From NCBI GenBank assembly GCA_965116735.1, contig OZ220712.1, positions 3,265,680 through 3,329,679 of the forward strand: a DNA stretch of 64,000 nucleotides. Direction: 5' to 3'. This document shows positions 1 to 64,000 of the stretch, piece by piece (positions within the stretch are counted from its first letter, which is position 1; every line of letters starts with the position of its first letter). This stretch comes from Thermodesulfobacteriota bacterium (lineage in GTDB: Bacteria > Desulfobacterota > Binatia > UBA9968 > JAJDTQ01). The translations under genes were made by a program, and so were the position numbers. Under the pieces are notes generated by a model. The model was not told where the DNA came from. It made no database searches and saw only the letters and a program-made list of their open reading frames with translations.

Positions 1-1436
1 ACGATGACCACGATGGCCCCCAGCGGGAACAGCGTGAAGATCTCGCGGCCGTTGATCTCGGGCAGATCCTTGTACTTCTCGTTTGGGGGTCCCAGATAGA
101 CCCGCTGCATCATCCACAGCATGTAGCCGGCGGTGATGACGATGCCCAGGGCCGCGATGATGGTCAGGGCATGGTACTTGGGCCACGCCCCCAGCAGCAC
201 CAGCACCTCGGAGACGAAGCCCGATAGCCCCGGCAGCCCCATGGAGGCGAAGAACGCCAGCGCCGTGAAGCCGGCGTACACCGGCATGATGCCGGCAAGG
301 CCGCCGAAGCCGTTGATCTCGCGGTGATGGGCGCGGTCGTAGATGACGCCCACGAGCAGGAAGAGCATGGCGGTGATGGTGCCGTGGTTGAACATCTGCA
401 GCACCGCGCCGTTGATGCCCTGGGTGTTGAAGGCCGCCATCCCCAGCATGACGTAGCCCATGTGGCTGACGCTCGAGTAGGCCACCAGCTTCTTCATGTC
501 CGTCTGCGCCATGGCGCAGAGGCCGCCGTAGATGATGTTCCACGCGCCCAGCGCCGCCAGGAACCAGAACGCCAGGTCGGCGGTGGCCTCCGGCAGCATC
601 GGATAGTTGATGCGCAGGATGCCGTAGGTGCCCATCTTGAGGAGGATGCCCGCCAGGATCACGGAGATGGCGGTGGGCGCCTCCACGTGGGCGTCCGGCA
701 GCCAGGTGTGGAACGGGAACGCCGGGATCTTGATGGCGAAACCGATGAACAGCGCCATCCACACCACGTGCTGGAAGCCCCAGCCCCACACGTTGAACGG
801 CCACATGGCCAGCGGCGTGGTGCTGAAGAGGCTGCTCCGGTCCATGAGCTTGGTCATGTCGAAGGTGTTGGGCTCGGAGTAGAAGTACAGCGCCAGGATG
901 GCCACCAGCATGAGCACGCTGCCGAGCAGCGTGTAGAGGAAGAACTTGATGGCGGCATACTCCTTGCGCGGGCCGCCCCAGATGCCGATGAGGAAGTACA
1001 TGGGGAGCAGCATGACTTCCCAGAAGACATAGAAGAGCACGAAATCGAGCGCCACGAACACGCCGGTCATGCCGGTGTCCAGCAGCAGGAAAAGCGCGAA
1101 GTAACCCTTGACCCCCTTGTCGATGTTCCAGGAAGCGAAGATGCAGAGAAACGACAGCAACGCCGTCAGCAACAACATGGAGACGCTGAGGCCGTCGACG
1201 CCGACGTAGTACTCGATGTTGAACGCGGGGATCCAGGCGGCGCGCTCGACGAACTGCATGGAGGTGGTGGTGGTGTCGAAGTTGGCGTAGAGCCAGATCC
1301 CCAGAAGGAGCGGCGGCACCGTGGCGGCGGCCGACACCCAGCGGATGAGGTCGTGGCGGTCGCTCGGCAGGCACAGCACGACCAACATCCCGGCCAGGGG
1401 GATGAAGACCATGTAGCTCAGCACATGTTCGGTCAT
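1..1436 (-). CDS. nuoM: NADH-quinone oxidoreductase antiporter-like subunit M (partial; 3' end beyond window start)
   Basis: Minus-strand reading from ~1436 gives MTEHVLSYMVFIPLAGMLVVLCLP..., an antiporter-like subunit immediately downstream of nuoL in operon order; no stop before window edge. Confidence 0.75.
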   Translation of the reverse strand, partial: MTEHVLSYMVFIPLAGMLVVLCLPSDRHDLIRWVSAAATVPPLLLGIWLYANFDTTTTSMQFVERAAWIPAFNIEYYVGVDGLSVSMLLLTALLSFLCIFASWNIDKGVKGYFALFLLLDTGMTGVFVALDFVLFYVFWEVMLLPMYFLIGIWGGPRKEYAAIKFFLYTLLGSVLMLVAILALYFYSEPNTFDMTKLMDRSSLFSTTPLAMWPFNVWGWGFQHVVWMALFIGFAIKIPAFPFHTWLPDAHVEAPTAISVILAGILLKMGTYGILRINYPMLPEATADLAFWFLAALGAWNIIYGGLCAMAQTDMKKLVAYSSVSHMGYVMLGMAAFNTQGINGAVLQMFNHGTITAMLFLLVGVIYDRAHHREINGFGGLAGIMPVYAGFTALAFFASMGLPGLSGFVSEVLVLLGAWPKYHALTIIAALGIVITAGYMLWMMQRVYLGPPNEKYKDLPEINGREIFTLFPLGAIVVI

Positions 1437-1473
1437 TTTCGCTTCTCTCCTATCCGAATCTTTCCGGTCTGAC

Positions 1474-3504
1474 TCAGCTCCAGTAGCGCAGCTTGACGAT
1501 CAGGGCCACGACCACGGCTCCCACCACCACGTAGAGGTAGCTGTTGATGTTCCCGGTCTGGACCCTGCGGAAGTTGTTGCCTATCGCGAAGGTGACGTTG
1601 GCGACGGCGTTGACCAGCATGTCGACGACGTAGTTGTCGAACAGGCCGTTGAACCAGGAGATGATGGTGGTGAGCTTGGCCGATCCGTCCACGATGGTGT
1701 CGATGATGTAGCGGTCGAACGCCGCTCCGATCCGGGCGAACAGCAGGGTGCCGCCGACGAAGACGAACTGGTAGACCTCGTCCACGTAGTACTTGTTGTA
1801 GAGCAGGCGGTACGAGAACCCCTTGGCCTCGGGCGACTCGTCCCGGGACGGCGTCCGCATGTAGTAGAAGAAATACGCCAGCGCCACGCCCACGGCGGCG
1901 GCGATGATCGACACGCTCATGACGCCGATCTCCTCCGCCACGGAGTGGTGCGCGTGATGGGCGTGGATCACGGGATCGAGCCAGTGGTCGATCTGGCTGC
2001 CGCCCATGAACGCCGGCAGCCCGATATACCCGATGACGACCGAACCCGCGGCGAGGATCCACAGCGGGTAGGTCATGATCTTCGGCGACTCGTGCAGGTG
2101 CTCCTTCACGTGGTGGTCGGCGCGGCACTCGCCGAAGAACACCATGAAGAACTGGCGGAACATGTAGAAGGCGGTGAGGCCCGCGACGAACACCGCCACC
2201 GCCCAAAGCACCTCGTTGTGGGTGGCCCAGGCCTGCCACAGGATGGCGTCCTTGGAGAAGAAGCCGGCCAGGAACGGGGTCCCGGCGATGGCCAGCACGG
2301 CGATGGTGAAGGTCCAGAAGGTCGCCGGCATCGCCGTCCTCAGCCCGCCCATCTGCCGCATGTCCTGCTCCCCCTGCATGGCGTGGATGATGCTTCCGGA
2401 GCCCAGAAAAAGGCAGGCCTTGAAGAAGGCGTGCGTCAGCAGGTGAAAGATGCCGGCGGCGTAGGCGGCCACCCCCATGGCCAGGAACATGTAGCCGAGC
2501 TGGCTGATGGTGGAGTAGGCCAGCACGCGCTTGATGTCGGTTTGGGTCACGGCGATCGAGGCGGCAAGCAGCGCGGTGGCGGCGCCGACCACGGCGACGA
2601 TCCCCAGGGTCACGGGCGCCGCGGAGAATAGCACGTTCAGCCGGCCGATCATGTAGACGCCGGCCGTCACCATGGTGGCGGCGTGGATCAGCGCGCTCAC
2701 CGGGGTGGGGCCCTGCATGGCGTCCGGGAGCCAGACGTACAACGGTATCTGCGCGGACTTGCCGGTGGCGCCGATGAACAGCAGGAACGTTGCCACCGTC
2801 ACCACGCCGATGCCCCAGATCTCCATGTTGGCCAGCAGCCCGACGTGCTCCTCGATGCCGCGGAACGCCAGCGTCCCCTGCCCGTGCTGCGTCAGGCTCC
2901 AGTAGAGCAGGAAGATGCCCAGCACGAAGCCGAAGTCGCCGATGCGGTTGACGATGAACGCCTTGTTGCCGGCACGCGTGTTGGTGTGGTCGGTGTACCA
3001 GAAGCCGATGAGCGCCCACGAGCACAGCCCCACGCCCTCCCAGCCCACGAACATGAGCAGCAGGTTGTCGCCGGTCACCAGCAGCAGCATGGAGAAGGTG
3101 AACAGGTTCAGGTAGGCGAAGTACCGCCACATGGAGCGGTCGTCGTGCATGTAGCCGATGGAATAGAAGTGGATCAGTCCGCCGATGCCGCTCACCACCA
3201 GGATCATGATCGCCGACAGCGGGTCCACCCAGAACGCCACGTCGACGCTGAAAGAGCCCATGGGGATCCACGTGTAGAAGTGGTCGATGAGGAACCGCTC
3301 CTTGGCGGGCAGGGCGAGCAGCCGGCTGAAGGCCCACAGCGAGAACAGGAAGGACAGGGTCACCGGCGCGCAGGCGATGAAGGCCACCATGCGCTTGCCC
3401 GCGCGCTCCTGGATGCGCGCGCCCAAAAGGCCGTTCAGCGCCGCGCCCAGCAGCGGGAAGATCACGATCCAACGCAGAAAATCGGTCTGAACGGGGTTAT
3501 CCAT
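1474..3504 (-). CDS. nuoL: NADH-quinone oxidoreductase subunit L
   Basis: 676-aa ORF, multi-TM, characteristic NuoL N-terminus and length, sits between nuoK and nuoM. Confidence 0.9.
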   Translation of the reverse strand: MDNPVQTDFLRWIVIFPLLGAALNGLLGARIQERAGKRMVAFIACAPVTLSFLFSLWAFSRLLALPAKERFLIDHFYTWIPMGSFSVDVAFWVDPLSAIMILVVSGIGGLIHFYSIGYMHDDRSMWRYFAYLNLFTFSMLLLVTGDNLLLMFVGWEGVGLCSWALIGFWYTDHTNTRAGNKAFIVNRIGDFGFVLGIFLLYWSLTQHGQGTLAFRGIEEHVGLLANMEIWGIGVVTVATFLLFIGATGKSAQIPLYVWLPDAMQGPTPVSALIHAATMVTAGVYMIGRLNVLFSAAPVTLGIVAVVGAATALLAASIAVTQTDIKRVLAYSTISQLGYMFLAMGVAAYAAGIFHLLTHAFFKACLFLGSGSIIHAMQGEQDMRQMGGLRTAMPATFWTFTIAVLAIAGTPFLAGFFSKDAILWQAWATHNEVLWAVAVFVAGLTAFYMFRQFFMVFFGECRADHHVKEHLHESPKIMTYPLWILAAGSVVIGYIGLPAFMGGSQIDHWLDPVIHAHHAHHSVAEEIGVMSVSIIAAAVGVALAYFFYYMRTPSRDESPEAKGFSYRLLYNKYYVDEVYQFVFVGGTLLFARIGAAFDRYIIDTIVDGSAKLTTIISWFNGLFDNYVVDMLVNAVANVTFAIGNNFRRVQTGNINSYLYVVVGAVVVALIVKLRYWS

Positions 3505-3540
3505 ACGAAGCTACTCGTGCAGGTGAATACCGATTGAATA

Positions 3541-3873
3541 CTAGTCCTTGAGCGTCTCGGTGGCCTCGACGTCGATGGTGCTGAAGAGCTGGTAGATGGC
3601 GAGGACGATGGCCAGGCCGATGGCGGCCTCGGAAGCCGCCAGCATGATGATGAACACGGTGTAGATCTGCCCGTCCACCTGTCCGGTGCTGAAGTGCGAG
3701 AAGGCGACGTAGTTCAGTCCCGCCGAGTTGAGGATCAGCTCCACGCCGAGAAGAATGGCGATGGCGTTGCGCCGGGTGAGGACGATGTAGATGCCCAGCG
3801 CGAACAGGATGCCCGCCACCGCCAGGTAGTGTTCCAGTCCGACGTTCGTCAGGTTTGCAAGGTGTACAGCCAT
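3541..3873 (-). CDS. nuoK: NADH-quinone oxidoreductase subunit K
   Basis: ~110 aa three-TM protein MAVHLANLTNVGLEHYLAVAGILF...; track ORF begins at a TTG 9 nt upstream, ATG start chosen. Confidence 0.85.
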   Translation of the reverse strand: MAVHLANLTNVGLEHYLAVAGILFALGIYIVLTRRNAIAILLGVELILNSAGLNYVAFSHFSTGQVDGQIYTVFIIMLAASEAAIGLAIVLAIYQLFSTIDVEATETLKD

Positions 3874-3890
3874 CTTTCGCAATCGGGTGC

Positions 3891-3915
3891 GGGCGGGTTT
3901 GAAACCCGCCCCTAC
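3891..3915. repeat. REP-like palindrome gggcgggtttgaaacccgcccctac
   Basis: Exact 25-mer in the nuoK-nuoJ gap. Confidence 0.8.
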
Positions 3916-3916
3916 G

Positions 3917-4423
3917 TTATTCCTTGATTTCCTTGCGCGACAGCGTGATGGCGCCGATGAGGGCCACCAGCAGCACCACCGCGGCGATCTGGAACGGCAG
4001 CAGGTAATCGCCCAGGAAGAGGTTGCCGATGGACGCCGTGGTGGGCGCGAACGCCACTTCCTTCACCCTCGCCCAGTCGGTCTCGCCGATGGCGTAGACC
4101 AGGATGCCCAGGAACACCGCCGTCGCCACCAGCGCGGGAATGCGGCCCACCGTGCGGTTGGTGATGTCGATGTCGCTGATCCGGTGGGTCAGCATGACCG
4201 CGAACAGGATCAGCACCAGGATGCCGCCGACGTAGATCAGCACCTGCACCGCCGCCACGAAGTCGGCCCCGAGGAAGACGTAGAGCCCGGCCACGCCGCC
4301 GAAGGTGCCCAGCAGCGAGAACGCCGAATGCACGATGTTGCGCGAAAACGCCACGATGCAGGCCGACCCCACCACCACGAGGGAAACCAGATAGAAGATG
4401 AGAACGTCTATGGAAATCTCCAT
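3917..4423 (-). CDS. nuoJ: NADH-quinone oxidoreductase subunit J
   Basis: MEISIDVLIFYLVSL... resembles NuoJ N-terminus; track ORF starts at upstream GTG, internal ATG chosen. Confidence 0.85.
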   Translation of the reverse strand: MEISIDVLIFYLVSLVVVGSACIVAFSRNIVHSAFSLLGTFGGVAGLYVFLGADFVAAVQVLIYVGGILVLILFAVMLTHRISDIDITNRTVGRIPALVATAVFLGILVYAIGETDWARVKEVAFAPTTASIGNLFLGDYLLPFQIAAVVLLVALIGAITLSRKEIKE

Positions 4424-4483
4424 GATCAAAACCACCCTTTAGATGGGAGGACGAGCGGCCCGTATCACACGAATCGGGCCACG

Positions 4484-4644
4484 AGTGTGGTGTCTCGTTA
4501 GTGCGTCAATGAATCTGCTGGTCTTTTTCGCCGTCGGCTGCGTTGCTCTTCCTCGCGTGGTGCCCGCCACTGCTCGTCATCGCGCCTTGCCGACAACGAA
4601 AAATCCTGCGCATCTTCATCAACGCACTAACGAGACACCACACT
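4484..4644. mobile_element. MITE-like element (IS630-related terminal inverted repeats, conserved 70-nt core)
   Basis: Perfect 22-bp TIR agtgtggtgtctcgttagtgcg at both ends; core ggcaaggcgcgatgacgagcagtggcgggcaccacgcgaggaagagcaacgcagccgacggcgaaaaaga (reverse orientation) identical to the copies at 44.2 and 51.8 kb; lies in the nuoJ-nuoI gap. Confidence 0.6.
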
Positions 4645-4723
4645 AGAGAGTTGCGCCGCGGCGGGGGGCCAGGAGCCTGTCCGACGAGATAGTCTCGCGA
4701 ATCCTGACATGCCCTGCGGGCCG

Positions 4724-5263
4724 TCAGTTTTCCGGCTCGGCTATCTCGTCCATGTACGTCTTTCCGATATCCACCTTCTGAATCATCCGGGGTTCCGTCT
4801 CCCCGCCCTTCTTCGGCTTGTAGAGAGGCACCTTCTCGGTGATGAAGTGCCGCACAAGACCGGCGGGGTTGTTGCACGCGCCCTCGAACTCCTGCGTGTG
4901 ACGGATGGATCCCGTGGGGCAGGCCTCCATGCAGAGCCCGCAATACATGCACTTGCAGATGTCGATGTCGAACAGCGTGAAGTCGCGCTGCTTGGTCTCG
5001 GCGTTCATCTCGATGCCGATGGCGATGCAGTTGATGGGGCACACCCGCTCGCACGCCAGGCAGCCCGTGCAGATGTCCATGTCGACCTCTAGGATGCCGC
5101 GGTAGCGGAGCGGCAGGGTCTCCTGCACCTGCGTGGCGATGCGGTCGGGGTACTGGACGGTCGACGGCTTGCGGACGAAGTGGGAGAACGTGATGGTCAT
5201 CCCCTCGAAGATGCTCCGCACCGTGTCCCTGACGTTCTGACAGTATTCGATGATTCCGTTCAT
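4724..5263 (-). CDS. nuoI: NADH-quinone oxidoreductase subunit I (2x[4Fe-4S] ferredoxin)
   Basis: Two CxxCxxCxxxCP motifs (CTGCLACERVCP, CMYCGLCMEACP); 179 aa; in operon position. Confidence 0.9.
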   Translation of the reverse strand: MNGIIEYCQNVRDTVRSIFEGMTITFSHFVRKPSTVQYPDRIATQVQETLPLRYRGILEVDMDICTGCLACERVCPINCIAIGIEMNAETKQRDFTLFDIDICKCMYCGLCMEACPTGSIRHTQEFEGACNNPAGLVRHFITEKVPLYKPKKGGETEPRMIQKVDIGKTYMDEIAEPEN

Positions 5264-5297
5264 GGCGTTTCCCCGTGCCGCTTGTCGGTCGTTTCCC

Positions 5298-6503
5298 CTA
5301 CACGTACGGCTTGAGATAGAGGGTGGGGCGCGAGTGCATGATCTGGTAGACCACCCGCCAGATGAAATAAAGCACGACGAGGCACGACACCGCCAGCGTG
5401 GCCATGGTCAGGGCGAAGTTTCCTTCGGGCCAGATCACCAGCAGCACGATGGTGCCGAACAGGCAGATGAACGACATGGGCACCATGTACTTCCAGCACA
5501 TGGCCATGAGCTGGTCCACCCGCACGCGCGGCAGGGTGCCGCGCACCCACATGGCGACGAAGGCCCAGAAGTAGGCCTTGACGAAGAACACCGCGAACTC
5601 CAGCACGCCCTTGAGCAGCGGGTGCTCGGCCATGGTGACGCCGAAGATCGTCGCCGGTATCTGCCAGCCGCCGAGGAACAGCGTCGCCGCGATGGCGCCG
5701 ATGACGTACAGGTTGCCCCACTCCGCGAAGAAGAAGAACAGGAAGCGCATGCCGCTGTACTCGGTCACGTAGCCGGCCACCAGCTCGGACTCGGCCTCCG
5801 GAATGTCGAACGGCGTGCGGTTTCCCTCGGCCAGCGCCGCGGTGAAGAACAGGAAGAAGGCCACCAGCGTGAAGGGGTTGTAGAAGATGAACCAGTCCCA
5901 CGGCGCCCATCCCTGGGCCTTGATGATGCCCTGCATGCTGAGGGTCCCGGACAGGAAGATCACGGTCAGCACCGCCACCCCGGCGGGTATCTCGTAGCTG
6001 ACGATCTGGGCGGCCGAGCGCATGCCCCCCAGCAGCGACCACTTGTTGTTGGACGACCAGCCCGCCATCAGGATTCCCACCACCACCAGGGAGGTAATGG
6101 CCAGCAGGTAGAGGATGCCGATGTTCAAGTCGGCGGGTATCAGCCAGCTTCCGAAGGGAATGACGACGAAGGCGCCGAGGAACCCCGAGAAGACGATATA
6201 AGGCGCCAGGAGGAACAGCTTCCTGTCGGCCGACGCCGGGATGATGTCCTCTTTCTGGATGTTCTTGACCCCGTCCGCCAGCCACTGAAGAATTCCCTGC
6301 GGGCCTACCCGGTTGGGGCCCACCCGGGACTGCATGCGCGCCCACACGCGCCGCTCGAGCCAGCTCGTCACGCCTGCCAGCGGCGCCACGAAGAACGACA
6401 GCACGGCGAAGGCCACCGCCACCGCCGCCAGGGCATAGCCCAAGGCCGCCGGGACGGCACCCGGCAACAACGTCGCGATCAGGTCTTGTACGGTAAAGTC
6501 CAT
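5298..6503 (-). CDS. nuoH: NADH-quinone oxidoreductase subunit H
   Basis: 401-aa polytopic membrane protein, NuoH/ND1-like, in operon position. Confidence 0.9.
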   Translation of the reverse strand: MDFTVQDLIATLLPGAVPAALGYALAAVAVAFAVLSFFVAPLAGVTSWLERRVWARMQSRVGPNRVGPQGILQWLADGVKNIQKEDIIPASADRKLFLLAPYIVFSGFLGAFVVIPFGSWLIPADLNIGILYLLAITSLVVVGILMAGWSSNNKWSLLGGMRSAAQIVSYEIPAGVAVLTVIFLSGTLSMQGIIKAQGWAPWDWFIFYNPFTLVAFFLFFTAALAEGNRTPFDIPEAESELVAGYVTEYSGMRFLFFFFAEWGNLYVIGAIAATLFLGGWQIPATIFGVTMAEHPLLKGVLEFAVFFVKAYFWAFVAMWVRGTLPRVRVDQLMAMCWKYMVPMSFICLFGTIVLLVIWPEGNFALTMATLAVSCLVVLYFIWRVVYQIMHSRPTLYLKPYV

Positions 6504-6521
6504 CTACACTGCCTATCGTGC

Positions 6522-7658
6522 CTATCGGTCGATCTCGGGGGCGTCCACGTCGAGGCTCGCGATCAGCGCGATGAGATCCGCGACCATGATGCCCGGGCTG
6601 ATCTTGTCGATGATGCTCATGGCGGTGAACGAGCCGGTGCGGATCCTCACCCGGTAGGGGTACTCGCTGCCGTCGCTGACCACGTAGTAACCCATGTCGC
6701 CGCGCGGCGCCTCGATGCGCACGTAGGTCTCGCCGGCGGGCGGCTTGAACTTGCGCGCCACCTTGGCGACGGCCGGGCCGTCGGGCATCTTGTCGAGGCA
6801 CTGGCGCAGGATCTTGCAGCTCTCCATCAGCTCGCGGATGCGCACGTAATAACGGTCGTAGGAGTCGCCGAGGGTCCCGCGCTCGCCGCGACCCACAGGC
6901 ACCTCGAAGTCGAGATCGGGATAGACCGAGTAGGGGATGTCCCGTCGGATGTCCCACTGGACGCCGGAGGCCCGCAGGTTGGGACCCACGAGGTTGTACT
7001 GGAGCGCGTCCTCCTTGGAGATCACCGCGACGTTGGCCAGCCGCTCGATGAAGATCTTGTTGTACGAAAGGAGCCGGTTGTACTCGTCGACGATGGGCTC
7101 GAAATGGTCCAGGAACGCGGTGATCCGCGCACAGGTTTCGGGCTTGATGTCGTAGCCGACGCCGCCGATCCGCAGGTAGTTGTAGGTGAGGCGGGCGCCG
7201 CAGATCTCCTCCATCAGGTCGTTGATGCTCTCCCGCTCCCGAAGCGCGTGCAGGAAGGGGGTGATGGCGCCGATGTCCTGCCCGAAGGTGCCCACCGCGA
7301 TCAGGTGGCTGGCGACGCGGTTCAACTCGCAGGCGATCACCCGGCAGTATTCGCCCCGCGGCGGCACCTCGACGTTGCCAAGCCGCTCCGCCGCCATGCA
7401 GAAGCCCTGGTTGGCGAACATGGCGGCGAGGTAGTCGGCGCGGTCGGTGTAGGGGACGTAGCCGTGCCACGTGCACTTCTCGCCGATCTTCTCGATGGAG
7501 CGGTGCAGGTAGCCGACGTCGGGGATGGCCTCGTTGATGACCTCGCCGTCGGTCTTGACCACGAACCGCAGCACCCCATGGGTGCTCGGATGCTGCGGCC
7601 CCACGTTCAGGGTCATGTCTTCGGTGTGCAGGCCGGTGCGTTCGGCAACCTCAGCCAT
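6522..7658 (-). CDS. nuoD: NADH-quinone oxidoreductase subunit D (49 kDa)
   Basis: [31 protein letters not shown]... is the canonical NuoD N-terminus; 378 aa. Confidence 0.9.
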
Positions 7659-7689
7659 GATGTCCTTCCTTCGTCAACGACCCGGACGC

Positions 7690-7714
7690 GGGCGGGTTTG
7701 AAACCCGCCCCTAC
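7690..7714. repeat. REP-like palindrome gggcgggtttgaaacccgcccctac
   Basis: Exact 25-mer in the nuoD-nuoC gap. Confidence 0.8.
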
Positions 7715-7745
7715 AATTCGACCGCGGCACTCTGCCGCGACCCGT

Positions 7746-8252
7746 CTAGCGCATGTTCTCCGGGACCAGCGGCTCGCGCTCGGTGCTGATGCCGTCGTAC
7801 TCTTCCTGCTCCACGAAGTCCTTGCGCAGGGGATAGCCCACCCAGTCCTCGGGCAGCAGGATGCGCCGCAGGTCCGAATGCCCTTCGAAGACGACCCCGA
7901 AGAGATCGAACACTTCGCGCTCGAACCAGTTGGCCACCTTCCAGACGTCCTCGACCGTGGCGATCCGCGAAGCGTCCCGGTCCACGTCGGCCTTGAACAC
8001 GATCTGTTGCGGGGGCTCGTAGGAGTACAGATGGTAGACCACCTGGATGACGTTCTCGACGGGAAGATCCACCGCGGTCAGGTCGGAAAGCACGCTGAAC
8101 TTGAGCGCTCCGTCGTCCCGCAACGCCAGGCACACTTCCTTGAGGTTGGCCGCGTTGACCTTGAAGAACGGGTCCAGACACTCTTCATCGAGGTCGGTGG
8201 CGGCGCCGGGGCAAAGCTCGTTCACGCGCTCGAATATCTCTTTTGCCGTCAT
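7746..8252 (-). CDS. nuoC: NADH-quinone oxidoreductase subunit C (30 kDa)
   Basis: 168 aa, NuoC-like (…FDLFGVVFEGHSDLRRILLPEDWVGYPLRKD); directly follows nuoA with only 44 bp between them, so no nuoB. Confidence 0.85.
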   Translation of the reverse strand: MTAKEIFERVNELCPGAATDLDEECLDPFFKVNAANLKEVCLALRDDGALKFSVLSDLTAVDLPVENVIQVVYHLYSYEPPQQIVFKADVDRDASRIATVEDVWKVANWFEREVFDLFGVVFEGHSDLRRILLPEDWVGYPLRKDFVEQEEYDGISTEREPLVPENMR

Positions 8253-8295
8253 GTCGTCGTTACCTGCCTGGTGGCCCGACCGTCGCAGCCGTCGC

Positions 8296-8673
8296 CTAGC
8301 TCTTCACCCACTCCAGGTCGCCCTTGCACCAGTCGTAGATGAGGCCAAGGAACACGATGAGGGTGAAGACGGCGATGGCGCCGAACGCGAACAGTCCGGC
8401 GTCGTTCTGAAGCCAGTCGCGGAACACCACCGCCACCGGGAAGATGAAGGCGATCTCCACCTCGAAGATGATGAAGATCAGGGCGATGAAGTAGAACCGG
8501 ACGTTGAAGTTGACCCACGCGCTCCCGGAGGCCGGCTCGCCGCACTCGTAGGTGGAGAGCTTGCGGAGCTGGGGGTTGGAAGGCCGCAGCAGGCGGCCGA
8601 TCAACAGGTTCACCCAGACGAAGGCCGCACCCAACAACGTGAATACCAGCACGCTGGCGAAGTCAAAAAGCAT
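8296..8673 (-). CDS. nuoA: NADH-quinone oxidoreductase subunit A
   Basis: 125-aa three-TM protein with the conserved YECGE motif; AT-rich promoter region upstream (8680-8810). Confidence 0.85.
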   Translation of the reverse strand: MLFDFASVLVFTLLGAAFVWVNLLIGRLLRPSNPQLRKLSTYECGEPASGSAWVNFNVRFYFIALIFIIFEVEIAFIFPVAVVFRDWLQNDAGLFAFGAIAVFTLIVFLGLIYDWCKGDLEWVKS

Positions 8674-8875
8674 GGTTCCTCGGGTAAGATAAAGAAATCA
8701 ATAACCTTTTGCAGTCGGTCCCTATATACACACAAAAGCCGTTGCCGGTCAACAAACCGGCCCGCGCTGCCCGCCCCGGCATCCTTACACTGCCCAACCA
8801 TTCCTGTTACCTTATCCCGTGCTTGGCGTCGACCGGCACGACACGGGAAAGATCAAACCGGGAGAGATCAAACGC

Positions 8876-9868
8876 ATGGCAAGAGTGAGCATCACCGTCG
8901 CCTGTTGGGACTATGACCGGACGCGCCCCTTGCAGGAGGGCCGCGTGCCGGTGGAGGGGGTCGACCTGACCTACCTGCCGTTCCGCGTGGAGGAAACCTT
9001 CTGGCGCATGCTGCGCTACCAGGACTTCGACGCCGCCGAGATGTCCATGGGCTCCTACATGATGTCGCGGGACAAGGGCACGCCGCGGTTCGTGGCGATC
9101 CCGGTATTTCCCTCCCGCGCGTTCCGGCACTCCGGCATCTACATCCATACCGGCTCGGGCATCAAGGAAGCCGCCGACCTCACCGGCAAGCGGGTGGGCG
9201 TCCCCGAGTACCAGATGACGGCGGCCATCTGGCAACGCGGCATCCTGCAGCACGAGTACGGCGTCGATCTCGAGAAGGTGAACTGGTTCACCGGCGGCGA
9301 AGAGACGCCCGGACGGGAGGAAAAGCTCCGTCCCGACCTGCCCGAGACCCTCTCCATCACTCCCATCGGCCCGGGCCAGACCCTCTCCTCCATGCTGGAG
9401 AACGGCGACATCGACGCCCTGATCTCGGCCCACATGCCGTCGCCGTTCGTGCGCCGCTCGCCCAAGGTTGGGCGGCTGTTCCCGGACTTCCGCTCGGTGG
9501 AGGAAGACTACTTCCGCAAGACGGGCATCTTCCCGATCATGCACACCGTCGTCTTCCGGGAAGACGTGTACGAGCGCCACCCATGGGTGGCACAGAACCT
9601 CTACAAGGCCTTCTGCGAGTCCAAGCGCCTCTGCGCCGAGGCCATGTACGAATATTCGGCGCTCAAGTACATGCTGGCCTGGTCCATCGAGCAGATGGAG
9701 AAGGAGAAAGAGGTCCTGGGACCCGATGCCTGGGCCTACGGACTGGAGCCCAACCGCCATGTCCTGGAGACGCTGGTGGGCTACGCCCACGAGCAGGGCC
9801 TCACCAAGCAGCGGCTCGAGGTGGATAGCCTGTTCGCGCCGAGCACGCTGAACGAGTTCAAGGTGTAG
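8876..9868 (+). CDS. NMT1/THI5-like protein (4,5-dihydroxyphthalate decarboxylase-like family)
   Basis: MARVSITVACWDYDRTRPLQEGRVPVEGVDL...GIFPIMHTVVFRE pattern typical of this family; start moved to internal ATG at 8876. Confidence 0.55.
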   Translation: MARVSITVACWDYDRTRPLQEGRVPVEGVDLTYLPFRVEETFWRMLRYQDFDAAEMSMGSYMMSRDKGTPRFVAIPVFPSRAFRHSGIYIHTGSGIKEAADLTGKRVGVPEYQMTAAIWQRGILQHEYGVDLEKVNWFTGGEETPGREEKLRPDLPETLSITPIGPGQTLSSMLENGDIDALISAHMPSPFVRRSPKVGRLFPDFRSVEEDYFRKTGIFPIMHTVVFREDVYERHPWVAQNLYKAFCESKRLCAEAMYEYSALKYMLAWSIEQMEKEKEVLGPDAWAYGLEPNRHVLETLVGYAHEQGLTKQRLEVDSLFAPSTLNEFKV

Positions 9869-9908
9869 GGGACCCCGGCTCCAAGGTTGTAGGGGCGGGA
9901 GGCAACGC

Positions 9909-10256
9909 TCACCTTTCGGTATGGAGGGCTACGCTAGATTTGTTGCCGCGCGTCTCTCTCTCGAATGGTGCAACCTCGATCTCGCCCGCCCGCCCGCGGG
10001 TCTTGGCGATGTCGTAACTGTTCTGCATACGCATGAGGGTGTCCATCGACACGCCGAATGCCTTCTCAATTCGCAACGCCATCTCCGGCGACAAGCGCGC
10101 TCGCTCGTTCAGGACGGCCGACAGCGCCGCCCGCGTGACGCCCAGCGCCTTCGCCGCCCGAGTCACCGTCAGATCAAGAGCCTCGATGATCTCGTGTTTC
10201 ACGAACTCGCCAGGATGGACGGGGCTCTTCATTCGGAAGCCGTGTACCGGTTTCAT
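9909..10256 (-). CDS. higA: HigA-family antitoxin (XRE-type HTH)
   Basis: HTH core LTVTRAAKALGVTRAALSAVLNERARLSPEMALRIEKAF; 10 bp downstream of higB with GAGAGG RBS. Confidence 0.7.
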   Translation of the reverse strand: MKPVHGFRMKSPVHPGEFVKHEIIEALDLTVTRAAKALGVTRAALSAVLNERARLSPEMALRIEKAFGVSMDTLMRMQNSYDIAKTRGRAGEIEVAPFERETRGNKSSVALHTER

Positions 10257-10265
10257 GTCTACCTC

Positions 10266-10556
10266 TCAGTGATAATCCTCGTAGTTGAGGTCGACGATCT
10301 CCATCCCGTCCCGATCGATCCAGAACGCGAGCCGCCAGTTCGCGGTAACGGCCAGACTCCAGATGCCCCTGCGATCCCCGCTCAGCCTGTGTGCCCTCCA
10401 ACCCGGCACGGTCCGCAACTCTTCCTCCCGTTCCATGTCCTGGAGGAAAGAAACGATGCGCCGGAGCTTCGGAGCAAATGCGGGCTGTACTCCGGCGGCA
10501 TCATCTTCCTCAATGAGCCGACGCAGCCCCCTGTGGACCACGTTCCTGATTTTCAT
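10266..10556 (-). CDS. higB: HigB-family toxin (RelE/ParE superfamily)
   Basis: C-terminus ...WSLAVTANWRLAFWIDRDGMEIVDLNYEDYH matches the HigB signature ending LNYEDYH; start set at internal Met (MKIRNVVHRGL). Confidence 0.7.
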   Translation of the reverse strand: MKIRNVVHRGLRRLIEEDDAAGVQPAFAPKLRRIVSFLQDMEREEELRTVPGWRAHRLSGDRRGIWSLAVTANWRLAFWIDRDGMEIVDLNYEDYH

Positions 10557-10840
10557 CCCCCATGTTAGCTGGTACGGCCGTATAGTGTCAAGATACACTT
10601 TCCATCACGCTCGTTACGCGACTACCCTGCCGTGGCTGAGGTGGTCCTGGTTTGTCGGACAGGAAGGCGGCAGAAATAAGGTTTATTCTAAAGTTATCGA
10701 GCATGCCGCGAAGGTCCTGTTTAACCGGCACCCGCCGCATGTGTTATATTCTATTGGATTGGGCACCGTGGGTGCCGGATGGTGCTGGGGTATTGAAGCT
10801 GAACGATGCCCGGGGCGCCGAAAACTGTTCCAAGGACGCC

Positions 10841-11431
10841 ATGTCCGACCCCGAGAAACCCGACGTCGAAGCCCCCGCCACGGAAACAAGGGATTCCGTC
10901 GGCGAGCCGGACGCCTCCGTCCAGGAGGTGAAGTGGTGGATCGACACCGGAACCAAGCGCCAGCCGGAATCCGGTGAACGGGCCCCCATCGGCGTGATCG
11001 AGCGCTGGGCCTTCGAGCTGCTGAAGGACTACCGGCAGGAGCGGGCGCTCCAGAACATCGTCGACATCAACGGCCAAGTCCTGCGGCAGCTCTCCGACAA
11101 CGAGGACCGCTGGGTGTACGTCTCCCTGGGCGTCGGCGAGTTCCCCCAGAAACGCCTCAACTACATCAAGGATGCGCTGAGGATACCGCGCTACGCCCGC
11201 GCCCTGGCCATCGACGCCGGCTACTCCGTCCGCATCCTCATCACCGGCAACCCCCCGGGCGAGAAGGTCCTGGACATCAACTTCACCGAGGCGCCGTCCC
11301 TGGACTACTGGACCAACGGCGAGCTCATCGAGGAGCAGATGTTCCGCTCCATCGACGACGCCCTCAAGCGCCTGCGGAACTCGGTTCACCGGTACCTGCG
11401 CAAGAGCGCGCCCGAGGAGACGCCCGCGTAA
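10841..11431 (+). CDS. hypothetical protein (upstream partner of tandem AAA ATPase)
   Basis: 196 aa from ATG at 10841 (MSDPEKPDVEAPAT...); no motif recognised; AT-rich upstream region with inverted repeat ggcaccgtgggtgcc. Confidence 0.5.
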   Translation: MSDPEKPDVEAPATETRDSVGEPDASVQEVKWWIDTGTKRQPESGERAPIGVIERWAFELLKDYRQERALQNIVDINGQVLRQLSDNEDRWVYVSLGVGEFPQKRLNYIKDALRIPRYARALAIDAGYSVRILITGNPPGEKVLDINFTEAPSLDYWTNGELIEEQMFRSIDDALKRLRNSVHRYLRKSAPEETPA

Positions 11432-11649
11432 CGGCCGCCCGTAACGCGCGCCGGTGTTCGCGCAGCCGTCCTCCAGAACCGCCATACTCCGAGCCGCTAA
11501 CCCCGCCGCGGTGTCGACACCACCTACGGGCGAGGACACCTGAAGACGCGTCAACACGAAAAGTCTGCATCCGGACAGCCACGTACGTCCGAATCTGACG
11601 CATGACATTATTAGAGTTCTCCCACGAGAGTCTCGAACAAGGGGATGTC

Positions 11650-13737
11650 ATGCCGTCCGCCTATGAACGCCGTCTCGTCCTTTTCTATCTGTCGAACGCT
11701 GTCTCGCGGCTCCGTGGCCGCGACGAGGAGGCGTCGCACTTGGTGCAGTGGCTCCGGCAACATGAGGAGGAGCTGCGGTTTCGCTACCCGACAAGGCCGG
11801 ACGACATCGCCGAAGGAGCGATACAACACGGTTTGCGAGACCGGGAAGTATCCACGCCGGAGTGGCAACGTTTAGGAGAGGTCCTGAGAAACGCCTGGGC
11901 GGCGGCAAGGCCCGCGCACCCTGACAGGACGGCGCGGCGCATTCGGCGCCTGGCAAAGCTCACGTGTCTTTCCCGGACCGACGCAGTAATCCTGGAACTG
12001 GCGCTGCGCCATCAAACGGGCTCCCTGGTCGGTTCGTTGATCGACGACATTGGCGAACGCACCCAATGGAATAGAAGAGGCTTCAGGCTGGGGAACCCCG
12101 TGCTCCCAAGCTTGCTTGGCCTTTCTGCCGGCACGGTCCACGGCCGGTTTGCGCCCGACGCCCCTCTCGTGAGTTCGGGACTATTGTCCATCGACGACGA
12201 CGGCGATGTGACGCTCCTCGACCGTTTGACCCGGCTGCACTGGCTTCCGAAGGAGGCCGGTTCCGACGTGCCGCGCCTGCTGCTGGACGAGGCCGGCCCC
12301 GGCGAGCTTTGCTGGACCGATTTCGACCACGTTGCCGGCGATCGCGATCATCTCGAACGGATTCTGAGCGGGGCGTTTCGATGCAACCAAAAAGGCGTCA
12401 ACGTCCTCGTCTACGGGCCGCCGGGGACCGGCAAGACCGAGTTCTGCAAGACCCTTGCCGCCCGCCTCGAAGCGCCGCTCTACGTGGTCGGCGAAACGGA
12501 TGCCAACGGTGGCGAGCCTACCCGAAGCGAGAGGATGCAGGAGTTGCGGCTCGCGCAACGCCTGCTAGCCGGAAACTGTCGATCCATCCTGCTCTTCGAT
12601 GAGATGGAGGACCTGCTCTCCTTGCAGGGAGGGTTGCTGGCGGGACTGTTCGGCTCGCGCCGTGTCCCCGCGCGTTCGGCCGAGGGCTCGAAGGTGTTCA
12701 TGAACCGCCTTCTGGAGCAGACTCCGGTACCGATCCTGTGGACGTCGAACGCTGCCCGGTGGACCAGTCCCGTTCTCTTGCGCCGAATGATGTTCGCCCT
12801 GGAACTGCGCCAACCCCCGCCCAAGGTCCGGGCGCGGATCTGGGCGCGGCACCTCGCCCACCATGGGATCGAGTCGACCGAGGAAGATGTCCATGCCCTG
12901 TCACGGGAGTTCGACGTAACGCCGGGCGTGGCCGCCGGGGTCACCGCCGCGGCCCGGCTCGGCAGCGGGACCCTGGCGGACGTGCGCCGCGGCGTGCGCG
13001 GACTGGCGCGGGTGCTGTCCGGCGACACGCCGCCAACTCAACGGACGCCGGGCAGGTACGATCCCGAGTTGATCCGCGCCGACGTGGACCTGATTCAACT
13101 CGCGGACTGCCTCGTCGAAAGCGGCGCGCGCCACTTCTCGCTATGCCTGCAAGGACCACCGGGAACCGGCAAGAGCGCATTCGCCCGGCACCTCGCCGAC
13201 CGGCTCGGGCTCGAAGTCATCCAGAAACGTGCCTCCGATCTCATGTCGATGTGGGTCGGGAGCACCGAAAGAAACATCGCCGAAGCCTTTGCCGAGGCCC
13301 GCGACGCCGAGGCATTCCTGGTCTTCGACGAAGCCGATTCACTGCTCGCCGACCGCCGCCTCGCCCACGGAAACTGGGAGGTGAGTCAAGTGAACGAGAT
13401 ACTGACCTGGATGGAAGGCCACCCGTTTCCCTTCGCCTGCACGACGAATTTCGGCGAACGCCTAGACCCGGCCACCCTGCGGCGGTTCACGTTCAAGGTC
13501 GCGCTCGACTATCTGTCGCCGGAGCAGGCAAGGGTAGCGTTCCGTGTCTACTTTGGGATCGAACCCCCAGCCGAGGCCGCTGGCCTAACCGCGCTGACTC
13601 CGGCCGACTACGCCGTCGTGCGCCGGAAGGCAGAGATCCTCCGTTGCCTGAGCGACACAGGAGCGCTCGCAGCAATGCTGCGGGCGGAAGGCCAGGCGAA
13701 GCCGGGGCGGCTGCAGGTGGTCGGATTTCGGACGTGA
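11650..13737 (+). CDS. tandem AAA+ ATPase (two classical-clade AAA modules after an unknown ~270-aa N-domain)
   Basis: Walker A VLVYGPPGTGKTEF and CLQGPPGTGKSAF; Walker B ILLFDEMED and FLVFDEADSL; AAA signature SDLMSMWVGSTERNIAEAFAEAR; arginine-finger-like LLRRM / ATLRRF; AGGGGA RBS before the ATG at 11650. Confidence 0.75.
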   Translation: MPSAYERRLVLFYLSNAVSRLRGRDEEASHLVQWLRQHEEELRFRYPTRPDDIAEGAIQHGLRDREVSTPEWQRLGEVLRNAWAAARPAHPDRTARRIRRLAKLTCLSRTDAVILELALRHQTGSLVGSLIDDIGERTQWNRRGFRLGNPVLPSLLGLSAGTVHGRFAPDAPLVSSGLLSIDDDGDVTLLDRLTRLHWLPKEAGSDVPRLLLDEAGPGELCWTDFDHVAGDRDHLERILSGAFRCNQKGVNVLVYGPPGTGKTEFCKTLAARLEAPLYVVGETDANGGEPTRSERMQELRLAQRLLAGNCRSILLFDEMEDLLSLQGGLLAGLFGSRRVPARSAEGSKVFMNRLLEQTPVPILWTSNAARWTSPVLLRRMMFALELRQPPPKVRARIWARHLAHHGIESTEEDVHALSREFDVTPGVAAGVTAAARLGSGTLADVRRGVRGLARVLSGDTPPTQRTPGRYDPELIRADVDLIQLADCLVESGARHFSLCLQGPPGTGKSAFARHLADRLGLEVIQKRASDLMSMWVGSTERNIAEAFAEARDAEAFLVFDEADSLLADRRLAHGNWEVSQVNEILTWMEGHPFPFACTTNFGERLDPATLRRFTFKVALDYLSPEQARVAFRVYFGIEPPAEAAGLTALTPADYAVVRRKAEILRCLSDTGALAAMLRAEGQAKPGRLQVVGFRT

Positions 13738-13949
13738 ACAACGAAACAATAAGGGAGATATGGGTTGTAAAGGAAAAAGTTTTCTTTTGTGCCAAAGATA
13801 ATAGATTGTGGTGACATCCGTGCTGTCACCTGGATCCCAGGCCGTAGGGCAGCATGGGGGAACAGGCCGGGCCACATCGCGTTGGGACTTGGCGAGGCCA
13901 GTGACGTTGCTTCAGAGCGCCTATCGAACCCACGAAGGAGGTGCAGGAC

Positions 13950-14537
13950 GTGTCCACCGCTTACGATCTACATTGGAAGTCGATCCCCATGCGACCAGTA
14001 CCGCGTGATTATTGGAATAACTGGTACCGGACCTACCTCGGCCGGGGCGTCTACCTCTGGGTGCTGGCTACCACCGATGGCAACTACGTGGGTTATTACG
14101 TTGGCAAGTCGGACGACATCGGTAGTCGTTGGTGGAAACATTTACATGATTTCCCGGGGTACTACCTACCTACAAACGTAAGGGCGTTCCTTGAGAATCC
14201 GGTAGCGGAGTTCAACAACAACGCCGTCGAGAGGGGTCTTCCTCAAAGGCGAAAAACCGTACAGACCATGTTGAACGACACTTGGTTCTGCTGGGCCGAA
14301 GTGACCTGTCGGCCATGGCACCGGACCGAGAACGTGGAGTACGTGTTGCAGGAAGGGCTCAAGATACACGCGGGGATCACAGTAGACGGGTATATCGGCG
14401 ATGCGGGCGCCCGTTATCCTCCGACTTCTGCACTCGCGATCCACAACCGCTTCGGACGGGACTTCCTGGTTCCTGTGCTTCCTGCGACGATCATCTTCAC
14501 GGTCGATGGCGGGGTACAACATATTGAGGTTGCGTAG
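13950..14537 (+). CDS. GIY-YIG nuclease-like domain protein
   Basis: GVYLWVLATTDGNYVGYYVGKSDDIGSRWWKHL fits the GIY..YIG..R..H pattern; AGGAGG RBS 9 nt before a GTG at 13950. Confidence 0.55.
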   Translation: MSTAYDLHWKSIPMRPVPRDYWNNWYRTYLGRGVYLWVLATTDGNYVGYYVGKSDDIGSRWWKHLHDFPGYYLPTNVRAFLENPVAEFNNNAVERGLPQRRKTVQTMLNDTWFCWAEVTCRPWHRTENVEYVLQEGLKIHAGITVDGYIGDAGARYPPTSALAIHNRFGRDFLVPVLPATIIFTVDGGVQHIEVA

Positions 14538-14671
14538 AAGGCACGCTGCTGCTGCAATGGCAAGGTAGAGACGTCGGGCCTACCGCCGCCGACGCGAAAT
14601 CCCTCGCCGGTGCAAATACTCGTACAAACGATCGGGAGCACCCGCAACAACGCGGCAAGCGGAGACATCCA

Positions 14672-14881
14672 GTGCGTCACGAACGCCTCATAGAACTCCT
14701 CCGCCTAGCCATCCGACTTCAAGGAAGCTCCGATGGCGTAACCCTCGTTGACATACAGGAAGAGTTCTCCGTTAGCCGACGTACTGCCGAGCGGATGCGG
14801 GATGCCGTCGAGGCCGCCTTCGGGCCATTGGAGACGGTTGAGACGGACACTGGCGACCGCCATATACATTGGCGGCTTTAG
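14672..14881 (+). pseudogene. truncated N-terminal wHTH of a WYL-type (BrxR/CapW/PafBC-like) regulator
   Basis: MRHERLIELLRLA...VSRRTAERMRDAVEAAFGP resembles HTH_11 of WYL regulators but ends after 69 aa with no WYL domain downstream. Confidence 0.45.
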
Positions 14882-15051
14882 CCGAACGTCCTCGCACAGC
14901 CGTTCGCACAACAACTGCTGCAGCGCACTTGCGTTGATAGGCATCACAGTAACCTCGGCTGATCTTCCGCAGCCGGTCATGCTGCGCGACTCAAACCTGA
15001 TCTAGAATCGACACTGGCTGGGACTAATATGGGCCTGTCCAGGCCACCGCC

Positions 15052-16161
15052 TCACCCCCCGGCGGCACCCCGCCGGATGGTGCCGGGGCGCATGGGGAAG
15101 GGGACGGAGCTGGTGATCTCCAGGCCGTAGCCGGACAGGCCGACGAGGTTTCTGGGGTTGTTGGTGACGAGCTTGAGCTTGCGGATGCCCAGGTCTCTGA
15201 GGATCTGGGCGCCGATGCCGAAGTCGCGGAAGCTCCTTTCCTCTCTGGCTTCCGCGGTGCGCAGGCCCTTGCCTTCGGGCTGGAGGTAGAGCAGCACGCC
15301 GGCGCCTTCCCGGGCGATGAGCTCCAGGGACTGCTTGATGACCGACCCGGTGTCGAAGAACTCGAAGCCGAAAACGTCGCCGGGAAGGAACTTGGTGCAC
15401 ACCCGCACCAAGGTCTCGCGGTCCTCGGAGATCTCTCCCTTGATGAGCGCCAGGTGCTCGCTGGAGTCCACGTGGGTGTTGTAGACCACGGCCTCGAACT
15501 CGCCGCCGTAGCGGGTGGGCAGCCGGGTGGTGGCGACCCGGTGGATCAGCGAGTCGTGCTTGAGGCGGTACTGGATCAGGTCCGCGATGGTGCAGATCTT
15601 GAGGTCGTACTTTTCACCGAACTCCTCCAGGTCCGGCAGCCGCGCCATGGTGCCGTCGTCCTTCATGATCTCGCAGATCACGCCGGCGGGCTTGAGCCCC
15701 GCGAGCCGGCACAGGTCCACGGAGCCCTCGGTCTGGCCCGTGCGCACCAGCACGCCGCCGTTGCGGGCGCGCAGCGGAAAGATGTGCCCGGGCGTACACA
15801 GATCGCCGGGGCCGGCGTCGTCGGCGATGGCGGCGAGGATGGTCTCGGCGCGGTCGGACGCCGAGATGCCGGTGGTGACGTTCTTGACGCCGTCGATGGA
15901 AACGGTGAACGCGGTGCCGAAGGGCGCGGTGTTGTCCCGCACCATCATGGTGAGGCCGAGCTCGGCGACCTTCTCCTCGGTGAGGGGCAGGCAGATCAGA
16001 CCCCTTCCCCAGGTGGCCATGAAATTGATGGCCTCCGGCGTGACCAGTTCCGCCGCCATGGTGAGGTCGCCCTCGTTCTCGCGGTTCTGGTCATCCATCA
16101 GGATGACCATCCTGCCTTGGCGGATGTCTTCGAGGGCTTCTTCGATGGTGGCTACGGGCAT
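15052..16161 (-). CDS. ribBA: bifunctional DHBP synthase / GTP cyclohydrolase II-like protein (C-terminal domain apparently degenerate)
   Basis: N-terminal RibB domain well conserved (ENEGDL, ATWGRGLICLP); C-terminal RibA-like domain lacks the zinc-ligand cysteines (VRVCTKFLPGDVFGFEFFDTG instead of HSECLTGD...RCDCG). Confidence 0.75.
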   Translation of the reverse strand: MPVATIEEALEDIRQGRMVILMDDQNRENEGDLTMAAELVTPEAINFMATWGRGLICLPLTEEKVAELGLTMMVRDNTAPFGTAFTVSIDGVKNVTTGISASDRAETILAAIADDAGPGDLCTPGHIFPLRARNGGVLVRTGQTEGSVDLCRLAGLKPAGVICEIMKDDGTMARLPDLEEFGEKYDLKICTIADLIQYRLKHDSLIHRVATTRLPTRYGGEFEAVVYNTHVDSSEHLALIKGEISEDRETLVRVCTKFLPGDVFGFEFFDTGSVIKQSLELIAREGAGVLLYLQPEGKGLRTAEAREERSFRDFGIGAQILRDLGIRKLKLVTNNPRNLVGLSGYGLEITSSVPFPMRPGTIRRGAAGG

Positions 16162-16226
16162 GGGTTCCTATTTAGCATCTCCACGGGCGGGGGCAAAGAT
16201 GACGTTTGACGCGCCATGCCGGACAC

Positions 16227-16251
16227 GGGCGGGTTTGAAACCCGCCCCTAC
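16227..16251. repeat. REP-like palindrome gggcgggtttgaaacccgcccctac
   Basis: Exact 25-mer in the ribBA-pyrF gap. Confidence 0.8.
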
Positions 16252-16294
16252 ATGGGCGTGGGCGAATACGACGGCCGATGCGACCGCGTGAACA

Positions 16295-17025
16295 CTAGGC
16301 GCCGCCGTTCATCTCCGCCACCACCGACCTGGCCGCCTCGACCGGGTCGTCCGCTCCGGTGATGGGCCTGCCGACGACGATGTAGTCGATGCCGGCGGCC
16401 ACGGCGTCGCCAGGGGTCATGACCCGCTTCTGATCGCCGGCCTGCTGGCCGGCGGGCCGGATGCCCGGTGTCACCAGCAGGAAGGAGTCGCCACAGGTGC
16501 GCCGGATGTCCGGGACCTCCTGAGCCGAGCAGATGACACCCGCGAGGCCCGCCTCCTGGGCCATACGGGCCAGTCGAACGACATAGGCGGACACGCCTCC
16601 CTGTATCCCCAGCGCCTCAAGATCCGAATCGTCCAGGCTGGTCAGGACCGTCACCCCCAACACCGCCGGCCGTCGCAGGCCTTCATTCTCGCACACTTCC
16701 TCGACGGCCGCCGCAGTCTGACACATCATGTCGCGGTAGCCGGAGATGTGAATGTTGAACAGTTTGACCCCAAGGCGGGTGGCTTCCACGGCCGCCTCAG
16801 CCACGGTGTTGGGAATGTCGTGGAACTTGAGGTCCAAGAACACCTCGCCGCCCAGGTCGTGGATCATGCGGACGATGTCCGGGCCGGAGTTCACGAAGAG
16901 CTGCTTGCCGACCTTGAACATGCCCACTTCCGGCGCCAGCAACGTCGCGAGGGTCCTCGCCTTCGCGGCGTCGGCCAGATCCAGGGCCACTATCAGCCTC
17001 TGCTTCACTTCGGATGTCGTAGCGT

Positions 17026-17029
<4 letters not shown>
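16295..17029 (-). CDS. pyrF: orotidine 5'-phosphate decarboxylase
   Basis: 244 aa MNATTSEVKQRLIVALDLAD...FKVG...DLKFHDIPNTV; the 605-aa track ORF is an in-frame upstream extension; ATGA overlap with proS stop. Confidence 0.85.
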
Positions 17030-18780
<1,751 letters not shown>

Positions 18781-18829
18781 GGGATCACTTATAGGAAGCG
18801 CCTCGGGGGCTGTCAAATTCCGGGTCGCC

Positions 18830-18905
18830 CGCCCTCACCCCGGCCCTCTCCCAGAGGGAGAGGGAGTCGGAGGCGCCGTCACTCTGGGGCTGTCCCGGAG
18901 GGAGA
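18830..18905. repeat. dispersed hairpin repeat, two partial copies at proS / RND permease junction
   Basis: caccccggccctctcccagagggagaggg... and ...cccggagggagagggggtcggagg; encodes the permease C-terminal tail. Confidence 0.65.
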
Positions 18906-21900
18906 GGGGGTCGGAGGGCCGCCAAGCGGGTTTTCGGAGAAAGCCTCCAGGGGCGTGGCGGCGCCGACGCGAAACAATCGCCGGGCCACCGCCTTGAAGT
19001 CGTCCAGCATGGCGTAGAGGCAGGGCGTGAGCATCAGCGTCAGGATGGTGGCGAAGGACAGGCCCCATACCACCGAGATGGCCATGGGCGAAAGGAACTT
19101 GGCTTGGCCGGTGGCGAAGAAGGCCAGCGGGACGAGGCCGCCCACGGTGGTGACGGTGGTGAGCATGACGGGCCTGAGGCGCATGACGCCGGACTGGATG
19201 ATGGAGTCGTAGGCCGACGTGCCGCGTCGCCGGCTGCGGTTGATGAAGTCCACCAGGATGAGGGAATCGTTGACCACGACCCCCGCCAGGGCGACGAAAC
19301 CCAGGAGGGACAGGAAGCTCAGGTTCTCGCCCATGATCAGGTGGCCGATCACGATGCCGCCGAAGGAGAAGGGAATCGCGGCCATGACGATGAACGGTTG
19401 CACGAACGATTTGAACAGGGAGCCCAGCACGAAGTAGATGACGAACAACGTGATCAGGGAGATCTGCGGCAGGGCGGCCAGGGACTCCTCCATCTCCTGC
19501 CGCTCGCCCTTCACCACCACCCGCTGCCCGGGGTAACGCCGGCCGACGTCGGCGAACTGCCGCTTCAGGGCGTTCGTGGCCTCCACCACCGTGGTTTTTT
19601 CCGCCTCCACCTCGGCGAAGACGCTCAGCGCCCGCTTGCGGTCGTCCCGGTTGATCTGGCTCGGGCTGATGCCGACGCCTATGTCTGCGATGTCACGCAG
19701 GAAGACCCGCTCGCCGGAGGGCAGCGTGAGCTTCATCCTCGACACGGTGTCGACGTGGCTGCGCCGGTCCCGGGGGAACCGCACGACGATGGGCACATCC
19801 TCGTCGCCGCGCTGGATGCTCGAGGCCTCCACCCCCTGGAAGCCCTGCTGCACTTGGCGCGCGATGCCCCTCACGTCGAGGCCCAGCGTGCGGCCTTCCG
19901 GCTTGAGGCTGATGCGCAGTTCCTCCTTGCCCGCGACGAGGTCGTCGCGGATGTCCCGTACCCCGGGCAGGGTGGCCAGGAAGCCCTTGACCTCCTCGGT
20001 CAGGCTCCTGAGGCTTGCGAGGTCCTCGCCGATGATCCGGGCCTCGATGTCCGGCCCTCCAGGCCCGGCCTGGAGACTGAGGAACTGGAGCTTGGTGATA
20101 CCCGGTATCCGCTCCAGCTTCCCGCGGAGATCATCGATGACCTCGCCGGACGACCGGCCGCGGTCGTCGTGAAGCTCCAGCGTGAGCTGTCCCACGTTGC
20201 TTCCCCTCACCACCCGGTTCACGTCGAGGAAGGCGACGCCGACGGTCGTGGACAGGGACTTCAGCTCACCGGGGGGCAGATCCAGCACGATCTGCTCGGC
20301 CTGGACGGCCACGGCCTCGGTGTCTTCCAGCTTGGCGTTGGCGGAAGTTTCGAAGTTCACGAAGAACTGGCTCGACTCGAACTCGCGAAAGAGCACGAAG
20401 GGCACCCGATACTGGGCCGCCGCGGCCAGCAGCACGCTGCCCGCCACGATCAGGGCCACCGCCACGTAACGCCAGCGGACCGCGACTCCCAGGAGCTGTT
20501 CATAGGCATGGCGAAAGCTGGTCAACCACAAGCGCTGGCCGCCCACGTGCAGGCGGCGGAGACCGGTCATCCGCTCGCGGCTGCGCAGCCGGGTGAACCA
20601 CAGACGCTCGCCGCGGCGGACCTTGTTGGCATAGGCGGGCGTGATGACGTCCGATAGATGCGACGGCAGGATGAACAGGACCTCCAGGAGCGAGAGCAGC
20701 AGCGCAAAGGTCACCACCCAGGGAAGCGGCTCCATGAAGAAGCCGATGGTTCCCGGGATCAACAGGAACGGGACGAAGGCGGCGACGGTGGTCAGCACCG
20801 TGGTGACCACCGGCCACGCCACCTCGTAGGTGCCCTGCAGGGCCGCTTCCTTGGGAGGCAGGCCCTGCTCGACGTAGCGGTAGACGTTTTCGGTGACGAT
20901 GACGGCGTCGTCCACCAGAAGGCCGAGCACCAGGATCAGGCCGAAGGCCGAGATCATGTTGAGGCTGAGACCGCTGATCGACATCAGGACCAGGCAACCC
21001 AGCACCGCGAACGGAATGCCGAGGGAGGTCATCAGGGCGATGCGGCCGCGGACGAAGACACAGAGGACCCCCAGGACGATGGTCAGGCCGATGGCGCCGC
21101 TCTCGCCCAGGGTGCTCAAACGGTTTCGGATGAACACCGAGAAGTCGTTGAAGATTCCGACGGAAACGGTGGCGGGCAAGGTCTTGCGGATTTCCGCGAC
21201 GGAGTCGCGCACGCGTTCCGCCACGCTGATGGTATCGCCGCTCAGCTCCTTGATGACCACGAGGTTGAGCGCCGGCTTGCCGTCGAAGCGCGCGAGGACC
21301 GTCGCGTCCTCGAAGGATTCGCGCACCTCGGCGACGTCCCCGACGGTAAGGGCATGTCCGGTGTCGGTGGAACGCAGGATCATGCGCTCCACGTCGGCGA
21401 CGCCGCCGGCCACGCCCAGCGTCCGCACCAGGATTTCTCCCCGGGCGGTCTTCAGCGCCCCGCCGGGCACGTTGCGGTTCTGGTTGCCGACGGCCGCGCG
21501 GATCTCGTCCAGGCTCAGCCGGTACTGGTCGAGCCGTTCCGGGTCGATCTCGATGAGGATGCGGCTTTCACGCGTGCCGAAGATCGACACGGCGCTGACG
21601 CCGTCGACGCGCCTGAGTTGATCACGCACATCCTTTGCGATCTCCCGCAGCTCCTGCTCCGGTATGTCGCCGCTCAACGAAACCGTGATCACCGGGATGG
21701 TGGAAAGGACCTCGGAGACCTGGGGCTCCTCCGCCTGCTCCGGCAAGTCCACGACCCGGTCCAGGGCGGCGCGCACGTCCCCCAGCGCGCGGCTCATCTC
21801 GGTGTCCGACTGCATCCGGAGGCGGATCTCGGATTGGCCCTCGCGAGAGCTGGAAAGCATCTCGTTCACGCCGTCGACGTTGCGGACCCGGTCCTCGATC

Positions 21901-22100
21901 CTCGCGGTGATGAGCTCCTCCACCTCCTCGGGTGACGCACCCGCGTAGACCGTATCGATGCGGATCACCCGTTGGGAGAAGTCGGGGAACAGCTCCCGCT
22001 TGAGCCGCAGGTAGGAAACCACCCCCGATATGATGATCAGGAGCACCAGCAGGTTGACGATGACGGGGTTGCCGATGGAGAACTCGATGATCTTCTTCAT
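18879..22100 (-). CDS. RND efflux permease (AcrB/HAE1 family)
   Basis: 1073 aa, 12-TM RND architecture; the C-terminal tail ...GGPPTPSPSGTAPE is encoded by a repeat copy. Confidence 0.85.
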   Translation of the reverse strand: MKKIIEFSIGNPVIVNLLVLLIIISGVVSYLRLKRELFPDFSQRVIRIDTVYAGASPEEVEELITARIEDRVRNVDGVNEMLSSSREGQSEIRLRMQSDTEMSRALGDVRAALDRVVDLPEQAEEPQVSEVLSTIPVITVSLSGDIPEQELREIAKDVRDQLRRVDGVSAVSIFGTRESRILIEIDPERLDQYRLSLDEIRAAVGNQNRNVPGGALKTARGEILVRTLGVAGGVADVERMILRSTDTGHALTVGDVAEVRESFEDATVLARFDGKPALNLVVIKELSGDTISVAERVRDSVAEIRKTLPATVSVGIFNDFSVFIRNRLSTLGESGAIGLTIVLGVLCVFVRGRIALMTSLGIPFAVLGCLVLMSISGLSLNMISAFGLILVLGLLVDDAVIVTENVYRYVEQGLPPKEAALQGTYEVAWPVVTTVLTTVAAFVPFLLIPGTIGFFMEPLPWVVTFALLLSLLEVLFILPSHLSDVITPAYANKVRRGERLWFTRLRSRERMTGLRRLHVGGQRLWLTSFRHAYEQLLGVAVRWRYVAVALIVAGSVLLAAAAQYRVPFVLFREFESSQFFVNFETSANAKLEDTEAVAVQAEQIVLDLPPGELKSLSTTVGVAFLDVNRVVRGSNVGQLTLELHDDRGRSSGEVIDDLRGKLERIPGITKLQFLSLQAGPGGPDIEARIIGEDLASLRSLTEEVKGFLATLPGVRDIRDDLVAGKEELRISLKPEGRTLGLDVRGIARQVQQGFQGVEASSIQRGDEDVPIVVRFPRDRRSHVDTVSRMKLTLPSGERVFLRDIADIGVGISPSQINRDDRKRALSVFAEVEAEKTTVVEATNALKRQFADVGRRYPGQRVVVKGERQEMEESLAALPQISLITLFVIYFVLGSLFKSFVQPFIVMAAIPFSFGGIVIGHLIMGENLSFLSLLGFVALAGVVVNDSLILVDFINRSRRRGTSAYDSIIQSGVMRLRPVMLTTVTTVGGLVPLAFFATGQAKFLSPMAISVVWGLSFATILTLMLTPCLYAMLDDFKAVARRLFRVGAATPLEAFSENPLGGPPTPSPSGTAPE

Positions 22101-23350
22101 GAGGACAGATCCCGGCGCGTGACCACGCGGATGCGGGCGCCGTCCACGAGCAGGCGCTGTCCGGCGGTGACGAGAAGCTCCCCGGGTTCAAGGCCCGCCG
22201 CGATCATGTAACGCGACCCGAAGCGCCTGGCGATGCGCACCGTGCGCCGCGCGGCCCGTCCCGAGTCGGGGTCGGCCACGAACACGGCCGCCTCGCCGTC
22301 CTCGAAGATGACGCTTTCCCGCGGTATCAGGATGGCGCCCGGATAGTCCCGCACCGGGATCACGGCGCGCGCGAACATTCCGGGAAGAAGCTTCCGGCCC
22401 GGAGTGTTGGAAAGGAAGATCTCCACCGGAAACGAGCGCGTCTCCCGGTCCGCCCGCGGGCCGATGTTGGCGACCCGCCCGGTAAATTCCTCCTCCAGCC
22501 CGCGCACGCGGACCTCGGCCAAGATCTCGGGGTCGAGCCGGTGGATGTCGCCGGCCGGAATGCGCACGTCGAGTTTCACGTTCTCGACGTCGGCCAGCCG
22601 GAAGAGCACCTGGCCCGGCGCGACGCGCTCCCCCAGCGTCACGTTCTTGCTCGCGATCACGCCGGCAAAAGGCGCGCGGATCTCGGTGTCCCTCAGGGTT
22701 TCCCGCGCCTGCTCTAGCTGGACGTCGGCCAGGGCCAGGTCCGCCCGGGCGATGGCGTGCAGCGCTTCGGTCTCCCGCTCCCCGCTCCGGGCCGACTCGA
22801 GCTCCTCCTCGATCCGCCGCCACGCCAACTCCTGCCGTTCCGCCTCCTGGCTGGAGACCAGCTCCTTCTTCAGGAGCTTGGTGAGGCGTTCGTGCTCCGC
22901 CCGCGCCAGCCGCAACTGCTCGCGGTTGAGCCGCACCAGCTTGCGCTGCCGCTCGATGTCCACCGCGGCCTTGCGCACCCGCGCCTTGGCGCTGGCCACC
23001 TGTGCCGCCGCCTTGCGCACGGCGATCTCGAAATCCGTGGAATCCACCCGCGCCAGCAGCGCCCCGGCCCGCACCACGCTGCCGAGGCCGATCTTTTCCG
23101 GAATCCCGACGATGCGCCCGCTGACCTCCGCGCCGACGGGACCCTCGCGTACCGCGGCAATGGTGCCCAATGCCTCGATCCGGTGCACGAAATCGGCGGC
23201 CGCCACCGCCGCCGCCTCCACCGGCACCGGCGCGGCCTGCACTTCGACCGGGGGCTTTTCCTCCACGTCGCTGATGACGTACACGCCCACCGCGGTCACC
23301 GCGCTTACCAGGAGGATAAGGAGGATCGAGACGGCGATGCGGATCTTCAT
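22097..23350 (-). CDS. RND efflux periplasmic adaptor (HlyD/AcrA family)
   Basis: 417 aa, N-terminal TM/signal then coiled-coil and beta-barrel regions; 4-bp overlap with the permease. Confidence 0.8.
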   Translation of the reverse strand: MKIRIAVSILLILLVSAVTAVGVYVISDVEEKPPVEVQAAPVPVEAAAVAAADFVHRIEALGTIAAVREGPVGAEVSGRIVGIPEKIGLGSVVRAGALLARVDSTDFEIAVRKAAAQVASAKARVRKAAVDIERQRKLVRLNREQLRLARAEHERLTKLLKKELVSSQEAERQELAWRRIEEELESARSGERETEALHAIARADLALADVQLEQARETLRDTEIRAPFAGVIASKNVTLGERVAPGQVLFRLADVENVKLDVRIPAGDIHRLDPEILAEVRVRGLEEEFTGRVANIGPRADRETRSFPVEIFLSNTPGRKLLPGMFARAVIPVRDYPGAILIPRESVIFEDGEAAVFVADPDSGRAARRTVRIARRFGSRYMIAAGLEPGELLVTAGQRLLVDGARIRVVTRRDLSS

Positions 23351-23946
23351 CCCAGGCTCCTCATGACCGACCGCGTGAGGGCTTCGGTCATCTCCTCAAG
23401 GTCAAAGGCCTGCTGGTCGTAAAGCCAATGCAGCGCCAACCCGTCGACGCACGCGAGGATGTGCTCGGCCGCGAGCCTGGGACGCTCGCATTGGAAGAAG
23501 CCGCCGGCAACGCCCGCCTCGACGACCATCGTCAGATCATCGATGGACGACTGGTACGCGTCCCGCAACTGCATGCGCAGACGACTCTGCTGCTCCGCCC
23601 GGCCGGCCTCGGCCCAGACGTCGCAGAAGACGTAGAAGAAGGGCTCCCACTGGCGGAAGCTGGCGAGAGCCGCGGCCAGAAAACGCCGGATGATCTCCGG
23701 CGGCTCCTCGATGCCGTGCAACTCCGCGGCGTAGTATTCCTTCAGCTTGGCCAGCATGTAGCCATGGAGCGACTGCAGGACCTGGTGCTTGCTCTCGAAG
23801 TACTCGTAGATGGTCCCCTTGCCGATCCCGGCGGCAACCGCGACTTCCTCCATCTTCGAACGATGGAACCCCTTCTGGGCGAAAACCGTCATGGCCGCCT
23901 CGAGTATCTCCGCGCGCTTGCGCTCCTTGTCGACAACGATGGGCAT
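23347..23946 (-). CDS. TetR family transcriptional regulator
   Basis: N-terminal HTH ILEAAMTVFAQKGFHRSKMEEVAVAAGIGKGTIYEYFESK; overlaps the adaptor gene start. Confidence 0.75.
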   Translation of the reverse strand: MPIVVDKERKRAEILEAAMTVFAQKGFHRSKMEEVAVAAGIGKGTIYEYFESKHQVLQSLHGYMLAKLKEYYAAELHGIEEPPEIIRRFLAAALASFRQWEPFFYVFCDVWAEAGRAEQQSRLRMQLRDAYQSSIDDLTMVVEAGVAGGFFQCERPRLAAEHILACVDGLALHWLYDQQAFDLEEMTEALTRSVMRSLG

Positions 23947-24062
23947 GTCCTGGAAAACTCGTAGCTTACAGGCACCCATTATCCTTGACCGGTCGGCCGG
24001 TCAATTAAAAACCTACACCCCTACACCTTGCGGGTCAACGAGTCAAGCACCGATTTCACGCT

Positions 24063-24896
24063 TTATTGGTCGTCGGCGACGTGTTCCGTTTCCGGCTCCT
24101 TGCGGTCCCCTTCGGGGATGATCAGGAGGCGGCGGAAGGCGCCTTGTCCGAGGCTCTTGGTGGTGAGCCAGGGATCGTCCTTGAGGGCGAGGTGGACGAC
24201 GCGGCGGTCGCGGGCGCTGAGGGCGTCGATGCCCTGGGTCTTGCGGCTGCGTTTGGCCTTCTCGCCCATGCGCAACGCCATGTCCTCCAGGGATCGGACA
24301 CGCCTTCCACGGTAGTCTTCGGCGTCGACGATGGGCTGCGGAACGCCGGCGCCGACCTTGTCGGCCACGATACGGCTCAGGATGTGCTGGAGCGACTCCA
24401 AGGTCTGACCCCTGCGGCCGATGAGGAGCGCGCTGTTGTCGCCCTGGACGTCCAGCACGAACTCCGCGGCGCTCGTGCCCGGCTTGACCACCACCTCGGC
24501 CTCCATGCCCATGAGCCGGAGGATCTCCGTCAGCACCTCGACGCTGACCTTCCGGACCTCCGCGGACCGCTCATCGGTCTCCGCCGGTTCTTCATCGGGC
24601 TCGCCGGCATCGTGCCGATCGTCGGCGGGCGCGGCTTCCACCGGCGCGGTCTCCGCCGGCTCGTCGGCGGGCGCGGCGACGGCCTCCGTGTCCCCGCTGT
24701 CCTCGTCCGGCGCGACCGCCACCGCCTCCCGGATGGTGGCCCGGACCCGCGCGTTCTGGCGGCCGAAGCCGAGCAGGCCCATCTTTTCCTCCGCCAGAAC
24801 GTCCAGCGAGACCTTGTCCCGCTCGACGCCCAACAGGTTCAGCGCCTTGGTGATGGCTTCGTCAAGGGTTTCTCCTTCGGTTTCGACTTGCTTCAT
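24063..24896 (-). CDS. jag: Jag/KhpB RNA-binding protein (KH + R3H domains)
   Basis: MKQVETEGETLDEAITKALNLLGV... N-terminus, acidic linker, C-terminal R3H; downstream of yidC. Confidence 0.75.
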   Translation of the reverse strand: MKQVETEGETLDEAITKALNLLGVERDKVSLDVLAEEKMGLLGFGRQNARVRATIREAVAVAPDEDSGDTEAVAAPADEPAETAPVEAAPADDRHDAGEPDEEPAETDERSAEVRKVSVEVLTEILRLMGMEAEVVVKPGTSAAEFVLDVQGDNSALLIGRRGQTLESLQHILSRIVADKVGAGVPQPIVDAEDYRGRRVRSLEDMALRMGEKAKRSRKTQGIDALSARDRRVVHLALKDDPWLTTKSLGQGAFRRLLIIPEGDRKEPETEHVADDQ

Positions 24897-24951
24897 CACA
24901 AACCTCTCCTCCACGGGGCGCGGCATCCCCGGCAGAGCCGGCCGCCGGCCC

Positions 24952-26583
24952 TCAGCGCTCCTTGCGGTTGATCATGTATTGCTGGACGATGCTCAGGAGA
25001 TTGTTCACGAACCAGTAGATCGTGAGTCCCGACGGGAAGCTCACGAAGATCACGGTGAAGATCAGCGGCATGAGCATCATCATGCGCCGCTGGTTGGCGT
25101 CGCCGATGGCCGGCGACATCCACTGCTGGATGAACATGCTCGCCCCCATGAGCAGCACCAGCACGGGAACGCCCACGTCGAAGCCGAAGGCCGAGAACGG
25201 CAGCGATTCCCAGTCCGGACGCGACAGGTCCTTGATCCACAGGAAGCTCGCGTGACGCAGCTCGATGGGGGTCAGCAGCGCGTTGTAGAAGCCGATGAAG
25301 AAGGGGAACTGGAGGAGCATGGGCAGACAGCTTCCAAACGGATTCACCTTGTTCCGCTTGTAGAGGTCCATCATCTCCTTGTTCAGCCGCTGCTTGTCTT
25401 CGCCGAACTTGTCCTTGAGGCGCTGCATCTGCGGCTGCAGCTTCTGCATGCGCTTCATGGAGACGAAGCTCTTGTGCGTCAACGGCCACAGCAGCAGCTT
25501 GATGATGATCGTCAGCAGGATGATGTCGAGGCCGTAGTTCCCGGTGTAGGTCTGAAAGAAATGCAGCGCCTGCAGCATCGGCATCGAGATGAAGGCGAAG
25601 TAGCCGAAGTCGATGGACTCCTCGAGGCCGCGGTCGAAGGACTCGAGCAGGCTGAGCACCTTGGGGCCCATGAAGAGCCGGTAGCGCGCGCTACGTTCCG
25701 TGCTCGACAGCACCCGGCCGCGGGTTTCCAACACGTAGCCCGGGTCGCGGCCGGCGCCGGGCACCACCGCCGCGTCCGCCTCGACGCCGTCGGCGGGGAT
25801 GAGCGCGGAGACGAAGTAGGTGTAGCCGAAGCCGGCCCAAGAAAGCGGCGCGTTGAGGTTGATGCGGGCCTCGATGTCGCCCGGCCACTCGCGGGTGATC
25901 TCCCCCTCCCTGAGCGCGATGAGTCCCTCGAAGATTCCGTCGCCCTTGACGCCCTTGGCCTCGCCGCCGGTGGTGAGAAGCAGGACGGCGCCCTGCGCCG
26001 ACCCGCCGATCGACACGGCCACCTCCACCGCGTAGCTGGAACCGTTGAACGTCAGCTCCTTGACCACCCGGCGGCCCGAAGGCGTCGAGCCGACGAAGGT
26101 GATCCTGCCGTCACCGCCCGCCTGGAGGTTCAGGTCCGTACCCTGGATCTCATAGACGATGCCTCGATCGGTGCCCGCGGGCGTATCGTCGAGGCGCAGG
26201 CCAAGGGGATACTCCATCCCCGGTCCGGGGGAGGCCATTTCGATCAACGGGCTGTCCGCGGCCACGCTCGCGCGGTACCGCTTCAGGCGGAAGCTCTTGA
26301 GCCGGGCCCCCTGGTTGGTGAAACGCGCGATGTAGTCGGGTGTCTCCACGGTCACGTCCCGCACCGGCACCACCGCGGCCGGCTTGACGGCCTCGGGAGC
26401 GGCAGCCGGGGAGGGCGCCGCGGGCCTGACCGCCGGCGGCGGCGGGGCGGGCTGCCTTTCGGGCTTGGCGGCCGTCTCCTTCGGCGGCGGCTCCAGGGGC
26501 GGATAGAAACGCCGCATGTACTCCTGGTAGAGGATGATGATGAGGATCGAGATGACGACCGCGATGAGGGCTCGCTTTTCCAT
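24952..26583 (-). CDS. yidC: membrane protein insertase YidC
   Basis: 543 aa, N-terminal TM, large periplasmic domain, conserved C-terminal 5-TM core (…NPFGSCLPMLLQFPFFIGFY…). Confidence 0.9.
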   Translation of the reverse strand: MEKRALIAVVISILIIILYQEYMRRFYPPLEPPPKETAAKPERQPAPPPPAVRPAAPSPAAAPEAVKPAAVVPVRDVTVETPDYIARFTNQGARLKSFRLKRYRASVAADSPLIEMASPGPGMEYPLGLRLDDTPAGTDRGIVYEIQGTDLNLQAGGDGRITFVGSTPSGRRVVKELTFNGSSYAVEVAVSIGGSAQGAVLLLTTGGEAKGVKGDGIFEGLIALREGEITREWPGDIEARINLNAPLSWAGFGYTYFVSALIPADGVEADAAVVPGAGRDPGYVLETRGRVLSSTERSARYRLFMGPKVLSLLESFDRGLEESIDFGYFAFISMPMLQALHFFQTYTGNYGLDIILLTIIIKLLLWPLTHKSFVSMKRMQKLQPQMQRLKDKFGEDKQRLNKEMMDLYKRNKVNPFGSCLPMLLQFPFFIGFYNALLTPIELRHASFLWIKDLSRPDWESLPFSAFGFDVGVPVLVLLMGASMFIQQWMSPAIGDANQRRMMMLMPLIFTVIFVSFPSGLTIYWFVNNLLSIVQQYMINRKER

Positions 26584-26589
26584 GGGTAC

Positions 26590-26811
26590 CTACGGGACCG
26601 GGTCGTACCCTCCGTCGGTGAGCGGATTGCAGCGCAGGAGCCGCCAGGCGCCGAGGCCGAGCCCCTTCAGGACGCCGTGGCGGTGAACCGCCTGCAACGC
26701 GTAGGCGGAACACGTCGGATAGTACCGGCAGGTGCGCGGAAACAGCGGCGAAACGAACCGCTGGTAGGCCCTGATGCAGATTCGCACGGCGGTGCGCGCA
26801 ACCGTGGTCAT
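26590..26811 (-). CDS. yidD: membrane protein insertion efficiency factor YidD
   Basis: 73 aa with conserved YQRFVSPL...[11 protein letters not shown] motif. Confidence 0.8.
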
Positions 26812-27161
26812 GGCTTGACTTTCGGGCCGATCACCTTGCGGAGTTCCCCTGTCATGGCCGAGTGACTCAGATCGCCCGCTCCCCTGCGGGCGATGATCAC
26901 CGTATCCTGGTCGGGGCGGAAATTGTCGCGCCCGCGACGAAAGAACTCGCGGAGCCTCCGCTTCACCCGGTTGCGCACCACCGCGTTCCCGACCTTGGAG
27001 CTGACCGTGACCCCGAGCCGTTTGCCCCGATGATCGTTGTCTCTGCGGATAATGATGAAGTGCGGGGTGTAGAGCTTCCTGCCCCTACGGGACAGCAACA
27101 GGAACTCGGAACGTCTCGTCAGGCGGGCTTCCCTGGGGAAACTCTCGCGCACACCGGACAA
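26808..27161 (-). CDS. rnpA: ribonuclease P protein component
   Basis: 117 aa basic protein, RnpA motif region [26 protein letters not shown]; 4-bp overlap with yidD. Confidence 0.85.
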
Positions 27162-27171
27162 CGGCTGGTTC

Positions 27172-27333
27172 CTAGGTGCGAGGACCCTTCGGTGGGATGA
27201 CGACGGTCAACCGTTTCCTTCCCTTGGCCCTCCGCCGCTTCAGCACATTGCGACCGCCCGGGGTCTCCATTCGCGCGAAGAAACCGTGGGTTCTCTTTCG
27301 CCTAAGATTGCTCGGTTGATACGTCCGTTTCAT
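27172..27333 (-). CDS. rpmH: 50S ribosomal protein L34
   Basis: Not in ORF track (under 60 aa); minus-strand translation [53 protein letters not shown] is a canonical L34 with a short C-terminal extension. Confidence 0.8.
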
Positions 27334-27532
27334 TTCCGCACCTTCATTCTTAAGTCACATCTTTCAAGCATACGCGGGGTGGCTTGTCAATTTGTCGAAG
27401 GCAACGCGCGAACCAGGAAAGGAAGGGCTCAAGTTTGGCCGACAAAGGCCGATGAAAGAATCAGGGCAGTTCCAAACAGCCCCGCTGGTCTGACGAGGAA
27501 AGCCACCGACCGGAAGAAACAGGAGCCGGCTG

Positions 27533-27760
27533 ATGTCCAGGGTTGACAAGTTGAAAGAAGAAGTCGGCTGGTTCAAGGTCGTTTTCGCCATCCTTTTGGC
27601 GGTGAATGTCTCCCTGGCCAGTTGGTTGGCACAGCATGGTGACAGTGCTACCATCCTAATGCGCATCATGTGCCTGCTGGCGGTGGTGGCGACTACAGGA
27701 GGGATCGTCTGGGTGTGGAAGATCGCGTACAGGAAAATCGACGAACTGGAGGAACTGTAA
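27533..27760 (+). CDS. small two-TM membrane protein (hypothetical)
   Basis: 75 aa, two hydrophobic helices; lower-GC segment between rpmH and gpsA. Confidence 0.4.
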   Translation: MSRVDKLKEEVGWFKVVFAILLAVNVSLASWLAQHGDSATILMRIMCLLAVVATTGGIVWVWKIAYRKIDELEEL

Positions 27761-27882
27761 TGAGTTGGTGGGGCGTAGCCGCTTTTGCAGTGATCTTCGC
27801 CGGCTTGGCCGTGGTCACGGTGGGTTCGGTGAGACACGCGAACAAGTCCTCGCGCGACAAGCCTTCCAAACCGGCAAGTTAG
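27760..27882 (+). CDS. small single-TM membrane protein (hypothetical)
   Basis: 40 aa MSWWGVAAFAVIFAGLAVVTVGSVRHANKSSRDKPSKPAS; TAATG stop-start overlap with the preceding ORF. Confidence 0.3.
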   Translation: MSWWGVAAFAVIFAGLAVVTVGSVRHANKSSRDKPSKPAS

Positions 27883-27951
27883 AGGCGTACCCCGGCGCCG
27901 CGGTGAGGCTCTCTGCGCCGGGCGGAGTTCTTCTCCCCTCGTTTCCTATCC

Positions 27952-28947
27952 TCAGTCGGCCTCCGCCCTCTGGGTGCGGCCCATGAGGTCGCGGACGGCC
28001 TGGATGGGGGCCTTGTCCTCGTAGAGAACGCGGTACATCTGCTCGACGATGGGCATCTCGACGCCGTAGCGCTGGGCCAGGAGATGCACGGTTCGGGTGT
28101 TGCGGACGCCCTCGGCGACCATCCGGGTCCCCGCGACGATGTCCGGGAGCCGGCGGCCCTGGCCGAGCTCGAAGCCGACCTTGCGGTTGCGGCTCAACTG
28201 GCCGGTGCAGGTGAGCACGAGATCGCCGAGCCCCGGGAGGCCGGCGAGGGTGACCGGATCGGCGCCCATCTTCACGGCCAGACGGGTCATTTCCGCGAGC
28301 CCTCGGGTAATGAGCGCGGCCCGGGCATTGTGCCCGAGCTCCAGCCCGTCGCTCACGCCCGCGGCGATGGCGATGACGTTCTTGATCACGCCGCCCATCT
28401 GGACACCCACCACGTCCGTTGACGAGTAGACCCGCAACTCGGGGGAGCCGAGGCTTTCCTGCACCTCGCGCGCCACCCCGGGATCGGCGCTCGCCACCGT
28501 GATGGCGGCCGGCCGCCCCTGCGCCACCTCCAGGGCGAAGGTCGGACCGGACAGAAACGCGTGCCGCCGCGGGTGGCCCAGGACCTCCGCCAGGACATCG
28601 CCCATGGTCATCAGGGTCGACTCCTCGATTCCCTTGGAACCGCAGACGACGATGGTCCCGGGCGTCACGAACGGCGCCGCCCCGGTCATGACCTCGCGCA
28701 GGAAATGGGATGGGGTCACGCAGATGAGCAGGTCCCGGCCGGAGGCCGCGTTTTCCAGGGAAGGGGTGACCTGGAGCCGGTCGGGGAGCTTGACGCCGGG
28801 CAGGTAGGTGGAGTTCTCGCCGCCCTCCCGGATCCGCGCGAGGGTCTCCGGGGAATGGCACCACAGGACGACGTCCTCGTGCCTCCTGCACAGCAGCACC
28901 GCCAGGGCCGTGCCCCAGCCGCCCGCGCCTATGATGCCGATGGACAT
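27952..28947 (-). CDS. gpsA: NAD(P)H-dependent glycerol-3-phosphate dehydrogenase
   Basis: MSIGIIGAGGWGTALA Rossmann start and GpsA-like core (GVIKNVIAIAAG). Confidence 0.85.
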   Translation of the reverse strand: MSIGIIGAGGWGTALAVLLCRRHEDVVLWCHSPETLARIREGGENSTYLPGVKLPDRLQVTPSLENAASGRDLLICVTPSHFLREVMTGAAPFVTPGTIVVCGSKGIEESTLMTMGDVLAEVLGHPRRHAFLSGPTFALEVAQGRPAAITVASADPGVAREVQESLGSPELRVYSSTDVVGVQMGGVIKNVIAIAAGVSDGLELGHNARAALITRGLAEMTRLAVKMGADPVTLAGLPGLGDLVLTCTGQLSRNRKVGFELGQGRRLPDIVAGTRMVAEGVRNTRTVHLLAQRYGVEMPIVEQMYRVLYEDKAPIQAVRDLMGRTQRAEAD

Positions 28948-28965
28948 TGCGGGCATCCGGAGAAA

Positions 28966-31434
<2,469 letters not shown>

Positions 31435-31479
31435 AGGAACGGACTGTCTGTTGTCGGAAAGGCGCGCCGACGCGCACGC

Positions 31480-31558
31480 GGGCGGGTTTGAAACCCGCCC
31501 CTACGATTCGCGGGCGGACCTTGCAGCCAGCCTGTAGGGGCGGGTTTCAAACCCGCCC
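31480..31558. repeat. two inverted copies of the REP-like palindrome
   Basis: Forward copy 31480-31504 and reverse copy 31534-31558 in the gyrA-gyrB gap. Confidence 0.8.
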
Positions 31559-31577
31559 GTGATCGCGGGACGGAACA

Positions 31578-34079
<2,502 letters not shown>

Positions 34080-34439
34080 TCATGGAGCGCATTCGGTAGA
34101 ACACCGTGCATGTCGAATAATAGCATTTAGCGGCCCTGAATGCCAACCGGGCGGGACCCGGGACGGGTGGTTGCAGGGTGGTGCGAGAAAGGCGCGAGGG
34201 GGGTACGAGGGGGGTGCGAGGGGGCTTTCGAGAGCTGTCGATTCATTCGACGCGAGGCGGTGCGGCGGCTTCCGGGTCAGGCCCCCGGGAGGCCGGAGGG
34301 CGGACCCAACGTCCTCCCGGGGGCCTGACCCGGAAGCCGCGAGGGTGGTGGGGAACCGGACAGTGTCGTTGCGGAAATCCCGCAAGGCGCGGGACGACGG
34401 CGCGGACAGAAGGCACGTGGAACACACGAGCCCCTCGCC

Positions 34440-34560
34440 CGGCTCCTTCCCCTCCCTCTCCCTCTGGGAGAGGGTCGGGGTGAGGGCTGTCCGAACCAAG
34501 CGCAAAGCCGGCCCGCCCTCACCCGGCCTTCGGCCACCCTCTCCCAAAGGGAGAGGGTTT
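34440..34560. repeat. dispersed hairpin repeat, two inverted copies
   Basis: ccctctccctctgggagagggtcggggtgagggc and gccctcacccggccttcggccaccctctcccaaagggagaggg downstream of the MFS gene. Confidence 0.75.
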
Positions 34561-34568
34561 GTCTCTGA

Positions 34569-35768
34569 TCACTCGGACGGGCTCCTAGGGCGGGGTTCCG
34601 ATACGAATATGGCGATGTTGGCCGTCCCCAGCGCCAGCACGACGGCCAGTGCCTGCCAGGCGGTGGCATAGGAGCCCGTGGCGTCGACGATGTAACCGAA
34701 CGCGGGCGTGCCCACCACGGTGCCGAGGGCGTTGATGGAGATCATCAGGCCGAGGGCCATCCCGGCCCTGGACTGACCGGCGATCTCGCTGATGAGGGAG
34801 TAGGACACGCCCTGGTAGCCGATCATGGTGAACCCGCCGAGGAAGGTCAGGGGAACCAGGACGAACGGCGACACCCCTTGGTCGAGGGCGCTCATGGCCG
34901 TGCACAGGAGCACGGAGATCACGCCGACGAGCACCAGAACGATCTTGCGCCTGCCGCCGTAGAGGCGGTCGCTGACCGTGCCCCAGCCGATGCGGCCGAG
35001 GACCGCTCCGCCCTGGGTGACGGACAGCCATTGGCTGGCGTGGACGGCGGAGAACGCCAGTCTTTCCTTGAGGAACAACGGCAGATAGGTGAGCAGCGAC
35101 ATCTGGCCGATGAGCAGCAGGGCGGTGCCGCAACTCAACGCCAGCACGCTCCTGATGCGCAGGGTCCCGCTGCCGGCGGCGCCGGAGCGGTCCCGGCCGG
35201 TCCCGTCGGCGTCGGCGGGCTCGCGCCAGAGAAACCAGAAGAGCAGGCCGAACAGCACGTTGGCGACTCCGAAACCCGCCAGTGTCGCGCGCCATCCGAA
35301 CAACGCCGCCAGCGGCGCGCCCACCAGGGCCGTCACCACCCCGCCCGCGGGAACACCGGTCTGCTTGATTCCCATGGCAGTGGCGCGGTGGCGCCGGAAC
35401 CACATCAACACGCCTTTGGTGGAAGCGGGGTTGAGAAAGCTGTAGCCCAGACCGGTCAGAAGAAAGCAGGCGAAGGCCCAGCCGAAGGACCCGGCCGACG
35501 AAGCGATGATGACCGCCGTGCCCGCGCCCACGTGGCCGATGAGGGTGGCCCGCCGCACCCCCAGCCGGTCGCTGAACCATCCGGCGGTGAACGAGAAGCC
35601 GGCCATGCCGATGTAGAAGGCGGTGAAGAACAACCCCACCTGGGCCCGGGTGAGCCCCAGCTCGTCCTGGTAGAACGGCGCGAACGTATTGATGCCGTAC
35701 TGCGCCGAGGCCCCGATGATGTGGGTGACGGTGGTGAGGGCGAGAATCGCCAGGGGAAAAGAAGCCAT
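34569..35768 (-). CDS. MFS transporter
   Basis: 399 aa, 12 predicted TM; bracketed by inverted 18-bp motifs at 34572-34589 and 35777-35798. Confidence 0.8.
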   Translation of the reverse strand: MASFPLAILALTTVTHIIGASAQYGINTFAPFYQDELGLTRAQVGLFFTAFYIGMAGFSFTAGWFSDRLGVRRATLIGHVGAGTAVIIASSAGSFGWAFACFLLTGLGYSFLNPASTKGVLMWFRRHRATAMGIKQTGVPAGGVVTALVGAPLAALFGWRATLAGFGVANVLFGLLFWFLWREPADADGTGRDRSGAAGSGTLRIRSVLALSCGTALLLIGQMSLLTYLPLFLKERLAFSAVHASQWLSVTQGGAVLGRIGWGTVSDRLYGGRRKIVLVLVGVISVLLCTAMSALDQGVSPFVLVPLTFLGGFTMIGYQGVSYSLISEIAGQSRAGMALGLMISINALGTVVGTPAFGYIVDATGSYATAWQALAVVLALGTANIAIFVSEPRPRSPSE

Positions 35769-35804
35769 GATGCCAAGGACACTAGGAGCCTGTCCGAGTA
35801 GTCG

Positions 35805-35850
35805 AATACAACCCCTCTCCCTTTGGGAGAGGGTGGCCGAAGGCCGGGTG
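35805..35850. repeat. dispersed hairpin repeat (long subtype with ggccgaaggcc spacer)
   Basis: cccctctccctttgggagagggtggccgaaggccgggtgagggc upstream of the MFS gene. Confidence 0.75.
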
Positions 35851-35900
35851 AGGGCCTGGGCGCCGATGCCCGCCTGCTCCTCCGGGTGGAGGCGGCCGGC

Positions 35901-36353
35901 CTACTTGTCCGTTGCTCCCAGCTCGGCGGCCGCCCGTAGCGCCAGCAGATAGCTCTGAGAGCCGAATCCCGCGATCTGCCCCACCACGACCTCGGAGATC
36001 AGGGAGGTTCGCCGGAACTCCTCGCGCTTGTGGATGTTGGAGAGGTGCACCTCGATGGCCGGGAGGTCGCTTGCGGAGAGCGCGTCCCGCACCGCGACGC
36101 TCGTGTGGGTGTAGGCGCCGGCGTTGATGATCACCGCGCGGAAGCCTTGCGTGGCGGCTTGTTGGATCCAGGTGACCAGCTCGCCTTCGTGGTTGGACTG
36201 GCGGGCCTCCACGGCGACCCCCAGCTCCGCGGCAAGGGAGTCCAGGCGGGCGTCGATGTCCGCGAGGGTTTCGTGGCCGTAGATCTCCGGCTCGCGGGAG
36301 CCGAGCAGGTTCAGGTTCGGTCCGTGTAGGACCAGGATCTTGGTGTCAGGCAT
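35901..36353 (-). CDS. aroQ: 3-dehydroquinate dehydratase, type II
   Basis: 150 aa, [21 protein letters not shown]...SNHEGELV signature. Confidence 0.85.
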
Positions 36354-36462
36354 GGTCGTGGTCTCTGGGTCCTGTATTGTGCTGGATCCCCTAGCGGCGA
36401 CCGCCGGTCGCCCCTACCCTGGTCATTGGGTTACTCGGAGGGACTCCCGGTGTCCTGTCGGG

Positions 36463-37545
36463 TCAGTGCCGCGACCTCAACTCGCGGACGATCTCGGCGG
36501 CCGAGAACCATTGAAAGCGGGTGCGGCCGATGCCTTCGCACAGCACGAACTTGATCTTGCCGGCCTGGGACTTCTTGTCCAGGGCCATGCCCGCCACCAG
36601 GTCCTCCAGGGCGATGTCGTCCGGTATGCGCCACGGCAGGCCCGCCCGGCGCACCAGGGTCTCGATGCGTTCCAGCTCGGCGGCGCTCAGCAGGCCCTGG
36701 CCCGCCGACAGGGCGGCCGCCTGGATCATGCCGATGGCCACGGCCTCGCCGTGGAGGAACCGTTCGTAGCCGGTGAAGGCCTCCAGCGCGTGGCCGATGG
36801 TGTGGCCGAAGTTGAGGATGGCGCGGCGGTCGTCCTCGCGCTCGTCCTCTTCCACCACCGCCGCCTTGATACGGCAGGAAACCGCGACCGCTTCCTCGAC
36901 CGCGGCCGCCTCCATGCGCATCAGCGCGTCCATCTCCTCTTCGAGGAAACCGAAGTAGCCGGCGTCCTGAACGACGGCGTGCTTGATGACCTCGGCCATG
37001 CCCGCGGTGAACTCGCGTTCCGGCAACGTCCGCAGCGTGTTCATGTCGATGACCACCAGCCGGGGCTGATGGAAGGCGCCGATGAGGTTCTTGCCCTGGT
37101 CGTGGTTGACCGCGGTCTTGCCGCCGACGCTGGCGTCCACCTGCGCCAGCAGGGTCGTGGGGATCTGGACGTAGCCGACGCCGCGCAGGAACGTGGCCGC
37201 GGCGAAACCGGTGATGTCGCCGATGACCCCGCCGCCCAGGGCGATGAGCGTGGCGCTGCGGTCGAAGCGGTGCTCCACCAGCGCGTCGTAGATCAATCCC
37301 AGGGACGCCGTGTTCTTGTGCGCCTCCCCCTCCGGGATCAGCACCAGCGTGCTCTCGTAGCCCGCCTCCCGGAGCGACTCCCGCAACCCCTCCGCGTAAA
37401 GGTCGGCCACCGGCGGGTTCGACACGATGCCGACGCGGCCGCCGATGCCCTGGGCCTTCATGAGTTCGCCCACCCGGGAAAGGAGCCCCTCGCCCAGGTC
37501 GATGGGGTACGAGCGCTGTCCCAGATTGACGGTTACGGTCTGCAT
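36463..37545 (-). CDS. aroB: 3-dehydroquinate synthase
   Basis: 360 aa; glycine-rich NAD-binding segment and metal-binding His residues typical of AroB. Confidence 0.85.
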   Translation of the reverse strand: MQTVTVNLGQRSYPIDLGEGLLSRVGELMKAQGIGGRVGIVSNPPVADLYAEGLRESLREAGYESTLVLIPEGEAHKNTASLGLIYDALVEHRFDRSATLIALGGGVIGDITGFAAATFLRGVGYVQIPTTLLAQVDASVGGKTAVNHDQGKNLIGAFHQPRLVVIDMNTLRTLPEREFTAGMAEVIKHAVVQDAGYFGFLEEEMDALMRMEAAAVEEAVAVSCRIKAAVVEEDEREDDRRAILNFGHTIGHALEAFTGYERFLHGEAVAIGMIQAAALSAGQGLLSAAELERIETLVRRAGLPWRIPDDIALEDLVAGMALDKKSQAGKIKFVLCEGIGRTRFQWFSAAEIVRELRSRH

Positions 37546-38045
37546 AGCTGCTCTTCGATCCGCCGCACCACTTGGTCCACGGTCAACTCGTCGGTGTCCA
37601 CGGCCAAGCCGGCCTCGGCATAGATGGCTTCCCGCTGGGCCGAAAGCTCCTCGATCCGCTTGAGCCTGTCGGGTCCCCGCAGCAACGGGCGGTCGTCGGC
37701 CTCTCCCACGCGGCCGAGAACGGTCCGTGGCGACACCTTGAGCCAGACCAGGAGGCTACGATCCTTGAGCAGCCTCAGGTTGTCCCGGTCCACTACCGCG
37801 CCGCCTCCCAGGGCGATGACCTGCTCGGACCCTTCCAGGACCCGTGCGAGGGCCGCCTTCTCAAGTTGGCGAAAATAGCGTTCCCCGCGGCTGGTGAAGA
37901 TCTCCCGGATGGCGCATCCCTCGCCTGCCTCGATGACCGCGTCCAGATCCACGAACCACCACCCCAGGGAGCGCGCCAGCCGCTGGCCCACCGCGGTCTT
38001 GCCGGCGGCCATGAAACCCGTGAGCGCGATATTTCCGTGGTCCAC
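37533..38045 (-). CDS. aroK: shikimate kinase
   Basis: P-loop GFMAAGKTAVG, ~170 aa; 13-bp overlap with aroB. Confidence 0.8.
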   Translation of the reverse strand: MDHGNIALTGFMAAGKTAVGQRLARSLGWWFVDLDAVIEAGEGCAIREIFTSRGERYFRQLEKAALARVLEGSEQVIALGGGAVVDRDNLRLLKDRSLLVWLKVSPRTVLGRVGEADDRPLLRGPDRLKRIEELSAQREAIYAEAGLAVDTDELTVDQVVRRIEEQLCRP

Positions 38046-38054
38046 GTGGGCTTA

Positions 38055-38216
38055 GTGTCCTAGGGGCCTGTCCGAGCAATTGAACTGTCCTTCGACTTCG
38101 CGACGCCTTGCGTCGCTACGCTCAGGACGAACGGAGAAATGCTATCACAAACCGTTCGTCCTGAGCGTAGCGAAGCGAAGTCGAAGGACGCCATTCTGCT
38201 TACTCGGACAGGACAC
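38055..38216. mobile_element. TA-flanked MITE-like palindromic element (second family)
   Basis: Ends gtgtcctaggggcctgtccgag / ctcggacaggacac are inverted, the interior is itself palindromic, flanking TA at 38053-54 and 38217-18; lies in the aroK-aroC gap. Confidence 0.5.
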
Positions 38217-39412
38217 TAGAGGCTCTTGATCTGGTCCAGGTAGCCGTCGTAGTTGCGGCTGATTTCCGCCAGCGAGTCGCCGCCGAACTTCTCCAGGAAC
38301 GCCCGCGCCAACTCGAAGGACACGATGGCCTCGCCGATGACGGCCGCGGCCGGCGCCGAGCAGACGTCGGAGCGCTCCACCGAGGCGTCCTCGGGCTGCT
38401 TGGTGTCGAGGTTCACCGACTGGAGCGGGCTCATGAGGGTCGAGATCGGCTTCATCGCCACCCGCACCACCAGCGGCGCGCCGGTGGTCATGCCCCCTTC
38501 GAGGCCGCCCGCATTGTTGCTGCCGCGGAAGAAGTCGGTGGGCTGCATGCGCGGCCTGGTGTCGGAGATCATTTGCCGAGGGTCGAAGAATATCTCGTCG
38601 TGCACCTCGGAGCCGCGGTGCATGGCGATGTCGAAGCCCCGGCCGATCTCCACGCCCTTCATGGCCTGTATGCTCATGAGGCTCTGGGCCAGGCGGCCGT
38701 CGAGCTTCCGGTCATAGTGGACGTGGCTTCCCAGGCCCGGCGGGACGCCGGTGGCCACCACCTCGAAGATGCCGCCCAGGGTGTTCCCTTCCTTTTTGCA
38801 CTCGTCGATAAGGGCGATGGCCTTCTTCTCGGCCTCCGGATCCGCCATGCGCACCGGAGAATTCTCCGCCAACTCGTAGATCTCGTCGTAGCTCTTCCCG
38901 TCCACGTCCGCCTCGATGCCGCCGAGGGACCGCAGGTAGCCGCGGACCTGGATCGAGAACGGCTCGATGAGCTGCTTGCAGAAGGAGCCCACCGCCACCC
39001 GCGAGACGGTCTCCCGGGCGCTGGCGCGCTCAAGGATGTTGCGGATGTCCGAGTGGCCGTACTTGAGCACGCCGACGAGGTCCGCGTGACCCGGACGCGG
39101 CTTCTTGACCGGGATCGCCTGGCCCTCGTCCTCCGCGTACGGAGACATTTTCTTGGTCCAGTTCTTCCAGTCGCGGTTGTCGATGCCGAAGGTGACCGGC
39201 GAGCCGATTGTCTTCCCCCACCGCAACCCGGACCGCACCTGCACCTCGTCTTTCTCGATCAGCATCCGGCCGCCCCGGCCGTAGCCCTGCTGCCGCCGCC
39301 AGAGATCGTGGTTGACCTTCTCGGTGTCGATGTCGAATCCCGCCGGCACCCCCTCGATGATGGTGGTGAGGCACGGGCCGTGGGACTCTCCTGCCGTGAA
39401 ATAGCGCAACAT
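38216..39412 (-). CDS. aroC: chorismate synthase
   Basis: MLRYFTAGESHGP... canonical AroC start; the longer track ORF starts inside a repeat copy and is rejected; the stop TAG overlaps the TA flanking the MITE. Confidence 0.85.
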   Translation of the reverse strand: MLRYFTAGESHGPCLTTIIEGVPAGFDIDTEKVNHDLWRRQQGYGRGGRMLIEKDEVQVRSGLRWGKTIGSPVTFGIDNRDWKNWTKKMSPYAEDEGQAIPVKKPRPGHADLVGVLKYGHSDIRNILERASARETVSRVAVGSFCKQLIEPFSIQVRGYLRSLGGIEADVDGKSYDEIYELAENSPVRMADPEAEKKAIALIDECKKEGNTLGGIFEVVATGVPPGLGSHVHYDRKLDGRLAQSLMSIQAMKGVEIGRGFDIAMHRGSEVHDEIFFDPRQMISDTRPRMQPTDFFRGSNNAGGLEGGMTTGAPLVVRVAMKPISTLMSPLQSVNLDTKQPEDASVERSDVCSAPAAAVIGEAIVSFELARAFLEKFGGDSLAEISRNYDGYLDQIKSL

Positions 39413-39459
39413 GTTCCACATCTTAGCCCAAAACCGGGCCCCGAGCCAACAACGGCTCC

Positions 39460-39775
39460 GCGAGCCGCATCCGTCCCCCTCTCCCTCTGGGAGAGGGCTG
39501 GGGTGAGGGCCCGGTGTGGCTCCCGACGACAAGGTCGATTCGACCTCCCTCCGACTCCCTCTCCCTCATGAGCGAGCTCCTGCCAAGTGCCTGGATGAAA
39601 GGGCCGCCCCGCCTCCCTCCGACCCCCTCTCCCCCTGGGAGAGGGCCGGGGTGAGGGCGGCCGAATGCAAGCATCCCGTTGGCTACGGCAATGGAAACGG
39701 AGGAATGAGCTAGTGCGGGCGGCCCTCACCCGGCCTTCGGCCACCCTCTCCCAGAGGGAGAGGGGGTTGTCCCCG
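39460..39775. repeat. cluster of four copies of the dispersed hairpin repeat in mixed orientations
   Basis: Copies at ~39476-39510, 39545-39575 (partial), 39620-39660, 39720-39770 between aroC and atpC. Confidence 0.75.
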
Positions 39776-39821
39776 GCCGGTCCGGTTAAACCAGCGGACA
39801 GGGGATCAGGGTGCGGGCCGG

Positions 39822-40232
39822 TCAGCCTTGACCGGCGGTTTCGAGCCTCAGGAGGGCGCGTTTCAGCGCGGCTTCCGCGGCGACCAGGGCCTCTTCGTCG
39901 GCGTTGTCGCGGTCCCCGAGGGTGCGCTCGGCGCGGGCGCGGGCGTTCTCGGCGCGGGCGGTGTCGATCTCGTTGGGGAACTCGGCGGCGTCGGCCAGCA
40001 CGGTGACGACGTTGTCCAACACTTCCGCGTAGCCGCCGGTGAGGGTGATGACGGAGTTGGCGCCGGACTTCCTGTAGCTGAGCTGTCCGACGTCGAGGGT
40101 GGTCATCAGCGCGGCGTGGTCGGGCAGGATGCCGAGCTGGCCCAGAGGGCCGGGCGCGGTCAGCTCGTCCACCTGCTCCTCGAGGACCAGGCGGACCGGA
40201 GTGACGACTCTCAATGAAATGCTGTCGGCCAT
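39822..40232 (-). CDS. atpC: F1Fo ATP synthase epsilon subunit
   Basis: 136 aa, N-terminal beta-sandwich and C-terminal helical hairpin; follows atpD. Confidence 0.85.
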   Translation of the reverse strand: MADSISLRVVTPVRLVLEEQVDELTAPGPLGQLGILPDHAALMTTLDVGQLSYRKSGANSVITLTGGYAEVLDNVVTVLADAAEFPNEIDTARAENARARAERTLGDRDNADEEALVAAEAALKRALLRLETAGQG

Positions 40233-40268
40233 GACGTACTCGGCTTGGAACCTACTCAGCTTCGAAGC

Positions 40269-41705
<1,437 letters not shown>

Positions 41706-42563
41706 TCAACCGAGCGCTTCGGCGGTGGAGACGACTTCCAGCAGCTCCTTGGTGATGGCCGCCTGCCGCGCCCGGTTCATCTGCAGCGTGAGGGCGCTTA
41801 TGAGGTCGGAGGCGTTGTTGGTGGCGGACTCCATGGCCGTCATCCGCGCGCCGTGCTCGCCGGCGTTGGCCTCGAGAAGCGCCTGGTAGACCTGCACCTC
41901 CACGTTCTTGGGCAGCAGGTTGGAGAGCAGGTCGCCGATGCTGGGCTCGAGCAGGTACTCGGTCAGGTGCTGCTCCTCGTCCACCTGCGGCGGCGCCACC
42001 GGGATGATCCGGGCGGCCGCGGGGACCTGCGACAGCGCCGAGCGGAACTGGCTGTACACGATGTAGGCGGCGTCCGACTCGCCGTTCAGGAAACGCCCGA
42101 TCAGACGCCCGGCCGCGACCGAGGCGAGCTCGTCCGGCGACGCGTGCCAAGTCACCGGCCCGTCTTCCATGGCGGCGACCCCCCGGCGGCGGAAGTACTC
42201 CGAACCCTTGCGCCCGACGAACCGGAACGTGACCTCCTGCTCTCCGCGGTGGGCGCGAAAGTTGTCGGCCATACGGATCACGTTGCTGTTGTAGGCGCCG
42301 CACAGGCCGCGGTCCGCGGTCACCAGCAGGACGTCGACGCGCTTCTCCTCCCGCTCGATCAGCAGGGGGTGGCTTTCCTCGGACACCCTCGCCGAAAGGT
42401 TCGACAGCAGCTCGCGCATCTTTTCGGCGTACGGCCGCGCTTCTACCGCGGCGTCATGGGCCCGGCGCAGCTTGGCCGCCGCCACCGCCTTCATCGCCTT
42501 GGTGATCTGCTGCGTGTTGCGGACCGAGGAGATCCGCTTCCGTATGTCCTTGAGAGAGGGCAC
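41706..42563 (-). CDS. atpG: F1Fo ATP synthase gamma subunit
   Basis: 285 aa; MPSLKDIRKRISSVRNTQQITKAMKAVAAAKLRRA. Confidence 0.9.
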   Translation of the reverse strand: MPSLKDIRKRISSVRNTQQITKAMKAVAAAKLRRAHDAAVEARPYAEKMRELLSNLSARVSEESHPLLIEREEKRVDVLLVTADRGLCGAYNSNVIRMADNFRAHRGEQEVTFRFVGRKGSEYFRRRGVAAMEDGPVTWHASPDELASVAAGRLIGRFLNGESDAAYIVYSQFRSALSQVPAAARIIPVAPPQVDEEQHLTEYLLEPSIGDLLSNLLPKNVEVQVYQALLEANAGEHGARMTAMESATNNASDLISALTLQMNRARQAAITKELLEVVSTAEALG

Positions 42564-44072
42564 TTACGCTTCAAATCGCTGGTTGAATTCCTGCAGCGCC
42601 TTCTCCGCCGCCGCCTTGTTGTCGTCGTCGATCTGGCCCTTCTCGACGATGGCCGGCAGCAGATCCGGGTGCTGCGACTCCACGAACTCGAACAGCTCGT
42701 TCTGGTACCGTTGCAGGTTCTCGGGCTCGATCTGGTCGACGAAGCCGTTGGTGCCGGCGTAGATGACGAGCACCTGCTTCTCCACGGGCATGGGCTGGTA
42801 CTGCCCCTGCTTGAGGATCTCCACTAGCCGGCTGCCGCGGGCGATCTGCCGCTGGGTGGCCGCGTCCAGGTCCGATCCGAACTGGGCGAAGGCCGCCATC
42901 TCGCGGTACTGCGCAAGGTCCAGCCGGAGCCCGCCGGCCACCTGCTTCATGGCGCGGATCTGCGCGTTGCCGCCGACACGGGAGACCGACAGGCCCACGT
43001 TGATGGCGGGACGGACGCCCGAGTAGAAGAGGTCGGACTCGAGATAGATCTGGCCGTCGGTGATGGAGATGACGTTGGTCGGGATGTAGGCGGAGACGTC
43101 GCCCGCCTGGGTCTCGATGATCGGCAAGGCCGTCAGCGAGCCGCCGCCCTGCTCGTCGCTCATCTTGGCCGCGCGCTCCAGCAACCGGGAATGAAGGTAG
43201 AAGACGTCGCCCGGAAAGGCCTCGCGGCCCGGCGGGCGGCGCAGCAGCAGGGAGAGCTGGCGGTAGGCCACCGCGTGCTTGGAGAGGTCGTCGTAGATGG
43301 CCAGCGCGTGGCCGCCGTTGTCGCGGATGTGCTCGCCCATCGTGCAGCCGCTGTAGGGCGCGATGTACTGGAGCGGCGCCGACTCCGAGGCGGTGGCGGC
43401 CACGACGATGGTGTAGTCCATGGCGCCGTACTGCCGGAGCTGGTCGACGACCTGGGCAACCGTGGAACGCTTCTGACCCACGGCGACATAAATACAGGTG
43501 ACGTCGCCGCCCTTCTGGTTGATGATGGTATCGATGCAGACCGCGGTCTTGCCGGTCTGGCGGTCGCCGATGATCAGCTCCCGCTGGCCGCGGCCGATGG
43601 GGATCATGGAGTCGATGGCCTTGAGCCCGGTCTGGAGCGGCTGCATCACCGGTTGGCGCTGGACGATGCCCGGGGCCTTGAGCTCGATGCGGCGGCGTTC
43701 GGTGGTCTCGATGGGGCCTCGGCCGTCGATGGGCTCGCCGAGCGGGTTCACGACCCGGCCTCTCAGCGCGTCGCCTACCGGGACTTCGACGATGCGGCCG
43801 GTGCGGTTGACGCGGTCGCCTTCCTTGATGAGGTGCGACTCGCCGAACAGCGCCGCGCCGACGTTGTCCTCCTCGAGGTTCAGCGCCATGCCGAACACGT
43901 CGTTGGGAAACTCCAGGAGCTCTCCGGCGGCGGCGTTGTCGAGGCCGTAGATCCGGGCGATACCGTCGCCCGTGGACAGAACGGTGCCGATCTCCTCGAC
44001 GGTTACGCCCTTGTCGTAGTCCTCGATCTGTTTCTTGATGATGCTGGTTATTTCGGCGGTGCCGATCTCCAT
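42564..44072 (-). CDS. atpA: F1Fo ATP synthase alpha subunit
   Basis: 502 aa; P-loop GDRQTGKTA. Confidence 0.95.
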
Positions 44073-44108
44073 GGCTCGCTCCCTTGGATGTGTGCTGCTT
44101 CACACAAG

Positions 44109-44131
44109 AGCGGGTTTGAAACCCGCCCTAC
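44109..44131. repeat. REP-like palindrome (variant, one c missing)
   Basis: agcgggtttgaaacccgccctac upstream of atpA. Confidence 0.7.
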
Positions 44132-44171
44132 ACGTACCGTCTTGGCGCCTGCTCGCGGCGCTCTTCCGCTA

Positions 44172-44330
44172 GTGTCGTGTCCCGTAGTTTCCTGGCATAA
44201 GTTGCGCAGGATTTTTTGTCGTCGGCAAGGCGCGATGACGAGCAGTGGCGGGCACCACGCGAGGAAGAGCAACGCAGCCGACGGCGAAAAAGACAAGCAA
44301 ATTATGCCAGGAAATTACGGGACACGACAC
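44172..44330. mobile_element. MITE (non-autonomous IS630-family derivative)
   Basis: 159 bp with perfect ~29-bp TIRs gtgtcgtgtcccgtagtttcctggcataa; TA duplication on both sides; the first 13 nt of the TIR are identical to the right end of the IS630 copy at 49.99 kb; carries the conserved 70-nt core. Confidence 0.65.
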
Positions 44331-44866
44331 TAGTATGTCCGCTCGAAGCTCTTCCTGAGAGTCTGAAGCTGCGTGCGCACGCTGCCGTCGTAGACCTTGC
44401 CGCCGACCTCGACGATGATGCCGCCGACGATACCGGGGTCCACCTCCTCGGTGAGCATCGCGGTCTTGCCGGTCATTTCACCCACCACCGCAACAAGGCT
44501 GTTCCTCTGATCCTCCTCCAGGGCCTGTGACACCGTGACCTTGGCGTTCACCCGCCCCGCCGCGTCGTCCAGCAGCCGGTGGTAGTGATTCACGATGGAG
44601 GACAACCCGTCCATGCGGTCCCGAGCGACCAGCAGCGAGAGGAAGTTGGTGGTCAGGTCCGACAATCCCAGGTGGCCCGCCACCTCCACGACGATATCCT
44701 TGCGGCGGTCCTGGTCGAAGGCGGGGTTTCCCAGCACCTTCTTCAGGTCGGGATCCTCGTACGCCTCGAGGAAGGCGTCCACCTCGGCGCCGATGGCCTC
44801 CTCACGGCTGGCGGCGAGCTCGAACACGGCTCTTGCGTAACGGCGGCTCAGTTTTCCTTCGATCAT
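44330..44866 (-). CDS. atpH: F1Fo ATP synthase delta subunit
   Basis: 178 aa, OSCP/delta-like. Confidence 0.85.
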   Translation of the reverse strand: MIEGKLSRRYARAVFELAASREEAIGAEVDAFLEAYEDPDLKKVLGNPAFDQDRRKDIVVEVAGHLGLSDLTTNFLSLLVARDRMDGLSSIVNHYHRLLDDAAGRVNAKVTVSQALEEDQRNSLVAVVGEMTGKTAMLTEEVDPGIVGGIIVEVGGKVYDGSVRTQLQTLRKSFERTY

Positions 44867-44870
44867 CGGT

Positions 44871-44909
44871 TACAAACCCGGAAACGGGCGGTTTGTAACC
44901 CGCCCCTAC
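44871..44909. repeat. REP-like palindrome (gtaa variant, extended hairpin)
   Basis: cggttacaaacccggaaacgggcggtttgtaacccgcccctac in the atpH-atpF gap. Confidence 0.7.
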
Positions 44910-44972
44910 GCCTATTGCCGCGAACCCCGCGCACCATGTCAACCATCGTTGCGTTCCCGTCGACGCGAAGCG

Positions 44973-45515
44973 TCACAACTCTTGAATCTGCCGCGAGAAG
45001 TTCTCGACCATGCGGTCCTGGTCGGCGGCGGCCATGTGCTGCTGGATCACCCGCTCGGCGGCGGCCTCGGCCAGAAGCGCCATCTCTCCGCGGATCTGCT
45101 GCCGCGCCATCTTGATTTCCTGCTCGGCCAGGAAGTCCGCGTCGGCCTTCAGCTTGGCTGCCGACTCCTCCGCCTCGGCCACGATCCGGGTGCGCTCACG
45201 CTCGCCGTCGGCCCTCAGCCCTTCCCGGATTCGCTCGCACTCATCGTCGAGAACCCCCAGCAATTCTCGATACTTGCGTACATACCCCTCGGCTTCCCCC
45301 TTGGCCTCCTGGGCGGTGGTCACGGCTTCAATGAATCCCTCCCGGCGCTGCTCGAGGTGCTTCTTGATCAGCGGAAGGCCGAAGCGTTTGACCAGGTAGG
45401 CGAAGATTGTGAAGTTGATAAGCGGAAACAGCAGTTCCGTAATGGAGGGAGTGTGAGTCCCGCCCGCGGTCGCGGCCCAGGCCGTGGACACGAAAATGTC
45501 GGTCAAGAGGGTCAT
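44973..45515 (-). CDS. atpF: F1Fo ATP synthase subunit b
   Basis: 180 aa, N-terminal TM followed by a long charged coiled coil. Confidence 0.8.
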   Translation of the reverse strand: MTLLTDIFVSTAWAATAGGTHTPSITELLFPLINFTIFAYLVKRFGLPLIKKHLEQRREGFIEAVTTAQEAKGEAEGYVRKYRELLGVLDDECERIREGLRADGERERTRIVAEAEESAAKLKADADFLAEQEIKMARQQIRGEMALLAEAAAERVIQQHMAAADQDRMVENFSRQIQEL

Positions 45516-45940
45516 GTCAGCTTCCGGCCCAAAACCTTCTCCGCCATCTGCTGCGCAAGCGCCTCGGCATTGGTCGAGGCCACTTGGCGCGCCGCCTCCA
45601 TCTCCTTCTGGACCTCTTCCCGGATCTCCTGGATCTTTTGGGTGGCGGCGTCACGCCCCTGGGAGAGGATCACGTTGCGGGCCTTGAGGGCCTCTTCCCG
45701 GATCTCGCTCTTGATGGCTTCCCCTTCGGCGCGCGCCTTGGCGATGGCGGCGTCGTACTGCTCCTGCAACTCTTTTCCTTCCTCGGTCATCGAGCGTGCT
45801 TCCGCGTGGGCGCCCTCGGTGCGGCGCTCCCGTTCCGCCATCAAACGCCCGACCGGCCCGAACAGCACCCGGCGCAGGATGCTGAAAAGGATCAGGAACA
45901 GGACGATTTGGACGACCAGAGAAAAGTCTATGCTGATCAT
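45512..45940 (-). CDS. F1Fo ATP synthase subunit b'
   Basis: 142 aa second b-type subunit with the same architecture; 4-bp overlap with atpF. Confidence 0.75.
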   Translation of the reverse strand: MISIDFSLVVQIVLFLILFSILRRVLFGPVGRLMAERERRTEGAHAEARSMTEEGKELQEQYDAAIAKARAEGEAIKSEIREEALKARNVILSQGRDAATQKIQEIREEVQKEMEAARQVASTNAEALAQQMAEKVLGRKLT

Positions 45941-46291
45941 GCTTCGCGTTCGTTGCTGAAGACACCGGACTCGGACGGCGAGCCCCGGTCAAGGAAGATA
46001 CGGAGTGGCGTGAACCTAGATGTCGTCAGTAGCCTCTATAAACCTCGTTTCCTTCCCCGCGCTTGCTCGGTGACGCCCGCCGTGTAGACGGAACGACGCT
46101 CCCGGAAAGGGAAAACCTCGATAGTCTGCCCGGTTGTTCCACGAAAACGCGGACTTATCGCACCGCACCGGATGAGTCTGCTTGCAGTCTGAGGAAAGGC
46201 AAACCTCTTTCAACTGCCGACCACGGACGGTCTATAGCACTCGCACCTTTACTTGTCAAAGAGAGCCAGTGTAAACCAGCGGTCTGCGTCG

Positions 46292-47383
46292 TTACGCAGC
46301 GAAATCGCGTAAATGACAAGCGGGACCAAACCTCTCGACGTTCCATCCTGAATCCGAATCAATCCGGCGTCGCAGCCGGACCGAACCAGTCAATATCGGT
46401 TGCTGTCGAAGTCGGACCTTGGATTCGCGTATTGTCCGATCGACCGTCCGATCTCTACGCTTCCCAGACTGCTTGGCAAGCCCGGCCTTTGATGTGGCGA
46501 AGGCATTTGGCGTTTGATTGAGAATACGGTCCACATCTCTCTTGGTCGGCAGGACCCTACCTCCTTTGCACCAAGGCGTCAGCACCGCGTACGGGTTAGG
46601 TTCCAACATAGTTCTCCAAACGCCAGCTTCATCGGCATTCTCTGACCCGTGGTGCGGCACCTTAAATACGGATGCTCTACCACTCGGTCGCTCGCGACTC
46701 TGCAGAATCTCGACCCAAGCACCCTTCTCCGAGTCTGAACCAAGAAGCAACTCCGTACCACCTACACTTATCCACAGCACGACAGCAACATCATTGGGGG
46801 ACACACTCGGAACCCGTGTCTTCGTGCTACCTGCGTTGGGGAACAAGGCACCAATTGATCTAAGAGAGTTACTGAATTCCGCGCTTCCAGGAGACAAGGA
46901 CCAAACCCGGCACCTTCCGCGGGAATAAATGCGCATGTTGGCCAGAGCGAACGTTGGTTGAGCGGCCCTGGATTGGAGTTGGGTGAGCACGGCATGAATC
47001 TCTCGAACACCGGAGCCGTCTATCGCGACGTCACGTCGCCCCCAGGCACCAACGGCGGTGAGAAATTCCTTGTCGCGTAATGCGGCAGCGCAACAGAAAA
47101 CGGCCTCTTTGCAAACCTCAACCACCCTTGACATCCCGCGTATGTGATCATCGTGCCAATGGGTAGCGACTACTAGGCCGACGGCCTGCGAGGGGTCTAC
47201 ACCGAGACTCCGCAAGTAACCTAACGCTCGTGGGTAGCCATCGCGGTCGATACAGGAGTCAACAATGACCCAGTTGCCATCGCCGATATGAAGAACCACG
47301 CTCTCCCCATACCCGGGGCCAACGAGTGTAACCTCTAGCTCGTCTCGGTCCGGCTGCGTACCGACGCTTGCAGACTCTGTCAC
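46292..47383 (-). CDS. metallo-beta-lactamase-fold protein (ComEC-like MBL: HxHxDH and PHHGS motifs)
   Basis: ATHWHDDHIRG and KVPHHGSENAD motifs; proposed GTG start forms a GTGA overlap with the upstream gene's stop. Confidence 0.65.
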   Translation of the reverse strand: MTESASVGTQPDRDELEVTLVGPGYGESVVLHIGDGNWVIVDSCIDRDGYPRALGYLRSLGVDPSQAVGLVVATHWHDDHIRGMSRVVEVCKEAVFCCAAALRDKEFLTAVGAWGRRDVAIDGSGVREIHAVLTQLQSRAAQPTFALANMRIYSRGRCRVWSLSPGSAEFSNSLRSIGALFPNAGSTKTRVPSVSPNDVAVVLWISVGGTELLLGSDSEKGAWVEILQSRERPSGRASVFKVPHHGSENADEAGVWRTMLEPNPYAVLTPWCKGGRVLPTKRDVDRILNQTPNAFATSKAGLAKQSGKRRDRTVDRTIRESKVRLRQQPILTGSVRLRRRIDSDSGWNVERFGPACHLRDFAA

Positions 47384-47979
47384 TCGTCGAAGACCGCCCT
47401 GGTCTTCCGCGCCCACTCCTCGGCCTCCTGAACGTCTTTCTTTGTGAAAGCGGGAAGGTCGCGGAATACGATACGAGAAACCCGTTCCTTCGTGCCCACA
47501 ACCGAACGGCTGTATCCGATGACCCAACGAAAGACGCTTCCAAGTTGCAACTTGGCCACATCGGTCTCCGATAGCTCTTCCAAGGGTATTACTGCTTCTT
47601 CCCCTGCATAGGCCGCCCCTGCCGTCACGTCTAGGAGATTAGCGGTGATGTCCTCGTCTCTAATCTCAGTGACATAGCCTTCCCACTCCTGGATCGCGTA
47701 GAGGGTCGGAGAAGGGTTCTGGGGTGGTCGTGGAGGTAAGAGTTCGACGACCTTGGCAAGTTGTGGGTCGCTCTGTTCACTACCGGTTAACGGAGACAAA
47801 TCTGCCGCTTCCATCTGGGGGTAGCGGGCCCTCGTTGTCGCAACGTCCCTCCCCTGGGCCAATACTGCGCCAACAGTCTCGTCCATGTTCTTGACGAGGT
47901 CTTCGATTGTCGCGTCGCGATCAAGACTACCGACATCGTCGACCGCCCTCGCCGTAGTCAGTTGAGCCGTCTGTGGCAC
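47380..47979 (-). CDS. hypothetical protein (acidic, 199 aa)
   Basis: Middle gene of a three-gene minus-strand cassette; no recognisable motif. Confidence 0.5.
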   Translation of the reverse strand: MPQTAQLTTARAVDDVGSLDRDATIEDLVKNMDETVGAVLAQGRDVATTRARYPQMEAADLSPLTGSEQSDPQLAKVVELLPPRPPQNPSPTLYAIQEWEGYVTEIRDEDITANLLDVTAGAAYAGEEAVIPLEELSETDVAKLQLGSVFRWVIGYSRSVVGTKERVSRIVFRDLPAFTKKDVQEAEEWARKTRAVFDE

Positions 47980-47995
47980 CTATCTATACCTCCCT

Positions 47996-48685
47996 CTAAT
48001 CTGCCAAAGCCATGACGTGATCAATCAGATCCTCACTTCGCTTCAACGAAGCTTCGAAGTTGTCCTCTAGTAAACCAATCAAATGCGCCGCAGAGTTCGG
48101 GCTGTCGTTGTCGCTGGCATAGTGATCATTGACAGCCACATAGACCCCTGTGCGCCCCTCGCCAATCCGCGTGGACGGCTCCACCTTGACATTAATGCTA
48201 CCACCCTTTGGCCTTCCTTGGGGATCGATTTGCGACATCGTGAGTGACGTCATGCCTCCTTGCATTCCGTCCAAGCCGAGAGCTTCCCTCCAATCACCCC
48301 AAGGTTCCACGGGAGCTAAGGTCCTACCTATCTTATCTCTAACGCTTAAACCCTGTACTTGGAAATGAACCTCTCGGTTGATCCCGAACCCCGTAAGGGG
48401 CGTGTTAGGTAGAATTTCGTTGAACACGCGCGAGCTTAGATCTCGCAGCCGAATGTAGGGTGCCTGTAAAGTCTCGCACTTGAACCGTTCTGTCGTCACG
48501 TCGACACGGAGCCAATCAACGGAGAATACGGTGAGCCCTTGGTGGGCTACCTGCAACTGTGCAACCACTTCCGCACCCTTCGGCAAGAGGTCGTGCAACG
48601 TAAACCAAGCCGGGGTGAATATCGCTGGGTTAAACTTACCCACCAGGATGATGTTCACACCGCTTATCTCTGGCGTTATGCGCAT
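47996..48685 (-). CDS. hypothetical protein (~229 aa)
   Basis: First gene of the cassette (MRITPEISGVNIILVGKFNPAIF...); no recognisable motif; lower GC than the core genes. Confidence 0.5.
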   Translation of the reverse strand: MRITPEISGVNIILVGKFNPAIFTPAWFTLHDLLPKGAEVVAQLQVAHQGLTVFSVDWLRVDVTTERFKCETLQAPYIRLRDLSSRVFNEILPNTPLTGFGINREVHFQVQGLSVRDKIGRTLAPVEPWGDWREALGLDGMQGGMTSLTMSQIDPQGRPKGGSINVKVEPSTRIGEGRTGVYVAVNDHYASDNDSPNSAAHLIGLLEDNFEASLKRSEDLIDHVMALAD

Positions 48686-48841
48686 ATGGCCCATCCAACT
48701 TGGTCGCAACCGCAGCTAACCAATCGTAACCGTTATCTGTGACTTCGCGAAACTGGTTCCATATCACACCCGTTACCGCAGCGTCGAGAACGCGCAAACA
48801 ACTTTTAAAAAGAAATCGATGGGCAAGGAGAGAACACCCTA

Positions 48842-49990
48842 GTGTACTGTCCCACAAATAACTAGTATAATAATGGGCAACCCCCCAAAAGGAGGATGCC
48901 CATGCCGCGTGGTCGCCCGGTTAAGCCTGTGGTTCTGGCGGAGGAAGAGAAAGCCCAACTTGTCAGTCTTGCCAACTCTCGCTCCCTGCCGCACGGGTTG
49001 GTGCGGCGGGCGCAAATCGTTCTTGCCTGTGCAGAAGGAGAGTCCAACAGCTCTATTGCCGGGCGCATGCGCGTGAACAAGGCAACGGTCGCCAACTGGC
49101 GCAAGCGCTATCTCATGGGCGGCATCGAGGGCCTGCACGATGAACTGGGTCGGGGGCGCCACAGGACCTATGAAGATGAACGGGTGGCCACAACCCTCAA
49201 CGCCGCACTGCAAAGCAAACCACGCGACGGTTCCAGCCATTGGAGCGTGCGTGCGCTGGGCGAGGAAACCGGCATTTCCAAGAGTACCGTGCAACGGTGG
49301 TTCAACCTGTTCAGCATCCAACCCCACCGCCAGCGTCACTTCAAACTCTCCAACGATCCCTTCTTCGTCGAGAAAGTGCGCGATATCGTGGGACTTTATC
49401 TCAACCCGCCCGACCATGCCGTGGTCCTGTGCGTCGATGAAAAAACCCAGGTCCAAGCCCTCAACCGCACTCAACCCATGCTGCCCATGGGATTGGGGTA
49501 CGTCGAAGGGGTCACCCATGATTACGTCCGCCACGGCACCACCACCCTGTTCGCCGCCCTTGACATTGCTACCGGCCGAGTCATCGCCCAGTGCAAAAAA
49601 CGCCATCGTCACCAGGAGTTCCTTACCTTCCTCAACCACATCGATGCCAACGTCCCCGAACCTTTCGACGTCCATCTCATCGCTGACAACTATGCTACCC
49701 ACAGACATCCAAAGGTCAGAGCCTGGCTCGCTAAACGCCCCCGCTACCACATCCACTTTACACCCACCTATGCCTCATGGCTCAATCAAGTCGAACGCTG
49801 GTTCGGCCTCATCACCCAGATGGCCATCCGCCGCGGCTCCTTCTCCAGCGTCTCCCAACTCGTCCAGAAAATCCGACTCTTCGTCCAAAACTACAACCGC
49901 AATGCCGCTCCCTTCATGTGGACCGCCACCGCTGACTCCATCCTTGCCAAGGTCCAACGTCTTTGCTCATATATTTGCGGGACACGACAC
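48842..49990 (+). mobile_element. IS630-family insertion sequence (intact, TA target-site duplication)
   Basis: Imperfect TIRs gtgtactgtcccacaaat / atttgcgggacacgacac; flanked by TA at 48840-41 and 49991-92; single DDE transposase ORF. Confidence 0.8.
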
Positions 49991-49993
49991 TAG
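48896..49993 (+). CDS. IS630-family DDE transposase
   Basis: 365 aa; N-terminal HTH (VRRAQIVLACAEGESNSSIAGRMRVNKATVANWRKRY) and DDE region (VLCVDEKTQVQ...LIADNYATH...SWLNQVERWF); stop TAG uses the flanking target TA. Confidence 0.85.
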   Translation: MPMPRGRPVKPVVLAEEEKAQLVSLANSRSLPHGLVRRAQIVLACAEGESNSSIAGRMRVNKATVANWRKRYLMGGIEGLHDELGRGRHRTYEDERVATTLNAALQSKPRDGSSHWSVRALGEETGISKSTVQRWFNLFSIQPHRQRHFKLSNDPFFVEKVRDIVGLYLNPPDHAVVLCVDEKTQVQALNRTQPMLPMGLGYVEGVTHDYVRHGTTTLFAALDIATGRVIAQCKKRHRHQEFLTFLNHIDANVPEPFDVHLIADNYATHRHPKVRAWLAKRPRYHIHFTPTYASWLNQVERWFGLITQMAIRRGSFSSVSQLVQKIRLFVQNYNRNAAPFMWTATADSILAKVQRLCSYICGTRH

Positions 49994-50853
49994 CGATTTC
50001 CCATCATCATGCTGGTGATGCGCTCCAGGTCGTCCTGTGAATAGTACTCGATTTCCAGCTTTCCCTTGTCGTCGCTGGCCCGGTGCATGAGCCTCACCCG
50101 GGTGCCGAGACGGCGCTGCAATGTTTCGACCAGGTTCGACAGGTCGGGATCCAACCGGTCGCTCGACTTGATGCGCCGCGGCTTGTTCAATCGCCGGACC
50201 AGGGCCTCGGTATCGCGCGTCGAAAGGTCCTTGCCCATGACCTCCCGTGCCGCCGCCGGCAGCATGGACTTGTCGTTGAGCCCCAGGAGCGCCCGGGCCT
50301 GCCCGGCGGCCAGCTTGCCGGCGGCGACGTGCTCCTTGATCTGGTCGGGCAGGGACAGGAGTCTCAGCGAGTTGGCGACCGCCGGCCGGCTCCGGCCCAC
50401 CTTCTCGGCCACCTGTTCCTGGGTCAGGTGGAACTGCTCCTGCAGCTCGGCAAACGCGGCCGCTTCCTCGATGGGGTTCAGGTCCTCGCGTTGAAGGTTC
50501 TCGATCAGGGCCAGCAACAACGAGTTCGGGTCGGGGGTTTCATGAATGATAATAGGTACTTCCGAGAGCCCGAGCCTGCGCGCGGCACGCAACCGGCGCT
50601 CGCCGGCGATCAACTCGTAACCGGTGGCGGTGGTGCGGACCACCAGGGGCTGCAGCATGCCGCTGGCCTCGATGGAGCTTGCCAGCTCGTCTATCTTCTC
50701 ATCGTCGAAAACCTGGCGCGGCTGGTTCGGGTTCGGGACGATCAACGAGGGGTGGACCGATGTGGGCGGGTTTTCCGCGGGCGAATCCTCCACGACGGGT
50801 TCGCTCCCTGGAAGCAGGGCATCGAGACCCCGGCCCAGTCTATTCTTCTGCAT
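49990..50853 (-). CDS. parB: chromosome partitioning protein ParB/Spo0J
   Basis: 287 aa; GERRLRAA box and HTH; the stop codon coincides with the IS630 target TA. Confidence 0.9.
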   Translation of the reverse strand: MQKNRLGRGLDALLPGSEPVVEDSPAENPPTSVHPSLIVPNPNQPRQVFDDEKIDELASSIEASGMLQPLVVRTTATGYELIAGERRLRAARRLGLSEVPIIIHETPDPNSLLLALIENLQREDLNPIEEAAAFAELQEQFHLTQEQVAEKVGRSRPAVANSLRLLSLPDQIKEHVAAGKLAAGQARALLGLNDKSMLPAAAREVMGKDLSTRDTEALVRRLNKPRRIKSSDRLDPDLSNLVETLQRRLGTRVRLMHRASDDKGKLEIEYYSQDDLERITSMMMGNR

Positions 50854-51622
50854 GGCTTGACTCCTTTCGGCCCATCAATTCGGCGGCGAGGTTGAGGTAG
50901 CTCTGGGCTCCCGTGGAGCGGGCGTCGTAGAGCAGCGCCGGCCTTCCGTGGCTGGGACTCTCGCTCAGACGAACGTTTCGGGGGATGACGGTCGTGAAGA
51001 CGCCGTCGGGGAAATGGCCGCGAACGTCCTCGGCCACCTGGGCGGAGAGATTACTGCGGCTGTCGTACATGCAGAGGACCACCCCCTCGAACCGGAGGTC
51101 TTGATTGTACGAGGTCTGGACGCGCTTCATGGTGTCCAGCACCGCGGTGAGGCCTTCGAGGGCGTAGTACTCGCACTGAAGCGGCACCAGCAGGGAATCG
51201 GCCGCCGCCAAAGCATTGAGAGTGAGCAGGCCCAGGGAAGGGGGACAATCCAGCAGGATGTAGTCGAACCGGTACCGCACCGTCTCCAGCGCTTGCCTCA
51301 GGCGCCCGATGCGGTTCTCCATGTCGATCATGTGAATTTCGGCGCTGACTAGGTCGCGGTTGGCGGGCAAGAGGAACAGTGAAGGCATCTCCGTGGCGCA
51401 CAGCGCCTCGGTGACGAAACAGTTCTCGAGCATCACGTCGTAGATGCTCTTGTTCAGAGACCTCGGGTCGACCCCGAAACCGGTCGTGCTATTACCCTGC
51501 GGGTCCATGTCCACGATCAGGGTCCTCTTCGCGGCGTCGGCCAGGGACGCGCCGAGGTTCACCGCCGTGGTGGTCTTCCCGACTCCTCCCTTCTGGTTGG
51601 CTATGGCGATGATTTTACCCAA
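50840..51622 (-). CDS. parA: chromosome partitioning ATPase ParA/Soj
   Basis: 260 aa; deviant Walker A KGGVGKTTTAVNL. Confidence 0.9.
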   Translation of the reverse strand: MGKIIAIANQKGGVGKTTTAVNLGASLADAAKRTLIVDMDPQGNSTTGFGVDPRSLNKSIYDVMLENCFVTEALCATEMPSLFLLPANRDLVSAEIHMIDMENRIGRLRQALETVRYRFDYILLDCPPSLGLLTLNALAAADSLLVPLQCEYYALEGLTAVLDTMKRVQTSYNQDLRFEGVVLCMYDSRSNLSAQVAEDVRGHFPDGVFTTVIPRNVRLSESPSHGRPALLYDARSTGAQSYLNLAAELMGRKESSHAEE

Positions 51623-51702
51623 AAGTCTTTTATTTTCAATAAGTTATAGAACGGGCGCCGTTACTGTTTCTTAGCATTTCCGAACACGGAAAGGAAGGCC
51701 AA

Positions 51703-51718
51703 TGTTTCACGTGAAACA
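51703..51718. promoter_or_regulatory. parS centromere-like site (perfect tgtttcacgtgaaaca)
   Basis: Exact match to the 16-bp palindromic parS consensus, ~80 bp upstream of parA. Confidence 0.7.
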
Positions 51719-51762
51719 TGAGCCGGTTGTTATGCCACGCAAGCCCTCGGAGAATACGGCTA

Positions 51763-51930
51763 GTGTGGTGTCTGGTTAATTCGCAGCATAATATGCGGAA
51801 GATTTTTCGTCGTCGGCAAGGCGCGATGACGAGTGGGGGCGACCGTAGGTCGCCCCAGGGCGGGCACCACGCGAGGAAGAGCAACGCAGCCGACGGCGAA
51901 AAAGACCCATATATTATGTGATGATCTCAC
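51763..51930. mobile_element. MITE copy with truncated/degenerate right end
   Basis: Left TIR tagtgtggtgtctggttaattcgc plus the conserved core (with a 26-nt hairpin insertion); right arm diverges after cccatatattatg at the junction with the integrase island. Confidence 0.45.
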
Positions 51931-52197
51931 TCCGATTCCCACTATTCTCGGCTAGCGGACAAGCGCTGCCATGTCAAGTCCTGCCACGACGACCCTACAA
52001 TAAGGCCATATATTACAATAGTTTATAATCGACTCCGAAAGACTCAAGCTCCTGAGCTGTTCGGTCAAACGGCGCCAGCCGATAACTTCGGCACTCCATG
52101 ATGCGGTTGCAGTGGATTGCGTTTCGATTACGGTCCTGATAGGATTTTTTCGGCTTCGCGGCTTCGGTCCAGCTTCGAGGCCGGAGAAAATCCACCC

Positions 52198-53373
52198 ATG
52201 CGCCAACCCGTCAAGCTTACCAAGCGCGCCGTCGATGCGCTCGCCGCGGAATCGGGCGACACCGTGGTCTGGGACCGGGACCTTCCGGGTTTCGGCATCA
52301 GGGTGTATGCCTCGGGCCGCAAGGTCTGGTGCGTGCAGACCCGCGGACCGGCCGGGGGGCCGAAGCGCTTCGCGCTGGGCCGATACGGCAATCTGACACC
52401 GGACGACGCCCGACGCAAGGCGGCGGTGGCCATCGACCGCATCAAGCAGGGGCTTGAGCCTGCCCCACCGCCCGTGGCGCCCGAGCCCACGGTGGCGGAT
52501 CTTGCCGAGCGCTACATGGAGGCCCATGTCCGGGTGAACTGCCGGCCCGCGACGGTGGAGACCTTCGGGCGCCTTCTGCGGCTGTACGTGGTGCCGGAGC
52601 TGGGCCACCTTGGGCTCTCGGAGGTGGACCGTCCCCAGGTCTCCGAGTTGCATCACAAGCTCCGGGAGAAGCCGTACCAGGCGAACGCGGCGGTGGGGGT
52701 GCTGGCGAACATGTTCCGGCTTGCGGAAGCGTGGGGGATGACGCCGCCGCGGCGCAATCCGTGCCGGTCGGTGCGGCGCTACAGGGAGGCGCGCCGCGAG
52801 CGGTTCCTCACGCCCGAAGAGTACCGCGAGCTGGGCCGGGTGCTCGACGAGGCGGAAGCCGACGGCACGGTGTTCCCGCCGGCGATCCCCGCGCTCCGTC
52901 TGCTGCTGCTCACGGGCTGCCGCCGGAACGAGGTCCTGACGCTCAGGTGGGACGACGTGGACCACGCGGCGGGGGAGCTTCGGCTGAGGGACGGCAAGAC
53001 GGGATGGCGCAGCGTGCCGCTCACGCCGGCGGTGGAGGCGGTGCTTGCGGGGATACCGCGGACGAAGGACGACCCGTGGGTGATCGCCGGACGGAAGCCC
53101 GGAACGCGCCTCACGAACCTGGATGCCATCTGGATGAGGCTCCGCAGGCGGGCGGGGCTCGACGACGTGCGTCTCCACGACTGCCGTCACTCGTACGCGT
53201 CGCGGGCGCTGGCTTTGGGCGAAGGGCTTTCGATGATAGGCGCGCTGCTGGGTCATTCGAAGGTGGGGACGACAGCGCGCTATGCGCACCTGGCGCGGGA
53301 CACGGAGAAGGCTTCGGCCGCCCGGGTCGGGGGCAGCATCGGGGCGGACATCCTGCCGCCGGGCGCGGTTTGA
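52198..53373 (+). CDS. tyrosine-type site-specific integrase (P4-like, DUF4102 N-domain)
   Basis: 391 aa; conserved R...HDCRHSYAS...LLGH...ARYAHL catalytic motifs. Confidence 0.85.
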   Translation: MRQPVKLTKRAVDALAAESGDTVVWDRDLPGFGIRVYASGRKVWCVQTRGPAGGPKRFALGRYGNLTPDDARRKAAVAIDRIKQGLEPAPPPVAPEPTVADLAERYMEAHVRVNCRPATVETFGRLLRLYVVPELGHLGLSEVDRPQVSELHHKLREKPYQANAAVGVLANMFRLAEAWGMTPPRRNPCRSVRRYREARRERFLTPEEYRELGRVLDEAEADGTVFPPAIPALRLLLLTGCRRNEVLTLRWDDVDHAAGELRLRDGKTGWRSVPLTPAVEAVLAGIPRTKDDPWVIAGRKPGTRLTNLDAIWMRLRRRAGLDDVRLHDCRHSYASRALALGEGLSMIGALLGHSKVGTTARYAHLARDTEKASAARVGGSIGADILPPGAV

Positions 53374-53394
53374 GGCGGAGGGAGGGAGCGGTCC

Positions 53395-54642
53395 ATGGCA
53401 AAGCTCACCACGGCGACGATTTCGAAGCGAACGGTGGAGGCGCTGACGGTGGAGAAGGACACGGTCTACTGGGACCCGGAGCTTTCGGGCTTCGGGGTTC
53501 GCGCCTATCCTTCGGGGAGCAAGTACTACGTGGTGCAGACCCGCGCCAACGGCAAGGCGGCGAAGCGGGTGACGGTGGGCCGGCACGGGATCGTGACGGC
53601 GGAGGAGGCGCGCAGGCGGGCGGCGCTGATCATCGCGCGCATCAAGGCGGGAGAGGAGCCGCTGGCGGAGCCGGCGGCGGTGGCCTGTGGTCCCACGGTG
53701 GGGGAGATTGCGCGGCGGTGGCTTGAGGAGCACGTGGCGGTGCGGTGCAAGCCCAGGACGGTGGAGATGTACACGCTGATCGTCCGCAAGCACCTGCTGC
53801 CCGCACTCGGCAGGGCGCCGGCACTGGCGGTGGATCACAGGCGGGTGACGGAGCTGCACCACTCGATGCGCGGGACGCCGTCCATGGCGAACCGGACGGT
53901 GGAGGCGCTGTCGCGCATCTGGAACTCTGCGGAGGACCGGGGGGAGTTGCCGGAGGCGAGCAACCCGTGCCGGGTGGTGATGAAGAACCGCGAGCGCGGG
54001 CGCGAGCGGTTCCTGAGCGAGGAGGAGTTCCGCCGGCTGGGGCGGGCGCTGGCGGAGGCGGAGACAGGGAGGGAAATGTCGGCGCACGCGGTGGCGGCGA
54101 TCCGGCTGCTGCTGCTCACGGGGCTGCGGCGGAACGAGGTGCTGGGGCTCCGCTGGCGGGACGTGGACCTCGATGCGCGCGAGATCAAGCTCGAAGACTC
54201 CAAGACCGGCGCGAGGGTGGCGCCGCTTTCGCCGGAAGCGGCTCAAGTGCTAGCCGGCATTCCGCGCGTGGAGCGGAACCCGCACGTGATTCTGGGGAGG
54301 AAGCCGGGCACGCGCCTGCGCAACCTGAACGACTCCTGGGACCGTATCCGCAAGCGCGCGGGGCTGGAGGACGTGCGGCTCCACGACTGCCGCCACTCGT
54401 TCGCGTCCAGGGCGCTGGCGCTCGGCGAAGGGCTGACCATGATCGGGAAGCTCCTGGGTCACACGAAGGTGGAGACCACCGCGCGGTACGCGCATCTGGC
54501 GCGGGAGTCGGTGCGCGAGTCCGCCATCCGCGTCTCCGACAGCATCGCAGCCGACATCCTGAAGGGATACCCTGGTTCGTGCGGCGGACGTTGGTGCAGT
54601 CGCTCGGGAGTTCTTTGTGAAGGTGCTGGAGCAGGCGCGTGA
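53395..54642 (+). CDS. tyrosine-type site-specific integrase (tandem paralog; C-terminal tail replaced by IS fragment sequence)
   Basis: Same motif set (HDCRHSFAS, LLGHTKVETTARYAHL); the last ~25 aa read into an IS5-family remnant. Confidence 0.8.
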   Translation: MAKLTTATISKRTVEALTVEKDTVYWDPELSGFGVRAYPSGSKYYVVQTRANGKAAKRVTVGRHGIVTAEEARRRAALIIARIKAGEEPLAEPAAVACGPTVGEIARRWLEEHVAVRCKPRTVEMYTLIVRKHLLPALGRAPALAVDHRRVTELHHSMRGTPSMANRTVEALSRIWNSAEDRGELPEASNPCRVVMKNRERGRERFLSEEEFRRLGRALAEAETGREMSAHAVAAIRLLLLTGLRRNEVLGLRWRDVDLDAREIKLEDSKTGARVAPLSPEAAQVLAGIPRVERNPHVILGRKPGTRLRNLNDSWDRIRKRAGLEDVRLHDCRHSFASRALALGEGLTMIGKLLGHTKVETTARYAHLARESVRESAIRVSDSIAADILKGYPGSCGGRWCSRSGVLCEGAGAGA

Positions 54643-55318
54643 GGCGCGGCTTTAGTCGGATGAGCACTTCAGCGTGGACGGGACGTTGCTGGAGGCGTGG
54701 GCGTCGATGAAGTCGTTTCGTCCCAAGGGAGGAAACGGACCGGGCGGTGGTGGACGCAATGCCGAGGCAGACTTCCGGGGTGAGAAGCGCAGCAATGCAA
54801 CCCATGAGTCGAGCACCGACCCGCAGGCCCGGCAGTACCGCAAGAGCAAGGGGCAGGAAGCGAAGTTGTGCTACCTGGGGCATGCTCTGATGGACAACCG
54901 CCATGGACTGATTGTGGACACGCGCACCACCCAAGCCAGCGGCCGGGCTGAGCGGGAGTCGGCACTGGCCATGCTGGAGGCGCGACCCGGCAAGGGTCGG
55001 CTCACCGTGGGTGCGGACAAGGGGTACGATACCAAAGACTTTATCGAGGGGTTGCGCTGGGTGAACGTGAGTCCTCACGTGGCGCAGAACGACAGCAACC
55101 GGCGTTCGGCCATTGACCGCCGCACCACCTGTCACCCGGGCTACGCTCACAGCCAGCGGGTGCGCAAGCGGATCGAGGAGGCCTTCGGCTGGGCCAAGAC
55201 CGTCGGCGGGTTGCGCAAACTCAGGCATCGGGGGTTACCCAAAGTGGACTTCCAGTTCACCCTGACCTTCGCTGCCTACAACCTGGTGCGGCTGCGCACC
55301 CTGGGAGTCCGAACGTGA
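54575..55318 (+). pseudogene. IS5/IS1182-family transposase fragment (C-terminal part, frame-disrupted)
   Basis: ...FFVKVLEQAREARL*SDEHFSVDGTLLEAWASMKSF... with a stop/frame break; downstream 214-aa ORF is the DDE C-terminal region; element 3' end near 55440-55475. Confidence 0.6.
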
Positions 55319-55889
55319 GCATGCTTGCGGTGGCCGCGTACGTCCGCGCCACGGTCTCGGCCATCGAAAGGACCGCGAACGAGCTCCGTCCCAACCCCTC
55401 CCGTGTTCTGTTCTCTCCCCGTCGCCCACCGCGCCACTTACCAATCCTCAAATCCGTGGGTTTTCCCACGGCCTGCTAAAGCAGAATCCTTCCAATCAAA
55501 ACCAGGGCAAGGATAACGCCAAGCAGCCTCGGAAGGAAGAATACAGGAGGATGCCCCAAACACAATCCATTGATTTTCGCGGCGGAGAGGGGCGAATCTC
55601 CGCCCCGTCTACTCCTTCACCATTTTCAGGTTCCCATCTTTCAGGTTCTGACTCATAAGCTTTAGAGTTGCGATGAAGGCAGGATCGTTCCTATCGCCCG
55701 GAACAACGAGCGTTGTGTTGAGTGAGAAGTCCGGCAATAGGAATACGGCTGTTACTCGATTCCGACAGTGGGGATGGCACCCGGCTCACCGCGATCATGT
55801 TCGGAGCAGAATGACGTCCCCGACGGACGAGTCCACGACGCGGAAGTAAAAGGTGCTTGGCGAACAACTGGAAGAAGCAATCGTACCGC

Positions 55890-56660
55890 CGGTCGTGTGG
55901 ATGTCGGCGGCACCGTCATCTACCTCATGGTGTCGGGCGGCGACCACCGCCTCCTCGGCAAGACGCTGTCCCATCCGGAGGATCTCGCGGGTGCGCTGCT
56001 AGCCGGCTTGGCGCTCGTAAGCGGGGGTCTCGGCCTCGCCCTCAACGAGTTCCTGGAGCGCATCGAACAGATCATCCACGGCAGCACCATCGGCACCAAT
56101 GCCTTCCTGACGTGCGACGGTGCGCGCACGGCGCTACTGCCATTGCCGGCTTCCGGGACGTGCTTAATATGCGCCCTCTGGACGTCGTGGGCGCACGGGC
56201 TCCATCCGCCACCGGGACATGGTATGGGAGCCGGACATCGGGCTGATTCTTGTGCCTCGGAAGGCCTCGGTGACGTGTGCTGCTGGGCAACTTCTGTCGG
56301 ACTTGCTAGGCAATCTCGTGAAGAGCCGCGTCATGTGGCTGGAGTGGATCGCGCGGCAGACGGCAGAAGCACACTACCCGAATTTCCGCCGCGCGTCCGA
56401 GGAGGCGCTACTCGAAGAGGGTGTCCCGTGGGATCGAATTGCGCTAGGCTGCATTGCCGACCCGAGGTAACTGCGAGAGTTCAGCACGTGGACGTTCCTA
56501 TGGCACCAACCGCCCTGACGGAGGAGGCTTTGGTCAAGCTGGCGCGCAATTTTCAACGGATCCATGCGAGCGGCTACAGCATGCCCGAGGCGGCCGCTGA
56601 GATCGTGAACCTCCGGGTTGCGGAAACGGGACTTGCCGACCTCGAGCCCACGCCCGCCCG
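55890..56660 (+). pseudogene. hydantoinase/oxoprolinase A fragment (multiple frameshifts)
   Basis: Hydantoinase_A-like pieces (VDVGGT...IHGSTIGTNA; FRDVLNMRPLD; EIVNLRVAETG) split across three frames; high-GC patch inside a lower-GC island. Confidence 0.45.
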
Positions 56661-57013
56661 AAGCCGCAATGGCACCGCTTTGCAGACGGGCAACAGGACC
56701 GTGTTTTCTCGTCTACGGGTTCCGCCGGGTGCCAGTGTACGACGGCCGCGGGCTGGCATAGGGCGAGAACATCAGCGGCCGCGGGAACGGTACTGGGCCG
56801 AGTTTCAAACGGGGCTGGACAGTGTGGTGTACTCTCACCCCAAGGCACGCCTCGCTGTGGCGTCCAAGTCCCGCCAGATTGCGGGCACCACACCGGATGC
56901 CGCGATGAGTCAGGAGACCCGCTGGTGTTCTCGGTGGCGTTGTCCCCACCAGTGTGCGCCGCAAGCGCCAAGGGCGCGAGTACACCACGACCCTGTTATG
57001 GAGGATCGAATCG

Positions 57014-58426
57014 ATGAACGAGCTCAAAAACAAACGTCGAATAGCCGGCGGAGTCGCCCTCGGCCGACTCGCCCGGACACTCATCGTTGATCTCAGGCGC
57101 CACACTAAAATGCGTGTTCTCGCCGGAACTGTGGCGCTCGGCCTCATATCTTCTATGTTGTTGGTTCAAAAACCATACGCACAGGACAGAGGTATCGGCG
57201 AACTCACTAAAGGACAGTGGGCTGAAGGACGCGTGTTTGACCCCTTTGGAGAGCGCCCTGTCTTGCTTTGGCTTCCTGAAGGAACGTTAATCTACGACAT
57301 AACAAAAAACGAGCGCGTCCCGACAAATGCATGGAAGTACCGAGTCGCAACTACCTACCATGGATATCCAGTCAATTTGAAATTAGAACCTGAACGAAAG
57401 AAATATCTTTTTCGGGTGCGAGGTCCTGGTCAGTTTCCAAAGCAGTTCCGACTTACGAAGTCGGTACTTTGTCTTTGGCAAACACCGTTGATTGTCTGGC
57501 CCGCCACGGAATGCAACCACGGTCAGATGATGCGCGGGGAGGGTTGGACCTTCGACTTTAAAGAAGTAAAAACGTCGCCTCCCGAGCCACCAAAGTACGA
57601 TGTTGTAGCTTATCTAGACAAAGCCACGGCTGACCAAGTCTTTCACCGCGATCCAAATGCCGACGCTGATGATTTGACGGAGCTTCGCTTTGAACTATAC
57701 AAACGAGACGTTGACCGATTCGAACGACTCGGAGTGCTTTTTCGGCTCGACCGACGGCACCCGTTATCCAGATTTCGGTTTGTCGGGTATAATTATTTTC
57801 CGTGCGGTTCAACGCGGTCGACGGAAATAAGGGTTGCAGACATAAATAAGGCAGTTACGGAAGCAGGAGTTGGAGTAGAGTTTAATTTTCTTGGATGGTT
57901 GAAAGCTGTGCTCGGCGCCAAGGTTTCCAAAGCAAAGGAGGCGTCGGAAACGACGCTAACCGTCACTGAAATCAAGTCGGAGACTAGTTCTGTATTTCAA
58001 CAATGGGGAATCGTGGAACTCCAAACGGAGCACGAACCGGAACGCTTTCCGTTTTTTGTTCAAAAGAAGTTTGAATGTCAAGTTGGCGCGGGGACGGACG
58101 ATCCGGGGCAAAGGATACTGGAGGTAAAGGTAAAGTTTTTCAATCGAAATGAAGATCGGGACGACACGTATACGTTCGACAAGCCATCCGAGTGGATGGC
58201 GATGGAGAAGGAACTTTACGACTATATTGATCGCCCAGTATTCTTTAGTGCAAATGAACCAAGCGATCAGTTGGCGGTGATTAACGGCATATTAAAAAAA
58301 CATAAAACGCTGTCGTTCAGCCAAGCGTTGTTTATTTTTGCACAGCTGAATAATACGTGCAATTTGACTCATCGTGATGCTTGTAGACAATACACGACAG
58401 CGGCACGTTGGTCGGAAGGAACATGA
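57014..58426 (+). CDS. hypothetical protein, probably secreted (signal-peptide-like MRVLAGTVALGLISSMLLVQKPYAQ)
   Basis: ~470 aa, markedly lower GC (~50%) than the core genome, no recognisable domain; alternative start at 57110. Confidence 0.5.
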   Translation: MNELKNKRRIAGGVALGRLARTLIVDLRRHTKMRVLAGTVALGLISSMLLVQKPYAQDRGIGELTKGQWAEGRVFDPFGERPVLLWLPEGTLIYDITKNERVPTNAWKYRVATTYHGYPVNLKLEPERKKYLFRVRGPGQFPKQFRLTKSVLCLWQTPLIVWPATECNHGQMMRGEGWTFDFKEVKTSPPEPPKYDVVAYLDKATADQVFHRDPNADADDLTELRFELYKRDVDRFERLGVLFRLDRRHPLSRFRFVGYNYFPCGSTRSTEIRVADINKAVTEAGVGVEFNFLGWLKAVLGAKVSKAKEASETTLTVTEIKSETSSVFQQWGIVELQTEHEPERFPFFVQKKFECQVGAGTDDPGQRILEVKVKFFNRNEDRDDTYTFDKPSEWMAMEKELYDYIDRPVFFSANEPSDQLAVINGILKKHKTLSFSQALFIFAQLNNTCNLTHRDACRQYTTAARWSEGT

Positions 58427-59477
58427 TTTGCGGATTTCTCTTTTGAACATGCGGAAGCGCACGATCCGGGCCCCTTCGAGAACTTGGACTACCACGAGAG
58501 AGCGGTAACGCCAGCCCGTATTCCAGAGGACCGTTTCAGCGGAAAAGGAGAAGCAGGCCCACCAGCATGGCGTCTCTGTTGGTCCACGCCGGATAGTAAA
58601 CGATCATCCAGTGCACGGCGTCCTCCTTCATCGAGTCCTGGCTGCAGCGTAGCGGATGGAGGCGGACGAGCGCCGGAGGGTTGGGTCGCGGCGCACGCGG
58701 GCCCCTACCAAGGATTCGCCAACCTCCCTCCTGAGCCGCTCCGCAAGGTGACAATGGCGACTATGGTGACGCCTGTCGCAAGACGGTGGTGAGAGCCGCA
58801 GAGCGCCATCAGGGCACTCGCGTTCTGTGGGATGTCCGCGTTCCTGGGGTCGGCGAGGACCGCGCTGGGATGGGGGGCTCGCGCCAGACCGTCAGGAACG
58901 CAAAGAACTCCACCGCCGCAGCGTCGCCCACGGTGCCCCGAAAAAGCACGGTCTGACGGGGAATGGCAAACGTCTGGGGTGGTTCCGCTACGAAGTCGTC
59001 CGCATTTGGCGGATGTGGCTTGCACGCCGTAGCCGCCTCCGGTGCCTGGACTGGGATCGGATGAATGCACTCCTCAAGAAATATCCTCTGCCGTACGTCA
59101 CCTTCATGCGCTCATGGCAACGTTCATTGAGCGAACCTGTCAGGTGAGGAACCGAGTGCGTCAGTCGCGCACGCTCGGCTCTGTGGGGGGAGGGGTTCGG
59201 TGACGACCCCTCCTACCCGGCCTCGGGCAGTATGGACGAGGGGCCTGAGCCAGATGTCCCTTTTTGGGCTTGTCGTATAGTTTGCGCCGATCATAGCGTC
59301 CGCGTCCCTGGTAGCGCCGACATGGATCTAACCGGATCCCTTGTAGACGGCGGCCGATGTAGCGCGGCGTTTGGACGAAGATCTCGATGAGAATCGGGGT
59401 GGTATTGTGTAGCACTCGGCCCAATCCCGGGTAACCTCCGGACGGTTCAAACCGCCACTTGACAAGGTGGGTCCACC

Positions 59478-60866
59478 GTGTTGAAGTTGAGAGGGTACAC
59501 ATGGGGCCTCCCACTGAGAAAACCGATGGAATCACCCGTATCAGCGGCCTTCCGGCCATGGCTTACCCGGGCCGGCCAAGACGACACCCATGATGCCATT
59601 CTAGTGTTCCGAACTCAGTCGGACCGGGCTCCCAATAGTGAGTTCCGGCGGGAAGAGAGCCGTGTCGACCGGCGACATCGGTTCCGAACTTCCTACACCG
59701 CTCGCCACAGCCCGTCAGGGCGCATCCGCAAACTCTTGGACAGGCGACTCCACCGAGACATGTCTGTTGGGCGGACACCATGGGACTCATCCACCATAAG
59801 CCGTGGAGACACTGAACTCTCTCTTCCGTATGCACGGTTGAACGTGACGCGCGAGATCCTGCAAGAGCTCAACCATTACGAAGACGTGCTCGCCGTCATT
59901 CCCAACCAACCAGTGAAACTTCTCCGACCTACCAAGGTGCAGTACAAGTCAGCAAGCCGCAGCGAACGCCGGTCGGGAGCAACTTGGGGACTCACTCGAT
60001 TAGGTATCCCAAGGGTTTGGGCTCAGGGCAACACTAGAGGCGAAGGTATCCGGGTCGCCGTACTCGACACCGGCGTCCACGCTGACCATCATGCGCTGGC
60101 CCATAAGGTGCGTGAGTTCGTTCTCGTCGATCCACTAGGTCGCATCATAGATACCACGCAGCCTTTCGACAGCAGCAGCCACGGCACGCACGTTTGCGGC
60201 ACGATCGCCGGGGGGACGGACCCGGACGGAATCGCGATCGGAGGAGCACCGGAAGCCGAGTTGGTCGTTGGCGCAGTGCTCGCGGGAGACTCGACCCTCG
60301 ATACCATCATTACCGGCATTGAGTGGGCCGTCCGGCAAGGTGCGGACATCATCAGCATGTCGTTTGGCTTCACCTACTACGAACCCAAATTCGAAGAGGT
60401 CCTACGTCCCTTGTGGGATCTTGATATTCTCCCGGTCGTTGCTATCGGCAATGAGAATCACGGCAACACGAGCTCCCCCGGCAATGTCAACAGCGCCTTT
60501 TCCGTCGGAGCCACAGCTCCATCCTCGGTGGCTCCCTTCAGCGGTGGCGCTAGTTTCGACTGGCCAAATACGCCACAACCTCACGTCACTAAACCTGATG
60601 TCGTTGCGCCTGGCGTTCGCACGTATTCCTGTGTCCCGCCGATCCAAGGACACGATTATGCGTCCCTTGATGGCACCTCCATGGCTACACCTCACGTTGC
60701 GGCGGTCGTAGCGCTGCTTATGTCAGCGAAACCCAACGCCCGAGCTGTCGACATTGCCACAGCCCTCCGCAATACCGCCCACCATCCCGACGGCAGGAAC
60801 CATCGACCTGATAACCGTTGGGGTTGGGGCGAGGTCAGGCCGTCTGCGGCGCTGAAACTCATATGA
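59478..60866 (+). CDS. subtilisin-like serine protease (S8 family) with N-terminal propeptide-like region
   Basis: Catalytic triad contexts AVLDTGV (Asp), SSSHGTHVCGTIAGG (His), GTSMATPHVAAVVALL (Ser); exact start uncertain, no obvious signal peptide. Confidence 0.8.
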   Translation: MLKLRGYTWGLPLRKPMESPVSAAFRPWLTRAGQDDTHDAILVFRTQSDRAPNSEFRREESRVDRRHRFRTSYTARHSPSGRIRKLLDRRLHRDMSVGRTPWDSSTISRGDTELSLPYARLNVTREILQELNHYEDVLAVIPNQPVKLLRPTKVQYKSASRSERRSGATWGLTRLGIPRVWAQGNTRGEGIRVAVLDTGVHADHHALAHKVREFVLVDPLGRIIDTTQPFDSSSHGTHVCGTIAGGTDPDGIAIGGAPEAELVVGAVLAGDSTLDTIITGIEWAVRQGADIISMSFGFTYYEPKFEEVLRPLWDLDILPVVAIGNENHGNTSSPGNVNSAFSVGATAPSSVAPFSGGASFDWPNTPQPHVTKPDVVAPGVRTYSCVPPIQGHDYASLDGTSMATPHVAAVVALLMSAKPNARAVDIATALRNTAHHPDGRNHRPDNRWGWGEVRPSAALKLI

Positions 60867-60876
60867 GCGTCGTCCA

Positions 60877-61242
60877 ATGAGCAAGCTTGCGAGCCAAAAA
60901 CTCTCCGATACCTTTCGCAAAGAACTGCGAGCATTGGGTAGAGATCAAACCGTTCGATTCATCGTCACGCTCGACTATCCTGCGACTACACCCATCGTCC
61001 GCCACGGAAATCGGACGCGCCGAAAAGAGGCCATCGAAACATCCGATAAGCAGATGGAGAAGGCCCTTAGCCAGTGGATTCGCCCAGTACTGCGGGACCA
61101 CGGCGGCGAGCTTGTGCATGTGTCGCCACAACTACGCACCATAACTGTACAGGGGCGCCGACCATTGATTGAACAACTGACCAAGGTCGATGCCGTGACC
61201 GCAATTATCGAGAATCAAACAATCCACGGGCTCCACCGATAG
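60877..61242 (+). CDS. stand-alone subtilisin-propeptide (inhibitor I9)-like protein
   Basis: 121 aa; segment LVHVSPQLRTITVQGRRPLIEQLTKVDAVTAIIENQ parallels the protease's own prodomain LSLPYARLNVTREILQELNHYEDVLAVIPNQ; starts 11 bp after the protease stop. Confidence 0.5.
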   Translation: MSKLASQKLSDTFRKELRALGRDQTVRFIVTLDYPATTPIVRHGNRTRRKEAIETSDKQMEKALSQWIRPVLRDHGGELVHVSPQLRTITVQGRRPLIEQLTKVDAVTAIIENQTIHGLHR

Positions 61243-61267
61243 CATTTGACCGGCGGGCCCTCCGAGT

Positions 61268-62090
61268 TCAGGACACCTGTCCGGGGTTCTCCAGGAACGA
61301 GCGCCACGCGTCCCAATACCGCTTGCCGCCGGCGAGCCAGGTGTCGTTGTGGCCCGACCGCCGAATGACGTGAAAGCGCTTGGGCTGATTGGCCAGCGCA
61401 AACAGCCGCCGGCCGTGAGCGATAAGGATGAGTTCGTCGGCGTCGCCGTGAAGGATGAACACGGGTATCCTCACCAGTGGAAGGTAGCGGACGTTGTCGA
61501 ACTTCTGGGAAACGACTCACGGGAAGGAACGGGAACAGTTCCTTTCCTATGGCCAGCAGAGTCTCGAAGGGCGATTCAAGGATCAGACCGCGGGCGGCGA
61601 CGCCCTCGGAGACGATGCGTACCGCCACCGCGGCCCCCAGAGAACGCCCGAAGACGAATATCCGCTCCGGCGGAACCTGCCGGCGCAACCAGGCGTAGGC
61701 CGCCCGGGCATCGTCGTAGAGTCCCGACTCCCAGGGCTTTCCCTCGCTTCGGTCGAACCCCCGGTAGTCGAACAGGAAGACTCCTGCCCGCATTTCCTTG
61801 TGGATCGCGGCGATGTTGTGAGCCCGGTGGAAGAGATTGCCCGCGTTACCGTGCGCCCAGAGCAGCACGGGGCGGTCGGGACCGGGAGGTTTCACGTACC
61901 AGCCGTGCAGCCGGATGCCGTCACCGGCCTGGAACGGTACTCCGTAGTCGGCCGGGGTGACGGTGATCTCGCGGACCGGGTGGTAGAGGTAGTAGTTCTC
62001 GAGGTGGCCCGTGTAGCTCAGGGTCGTCAGGAGAATCACCGGAAAGGAGTACAGCAACATTCGCTCCCCTACCGCCCTTCGGAACATCAC
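61268..62090 (-). pseudogene. alpha/beta hydrolase (frameshifted)
   Basis: N-terminal 200 aa with GRSLG nucleophile elbow in one frame (61215..62090 ORF); conserved C-terminal part (PVFILHGDADELI...SGHND) in another frame (61268..61474); frame break near 61495-61510. Confidence 0.6.
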
Positions 62091-62549
62091 GTGTCAAGCT
62101 CCGTCGGTAAGCGGACTCCATTCCGGTCCATGACATCCGTGTGCTGCTCTGTCGCTCCCTTTTCAGCATACGCTTCCCGGTGAAACGGTGGAAGGCCCGA
62201 GGCACCGAGGCCCTTTGACAACTTCGACGCATTCTGCGGGCAAGCCCCGTGACCATGCTTCCCGTGGCGTCGTGCGCCCGCGCCACAAATGTTGGCACGC
62301 CAACGCCCGTGAAAGCGGCCGGTCTCAACCCGTCGAGGGTCCTGTGCCCATCCCGCCGTCCTCCGCGCTCCCTATCAACATTCAAAACCGTGGCTTTTCC
62401 CACGGCATGTTAGGAGCGGTCTACAGCCATCCGCCTCAAGTCCAACCGACGGCCTTGGGCACCTCCACCGGCGGCGACAGATGCTCGCAGTAGACAACCC
62501 TGCTACAAATGGGCCGAGGCTTGTTTAGCGACGCCTGCTACACCGGAAA

Positions 62550-63968
62550 TCACGGACAGCAGCACCGTTTGTACTTTCTTCCACTGCCGCAAGGGCACGG
62601 ATCATTACGCCTGATTCTGCCTTGCTTGACGGCTGCCGCTACACGTCGAGCACGCAGTTCCGCCGCGTTTGTTTGAATGCGTGCGACTTCGGCATCTGAA
62701 AGGCCGGCCATACTCACGCGGCACCAATAAACTGCCCTGACGGTGTCCTTGTCCGTGTATTCCACCTCCAACAACAGCCGCTTCTGCTCGTTGGCTGCGG
62801 CCAACACAGCCATTGTGTGTTCACGTGCAAAGCCTGCGTCGCGCGGCACTGACGGAGACCACGTGAACAGAGTGAACGCATGGTTGCCGTACGTAGAAAT
62901 CGGCCTCACCCGCCCTAGTGTAGCGTTGTCATAGAGTTGCTGCTCAATTGCGTTCGCAATCGTTTCCCGGTGTTCCCCACTGGCATCCAGAAGAAATGAA
63001 GCGATTTCGGAGCGGCCTTCGCGACGGGAGTTTCCAAGAAACTCGATAACCTCCGCGAGTCGTGTCGGGATTTCTTGCATCGGAACTCTCGCCTCTTCAC
63101 CGCGAAAGACAGCATCGTAGTAAGTGTCGATTGGCTCCCGGTAACCGTAAAACCTGGGGGAGGTCATAGTCGATCCTCCCAGTTTCGACGCATACATGGC
63201 GTAGTTGTTCTCCCGAAGATACAAACCAAAGTGATCTAGTTCGTCGTCCACGTCTACCACTTCGGACTGTGCCGCCCGCATCCGATGCTCAACAAAGTGA
63301 AGGAACACCAAAGGGTTATCGAATAGCTCGGCATAGACTCGCAGGTCATCTACAGAAAGCACCCACACCGCGCCTTCACCGATGTCGACACCAACTTTCC
63401 CTAGCCTACGTCCTCGCGCAGCAAGTTCGGTAAACGGATCGAGCGTAACCACACATACGGTGACCTGCCTAAAATCGTCTCGGCTCAATCGACCGATCTC
63501 GTTGTGATTGCTATCGCTCACGGGGACACTAGGGCGTGACTCCAGATATTCGAGGAATCGCTTACCCTGGCCTGCCGGGTTCCGAATGAGACTCTTCAGC
63601 GATCCAATGTGGGCGGGGAGATCAGTTGTGGGCGAAGTATAGGTGAAAGCGCCGGCCTTGACTTCAACTATCAAAAGGTGATCGTCGTAGATAACGACGC
63701 CGTCGCATTCGTGCCAGTCGATTCGGCCACTCCTGGACTTCATCCGATAGTAGACCGACCGAAAAACGCTTGCGCCTGGCAACAAGCGAGCGAAGTACCG
63801 GAATGGCAAGTCCTCGGAAAGCGCCTTTTGCCGTACATTCCAGGTCTCTTTGTAATCTGGAGCTAAGCGGAAAATAAGACGCTGGAGAACACGATAGAAA
63901 TTGTCGAAGAGAACAAACACGTCGAAAACGAGTATTCGCGGTCCTACGCGAATGAACGGACGTTTCAT
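62550..63968 (-). CDS. NERD-domain protein with C-terminal SEC-C zinc-binding motif
   Basis: DGVVIYDDHLLIVEVKAG (NERD-like core) and C-terminal NDPCPCGSGRKYKRCC (SEC-C motif); low GC. Confidence 0.6.
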   Translation of the reverse strand: MKRPFIRVGPRILVFDVFVLFDNFYRVLQRLIFRLAPDYKETWNVRQKALSEDLPFRYFARLLPGASVFRSVYYRMKSRSGRIDWHECDGVVIYDDHLLIVEVKAGAFTYTSPTTDLPAHIGSLKSLIRNPAGQGKRFLEYLESRPSVPVSDSNHNEIGRLSRDDFRQVTVCVVTLDPFTELAARGRRLGKVGVDIGEGAVWVLSVDDLRVYAELFDNPLVFLHFVEHRMRAAQSEVVDVDDELDHFGLYLRENNYAMYASKLGGSTMTSPRFYGYREPIDTYYDAVFRGEEARVPMQEIPTRLAEVIEFLGNSRREGRSEIASFLLDASGEHRETIANAIEQQLYDNATLGRVRPISTYGNHAFTLFTWSPSVPRDAGFAREHTMAVLAAANEQKRLLLEVEYTDKDTVRAVYWCRVSMAGLSDAEVARIQTNAAELRARRVAAAVKQGRIRRNDPCPCGSGRKYKRCCCP

Positions 63969-64000
63969 AGTAGGCCATACGCGCAGTGGCCACCCTCGAA

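Follow-up and report, generated by a model that had tools for sequence, protein, structure and literature searches.

Two insertions around a native gene in a Thermodesulfobacteriota genome: a predicted higBA module and a truncated cassette of a tandem AAA+ ATPase and a DriD-like regulator

Two kinds of bacterial regulator with the wHTH-WYL-WCX plan lie closest to the locus described here. DriD of Caulobacter crescentus (wHTH-3HB-WYL-WCX; PDB 8TP8, 9PFQ) is an activator of a response to DNA damage that is independent of SOS, and its binding site, its activation by ssDNA and the geometry of its promoters have been described (PMC9186387; PMC10853764; PMC13004042). The base-reading arginines of its wHTH are R37 and R41, its consensus is ATACGAC-N7-GTCGTAT (PMC10853764), and the didA site reads ATACGTCCGTTTCTGGCGCA (PMC9186387); what DriD does directly in repair has been described as still to be uncovered (PMC7617703). 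BrxR and CapW, in contrast, are WYL proteins that repress BREX and CBASS; they are found in association with defence genes and are encoded upstream of the repressed systems. CapW, too, senses ssDNA (PMC11662680), and DriD and BrxR/CapW fall in separate clusters of a published phylogeny (PMC12392091).

The window analyzed here is a stretch of 64,000 nucleotides from Thermodesulfobacteriota bacterium (GCA_965116735.1 OZ220712.1:3265680-3329679), within which a sequence-only reading had described 9909-15050, between an NMT1-like gene and ribBA, as one inserted block with the composition of a defence island. Every gene it listed (HigA, HigB, a 196-aa ORF, a tandem AAA protein, a GIY-YIG-like protein and an HTH remnant) is present at its place, but the single block did not survive a synteny check in relatives: the region consists of two independent horizontal insertions flanking a native gene, that of the 196-aa protein (Table 1). 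This division follows from the position of the 196-aa gene, which adjoins the NMT1-like gene and ribBA in relatives, and from its core-like GC3 (0.924, with 0.912 for the NMT1-like gene and 0.924 for ribBA). The three genes are directly adjacent in eight related Binatia genomes, in none of which higBA, the AAA gene, the GIY-like gene or the WYL remnant occupies the same site. Across loci L001-L009 the 196-aa protein is encoded directly between the other two with 43-77% identity (77% in L001), and no Pfam, NCBIfam, PHROG or PADLOC family matched it; the NMT1-like protein is 92-93% identical in L001 and L002 and about 70% identical in six further relatives, and ribBA is likewise 92-93% identical in L001 and L002. 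As the earlier reading had noticed, GC is uneven in 9909-15050 (0.54 to 0.70 in 500-bp windows); in codon usage, which it had proposed to compare with core genes, the five foreign genes depart (GC3 0.63-0.78, versus 0.88-0.94 for core genes) but the 196-aa gene does not. Coding density, counted from gene coordinates, is about 80%.

Table 1. Features of the two insertions and their core flanks (positions counted from the first letter of the window).
Feature	Coordinates	Strand	Basis or remark
NMT1/SsuA-like solute-binding protein gene, core left flank	8876..9868	+	Pfam Phosphonate-bd / NMT1
Insertion 1: higBA and promoter region	9870..10832		~0.96 kb, GC 0.596; alignment break vs L001, L174
HigA antitoxin, 115 aa, Xre-type HTH	9909..10256	-	TIGR02607 and Pfam HTH_3
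HigB toxin, 96 aa, RelE fold, upstream of higA	10266..10556	-	Pfam HigB-like_toxin
Sigma-70-like higBA promoter TTGACA-18-TAACAT	10562..10591	-	consensus match only
196-aa protein, core gene between both insertions	10841..11431	+	true start ATG 10841
Insertion 2: DriD-box operon cassette, regulator truncated	11435..15048		~3.6 kb; synteny with L001, L174, L081, L181
DriD-type operator GTACGTCCGAATCTGACGCAT, core CGNC-N7-GNCG, 21 bp	11583..11603	+	motif and conservation
-10-like hexamer TAGAGT	11612..11617	+	8 nt after operator; putative promoter element
Tandem AAA+ ATPase 'AAA2', 695 aa	11650..13737	+	Pfam AAA twice; helical N-domain, then D1, D2
Palindrome GGTGACA-N7-TGTCACC	13811..13831	.	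ATPase/195-aa spacer
195-aa cargo, weakly GIY-YIG-like, candidate nuclease	13950..14537	+	sub-threshold Pfam GIY-YIG
DriD-like WYL regulator remnant, wHTH only, 69 codons then TAG	14672..14881	+	
157-bp tail after remnant	14882..15038	.	no detectable homologue
ribBA, core right flank	15052..16161	-	Pfam DHBP_synthase and GTP_cyclohydro2

The window aligns to L001 and L174 up to 9869-9872, breaks, and aligns again from 10833; in these two loci just 22-44 bp separate the NMT1 stop codon from the next gene start, and in L001 the gap between the 196-aa gene and ribBA is about 20-40 bp. L174 and L081 lack higBA and carry the ATPase cassette at the same site, the L174 version being intact with a regulator of 331 aa. 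The locus is a recurrent landing place, L002 carrying a RES-Xre toxin-antitoxin there. Neither an integrase nor terminal repeats nor a target duplication was detected. Two further assemblies share the arrangement, L179 being 100% identical to the window over 12.6 kb and L180 having the same gene content.

Insertion 1 is predicted to be a type II toxin-antitoxin module, higBA, complete with a promoter of its own. HigA matches the equivalog TIGR02607 antidote_HigA (E 1.8e-29, 101.4 bits, cut-off 47.7) and Pfam HTH_3 (4e-11), and HigB, which ends in LNYEDYH as had been read, matches PF05015 HigB-like_toxin (E 2.2e-12, 47.7 bits, cut-off 27), the same 96-aa product having been called by the gene caller in L179. 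The toxin gene comes first, on the same strand and 9 bp from the antitoxin gene (GC3 0.755 and 0.776, respectively). The putative promoter agrees with 10 of 12 consensus positions and lies 6 nt upstream of the higB ATG, and a copy of the REP-like GTAGGGGCGGG stands at the left edge of the insertion (9889-9899). The pair is only 36-44% identical to the HigBA pair of L175.

Insertion 2 opens with an operator that resembles both the didA site (PMC9186387) and the DriD consensus (PMC10853764) and occurs once in the 64-kb window at a match of at least 13 of 16 positions. Of 38 non-redundant loci, 31 have such an operator upstream of the ATPase, 35-52 nt from its start, compared with 1.4% of random windows, and a TAnnnT hexamer is found at the same offset in most of 33 distinct upstream regions; the succession of box, 8 nt and hexamer has the same spacing as the printed didA promoter sequence (PMC13004042). 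Upstream of the regulator genes, neither an operator nor a strong promoter of their own was detected, and this points to co-transcription from the DriD-box promoter.

The ATPase, which is 100% identical to P0001, matches Pfam AAA over two stretches (E 3e-32), phrog_10401 over its full length (2e-67) and p97/Cdc48 (E 1e-26). Its sequence contains Walker A motifs GPPGTGKT and GPPGTGKS, Walker B motifs LLFDEMED and LVFDEADS, the second region of homology (SRH) and a D2 pore loop, MWVG, which we take to resemble that of p97. The N-domain model (pLDDT 79) is helical, with a possible but weak winged helix, and gave no significant fold match. GC3 is 0.779, and dN/dS is 0.25 relative to L174. The earlier reading had paired this ATPase with the 196-aa ORF as an 'unknown + tandem-AAA' system; the 196-aa gene being core, the conserved partner of the ATPase is instead the WYL regulator. 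Among 32 non-redundant loci for which downstream sequence is available, about 27 have the regulator gene beside that of the ATPase (immediately after the ATPase in 18, separated by cargo in 8 and upstream in 1).

That the 69-aa ORF is the remnant of a WYL regulator had been correctly read: it shares 81% identity with the start of the intact 331-aa L174 orthologue (residues 1-69) and 72-74% with the same N-terminal residues of the full-length regulators of L082 and L086 (331/337 aa). The regulator gene is destroyed here by a CAG-to-TAG change at codon 70, the stop codon standing where L174 has CAG (Gln70), and by loss from about codon 80 onward, where homology ends; the window lacks positions 11220-12908 of L174 (1.69 kb), and the three-helix bundle, WYL and WCX are consequently missing from its ORF. 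The truncation is also present in L179 and L180, and blastn and tblastx searches of the 157-bp tail against all retrieved loci and the window gave no match. The remnant, VSRRTAERMRDAV, retains both arginines that correspond to R37 and R41 of DriD, and the recognition helix RRTAERMRDAV is identical in the two. Orthologues in L174, L181, L082 and L086 contain WYL and WCX and align with DriD to residue 317, and the intact orthologues keep the ssDNA-contacting KPRxW residues. The BrxR/CapW-like label that had been attached to the remnant was not borne out: a PDB search with the cassette regulator, intact in L174, returned Caulobacter DriD over the full length (E 3e-53) and PafC (5e-4) only, and no BrxR or CapW structure at E <= 0.01. 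Gene order, too, spoke against a repressor of the BrxR/CapW type: the cassette ends with the regulator gene, which no box precedes; judged by its sequence matches, the cassette regulator is DriD-like and not BrxR/CapW-like.

Between ATPase and regulator lies the 195-aa cargo gene (GC3 0.667; dN/dS 0.49), the ORF for which a GIY-YIG nuclease-like product had been proposed. The ORF is there, but its Pfam GIY-YIG match (E 0.055, 14.2 bits) falls below the cut-off of 22.6, and the assignment lies below every curated threshold; the product is a candidate nuclease. In favour of the assignment, one of the 22 proteins of its family has been named 'GIY-YIG nuclease family protein' by NCBI, 17 of 19 members match Pfam GIY-YIG below threshold (best 2.8e-4), and the best PDB profile match, though weak (E 0.068), is the I-TevI catalytic domain with YIG..R..H aligned. 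Compared with the motif series GIY ... YIG ... R ... H/Y ... E ... N of GIY-YIG nucleases, the invariant or nearly invariant residues of the family are G33-x-Y35, Y50-V-G52, R60, H64, E117/E130 and N166. A Foldseek search with the AF2 model (pLDDT 88) found no similar solved fold. The palindrome noticed at about 13.8 kb is present in the 215-bp intergenic spacer (53.5% GC) before this gene, with a predicted fold of -13 kcal/mol, but it is not exceptional: perfect inverted repeats with 7-bp arms number 116 in the window, against about 46 in shuffles, this one is no rarer than the others, and it is not conserved in the orthologous L174 spacer. It was also rejected as a DriD box because N9 separates its TGAC from its GTCA.

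The operon of ATPase and DriD-type regulator is widespread and previously undescribed, occurring in Binatia, other Deltaproteobacteria-type MAGs, Bryobacterales and Rhodospirillales. In L181 the cassette stands in an unrelated context, and similarity spans the box to the regulator stop codon. Mobility is indicated by the company of the pair, namely TrwC relaxases and integrases, and by its occurrence on a conjugative Leisingera plasmid, within an IMG/VR contig and as a PHROG family. Cargo is variable and is placed between ATPase and regulator or just after the regulator; it includes matches to PDC-S26 (2e-22, spread across two ORFs), PDC-S11 (4e-14), PDC-S02 and PDDEXK_4, with weak signals for Mrr_cat and GIY-YIG. 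As most loci have no cargo between ATPase and regulator, a nuclease is not obligatory. In a PADLOC scan, 150 ORFs neighbouring the pair matched 108 families, while a ribBA control set matched 36, mostly housekeeping look-alikes, a comparison that is qualitative given crude ORF calls, a single control set and summary output; among the 108 are HerA, DRT reverse transcriptase, ShosA, DrmD, type II restriction enzymes and a number of PDC candidates. The defence-island composition claimed for the window thus stands in part, in its foreign genes and in the defence candidates and neighbours of homologous cassettes, but PADLOC-DB v2 models detected no validated system in the window itself, only a partial IetA-type AAA-domain match and a generic WYL model.

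The best explanation, which we hold with somewhat better than even confidence, is that the region combines two insertions, the second being a decayed copy of a mobile DriD-controlled AAA+ operon that would act as an ssDNA-induced defence or damage module. Such an operon consists of a DriD-type operator overlapping the -35 position of a putative promoter, a Cdc48-like tandem ATPase, optional cargo and a wHTH-WYL-WCX regulator of the DriD family. On the model of DriD in Caulobacter, ssDNA arising from DNA damage or from replicating phage or plasmid would be bound by the regulator, which, so loaded, would bind the operator and turn on ATPase and cargo, that is, by activation and not repression; the ATPase may then unfold proteins and the cargo act as an effector of the nuclease type, in a presumed anti-phage or damage-response role. 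Unless the genome encodes another DriD homologue outside the 64 kb checked, the cassette of the window, its regulator destroyed, probably can no longer be induced and is in decay.

A further-reaching interpretation can be offered tentatively, namely that ATPase and DriD-like regulator form a mobile, ssDNA-triggered expression platform for interchangeable nuclease effectors and, as such, a new modular anti-phage or anti-plasmid system. The Cdc48-like unfoldase would be its constant part, and effectors of GIY-YIG-like, PD-(D/E)XK (PDC-S26, PDC-S11) and Mrr-like type would be armed by a DNA-damage activator instead of a repressor.

Because Caulobacter DriD controls repair and cell-division genes, the module may alternatively be a DNA-damage response and not immunity. 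It is possible, if doubtful, that the ATPase-regulator operon is a module of damage response or repair: the DriD-like activator would sense ssDNA produced by damage, the AAA+ unfoldase would strip DNA of stalled or cross-linked proteins or remodel complexes engaged in repair, and DNA ends would be processed by the nuclease-like genes and the AddAB-like neighbours. DriD, the closest characterized relative, is the master regulator of a damage response outside SOS, with recA, recJ, dnaG and the nuclease gene bapE in its regulon, and in alphaproteobacterial loci and on the Leisingera plasmid the pair adjoins an AddAB-like UvrD-type helicase and PD-(D/E)XK nuclease, along with a metallophosphoesterase or ADP-ribosylglycohydrolase neighbour; the absence of any cargo gene from most loci and the possible winged helix of the ATPase would also fit. 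Decay as seen in this genome, however, is not what one would expect of a housekeeping repair function, and the module is mobile, patchy in distribution and of foreign composition here, with PADLOC defence candidates in its variable slot and neighbourhoods rich in defence-specific families.

We regard as rather unlikely the proposal that ATPase and regulator are mere conserved flanks of a cargo hotspot in a mobile element, comparable with hotspots of the P2/P4 type, in which the cargo would be autonomous single-gene defence and the ATPase would serve the element, for example in damage-induced activation or transfer. The cargo is indeed unlike in every lineage and drawn from unrelated families, several of its genes match single-gene PADLOC candidates (PDC-S26, PDC-S11, PDC-S02), and its position varies; moreover, the pair has relaxase and integrase genes beside it in L082 and L175 and occurs on the conjugative Leisingera plasmid. 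In the window, L174 and L181, however, the cassette stands alone, with no other mobile-element genes, and similarity ends exactly at the box and the regulator stop, and the dependence of the regulator on the DriD-box promoter that its upstream regions suggest likewise speaks against this proposal. Arrival of the entire 5 kb in one event, as a single defence island of HigBA, an 'unknown + AAA' system, a GIY-YIG nuclease and a BrxR/CapW-type regulator, is highly improbable, as the proximity of the genes, their uneven composition and the frequency of toxin-antitoxin and WYL regulator genes in defence islands are outweighed by synteny (a core 196-aa gene, and cassettes without higBA in L174 and L081), by the DriD-like regulator and by the lack of a PADLOC system.

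For the genome of the window the yield is modest: a HigBA pair of the usual kind, and a cassette in decay at a site where insertions recur. More generally, what travels here is a small mobile operon, present in several phyla, that unites a DriD-type regulator, its operator and a Cdc48-like ATPase, with candidate defence nucleases in or beside it, and the tandem AAA+ ATPase is a conserved, uncharacterized and directly testable putative DriD target. These observations suggest that WYL activators, and not only the repressors BrxR and CapW, couple ssDNA sensing to defence-like cargo; if the platform interpretation is true, DriD-type regulation reaches well beyond Alphaproteobacteria and has been spread by mobile elements.

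Set beside known systems, the HigBA pair is an ordinary member of its class, sharing the HigB-like RelE-fold toxin and HigA HTH antitoxin above curated thresholds and the toxin-first order, and differing in nothing notable. The ATPase shares with Cdc48/p97/VAT-type unfoldases two classical-clade AAA domains, Walker A and B motifs and the second region of homology, but its helical N-domain is unrelated and its D1 has no aromatic pore loop. Its D2 AAA domain matches the IetA/IteA models of the Ietas anti-phage system (1e-27); membership was rejected because the IteA score of 96.9 bits, against a cut-off of 510, concerns D2 only and the cassette has no IetS subtilase, and the tandem architecture, the different N-domain and the missing IetS protease neighbour set the two apart. 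With BrxR and CapW the regulator has in common its domain plan and the association with defence genes, but it is encoded downstream, with an operator geometry that is activator-like. With the sites of DriD its operator shares the CGNC-N7-GNCG core, a sequence near that of didA and the same distance to a -10-like hexamer. DriD itself has been described as alphaproteobacterial and chromosomal, its gene being transcribed divergently to a small ORF and the gene of a TonB-dependent transporter, whereas the cassette regulator is the last gene of a box-headed mobile operon and is paired with a tandem AAA+ ATPase.

The interval between the NMT1-like gene and ribBA holds two insertions on either side of a native gene, rather than the one inserted block proposed in the sequence-only reading, and the second insertion is a degraded example of a cassette found intact elsewhere. 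A search with RibBA over one genome per species placed the window in a Binatia lineage, with contigs L001 and L002 as its closest matches (RibBA 92-93% identical), and in eight relatives (L001-L009) the NMT1-like gene, the 196-aa gene and ribBA lie in this order, tens of bases apart, with HigA, HigB, the ATPase, the 195-aa gene and the HTH ORF all absent from the site. Nucleotide alignment set the breakpoints at 9869/10833 and about 11405-11434/15048. Codon usage deviates in the five foreign genes (GC3 0.63-0.78), whereas the 196-aa gene is core-like at 0.924, as are the NMT1-like gene (0.912) and ribBA (0.924) in a core-gene range of 0.88-0.94. Given the agreement of synteny, breakpoints and codon composition, the "unknown" 196-aa gene is native and not, as had been supposed, one half of a pair with the tandem AAA ATPase, whose conserved partner is the regulator. 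The two insertions are independent events, since related contigs L081 and L174 carry the ATPase at the same site without higBA.

Toxin-antitoxin and defence-type cargo has landed repeatedly in the slot that separates the 196-aa gene from ribBA, as seen from a RES toxin with its Xre/MbcA/ParS antitoxin in L002 (11119-12125) and from the fragment of such an antitoxin kept after the WYL gene in L174. The neighbouring slot, between the NMT1-like and 196-aa genes, holds three metabolic genes in the relative L004 (4658-8825), namely two family III CoA-transferases and a UbiD-type decarboxylase, for which a functional link to the binding protein is possible. The 196-aa gene itself, unmatched in Pfam, NCBIfam, PHROGs and PADLOC, immediately follows the NMT1-like binding-protein gene in eight Binatia-type genomes (43-77% identity); in the window, a promoter-like site (TTAACC-18-TATATT with TG, 10721-10750) lies upstream of it in inserted DNA.

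The gene list of the sequence-only reading was borne out by an ORF map and family scans (see the table); the observation is real, and its framing needs correction. Apart from its higBA toxin-antitoxin pair, the region contains no recognised defence system. No tRNA gene occurs anywhere in the 64-kb window, no integrase or transposase domain was found among the island ORFs in family scans, no Rfam family was detected in 8-17 kb at E <= 0.1, and no intrinsic terminator was found within the island. The palindrome near 13.8 kb, noted in the sequence-only reading, proved uninformative and was rejected as an operator: its TGAC-N9-GTCA spacing is unlike that of a DriD box, L174 does not keep it, and its number is not unusual.

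Features of the region, the wider window and related contigs (strand "." means unstranded)
Feature	Location	Strand	Basis or remark
HigA	9909-10256	-	TIGR02607, 101 bits, cut-off 47.7
HigB	10266-10556	-	Pfam HigB-like, 2e-12; C-terminus LNYEDYH
196-aa ORF without family	10841-11431	+	real start ATG 10841; ORF map, family scans
DriD-type operator GTACGTCCGAATCTGACGCAT	11583-11603	+	46 nt ahead of ATPase start
-10-like hexamer TAGAGT	11612-11617	+	8 nt after box
Tandem AAA+ ATPase, 695 aa	11650-13737	+	identical to database protein P0001
Palindrome GGTGACA-N7-TGTCACC	13811-13831	.	within 215-bp spacer, 53.5% GC
195-aa protein	13950-14537	+	sole family signal, Pfam GIY-YIG, E 0.055
69-codon HTH ORF	14672-14881	+	PADLOC WYL model, 1e-7
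REP-like repeat copies	3905, 7704, 9889, 16241, 27078, 31494/31534, 40952, 44899		window
ParA-like ATPase	50840-51622		in 45900-64000 low-GC stretch
Subtilase	59478-60866		in 45900-64000 low-GC stretch
MITE-like element, ~200 bp	L174 7775-7975, 12003-12120		inverted ends GCAGGTTGTTGGAAACTCC ... GGAGTCTTTCAACAACCT
MITE-like copies	L181 about 700-750, 2060-2115, 4454-4593

The first insertion, higBA, shows nothing out of the ordinary for its family: the toxin gene precedes the antitoxin gene, both products score above curated thresholds, and a good sigma-70-like promoter (TTGACA-18-TAACAT) lies 6 nt ahead of the higB start. Identity of only 36-44% led to rejection of the HigBA of locus L175 as the same element. 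Neither an exact junction nor a target duplication was definable by nucleotide alignment, and the left edge is abutted by a half-copy (9889) of a REP-like intergenic repeat, the core of which, GTAGGGGCGGG, occurs nine times in the window against 2.2 expected and corresponds to the left arm of a hairpin, GTAGGGGCGGGTTTCAAACCCGCCCC, that is complete in L081. Elsewhere in the window, a one-mismatch copy of this repeat at 27078 coincides with a short dip in GC to 0.54-0.58 (27000-27500), and GC is low over a large stretch at 45900-64000 (500-bp minimum 0.46 at ~57.9 kb; mean of the window 0.64). This stretch, which has many ORFs without a Pfam family and also encodes proteins with a metallo-beta-lactamase fold and a SEC-C motif, is probably a further and larger accessory element.

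The nature of the second insertion is apparent from its intact counterparts. At the same site, L174, a 1.1-Mb Binatia contig, encodes an intact ATPase 81% identical to that of the window, a 198-aa GIY-like homologue and a 331-aa WYL/WCX regulator; alignment with the window runs through the first 70 regulator codons and resumes only from ribBA, with 1.69 kb of L174 replaced in the window by 157 unrelated bases and a stop codon TAG standing where L174 has CAG. This 157-bp tail has no detectable homology to the regulator 3' end or to the RES-Xre module, and its likeness by eye to the regulator C-terminus is too weak to claim. A single-assembly artefact is argued against by two further assemblies in which the cassette is truncated in the same way: L179 matches the window at 100% identity over 12.6 kb, and L180 shares its gene content, though these could originate from the same sample. 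The cassette boundaries are outlined by L181, a 4.7-Mb contig in which an intact ATPase, a 197-aa gene and a 334-aa regulator occupy an unrelated chromosomal context and similarity to L174 starts at the operator and stops at the regulator stop codon. In L174, a MITE-like element of ~200 bp has been inserted ahead of the ATPase start codon, separating it from the -10 hexamer, and a second copy follows the WYL stop codon.

The window regulator is thus destroyed, its 69-residue remnant keeping the recognition helix and having lost all of the sensor and dimerisation domains, and the cassette should as a consequence be poorly expressed and non-inducible unless a DriD homologue is encoded elsewhere in the genome; no second one was found within the 64-kb window. 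The ATPase and 195-aa reading frames show no obvious decay (dN/dS against L174 of 0.25 and 0.49, respectively, in a comparison that cannot isolate the window's lineage).

Assignment of the regulator rests on the intact copies. Against all PDB sequences, the L174 protein matched Caulobacter crescentus DriD over residues 1-317 (E 3e-53) and PafC at only 5e-4, with no BrxR or CapW structure among the matches, so the BrxR/CapW-like label initially given to the remnant is replaced by a DriD-like one. The recognition helix RRTAERMRDAV, which in DriD contains the operator-reading arginines R37 and R41 (PMC10853764), is identical in the cassette regulator, and the ssDNA-contacting KPRxW segment of DriD is conserved in the intact copies. 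The known DriD site is ATACGAC-N7-GTCGTAT, with the core CGNC-N7-GNCG (PMC10853764), and the didA site is ATACGTCCGTTTCTGGCGCA (PMC9186387); the bare core, far too frequent in GC-rich DNA, is unusable as a search pattern, whereas the extended consensus is specific, the operator ahead of the window ATPase being its single match at >=13/16 in the 64-kb window. Of 38 non-redundant loci, 31 have this 21-mer box at 35-52 nt ahead of the ATPase start, while matches of similar quality turn up in 1.4% of random windows, and most of 33 distinct upstream sequences have a TAnnnT hexamer 8 nt after the box. This spacing is the same as in the didA promoter, where DriD sits in place of the -35 element and recruits RNA polymerase (PMC13004042). 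As no DriD box was found ahead of regulator genes, a single transcription unit of box, ATPase, optional cargo and regulator under DriD-type control is the simplest reading. An AAA ATPase beside Caulobacter driD was sought and rejected, the divergent operon there consisting of a small ORF and a TonB-dependent transporter.

The ATPase belongs to a large family (2816 matches at E <= 1e-10), and the best 120 matches are all >=57% identical, about 690-725 aa long and named, if at all, just "AAA family ATPase". For a survey of gene context, 80 metagenomic and 6 viral loci were retrieved with an alignment of 12 family members, and neighbours were mapped by tblastn. A full-length ATPase and at least 1.2 kb of sequence beyond it were available for 32 non-redundant loci; among these, the regulator gene follows on the same strand within 250 bp in 18, is separated from the ATPase by 0.7-2.2 kb of other genes in 8, lies just upstream in 1 and is missing from 4 or 5; the pairing persists down to ~40% ATPase identity. 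Some full-length ATPase homologues (in L095 and in L177, the latter Azospirillum brasilense replicon NZ_CP059450) have a DriD-type box upstream and no WYL gene in 6-8 kb of downstream sequence, an arrangement suggestive of a regulator that is encoded at another site and acts in trans. A further subfamily, ~45% identical over the C-terminal two thirds only, was considered as a distinct housekeeping group; because it is without a regulator and adjoins a carbonic anhydrase gene, it looks like a different chromosomal subfamily. As read from its sequence, the window ATPase has two classical AAA modules with the second region of homology, Walker A motifs GPPGTGKT and GPPGTGKS, Walker B motifs LLFDEMED and LVFDEADS, and a D2 pore loop, MWVG, that resembles the one in p97. 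The 250-residue N-domain was modelled as helical, with a small element weakly resembling a winged helix and no significant structural match.

From lineage to lineage, unrelated genes fill the space between ATPase and regulator or follow directly on the regulator. The GIY-like family takes the position between the two genes in L174, L181 and the window, whereas in loci L090/L107 it comes after the regulator; elsewhere the cargo includes a 259-aa family without annotation, a PDDEXK_4 protein with a 200-aa ORF (together PADLOC candidate PDC-S26; 2e-22, 3e-7), a 354-aa protein (PDC-S11, 4e-14), a 353-aa protein with a weak PDDEXK_4/PDC-S26 match and a 341-aa protein that matches Mrr_cat and PDC-S02 weakly. 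The invariant residues among the 22 sequences of the 195-aa family fit the GIY ... YIG ... R ... H ... E ... N series; nevertheless, the protein is named only a candidate divergent GIY-YIG nuclease, and not a member, given that 17 of 19 family members match Pfam GIY-YIG below threshold, that the family profile finds the I-TevI catalytic domain as its best PDB match (E 0.068) and that a confident AF2 model (pLDDT 88) has no Foldseek match in the PDB.

The surroundings of the ATPase-regulator pair vary likewise. Three kinds of gene accompany it in alphaproteobacterial loci (L117, L126, L129, L131-L135, L140, L159, L166) and on the conjugative Leisingera plasmid pBMJM1_5 (L178): a UvrD-type helicase (~1050 aa) and a PD-(D/E)XK nuclease (~860 aa), resembling AddAB, and a metallophosphoesterase or ADP-ribosylglycohydrolase-phosphatase fusion. 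These accompanying genes occur in two different orientations, once on the conjugative plasmid, and such loci may represent a larger form of the system. Elsewhere the pair adjoins TrwC relaxases and integrases, and once it lies in an IMG/VR contig. Within 4.5 kb of the pair at non-redundant loci, 150 ORFs matched 108 PADLOC families at E <= 1e-5, including HerA (5e-280), DRT reverse transcriptase (2e-140), ShosA, DrmD, type II restriction enzymes, PDC-S01, PDC-S26, PDC-S42 and PDC-S48, as against 36 families for a control set of equal size, 150 ORFs taken from the surroundings of ribBA in other genomes. The control matches were mostly look-alikes of housekeeping genes, namely methyltransferases, MotB and dCTPase models (the last probably reflecting the riboflavin-operon deaminase), and the comparison, though crude, points to defence-rich surroundings.

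The cassette may accordingly be pictured as a WYL-regulated, ssDNA-responsive module. In intact copies, the DriD-like dimer would be activated by ssDNA arising from DNA damage or from the replication of an invader; it would bind the box and recruit RNA polymerase to a promoter lacking a -35 element, whereupon the ATPase, any cargo and the regulator would be transcribed. Of this scheme, the regulator family, the operator and the promoter geometry are established, and we infer induction, the direction of regulation, unfoldase and nuclease activities and the target. Three outputs were considered: a defence-type function is rated somewhat above a repair function given that the cassette is mobile, that its nuclease-like cargo can be exchanged and that its neighbourhoods have the gene content described, and the third is the mobile element's own damage response.

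In the non-subscription literature searched, no description was found of a tandem AAA+ ATPase that has a WYL regulator, DriD-type or other, as its partner, nor of a DriD-box operon carrying defence candidates. The interest of the window lies in the conserved ATPase-DriD operon, reached via its regulator remnant. Among known systems, the ATPase matches phage family phrog_10401 over its full length (2e-67) and p97/Cdc48 at 1e-26, whereas its match to the models of the anti-phage protein IetA/IteA is confined to D2 and reaches 97 bits, with the cut-off at 510. The regulator, judged by homology, is a DriD-family protein, a family that appears conserved in Alphaproteobacteria (review PMC7617703), and represents a known kind of regulator in a new genomic setting and taxonomic range.

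Follow-up and report, generated by a model that had tools for sequence, protein, structure and literature searches.

The 196-aa gene and the 695-aa AAA ATPase gene that an earlier note had joined into a candidate two-gene system are probably better read as a core Binatia gene lying beside an acquired DriD-type ATPase cassette that has since lost its regulator, with intact copies of the cassette elsewhere encoding a damage-switched unfoldase. The conserved partner of the ATPase is a WYL regulator, of which the window (the whole 64-kb stretch of DNA analyzed) retains a stub. Both open reading frames are present in the sequence as the note described them. The features referred to below are as follows.

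9909-10256, minus strand: HigA antitoxin (Pfam HTH_3, E 4e-11; 43.1 bits against a cut-off of 23)
10266-10598, minus strand: HigB toxin (PF05015, 47.7 bits against a cut-off of 27)
10721-10750, plus strand: sigma70-like promoter site upstream of the 196-aa gene
10762-10776, plus strand: inverted repeat GGCACC-GTG-GGTGCC (ggcaccgtgggtgcc), just downstream of the sigma70-like site
10841-11431, plus strand: 196-aa conserved hypothetical protein of Binatia, a core syntenic gene outside the ATPase cassette
11574-14878, plus strand: acquired cassette of ~3.3 kb (DriD-type promoter, ATPase gene, GIY-YIG-like gene and 5' stub of the WYL activator gene)
11584-11617, plus strand: putative ATPase promoter, with DriD-type operator TACGTCCGAATCTGACGCA (11584-11602), 9-nt spacer and -10 element TAGAGT (11612-11617), an exact match to the pattern
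11602/11650-13737, plus strand: ATPase open reading frame, 695 aa, start at 11650
11650-12384, plus strand: ATPase N-domain (aa 1-245), a helical region and a winged helix, specific to the ATPase family
12385-13059, plus strand: AAA module D1 (Walker A K262, Walker B D317/E318, sensor-1 N367, R378/R379)
13060-13737, plus strand: linker, AAA module D2 and lid (Walker A K508, Walker B D560/E561, pore loop M-W535-V-G537, sensor-1 N600, R611/R612)
13810-13830, no strand: inverted repeat GGTGACA-TCCGTGC-TGTCACC, read from the AT-rich sequence that separates the ATPase and GIY-YIG-like genes
13941-14537, plus strand: GIY-YIG-like protein of 198 aa, encoded by an optional accessory gene of the cassette
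14672-14881, plus strand: stub of a DriD-like WYL activator gene, 69 aa, wHTH only (PADLOC WYL, E 1e-7)
14878-14964, minus strand: remnant of the 5' end of a DUF1828 gene, 96.6% identical to L084 11710-11796, marking the deletion joint
15052-16161, minus strand: ribBA (Pfam families of the called gene in L001 and L084-L086), the core gene closing the variable slot

The ATPase and its conserved WYL regulator

The ATPase is a tandem classical AAA protein of the Cdc48/p97-like type. It contains two PF00004 stretches (E 3e-32), and the Walker A (GPPGTGKT/GPPGTGKS), Walker B (DEMED/DEADS), sensor-1 Asn and paired Arg motifs are invariant or more than 90% conserved among 87 homologues, bearing out the complete motif set that the earlier note had read from the letters. 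Module D2 carries an aromatic pore loop (MWVG, compared with MWFG in p97), and D1 is without one. The AF2 model (pLDDT 80) finds its best PDB fold matches in p97, Cdc48, NVL and Rix7, with both modules covered (E 1e-18) and Foldseek alignments to p97/Cdc48 extending over 510-580 columns; a fold search of a viral library returned generic AAA proteins only. With these type II classical AAA+ unfoldases, and with VAT, the protein shares two stacked AAA modules with complete Walker A/B, sensor-1 and arginine motifs. However, it is only 19-21% identical to them and has no known associated adaptor, proteasome or ubiquitin-like system, and its N-domain is helical with a winged helix where Cdc48/p97/VAT have a double-psi barrel/beta-clam substrate-adaptor domain. 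By family resemblance the ATPase would most likely form a hexamer and act as an unfoldase or segregase of the Cdc48/p97 kind.

Membership of a housekeeping family (EccA, CbbX, SpoVK or Cdc48), which the note had named as a possible refutation, was not indicated by a family-level score among the best 25 of 57 NCBIfam matches: the Cdc48 model TIGR01243 reached 69.6 bits against a cut-off of 802.65 and the EccA model TIGR03922 reached 46 against 467, and no CbbX or SpoVK model was among those 25. The top PADLOC/NCBIfam matches were to IetA/IteA (E 1e-27), restricted to the D2 core, where NF042959 scored 96.9 bits against a cut-off of 510, so that the ATPase indeed matches no named defence ATPase; nor does any named PADLOC system cover it. 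An IetA-like identity was rejected on this score, on the tandem architecture and on the lack of a protease partner. The AAA core of D2 is similar to that of IetA, but IetA, the ATPase that is coupled to the IetS protease in Ietas, has a single AAA module in ~370 aa, and no subtilisin-like IetS gene lies near the ATPase. The N-terminal region, which had been called unrecognisable, has no match in Pfam, NCBIfam or PADLOC; it is ~245 aa long rather than the ~270 first given, and it contains a winged helix. The correct start of the protein is at 11650 and not at the ATG at 11602, because the latter falls inside the promoter/operator.

The WYL regulator, whose truncated gene had been listed only as context, is the conserved partner. 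A full-length, co-oriented WYL gene lies less than 400 nt downstream of the ATPase in 47 of 81 loci and a WYL gene 0.4-3.5 kb downstream in a further 7, while 19 have none close by (6 of these have a distant one upstream). Unbiased ORF clustering returned the WYL gene, with its out-of-frame shadows, as the sole widely shared neighbour and found no conserved third gene. The MORN protein of locus L003, considered as a general partner, was rejected since it occurs at only 4 loci. The ATPase and WYL genes stay linked even where the ATPases are 33-44% identical, on plasmids of Leisingera, Fuscovulum, Pantoea, Rhodoferax, Azospirillum, Novosphingobium and Sphingobium, and also in MT835507.

DriD of Caulobacter crescentus is an ssDNA-sensing wHTH-WYL-WCX activator (PMC9186387, PMC13004042), to which DdaA of Acinetobacter is related (PMC13010146). 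Homology of the cassette regulator to DriD covers the whole protein (35-42% identity; phmmer E 4e-52 against chains 9pfq/8tp8), and the DriD ssDNA-contact residues Y168, R204 and W206 are kept in 44-48 of 48 WYL sequences. Conservation does not extend to K202 or to Y192 (mostly F), and the ligand of the cassette regulator may therefore differ from that of DriD.

The operator points to the same class. The palindrome TACGWC-N7-GWCGYA is found in 59 of 76 ATPase promoters at positions -140 to -40 (with 77 other matches in 1.24 Mb of sequence), and a PWM scan gave 63 matches at ATPase promoters against none in 621 kb of shuffled sequence. It is nearly the same as the didA box of Caulobacter, ATACGTCCGTTTCTGGCGCA, with core CGNC-N7-GNCG (PMC9186387, PMC13004042). 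The promoter layout agrees as well, the box standing in place of the -35 element at a fixed distance from the -10 element: a constant 9-nt spacer separates box and TA-N3-T in 48 compiled promoters, where a G two positions upstream is usually conserved. In the window the palindromic box lies upstream of the ATPase at the -35 position with the same distance to the -10 element, and the putative promoter has an A in place of the usual G before TAGAGT; its operator scores 32.9 bits and is the sole plus-strand PWM match in the 64 kb. The repeat at 13810-13830 is not a DriD-type box by PWM.

Several differences separate the cassette from the Caulobacter system. Reported DriD targets (didA, recA, recJ, dnaG, bapE and CCNA_03891/01149) include no AAA ATPase, and DriD does not activate its own gene (PMC9186387, PMC13004042). 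In addition, Caulobacter driD is a fixed chromosomal gene, whereas the cassette regulator is mobile, is encoded together with and downstream of its target and, in the window, is cut short.

Distribution and gene neighbourhoods

At least 2,800 ATPase homologues were found at E <= 1e-5, and the 8,000 scored candidates will include matches to the AAA core only. The homologues are spread over at least seven phyla and include plasmid-borne copies. The ATPase is patchily distributed across several phyla at 52-78% identity, with two copies in three genomes; one of its plasmids is conjugative and carries it near IS elements, another copy is on a phage-labelled scaffold beside SIR2 and PLD genes, and the protein matches phrog_10401. 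Culturable carriers include Pantoea sp. At-9b (pPAT9B03), Fuscovulum blasticum (pRsa), Leisingera thetidis (plasmid) and Azospirillum brasilense. The ATPase-WYL module is widespread, spreads horizontally and fits no named defence system; no description of an AAA-WYL(DriD-like) module was found in the searchable literature, though an earlier in-silico mention is possible.

Accessory genes near the ATPase vary (GIY-YIG, PD-(D/E)XK/DUF2779, HEPN, macro, NADAR and ADP-ribosylglycohydrolase), and DriD-type promoters in the same islands precede genes for RtcB, NADAR, ADP-ribosylglycohydrolase, Nmad2 and a fragment of EF-Tu domains 2-3. Toxin-antitoxin pairs and some PADLOC candidate systems lie close to ATPase loci. 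Most neighbours are ordinary metabolic genes, and those downstream are heterogeneous. The biological role is not settled by these neighbourhoods because repair-type and defence-type genes are mixed in them.

The patchy multi-phylum distribution, the duplicate copies, the placement in a variable slot, on plasmids and on the phage-labelled scaffold, and the changing accessory genes with toxin-antitoxin pairs and PADLOC candidates nearby are consistent with a dedicated anti-phage or anti-plasmid system, in which invader ssDNA would trigger expression and the unfoldase, with a variable nuclease, would destroy an invader component or kill the cell. We consider such a role possible but doubtful, given that no PADLOC model covers the ATPase, that its neighbours are mostly metabolic, and that WYL regulators hitherto described in defence systems are repressors. 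The comparison with BrxR/CapW is instructive on the last point: these also are wHTH-WYL-WCX regulators beside a mobile gene set, and CapW senses ssDNA, but they are repressors encoded upstream of their systems, whereas the cassette regulator has the activator-class layout of DriD and is usually encoded downstream of its target.

Plasmid and phage-scaffold occurrences might instead mean that the cassette serves the mobile element carrying it and not the host cell, for example in counter-defence, repair of element or host nucleic acids after attack or replication control, and the genes under DriD-type promoters (RtcB, NADAR, ADP-ribosylglycohydrolase, Nmad2 and the EF-Tu fragment) are of kinds typical of repair or counter-attack. 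This is distinctly improbable, since most copies are chromosomal with no recognisable element genes within 8 kb, and the window is without a tRNA gene and without an integrase or transposase among the genes called and proteins scanned there.

The locus in the window

Within Binatia the 196-aa gene belongs to the lineage-specific core and forms the left edge of a variable chromosomal slot before ribBA. In two related Binatia genomes (loci L084 and L085) the gene order is nuoA, binding protein, 196-aa gene, variable cargo, ribBA, pyrF and proS, and the cargo is unrelated to the ATPase cassette. By blastn, positions 10833-11415 are 84-89% identical to L084/L085 and ribBA is 91% identical. The mechanical ORF of the 196-aa gene begins at TTG 10652. 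The protein has 409 homologues, none of them named, and gave no match in Pfam, NCBIfam, PADLOC or PHROG searches or, as a family profile, against PDB sequences. A homologue adjoins the ATPase at 1 of 83 loci, L001, which is from the same strain. L002, with the ATPase, and L084, with the 196-aa gene, lie ~950 kb apart on one 4.66-Mb contig, so that in at least one of the two related genomes, and apparently in both, the ATPase is carried away from the 196-aa locus.

The cassette limits were set by blastn. Homology to loci L002, L004 and L009 begins at 11558-11576, and homology to L002, L005 and L009 ends at 14878/14879; the ends show only short two-copy repeats (likely chance), with no tRNA gene and no intrinsic terminator. 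A role for the 196-aa protein as adaptor or partner in a novel two-gene defence system with the ATPase is very improbable: the genes are co-oriented and 218 nt apart, and neither protein matches a known family beyond the AAA core, but the pair is limited to one strain, the 196-aa gene keeps its syntenic place without the ATPase in L084/L085 (a pattern that the earlier note itself had named as telling against its proposal), cassette homology begins at 11574, past the end of the 196-aa gene, and a putative activator-type promoter of the ATPase's own lies within the intergenic gap.

The ATPase, HigBA, the GIY-YIG-like gene and the WYL stub do share an acquired variable stretch, as had been supposed. 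HigBA is borne out as a HigB-like RelE-fold toxin followed by an HTH antitoxin, both above their cut-offs; the start of HigB probably lies more internally, the L086 gene call being 96 aa, and a minus-strand sigma70-like site lies at HigB (10591-10562). The pair occupies an insertion at ~9872-10832 that is absent from related genomes, with synteny to L084/L085 broken between 9871 and 10833 (blastn). The AT-rich stretch with its inverted repeat, described in the note as promoter-like, is present; it serves the 196-aa gene or the HigBA flank and not the ATPase. Region 10721-10776 is not kept in L084/L085, where homology begins only at 10833 (blastn).

The GIY-YIG assignment of the 198-aa protein is tentative. 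A GIY...YIG...R...H...E...N pattern is conserved in 25 homologues (G36-Y38, Y49-G51, R63, H67, E120/E133 and N169), one of which is named GIY-YIG nuclease by NCBI, whereas the window protein itself has no match in Pfam, NCBIfam, PADLOC or PHROGs and its family profile gives only marginal matches to PDB sequences (I-TevI, E 0.09). The gene is present at 5 of 83 ATPase loci. In MT835507 a distant ATPase-WYL pair is followed by a Pfam GIY-YIG protein.

Finally, the regulator gene has been cut. The stub is a truncated WYL HTH as the note had stated, covering the first 69 of the ~330 residues of WYL regulators and nothing else; it shares 70% identity with the start (residues 1-69) of the 334-aa L002 regulator, of which the window has nothing further, and the 64 kb contain no other WYL gene, nor an intact wHTH-WYL-WCX regulator. 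The remnant of the DUF1828 gene begins at 14878, the point at which homology to the cassette loci stops (blastn); the L084 copy runs from 10991 to 11776 on the minus strand, the matching 11710-11796 being its start. A single deletion removed the regulator beyond codon 69 together with most of the neighbouring DUF1828 gene. The ATPase and GIY-YIG genes of the window are intact, and their induction has probably been lost unless a DriD paralogue elsewhere serves them.

Proposed working of the cassette

In the reading that we favour, the variable slot would have taken up the ~3.3-kb mobile cassette when its activator gene (wHTH-WYL-WCX) was still whole. The WYL activator would bind the palindromic box at the -35 position and, on sensing ssDNA arising from DNA damage or from replicating foreign DNA, recruit RNA polymerase to switch on the ATPase together with the co-transcribed activator gene itself. 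The resulting positive feedback loop is a reading of gene order only, because Caulobacter DriD does not activate its own gene. Accessory genes of the same islands (nucleases, ADP-ribose hydrolases and RtcB) frequently carry a separate DriD-type promoter. The winged-helix N-domain may bring the ATPase to DNA or to a DNA-bound protein, D2 would thread the substrate by way of its aromatic pore loop, and a DNA-bound protein would thereby be stripped or unfolded so that nucleases or repair enzymes could act. In the window, the later deletion left only 69 activator codons.

The scheme parallels PafBC and the Pup-proteasome/Mpa locus of Actinobacteria in logic only. PafBC has been described as genetically linked to that locus. 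PafBC is a heterodimer with another promoter motif, and Mpa, the AAA unfoldase belonging to the Pup-proteasome machinery, is of another ATPase family, with a single AAA module and OB domains; the ATPase locus has neither Pup nor ligase nor proteasome genes.

A more far-reaching and rather unlikely version would make the ATPase and the DriD-like activator an undescribed mobile immune or abortive module, in which invader ssDNA would set the unfoldase and interchangeable nucleases and ADP-ribose enzymes to dismantle nucleoprotein complexes of the invader or the host. If true, a WYL switch of the activator type would here be coupled for the first time to an effector that unfolds proteins.

For the window, the proposed pair dissolves into a core gene and a decaying acquired cassette. 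More widely, the ATPase-WYL pair ties a Cdc48-like ATPase to the ssDNA-sensing activators of the recently characterised DriD class, with a defined operator and a defined hypothesis of induction. Should the ATPase strip proteins from DNA that is damaged or foreign, it would do in bacteria what p97 does in chromatin extraction and would be, after PafBC with the proteasome, a second independent case of a WYL damage sensor joined to an unfoldase.

Gene content and cassette boundaries

The ORFs and motifs described in the earlier note proved real: the large ORF contains two PF00004 AAA stretches (Pfam), the HigBA pair passes the Pfam thresholds, and the 69-aa ORF corresponds to the N-terminal wHTH portion of a WYL regulator. 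The stretch reads as follows.

upstream of HigA: nuo genes and a periplasmic binding-protein gene
9909-10256, minus strand: HigA ORF, above Pfam threshold
10266-10598, minus strand: HigB ORF, above Pfam threshold
10841-11431, plus strand: 196-aa ORF
11602/11650-13737, plus strand: large ORF, the ATPase, intact
13941-14537, plus strand: 198-aa GIY-YIG-like ORF, intact
14672-14881, plus strand: 69-aa ORF, wHTH head of the WYL regulator
beyond the 69-aa ORF, minus strand: ribBA, pyrF, proS and RND pump genes

The 196-aa protein and the ATPase had been proposed to form a two-gene unit, which is incorrect. In a tblastn search of 83 ATPase loci the 196-aa protein adjoins the ATPase solely in L001, a contig of the same strain, and two related Binatia loci (L084 and L085) keep the order nuoA (leftward), binding protein and 196-aa gene (both rightward), cargo, then ribBA, pyrF, proS and RND pump (all leftward) with no ATPase in it. 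The slot cargo is 305-aa, 255-aa and DUF1828 genes in L084 (8589-12262), a single 1035-aa LamininG/PPC protein in L085 (8589-12014), and the ATPase cassette in the window, where the slot between the 196-aa gene and ribBA spans 11432-15051. DNA-level homology to the L084/L085 core covers window positions 8000-9871, 10833-11415 and 15046 onward, and homology to ATPase loci L002, L004 and L009 starts at 11558-11576. The conserved order with other cargo, together with these homology limits, thus argues that the 196-aa gene is a core gene at the edge of a variable slot. It has 409 homologues, those with a named source being Binatia or "Deltaproteobacteria" MAGs. HigBA (~9872-10832) is a separate insertion; in both related Binatia genomes the 196-aa gene directly follows the binding-protein gene. 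No tRNA gene was found in the slot, and no integrase appeared among its called genes or the proteins scanned. L084 and L002 lie ~950 kb apart on one 4.66-Mb contig, and the 4.77-Mb contig of L085 probably, by its matching length, carries ATPase homologue P0043. What stands of the original proposal is an uncharacterised ATPase in an acquired context.

At the other end, cassette homology to L002, L005 and L009 (all ATPase loci) ends at 14878/14879, codon 69 of the regulator, and window 14878-14964 matches the start of the L084 DUF1828 gene, on the opposite strand, at 96.6% identity. Since cassette homology stops where the DUF1828 remnant starts, the junction is, as judged from its sequence, the product of a single deletion that took the 3' parts of the WYL regulator and DUF1828 genes and anything between them. 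Within the 64-kb window there is no second WYL gene and no further promoter of the type recognised by DriD, the Caulobacter ssDNA-sensing wHTH-WYL-WCX activator. L001 and L086, which come from two further samples, have the stub arrangement as well, so that it appears established in the population.

Several further features were observed. L004 has a flank resembling window 10637-10723 near a HigBA-like pair. The 196-aa gene and the island are bounded by two direct copies of a 17-nt repeat (GCCGGATGGTGCTGGGG at 10774-10790 and GCCGGATGGTGCCGGGG at 15072-15088, 94% identity), the second of them within ribBA; the repeat may be due to chance. GC content is 0.50-0.59 at 44000-52000 and 55000-64000 vs 0.64-0.69 in the rest of the window, with changes in GC skew; these stretches may be additional acquired regions.

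The ATPase and its WYL partner

More than 2,800 proteins among 8,000 scored candidates match the ATPase at E <= 1e-5, AAA-core-only matches included, and those listed are all named "AAA family ATPase"; the best 120 relatives are full-length at 57-100% identity. Across 87 homologues both AAA modules (D1 and D2) retain Walker A, Walker B, the sensor-1 Asn and the paired arginines, and D2 also retains the pore loop M-W-V-G. No curated family among the PADLOC and NCBIfam models accepts the protein, all scores falling below cut-off (IteA, 97 bits for a cut-off of 510; CDC48, 70 for 803; EccA, 46 for 467), and PADLOC matches are confined to the D2 core. Identification as IetA or EccA was rejected on score; as for CbbX and SpoVK, neither has a model among the best 25 of 57 NCBIfam matches. 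The AlphaFold model (87 sequences, mean pLDDT 80) places an N-domain (residues 1-245) before D1 and D2, and the closest PDB folds over both modules are p97, Cdc48, NVL and Rix7 (E ~1e-18, 19-21% identity). The putative machine type is like that of Cdc48, but the ATPase fails the Cdc48 family tests on score and N-domain.

L002 has the gene order ATPase, homologue of the 198-aa protein, WYL/WCX regulator, the last being full-length at 334 aa. Among 81 non-redundant ATPase loci the regulator is co-oriented and < 400 nt downstream of the ATPase in 47, downstream beyond an insert of 0.4-3.5 kb in 7, divergent and upstream in 1 and otherwise arranged in 1. A close copy is lacking in 19 loci with at least 1.2 kb of downstream sequence, though for 6 of these (5 Latescibacterota, 1 Gemmatimonadaceae) a distantly related WYL gene occurs 0.1-3 kb upstream; in the last 6 loci, where downstream sequence is too short, it was not found. 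Unbiased clustering of all flanking ORFs returned no other widely shared neighbour. The linkage is retained in distant homologues (33-44% identity): ATPase, WYL, ADP-ribosylglycohydrolase, (HEPN) and PD-(D/E)XK on Leisingera and Fuscovulum plasmids; ATPase and WYL in Pantoea; ATPase, DUF2779 and WYL in Rhodoferax; a divergent WYL gene in Azospirillum, Novosphingobium and Sphingobium; and ATPase, WYL and a Pfam GIY-YIG protein, adjoined by SIR2 and PLD genes, on a scaffold deposited as "Bacteriophage sp.". On gene order, the real partner of the ATPase is the WYL regulator. The GIY-YIG-like gene occurs in just 5/83 ATPase loci; its recurrence in the distant "Bacteriophage sp." trio suggests a genuine optional accessory.

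Three genomes carry two ATPase-WYL modules each (L015/L053, OY282433.1; L040/L070, CBDBIS010000005.1; L072/L077, RHO1_bin_48), and a second ATPase copy or 99-aa N-terminal fragment with its own DriD-type promoter is present at L010 5415-5785, L068 11386-13156 and L079 3268-5522.

On Leisingera thetidis plasmid pBMJM1_5 (L088, 4494-6497) the ATPase is annotated as a 210-aa hypothetical protein and a 452-aa AAA ATPase, reflecting either a separate N-domain gene or a frameshift, and IS66 and IS3 elements lie directly upstream. In the window an AT-rich spacer (13738-13830) follows the ATPase stop, ending in an inverted repeat, GGTGACA-N7-TGTCACC (13810-13830), that is not a DriD-type box and lacks a T-run; it could be another regulator's operator or a scar of GIY-YIG gene insertion.

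DriD likeness and the ATPase promoter

Along its entire length, the L002 regulator aligns with the solved DriD chains from Caulobacter (E 4e-52). Forty-eight regulators from ATPase loci show 35-42% identity to DriD and retain its ssDNA contacts Y168 (48/48), R204 (44/48) and W206 (47/48); Y192 is mostly F and K202 is not retained. A conserved palindrome, T[A/G]CG[A/T]C-N7-G[A]CG[C/T]A, lies 5' of the ATPase; after a 9-nt spacer comes TA-N3-T, whose TA is usually preceded, two positions ahead, by a G. It is found at -140 to -40, mostly -60 to -72, in 59/76 loci, with 77 other matches in 1.24 Mb, and a 37-nt PWM gives 63 matches at ATPase promoters vs 0 in 621 kb of shuffled sequence. The window copies are:

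11584-11602, plus strand: DriD-type box, TACGTCCGAATCTGACGCA
11612-11617, plus strand: -10 element, TAGAGT

These positions put the ATG at 11602 within the promoter, so that the ATPase starts at 11650. The DriD site of the didA promoter is ATACGTCCGTTTCTGGCGCA (PMC9186387), the consensus DriD core is CGAC-N7-GTCG (PMC13010146), and in DriD-dependent promoters the box takes the place of the -35 at a fixed distance from the -10 (PMC13004042). Because its layout is identical to that of these published promoters, the ATPase promoter is predicted to be activator-type and DriD-class.

A further 38 PWM matches occur elsewhere in the ATPase loci, ahead of additional ATPase copies or fragments, DUF2779 nuclease, NADAR, RtcB, ADP-ribosylglycohydrolase/DSP-phosphatase fusion proteins, Nmad2, EF-Tu domain 2-3 fragments, DUF1643 and small envelope proteins. 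RtcB, Nmad2, NADAR, the EF-Tu fragment, the fusions and DUF2779 (L079 1044-2255 and 6879-7562, L017 7304-7846, L071 15099-15677, L088 7567-9135, L091 6565-8127 and L016 15171-16655) make up a putative repair or counter-attack set, and since the extra matches precede neighbouring genes, the islands appear to behave as small DriD-type regulons.

In five Latescibacterota-type loci (L012, L027, L030, L033 and L067; L027 is labelled Gemmatimonadetes) a variant DriD-type box, CTGCGAC-N7-GTCGCAC, is set back from the ATPase by ~550-600 nt on its upstream side; L027 and L030 have it ahead of a small collagen-repeat lipoprotein-like gene ending 27-28 nt before the ATPase. In those of the five other than L027 and L030, and also in L037 and L062, a distantly related WYL gene (25-29% identity) is located 1-3 kb upstream.

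Proposed mechanism and role

By analogy with DriD, DdaA, PafBC and SiwR, the regulator would sense ssDNA and then activate the ATPase promoter. Because the regulator gene usually lies 20-250 nt after the ATPase, it would share the induction, which would thereby self-amplify; in Caulobacter, by contrast, driD is not activated by its own product (PMC13004042). The ATPase would act, like p97/Cdc48, as a hexameric unfoldase or segregase threading substrate via D2, with its winged-helix N-domain targeting DNA or a DNA-bound protein.

Candidate roles of the cassette are damage tolerance, defence and mobile-element service. We consider it probable that it is a mobile stress cassette induced by ssDNA, with an unfoldase as its effector; a cassette with a dedicated immune function, the main rival, seems to us rather unlikely. 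Neighbouring DNA polymerase II, SbcCD, UDG, WGR and RtcB genes point to repair. Toxin-antitoxin pairs, HEPN, SIR2, PLD, macro/NADAR and IS elements point to conflict, as do PADLOC candidate systems, plasmid carriage, the two copies in three genomes, and ATPase identities of 52-78% across Binatia, Thermodesulfobacteriota, Acidobacteriota, Latescibacterota, Gemmatimonadota, Nitrospirales and Alpha-/Gammaproteobacteria. Such identity over at least seven phyla also points to habitat-bound horizontal transfer of the ATPase. The closest ATPase loci (L004-L083) are nearly all MAGs, and several isolate names among them resemble those given to bins in marine-sponge microbiome studies.

The literature searched yielded no description of the ATPase-WYL pair; mention in comparative-genomics work is possible. 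The cassette draws its regulatory logic from DriD and adds, as effector, a putative unfoldase that is uncharacterised. What the window holds is a degraded, decaying member of this DriD-type cassette family. The proposed two-gene pair dissolves, and the ATPase family offers a tractable, apparently undescribed link from ssDNA-sensing WYL activators to AAA+ unfoldases.

Follow-up and report, generated by a model that had tools for sequence, protein, structure and literature searches.

Gene content of the locus

The window analysed here is a stretch of 64,000 nucleotides from contig OZ220712.1 of a Thermodesulfobacteriota bacterium (Binatia). It carries a minus-strand cassette of three genes that we term A, B and C (Table 1). 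The boundaries of the cassette were set by comparing strains with identical AtpA protein, and it is flanked by the atp operon on one side and an IS630 element on the other. A preliminary description of this DNA had listed three minus-strand genes with a 16-bp gap and a GTGA overlap, a lowered GC content and these same two borders, and all of these features could be located. A gap of 16 bp that contains a Shine-Dalgarno site separates the stop codon of A from the start codon of B, and the GC content of the cassette is 55.5%, compared with 64% for the remainder of the window. The start of A is fixed because its homologues keep the N-terminus MRIxPEI in the alignment. For C, the start giving 363 aa is favoured over a database call of 374 aa because the homologues keep an N-terminal 'MT'. 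Homologues are numerous for all three proteins (616 for A, 339 for B and 2462 for C) and hence A, B and C are real genes and no chance open reading frames. A profile of A retrieves 2325 cluster representatives at 50% identity. Scans of the region from 45.8 to 49.1 kb with Rfam and for promoters and terminators yielded nothing meaningful.

Table 1. Features of the cassette and the adjoining insertion sequence (positions in the window).
Feature	Position	Strand	Remarks	Basis
Whole cassette	46266..48839	-	upstream region of ~155 bp, genes A, B and C, tail of 26 bp	strain comparison
Gene A	47996..48685	-	229 aa; ATG start at 48685; pI 5.4, acidic	
Gene B	47380..47979	-	199 aa; GTG start at 47979; pI 4.5, charge -14	
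Gene C	46292..47383	-	363 aa; GTG start at 47383; soluble ComEC-like MBL-fold hydrolase, predicted DNase	
Shine-Dalgarno-like AGGGAGG	47989..47995	-	9 nt upstream of the B start codon (GTG)	read from sequence
GTGA overlap	47380..47383	-	start of C with stop of B	read from sequence
IS630-family element	48842..49990	+	outside the cassette; later insertion	terminal inverted repeats, TA duplication, strain comparison
IS630 terminal inverted repeats	48842-48860 and 49972-49990			

Conservation of the operon

We compared the cassette with 80 related loci, every one from a MAG, which represent at least ten named groups at phylum or class level. The gene order A-B-C is kept in every one of these loci, with C present in 79. 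The 4-nt overlap between B and C is kept in 64 of the 80, which supports the translational coupling proposed earlier from the window, and the gap between A and B is mostly 2-5 nt. One protein, P0363, is a natural fusion of A and B, the single case of its kind. All divergent members of the A family that were sampled belong to a triplet. Cultured carriers are Adhaeribacter swui KCTC 52873 and Pantoea agglomerans AR24; the Adhaeribacter plasmid NZ_CP055155 has the triplet at positions 3121-5471 with 27-29% identity, the Pantoea plasmid pAR24_C a remote version of it at 7612-10263, and both plasmid copies adjoin recombinases. A search around the related loci for a universally conserved fourth gene found none. 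In tblastn searches against phage genomes A had no match and C a single weak one. The earlier proposal implied that the genes would occur together elsewhere and would show no homology placing them in a metabolic pathway; A, B and C co-occur everywhere examined, and no such homology emerged. Thus, the cassette is a real, widespread, conserved and so far unnamed three-gene operon with conserved coupling.

The ComEC-like protein C

Protein C matches Pfam Lactamase_B (PF00753) with 28.1 bits (E 2.3e-6), above the gathering cut-off of 22.7, and this score together with its metal-ligand motif makes it a member of the metallo-beta-lactamase (MBL) fold superfamily. The motifs ATHWHDDHIRG and KVPHHGS are present and their residues invariant in the family. 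Across 23 sequences, one of which has only 29% identity, D42, H75xH77xD79H80, D217 and H244H245 do not vary. No histidine is invariant between residues 80 and 244, and the classical motif-3 histidine could therefore not be assigned. The preliminary description had called C a ComEC-type MBL protein without the ComEC membrane domains. The first part is supported by the best match among PDB sequences, the MBL domain of ComEC (9ic4_A, 2.7e-4), and by matches to defence MBL nucleases; the second part is borne out as well, since no Competence domain was found, nor did C match DUF4131 (N-terminal OB) in Pfam. The ComEC/Rec2 models score far below their cut-offs (TIGR00361 19.6 bits against 190, PRK11539 18.5 against 969), with the match confined to residues ~194-256. 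The stretch from motif 2 to motif 4 is ~40 residues longer in C than in the ComEC domain, and C ends in a basic tail of ~50-70 aa (pI 11.7), whose basic character is shared by 23 of 23 homologues.

Among the defence models of PADLOC, C matches LmuA (2.1e-8, 31.7 bits, partial) and RTasMBL (3.4e-7) best, followed by Avs1a (0.035), while A and B match no model. Against the curated Avs1a model NF041809 it scores 15.2 bits with a cut-off of 420, and against NF058524, the model of the 6A-MBL anti-phage system, 19 bits with a cut-off of 220, the latter over 22 residues around HxHxDH only. From these profile scores C appears to be related to defence MBL nucleases, yet it stays below the curated cut-offs for membership. 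Dionysus, Ophion and Ambrosia, taken from a preprint mentioning 6A-MBL, are unrelated to the cassette.

Proteins A and B

Neither A nor B had shown a recognisable motif by eye, and scans with Pfam, NCBIfam, PADLOC and PHROG also came back empty for both, in the case of A including 48 diverse relatives. Pfam, NCBIfam, PHROGs and PADLOC scans of the Adhaeribacter and Pantoea versions of A and B gave nothing either. AlphaFold predicts A (pLDDT 87.5) as a two-lobed alpha/beta protein in which a beta-alpha-beta(3-4)-alpha unit occurs twice, a TBP-like topology. A profile of A against PDB sequences returned noise only. AdoMetDC, RepDE, Bet v 1 and ACT were rejected as homologues of A, as Foldseek against the PDB gave low-TM matches only. 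The best match among viral models is A0A515MGR4 (E 1.4e-10, TM 0.55-0.61); these viral matches also include a putative TATA-box-binding protein. The alignment of A contains no conserved cysteine. As modelled, the fold of A offers no functional lead.

Protein B is predicted to consist of two parts. Residues 1-76 are disordered and variable (AlphaFold pLDDT <50), while residues ~90-199 fold into a conserved barrel of five strands, OB-like in topology and followed by a C-terminal helix (pLDDT about 90), the order of elements being b1-b2-b3-helix-b4-b5-helix. A profile of B had no match at all among PDB sequences, and the fold matches are weak (Stn1, the LysRS anticodon OB domain and RPA; E 0.015-0.15, TM ~0.2-0.3). 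All 77 homologues of B are acidic, with a mean charge of -7 for the barrel domain over these sequences, and this acidity argues against nucleic-acid binding by B.

Chromosomal site and mobility

The cassette is exchanged horizontally and its presence varies between strains. In L087, L088 and L089, which have an identical AtpA, parB is followed by the atp promoter with 117-125 bp between them and without a cassette, and the sister strain L086 carries the cassette but no IS630. The IS630 is therefore incidental to the cassette, and an IS630 composite or cargo element carrying it was rejected on the same grounds and because the insertion sequence is a single copy with its own terminal inverted repeats and a TA duplication. 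This duplication lies inside the CTAG at the stop codon of parB. The cassette GC is lower than that of the flanks in 72 of 76 loci, and decayed or interrupted copies exist among the related loci. For the 250 bp upstream of the window cassette there is no matching locus elsewhere, and what matches downstream is atp leader sequence of the host.

The window proteins ParA, ParB and AtpA are 87-94% identical to those of two Binatia MAGs. A diverged copy of the cassette lies at the same parB/atp site in related Binatia MAGs, while closer strains are without it. Window A is 70% identical to a Terriglobia copy and 69% to the Binatia-MAG copy, whose AtpA is 94% identical. Judged from the diverged Binatia copy at this site, the present strain has not acquired the cassette recently. 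The horizontal acquisition suggested by the preliminary description thus holds in that the cassette is mobile, low in GC and patchy, but the acquisition is not recent and the IS630 has nothing to do with it. To judge from taxon and bin names (for example Poribacteria and Entotheonella), the MAGs may come from sponges.

Neighbouring defence genes

Hma comprises the SNF2/PLD helicase HmaA, the DUF1156 methylase HmaB and the DUF499 ATPase HmaC, and is also called a type-1 DUF499 BREX-related system (PMC8565338, PMC11232893, PMC12839542). Published work describes the hma operon as a hotspot at which other defence systems insert (PMC11232893). Of the 80 loci, 21-25 have the cassette inside such an operon, with HmaC-DUF7680 on one side and HmaB-HmaA on the other, giving the order HmaC-DUF7680-A-B-C-HmaB-HmaA, and DUF7680 or HmaB remnants flank some otherwise solitary copies. 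In other loci the cassette is often next to restriction-modification genes; immediate neighbours include a type III MTase and REase, a type I HsdR and SoFic, and in Latescibacterota the cassette is directly upstream of a gene for a 1034-aa N6_N4 / type III MTase. In more than half of the loci the neighbours are ordinary housekeeping genes. In the window itself, tblastn with HmaA, HmaB, HmaC and DUF7680 found nothing better than E 0.14.

Proposed function of the cassette

On balance, we consider the cassette to be most likely an autonomous, horizontally exchanged operon that acts as an anti-phage or anti-mobile-element module of the toxin-held-in-check type. C would be a metal-dependent ComEC-type MBL-fold DNase and the output of the system, with a strongly basic tail that resembles a DNA-binding element. 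B, acidic and with a disordered N-terminus, would be made in a fixed ratio with C via the stop/start overlap and would bind and mask it. The TBP-like, two-lobed A might be the third subunit, a sensor or scaffold. An infection cue would then free or activate C, and DNA would be degraded. That C acts as a nuclease, that B inhibits it, that A is a sensor and that the cassette has an immune role are all proposed here from the combined analysis, and the immune or toxin function is suggested through guilt by association. The preliminary description had spoken of a nuclease-based module; this reading is supported, and its defence or toxin role is inferred from context.

The case for defence is made up of the conserved unit and its coupling, the intact catalytic motifs, the charge complementarity, the embedding among defence genes and the variation between strains. 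Counted against it are the lack of a PADLOC model or defence family for A and B, the weak fold matches behind the OB assignment of B, the fold of A with no functional lead, and the housekeeping neighbours. The shared chromosomal site in the Binatia relatives would also fit a long-resident, non-immune function. More tentatively, A, B and C could be an unnamed but widespread anti-phage system in which a ComEC-type DNase is held by stoichiometric binding of two acidic proteins and no protease is involved. This version casts A as a TBP-like sensor and B as an OB-like, DNA-mimicking inhibitor; horizontal transfer would have carried the system through symbiont-type lineages of uncultured bacteria and also into Hma operons.

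Many abortive-infection systems are toxin-antitoxin-like, and the readings as toxin-antitoxin and as defence are compatible. A tripartite toxin-antitoxin system proper, with C as toxin, B as labile antitoxin and A as regulator or chaperone, would stabilise islands and plasmids by post-segregational killing. The acidic and partly disordered B upstream of the basic C with a 4-nt overlap is indeed an antitoxin-like layout, and the triplets on plasmids beside recombinases, the patchy distribution and the decayed copies would all suit such a role. However, the components are far larger than those of typical type II systems, neither A nor B has a detectable DNA-binding autoregulator domain, and the repeated embedding in Hma and the adjacency to RM genes fit defence at least as well, so that we regard this explanation as unlikely.

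It is rather improbable that the cassette is a nuclease sub-module of Hma (DUF499 BREX-related) or of type III RM with no function of its own, which would make the window copy an orphan remnant. The position directly upstream of a methyltransferase gene in the Hma and Latescibacterota loci and the DUF7680 or HmaB remnants beside some solitary copies speak for it. However, the triplet is intact without Hma genes in about 55 of the 80 loci, in the window and on both plasmids. In addition, HmaA of these loci has a weak PLD-like match of its own, and a recent survey of DUF499 systems mentions no MBL components.

A housekeeping or DNA-processing module (uptake, repair or recombination), in which a ComEC-like nuclease and an OB-like partner echo the domains of ComEC, would agree with the nearest relative of C being the ComEC nuclease domain, with the topology of B and with a position beside parAB and atp that is stable across the Binatia relatives. 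Yet we hold it to be very unlikely: presence varies among strains with identical AtpA, only 162 loci occur among about 185,000 species genomes, and the similarity across phyla does not track species relatedness. Competence and membrane domains are also missing, and B is acidic and without a PDB sequence match. A self-mobilising element, with A as Rep-like initiator, B as ssDNA binder and C as nuclease, would account for the many unrelated sites without an integrase and for the weak fold match of A to the rolling-circle initiator RepDE, but is hardly credible, as that match is of poor quality, with a TM of about 0.3 and an rmsd above 10 A, the wider A family has no invariant tyrosine, and conserved cassette ends, inverted repeats and target duplications were sought and none found.

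Comparison with known systems

C shares with the DNA-uptake channel ComEC/Rec2 the HxHxDH and PHHGS signature, and by sequence its best match among solved structures is 9ic4. Unlike ComEC/Rec2, however, it comes without the competence transmembrane domain and DUF4131, has the extra residues and the basic tail described above, and is encoded in a context unrelated to competence. With Hma there is an overlap in location, as the cassette is found inside Hma operons like other defence systems (PMC11232893), but none of the three cassette proteins is a homologue of HmaA, HmaB or HmaC and most copies are solitary. The resemblance to type II or tripartite toxin-antitoxin systems lies in an acidic, partly disordered upstream protein whose gene overlaps by 4 nt with that of a downstream basic enzyme, and in a mobile, patchy distribution. 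The differences are the far larger proteins and the three conserved parts; a known toxin or antitoxin family or an HTH/RHH domain was not detected in the cassette proteins.

The closest parallels are the defence systems with ComEC-like MBL nucleases, namely HamM of Hachiman, Avs1a of AVAST, the MBL-type LmuA of Lamassu, the DRT MBL and CanC of canu (canABC), a three-gene caspase-nuclease system. These nucleases are experimentally shown DNases (PMC12799240, PMC12642450). Those of Hachiman, AVAST, Lamassu, DRT and canu have recently been shown to be death effectors, and all of them are unlocked by a protease. Such pro-nucleases are marked by two disordered insertions that block the active site and have conserved cleavage residues. 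The cassette resembles these protease-gated pro-nucleases in having a soluble ComEC-related MBL effector encoded by a separate gene in a small operon, and as in canABC the nuclease gene is the last of three. In contrast to them, it has no trypsin, caspase or subtilisin domain: no protease partner for C was found in A or B or conserved in the flanks, and the partners are two acidic proteins. What sets the cassette apart is this protease-free pairing of a ComEC-like nuclease with two families without annotation, of which the A family alone numbers >2300 clusters at 50% identity. If the cassette is an immune system, it would bring a new control mechanism to the class of MBL-nuclease effectors, would give two large families of uncharacterised proteins a function and would help to explain why the cassette is exchanged among many uncultured phyla. 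The cultured carriers Adhaeribacter swui and Pantoea agglomerans make the hypothesis directly testable.

Organisation and conservation of the cassette

The three-gene cassette is most economically read as an autonomous nuclease-based conflict module. All three minus-strand open reading frames of the preliminary description are present in the window; B starts 16 bp past the stop codon of A and 9 nt past an AGGGAGG, and the start codon of C indeed lies within the GTGA that holds the stop codon of B. For C we prefer the 363-aa start over the 374-aa database call, since its homologues share the 'MT' N-terminus. The low GC content that had been remarked on holds as well (55.5% in the cassette versus 64% in the remainder of the window), and the GC content of the cassette lies below that of its flanks in 72 of 76 loci. 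The layout resembles that of a toxin-antitoxin pair, and a purely addictive role of this kind is the main rival to the conflict module.

Coordinates of the cassette and of neighbouring features in the window
Feature	Position	Strand	Details
Gene A	48685..47996	minus	229 aa; ATG start giving MRIxPEI, fixed by alignment with 21 homologues
Gene B	47979..47380	minus	199 aa; GTG start
Gene C	47383..46292	minus	363 aa; GTG start
Cassette bounds	46266-48839		deduced from the three site states
IS630-family element	48842-49990		bounds deduced from the three site states; 19-nt terminal inverted repeats (GTGTCGTGTCCCGCAAATA / GTGTACTGTCCCACAAATA)
MITE-like element	44169-44333		165 bp; between atpH and atpA; 37-nt inverted ends, 95% complementary
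Second MITE-like copy, degenerate	51759-51918		upstream of parA; 80-92% identity
170-bp segment	46017-46186		in the leader of the atp operon; a promoter-like site, TTGACA-17-TATAGA, lies upstream of it
Two tandem tyrosine integrases and a DDE_Tnp_1 transposase	52199-55319		just beyond parA; integrases of 391 and 415 aa (Arm-DNA-bind_3 plus Phage_integrase)

A search of 5.8 billion proteins recovered 616 relatives of A, 339 of B and 2462 of C, and the recurrence of the same contig sizes in all three match lists suggests that the genes share contigs. Scanning one genome per species gave 162 loci, of which the best 80, all from MAGs, were retained for comparison. Labels among the loci include Acidobacteriota/Terriglobia, Binatia, Latescibacterota, Gemmatimonadota, Rhodothermales, Spirochaetia, Poribacteria, Entotheonella, Thermodesulfobacteriota, Alphaproteobacteria and Gammaproteobacteria. 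By tblastn A-B-C keep the same order and strand in 80/80 loci, so the triplet is conserved as a unit. The 4-nt B/C overlap is found in 64/80 loci, and A and B are mostly 2-5 nt apart. When all flanking ORFs were clustered, no further gene proved to be universally conserved. C is absent from one of these best 80 loci and truncated, frameshifted or interrupted by insertions in about seven further ones. Insertions of 0.9-1.5 kb split C in four loci (L010, L064, L066, L076), and in four others (L031, L034, L059, L082) C is truncated, frameshifted or missing with A and B intact. The damage to C with retention of A and B suggests that the nuclease is selected against in some hosts. In each of two Latescibacterota genomes there are two diverged copies of the cassette, L028/L047 (OZ220721.1) and L015/L053 (OZ244937.1); in the latter genome L015 is Hma-associated and L053 lies beside a Fic protein and a large DNA methylase.

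The unit extends to remote relatives. A profile search of 1.84 billion cluster representatives found 2325 A-family members, and each divergent member whose contig was retrieved is followed by a gene of roughly 200 aa and, where the contig is long enough, by an MBL gene of roughly 370 aa. In the cultured Bacteroidota species Adhaeribacter swui the triplet is plasmid-borne, at 28%, 27% and 29% identity. A conjugative plasmid of Pantoea agglomerans carries a remote version, in which gene 1 aligns with the A profile (hhalign 97.5%, E 5.6e-12), gene 2 aligns with the C-terminal region of B (71%, E 3.6e-5) and gene 3 shares 29% identity with C. This Pantoea triplet (L093; pAR24_C, 7612-10263 of NZ_CP134760.1; plasmid type MOBF) has a tyrosine-recombinase gene on either side and adjoins the plasmid parAB, echoing the parAB-adjacent position in the window. 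In the 438-aa metagenomic protein P0363 a complete A is joined to a complete B domain via a disordered linker, through either a genuine fusion or the loss of a stop codon; a real fusion would argue that A and B act together.

The encoded proteins

C lies above the Pfam Lactamase_B threshold and contains the ATHWHDDHIRG and KVPHHGS motifs. Its assignment to the ComEC-type MBL proteins is upheld, as the protein of solved structure closest to it in sequence is the MBL nuclease domain of ComEC. In PADLOC, C matches the MBL effectors of Lamassu and DRT best, and it falls far below the curated cut-offs for ComEC, Avs1a and 6A-MBL. D42, HxHxDH, D217 and H244H245 are invariant, and the last roughly 70 residues are strongly basic in 23/23 sequences (pI 9.7-11.9).

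Neither A nor any of 48 relatives, down to 31% identity, matched an entry in Pfam, NCBIfam, PHROGs or PADLOC. AlphaFold models A with confidence (pLDDT 87.5, pTM 0.85) and predicts beta-alpha-beta(3-4)-alpha, twice. Foldseek gave only low-TM matches in the PDB (AdoMetDC, RepDE, Bet v 1) and a good match among viral models (A0A515MGR4, E 1.4e-10, TM 0.55-0.61, 16% identity), with a putative TATA-box-binding protein among the weaker viral ones. We describe A as a two-lobed protein with a predicted TBP-like fold. Four residues, D82, N103, N186 and H188, hardly vary throughout the wide A family. A0A515MGR4 is an unnamed viral protein of 202 aa with the same fold (BFVD model); a viral mimic of this kind might serve as a decoy or counteract defence.

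The N-terminal half of B is variable and disordered (pLDDT <50 at residues 1-76). The conserved C-terminal domain, with the motifs QEWEGYV and FRWVIGY, has the order b1-b2-b3-helix-b4-b5-helix, an OB-like topology, and matches only OB domains, weakly (Stn1, LysRS anticodon domain, RPA; E 0.015-0.15). B is acidic in 77/77 homologues (mean charge -12), as is the barrel (mean -7), which makes nucleic-acid binding doubtful; protein binding or DNA mimicry is, we infer, more plausible.

Genomic neighbourhood

Hma genes enclose the cassette in 21-25 of the 80 loci, arranged as HmaC(DUF499)-DUF7680-A-B-C-HmaB(DUF1156 methylase)-HmaA(SNF2/PLD helicase), with PADLOC E-values of 6.5e-99, 8e-77 and 3.9e-59 for HmaC, HmaB and HmaA. 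Payne et al. put Hma forward as a defence system (PMC8565338), phage protection by HmaA has been demonstrated, and further defence systems, namely Septu, Ppl and PARIS, are found inserted in hma operons (PMC11232893). A 2026 survey of DUF499 systems makes no mention of MBL components. Loci without Hma have mixed immediate neighbours, among them transposases, type III methylases (4 proteins), restriction enzymes, type I HsdR and SoFic (3); by a rough count, a known defence gene adjoins the cassette in about 40% of loci. A cassette that depends on Hma or RM partners is less likely than an autonomous module, and the window contains no Hma genes. Some neighbours are housekeeping genes; a housekeeping DNA-processing role is also less likely.

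A DUF7680 protein of about 160 aa lies directly downstream of HmaC in most loci with HmaC (L005 9313-9825 and 24 other loci). The three-gene definition of Hma in the literature does not include it, and it may be a fourth component so far overlooked. In L005 (1-20690, Terriglobia MAG OY762429.1) a dense defence island surrounds the Hma and A-B-C locus, with a caspase (Peptidase_C14) fused to a DEAD-box helicase that resembles Hachiman HamB, a VWA protein that weakly matches a sigma-54-type ATPase and an AAA_13 protein with a match to the PADLOC candidate PDC-S06 (E 4.8e-259).

History of the site

Contigs with an identical AtpA protein display three site states: parB, IS630, A-B-C, atp in the window strain; parB, A-B-C, atp without IS630 in L086; and parB, 117-125 bp, atp, with the cassette absent, in L087, L088 and L089. 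The L086 cassette shares 93% DNA identity with that of the window, as do the flanks, and its A has one frameshift (7x long-read contig). The parB stop codon is formed by a CTAG whose TA was the target of IS630, and the duplicated TA both restores this stop and provides that of the transposase. In two Binatia MAGs (L006, L007) the cassette occupies this very site. Their flank proteins are 89-91% (ParA), 87% (ParB) and 94% (AtpA) identical to those of the window, versus 69% for A, 57-59% for B and 70% for C. The window strain is thus Binatia-like and the site long occupied, and the empty strains are more simply explained as losses. The cassette of L006 and L007 is no closer to that of the window than copies from other phyla (e.g. 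Terriglobia A, 70%); the cassette either evolves much faster than the flanks or was swapped by recombination. Self-mobilisation of the cassette is a less likely explanation.

The MITE-like ends begin CTAG-TGTCGTGTCCCG, as the IS630 ends do. The 170-bp leader segment is limited to cassette-bearing strains (window, L086, partly L007), is absent at empty sites and has no Rfam match. L086 and L087 have gidB directly before parA in place of the integrases and transposase, and thus the origin-proximal region of the window strain gained several mobile elements.

Proposed function and comparison with known systems

In the proposed conflict module, acidic B and/or A would bind and mask the basic nuclease C, translational coupling would enforce the ratio of the subunits, and an infection cue would release C. 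The effector class and the general logic are already known. Neither the families of the two partners nor an architecture without a protease is represented in Pfam, NCBIfam (June 2026) or PADLOC v2, and neither was found in the literature searched. The cassette is a well-supported candidate, not a demonstrated system.

The ComEC-like MBL proteins of Hachiman, AVAST, Lamassu, DRT and canu are DNases that insertions keep inactive and a partner protease unlocks (PMC12799240, PMC12642450). The cassette shares this kind of effector with all of them, and as in canABC the effector is encoded by the last of three operon genes. However, unlike these protease-unlocked systems it is without a protease, and hence a different control of the same effector is proposed.
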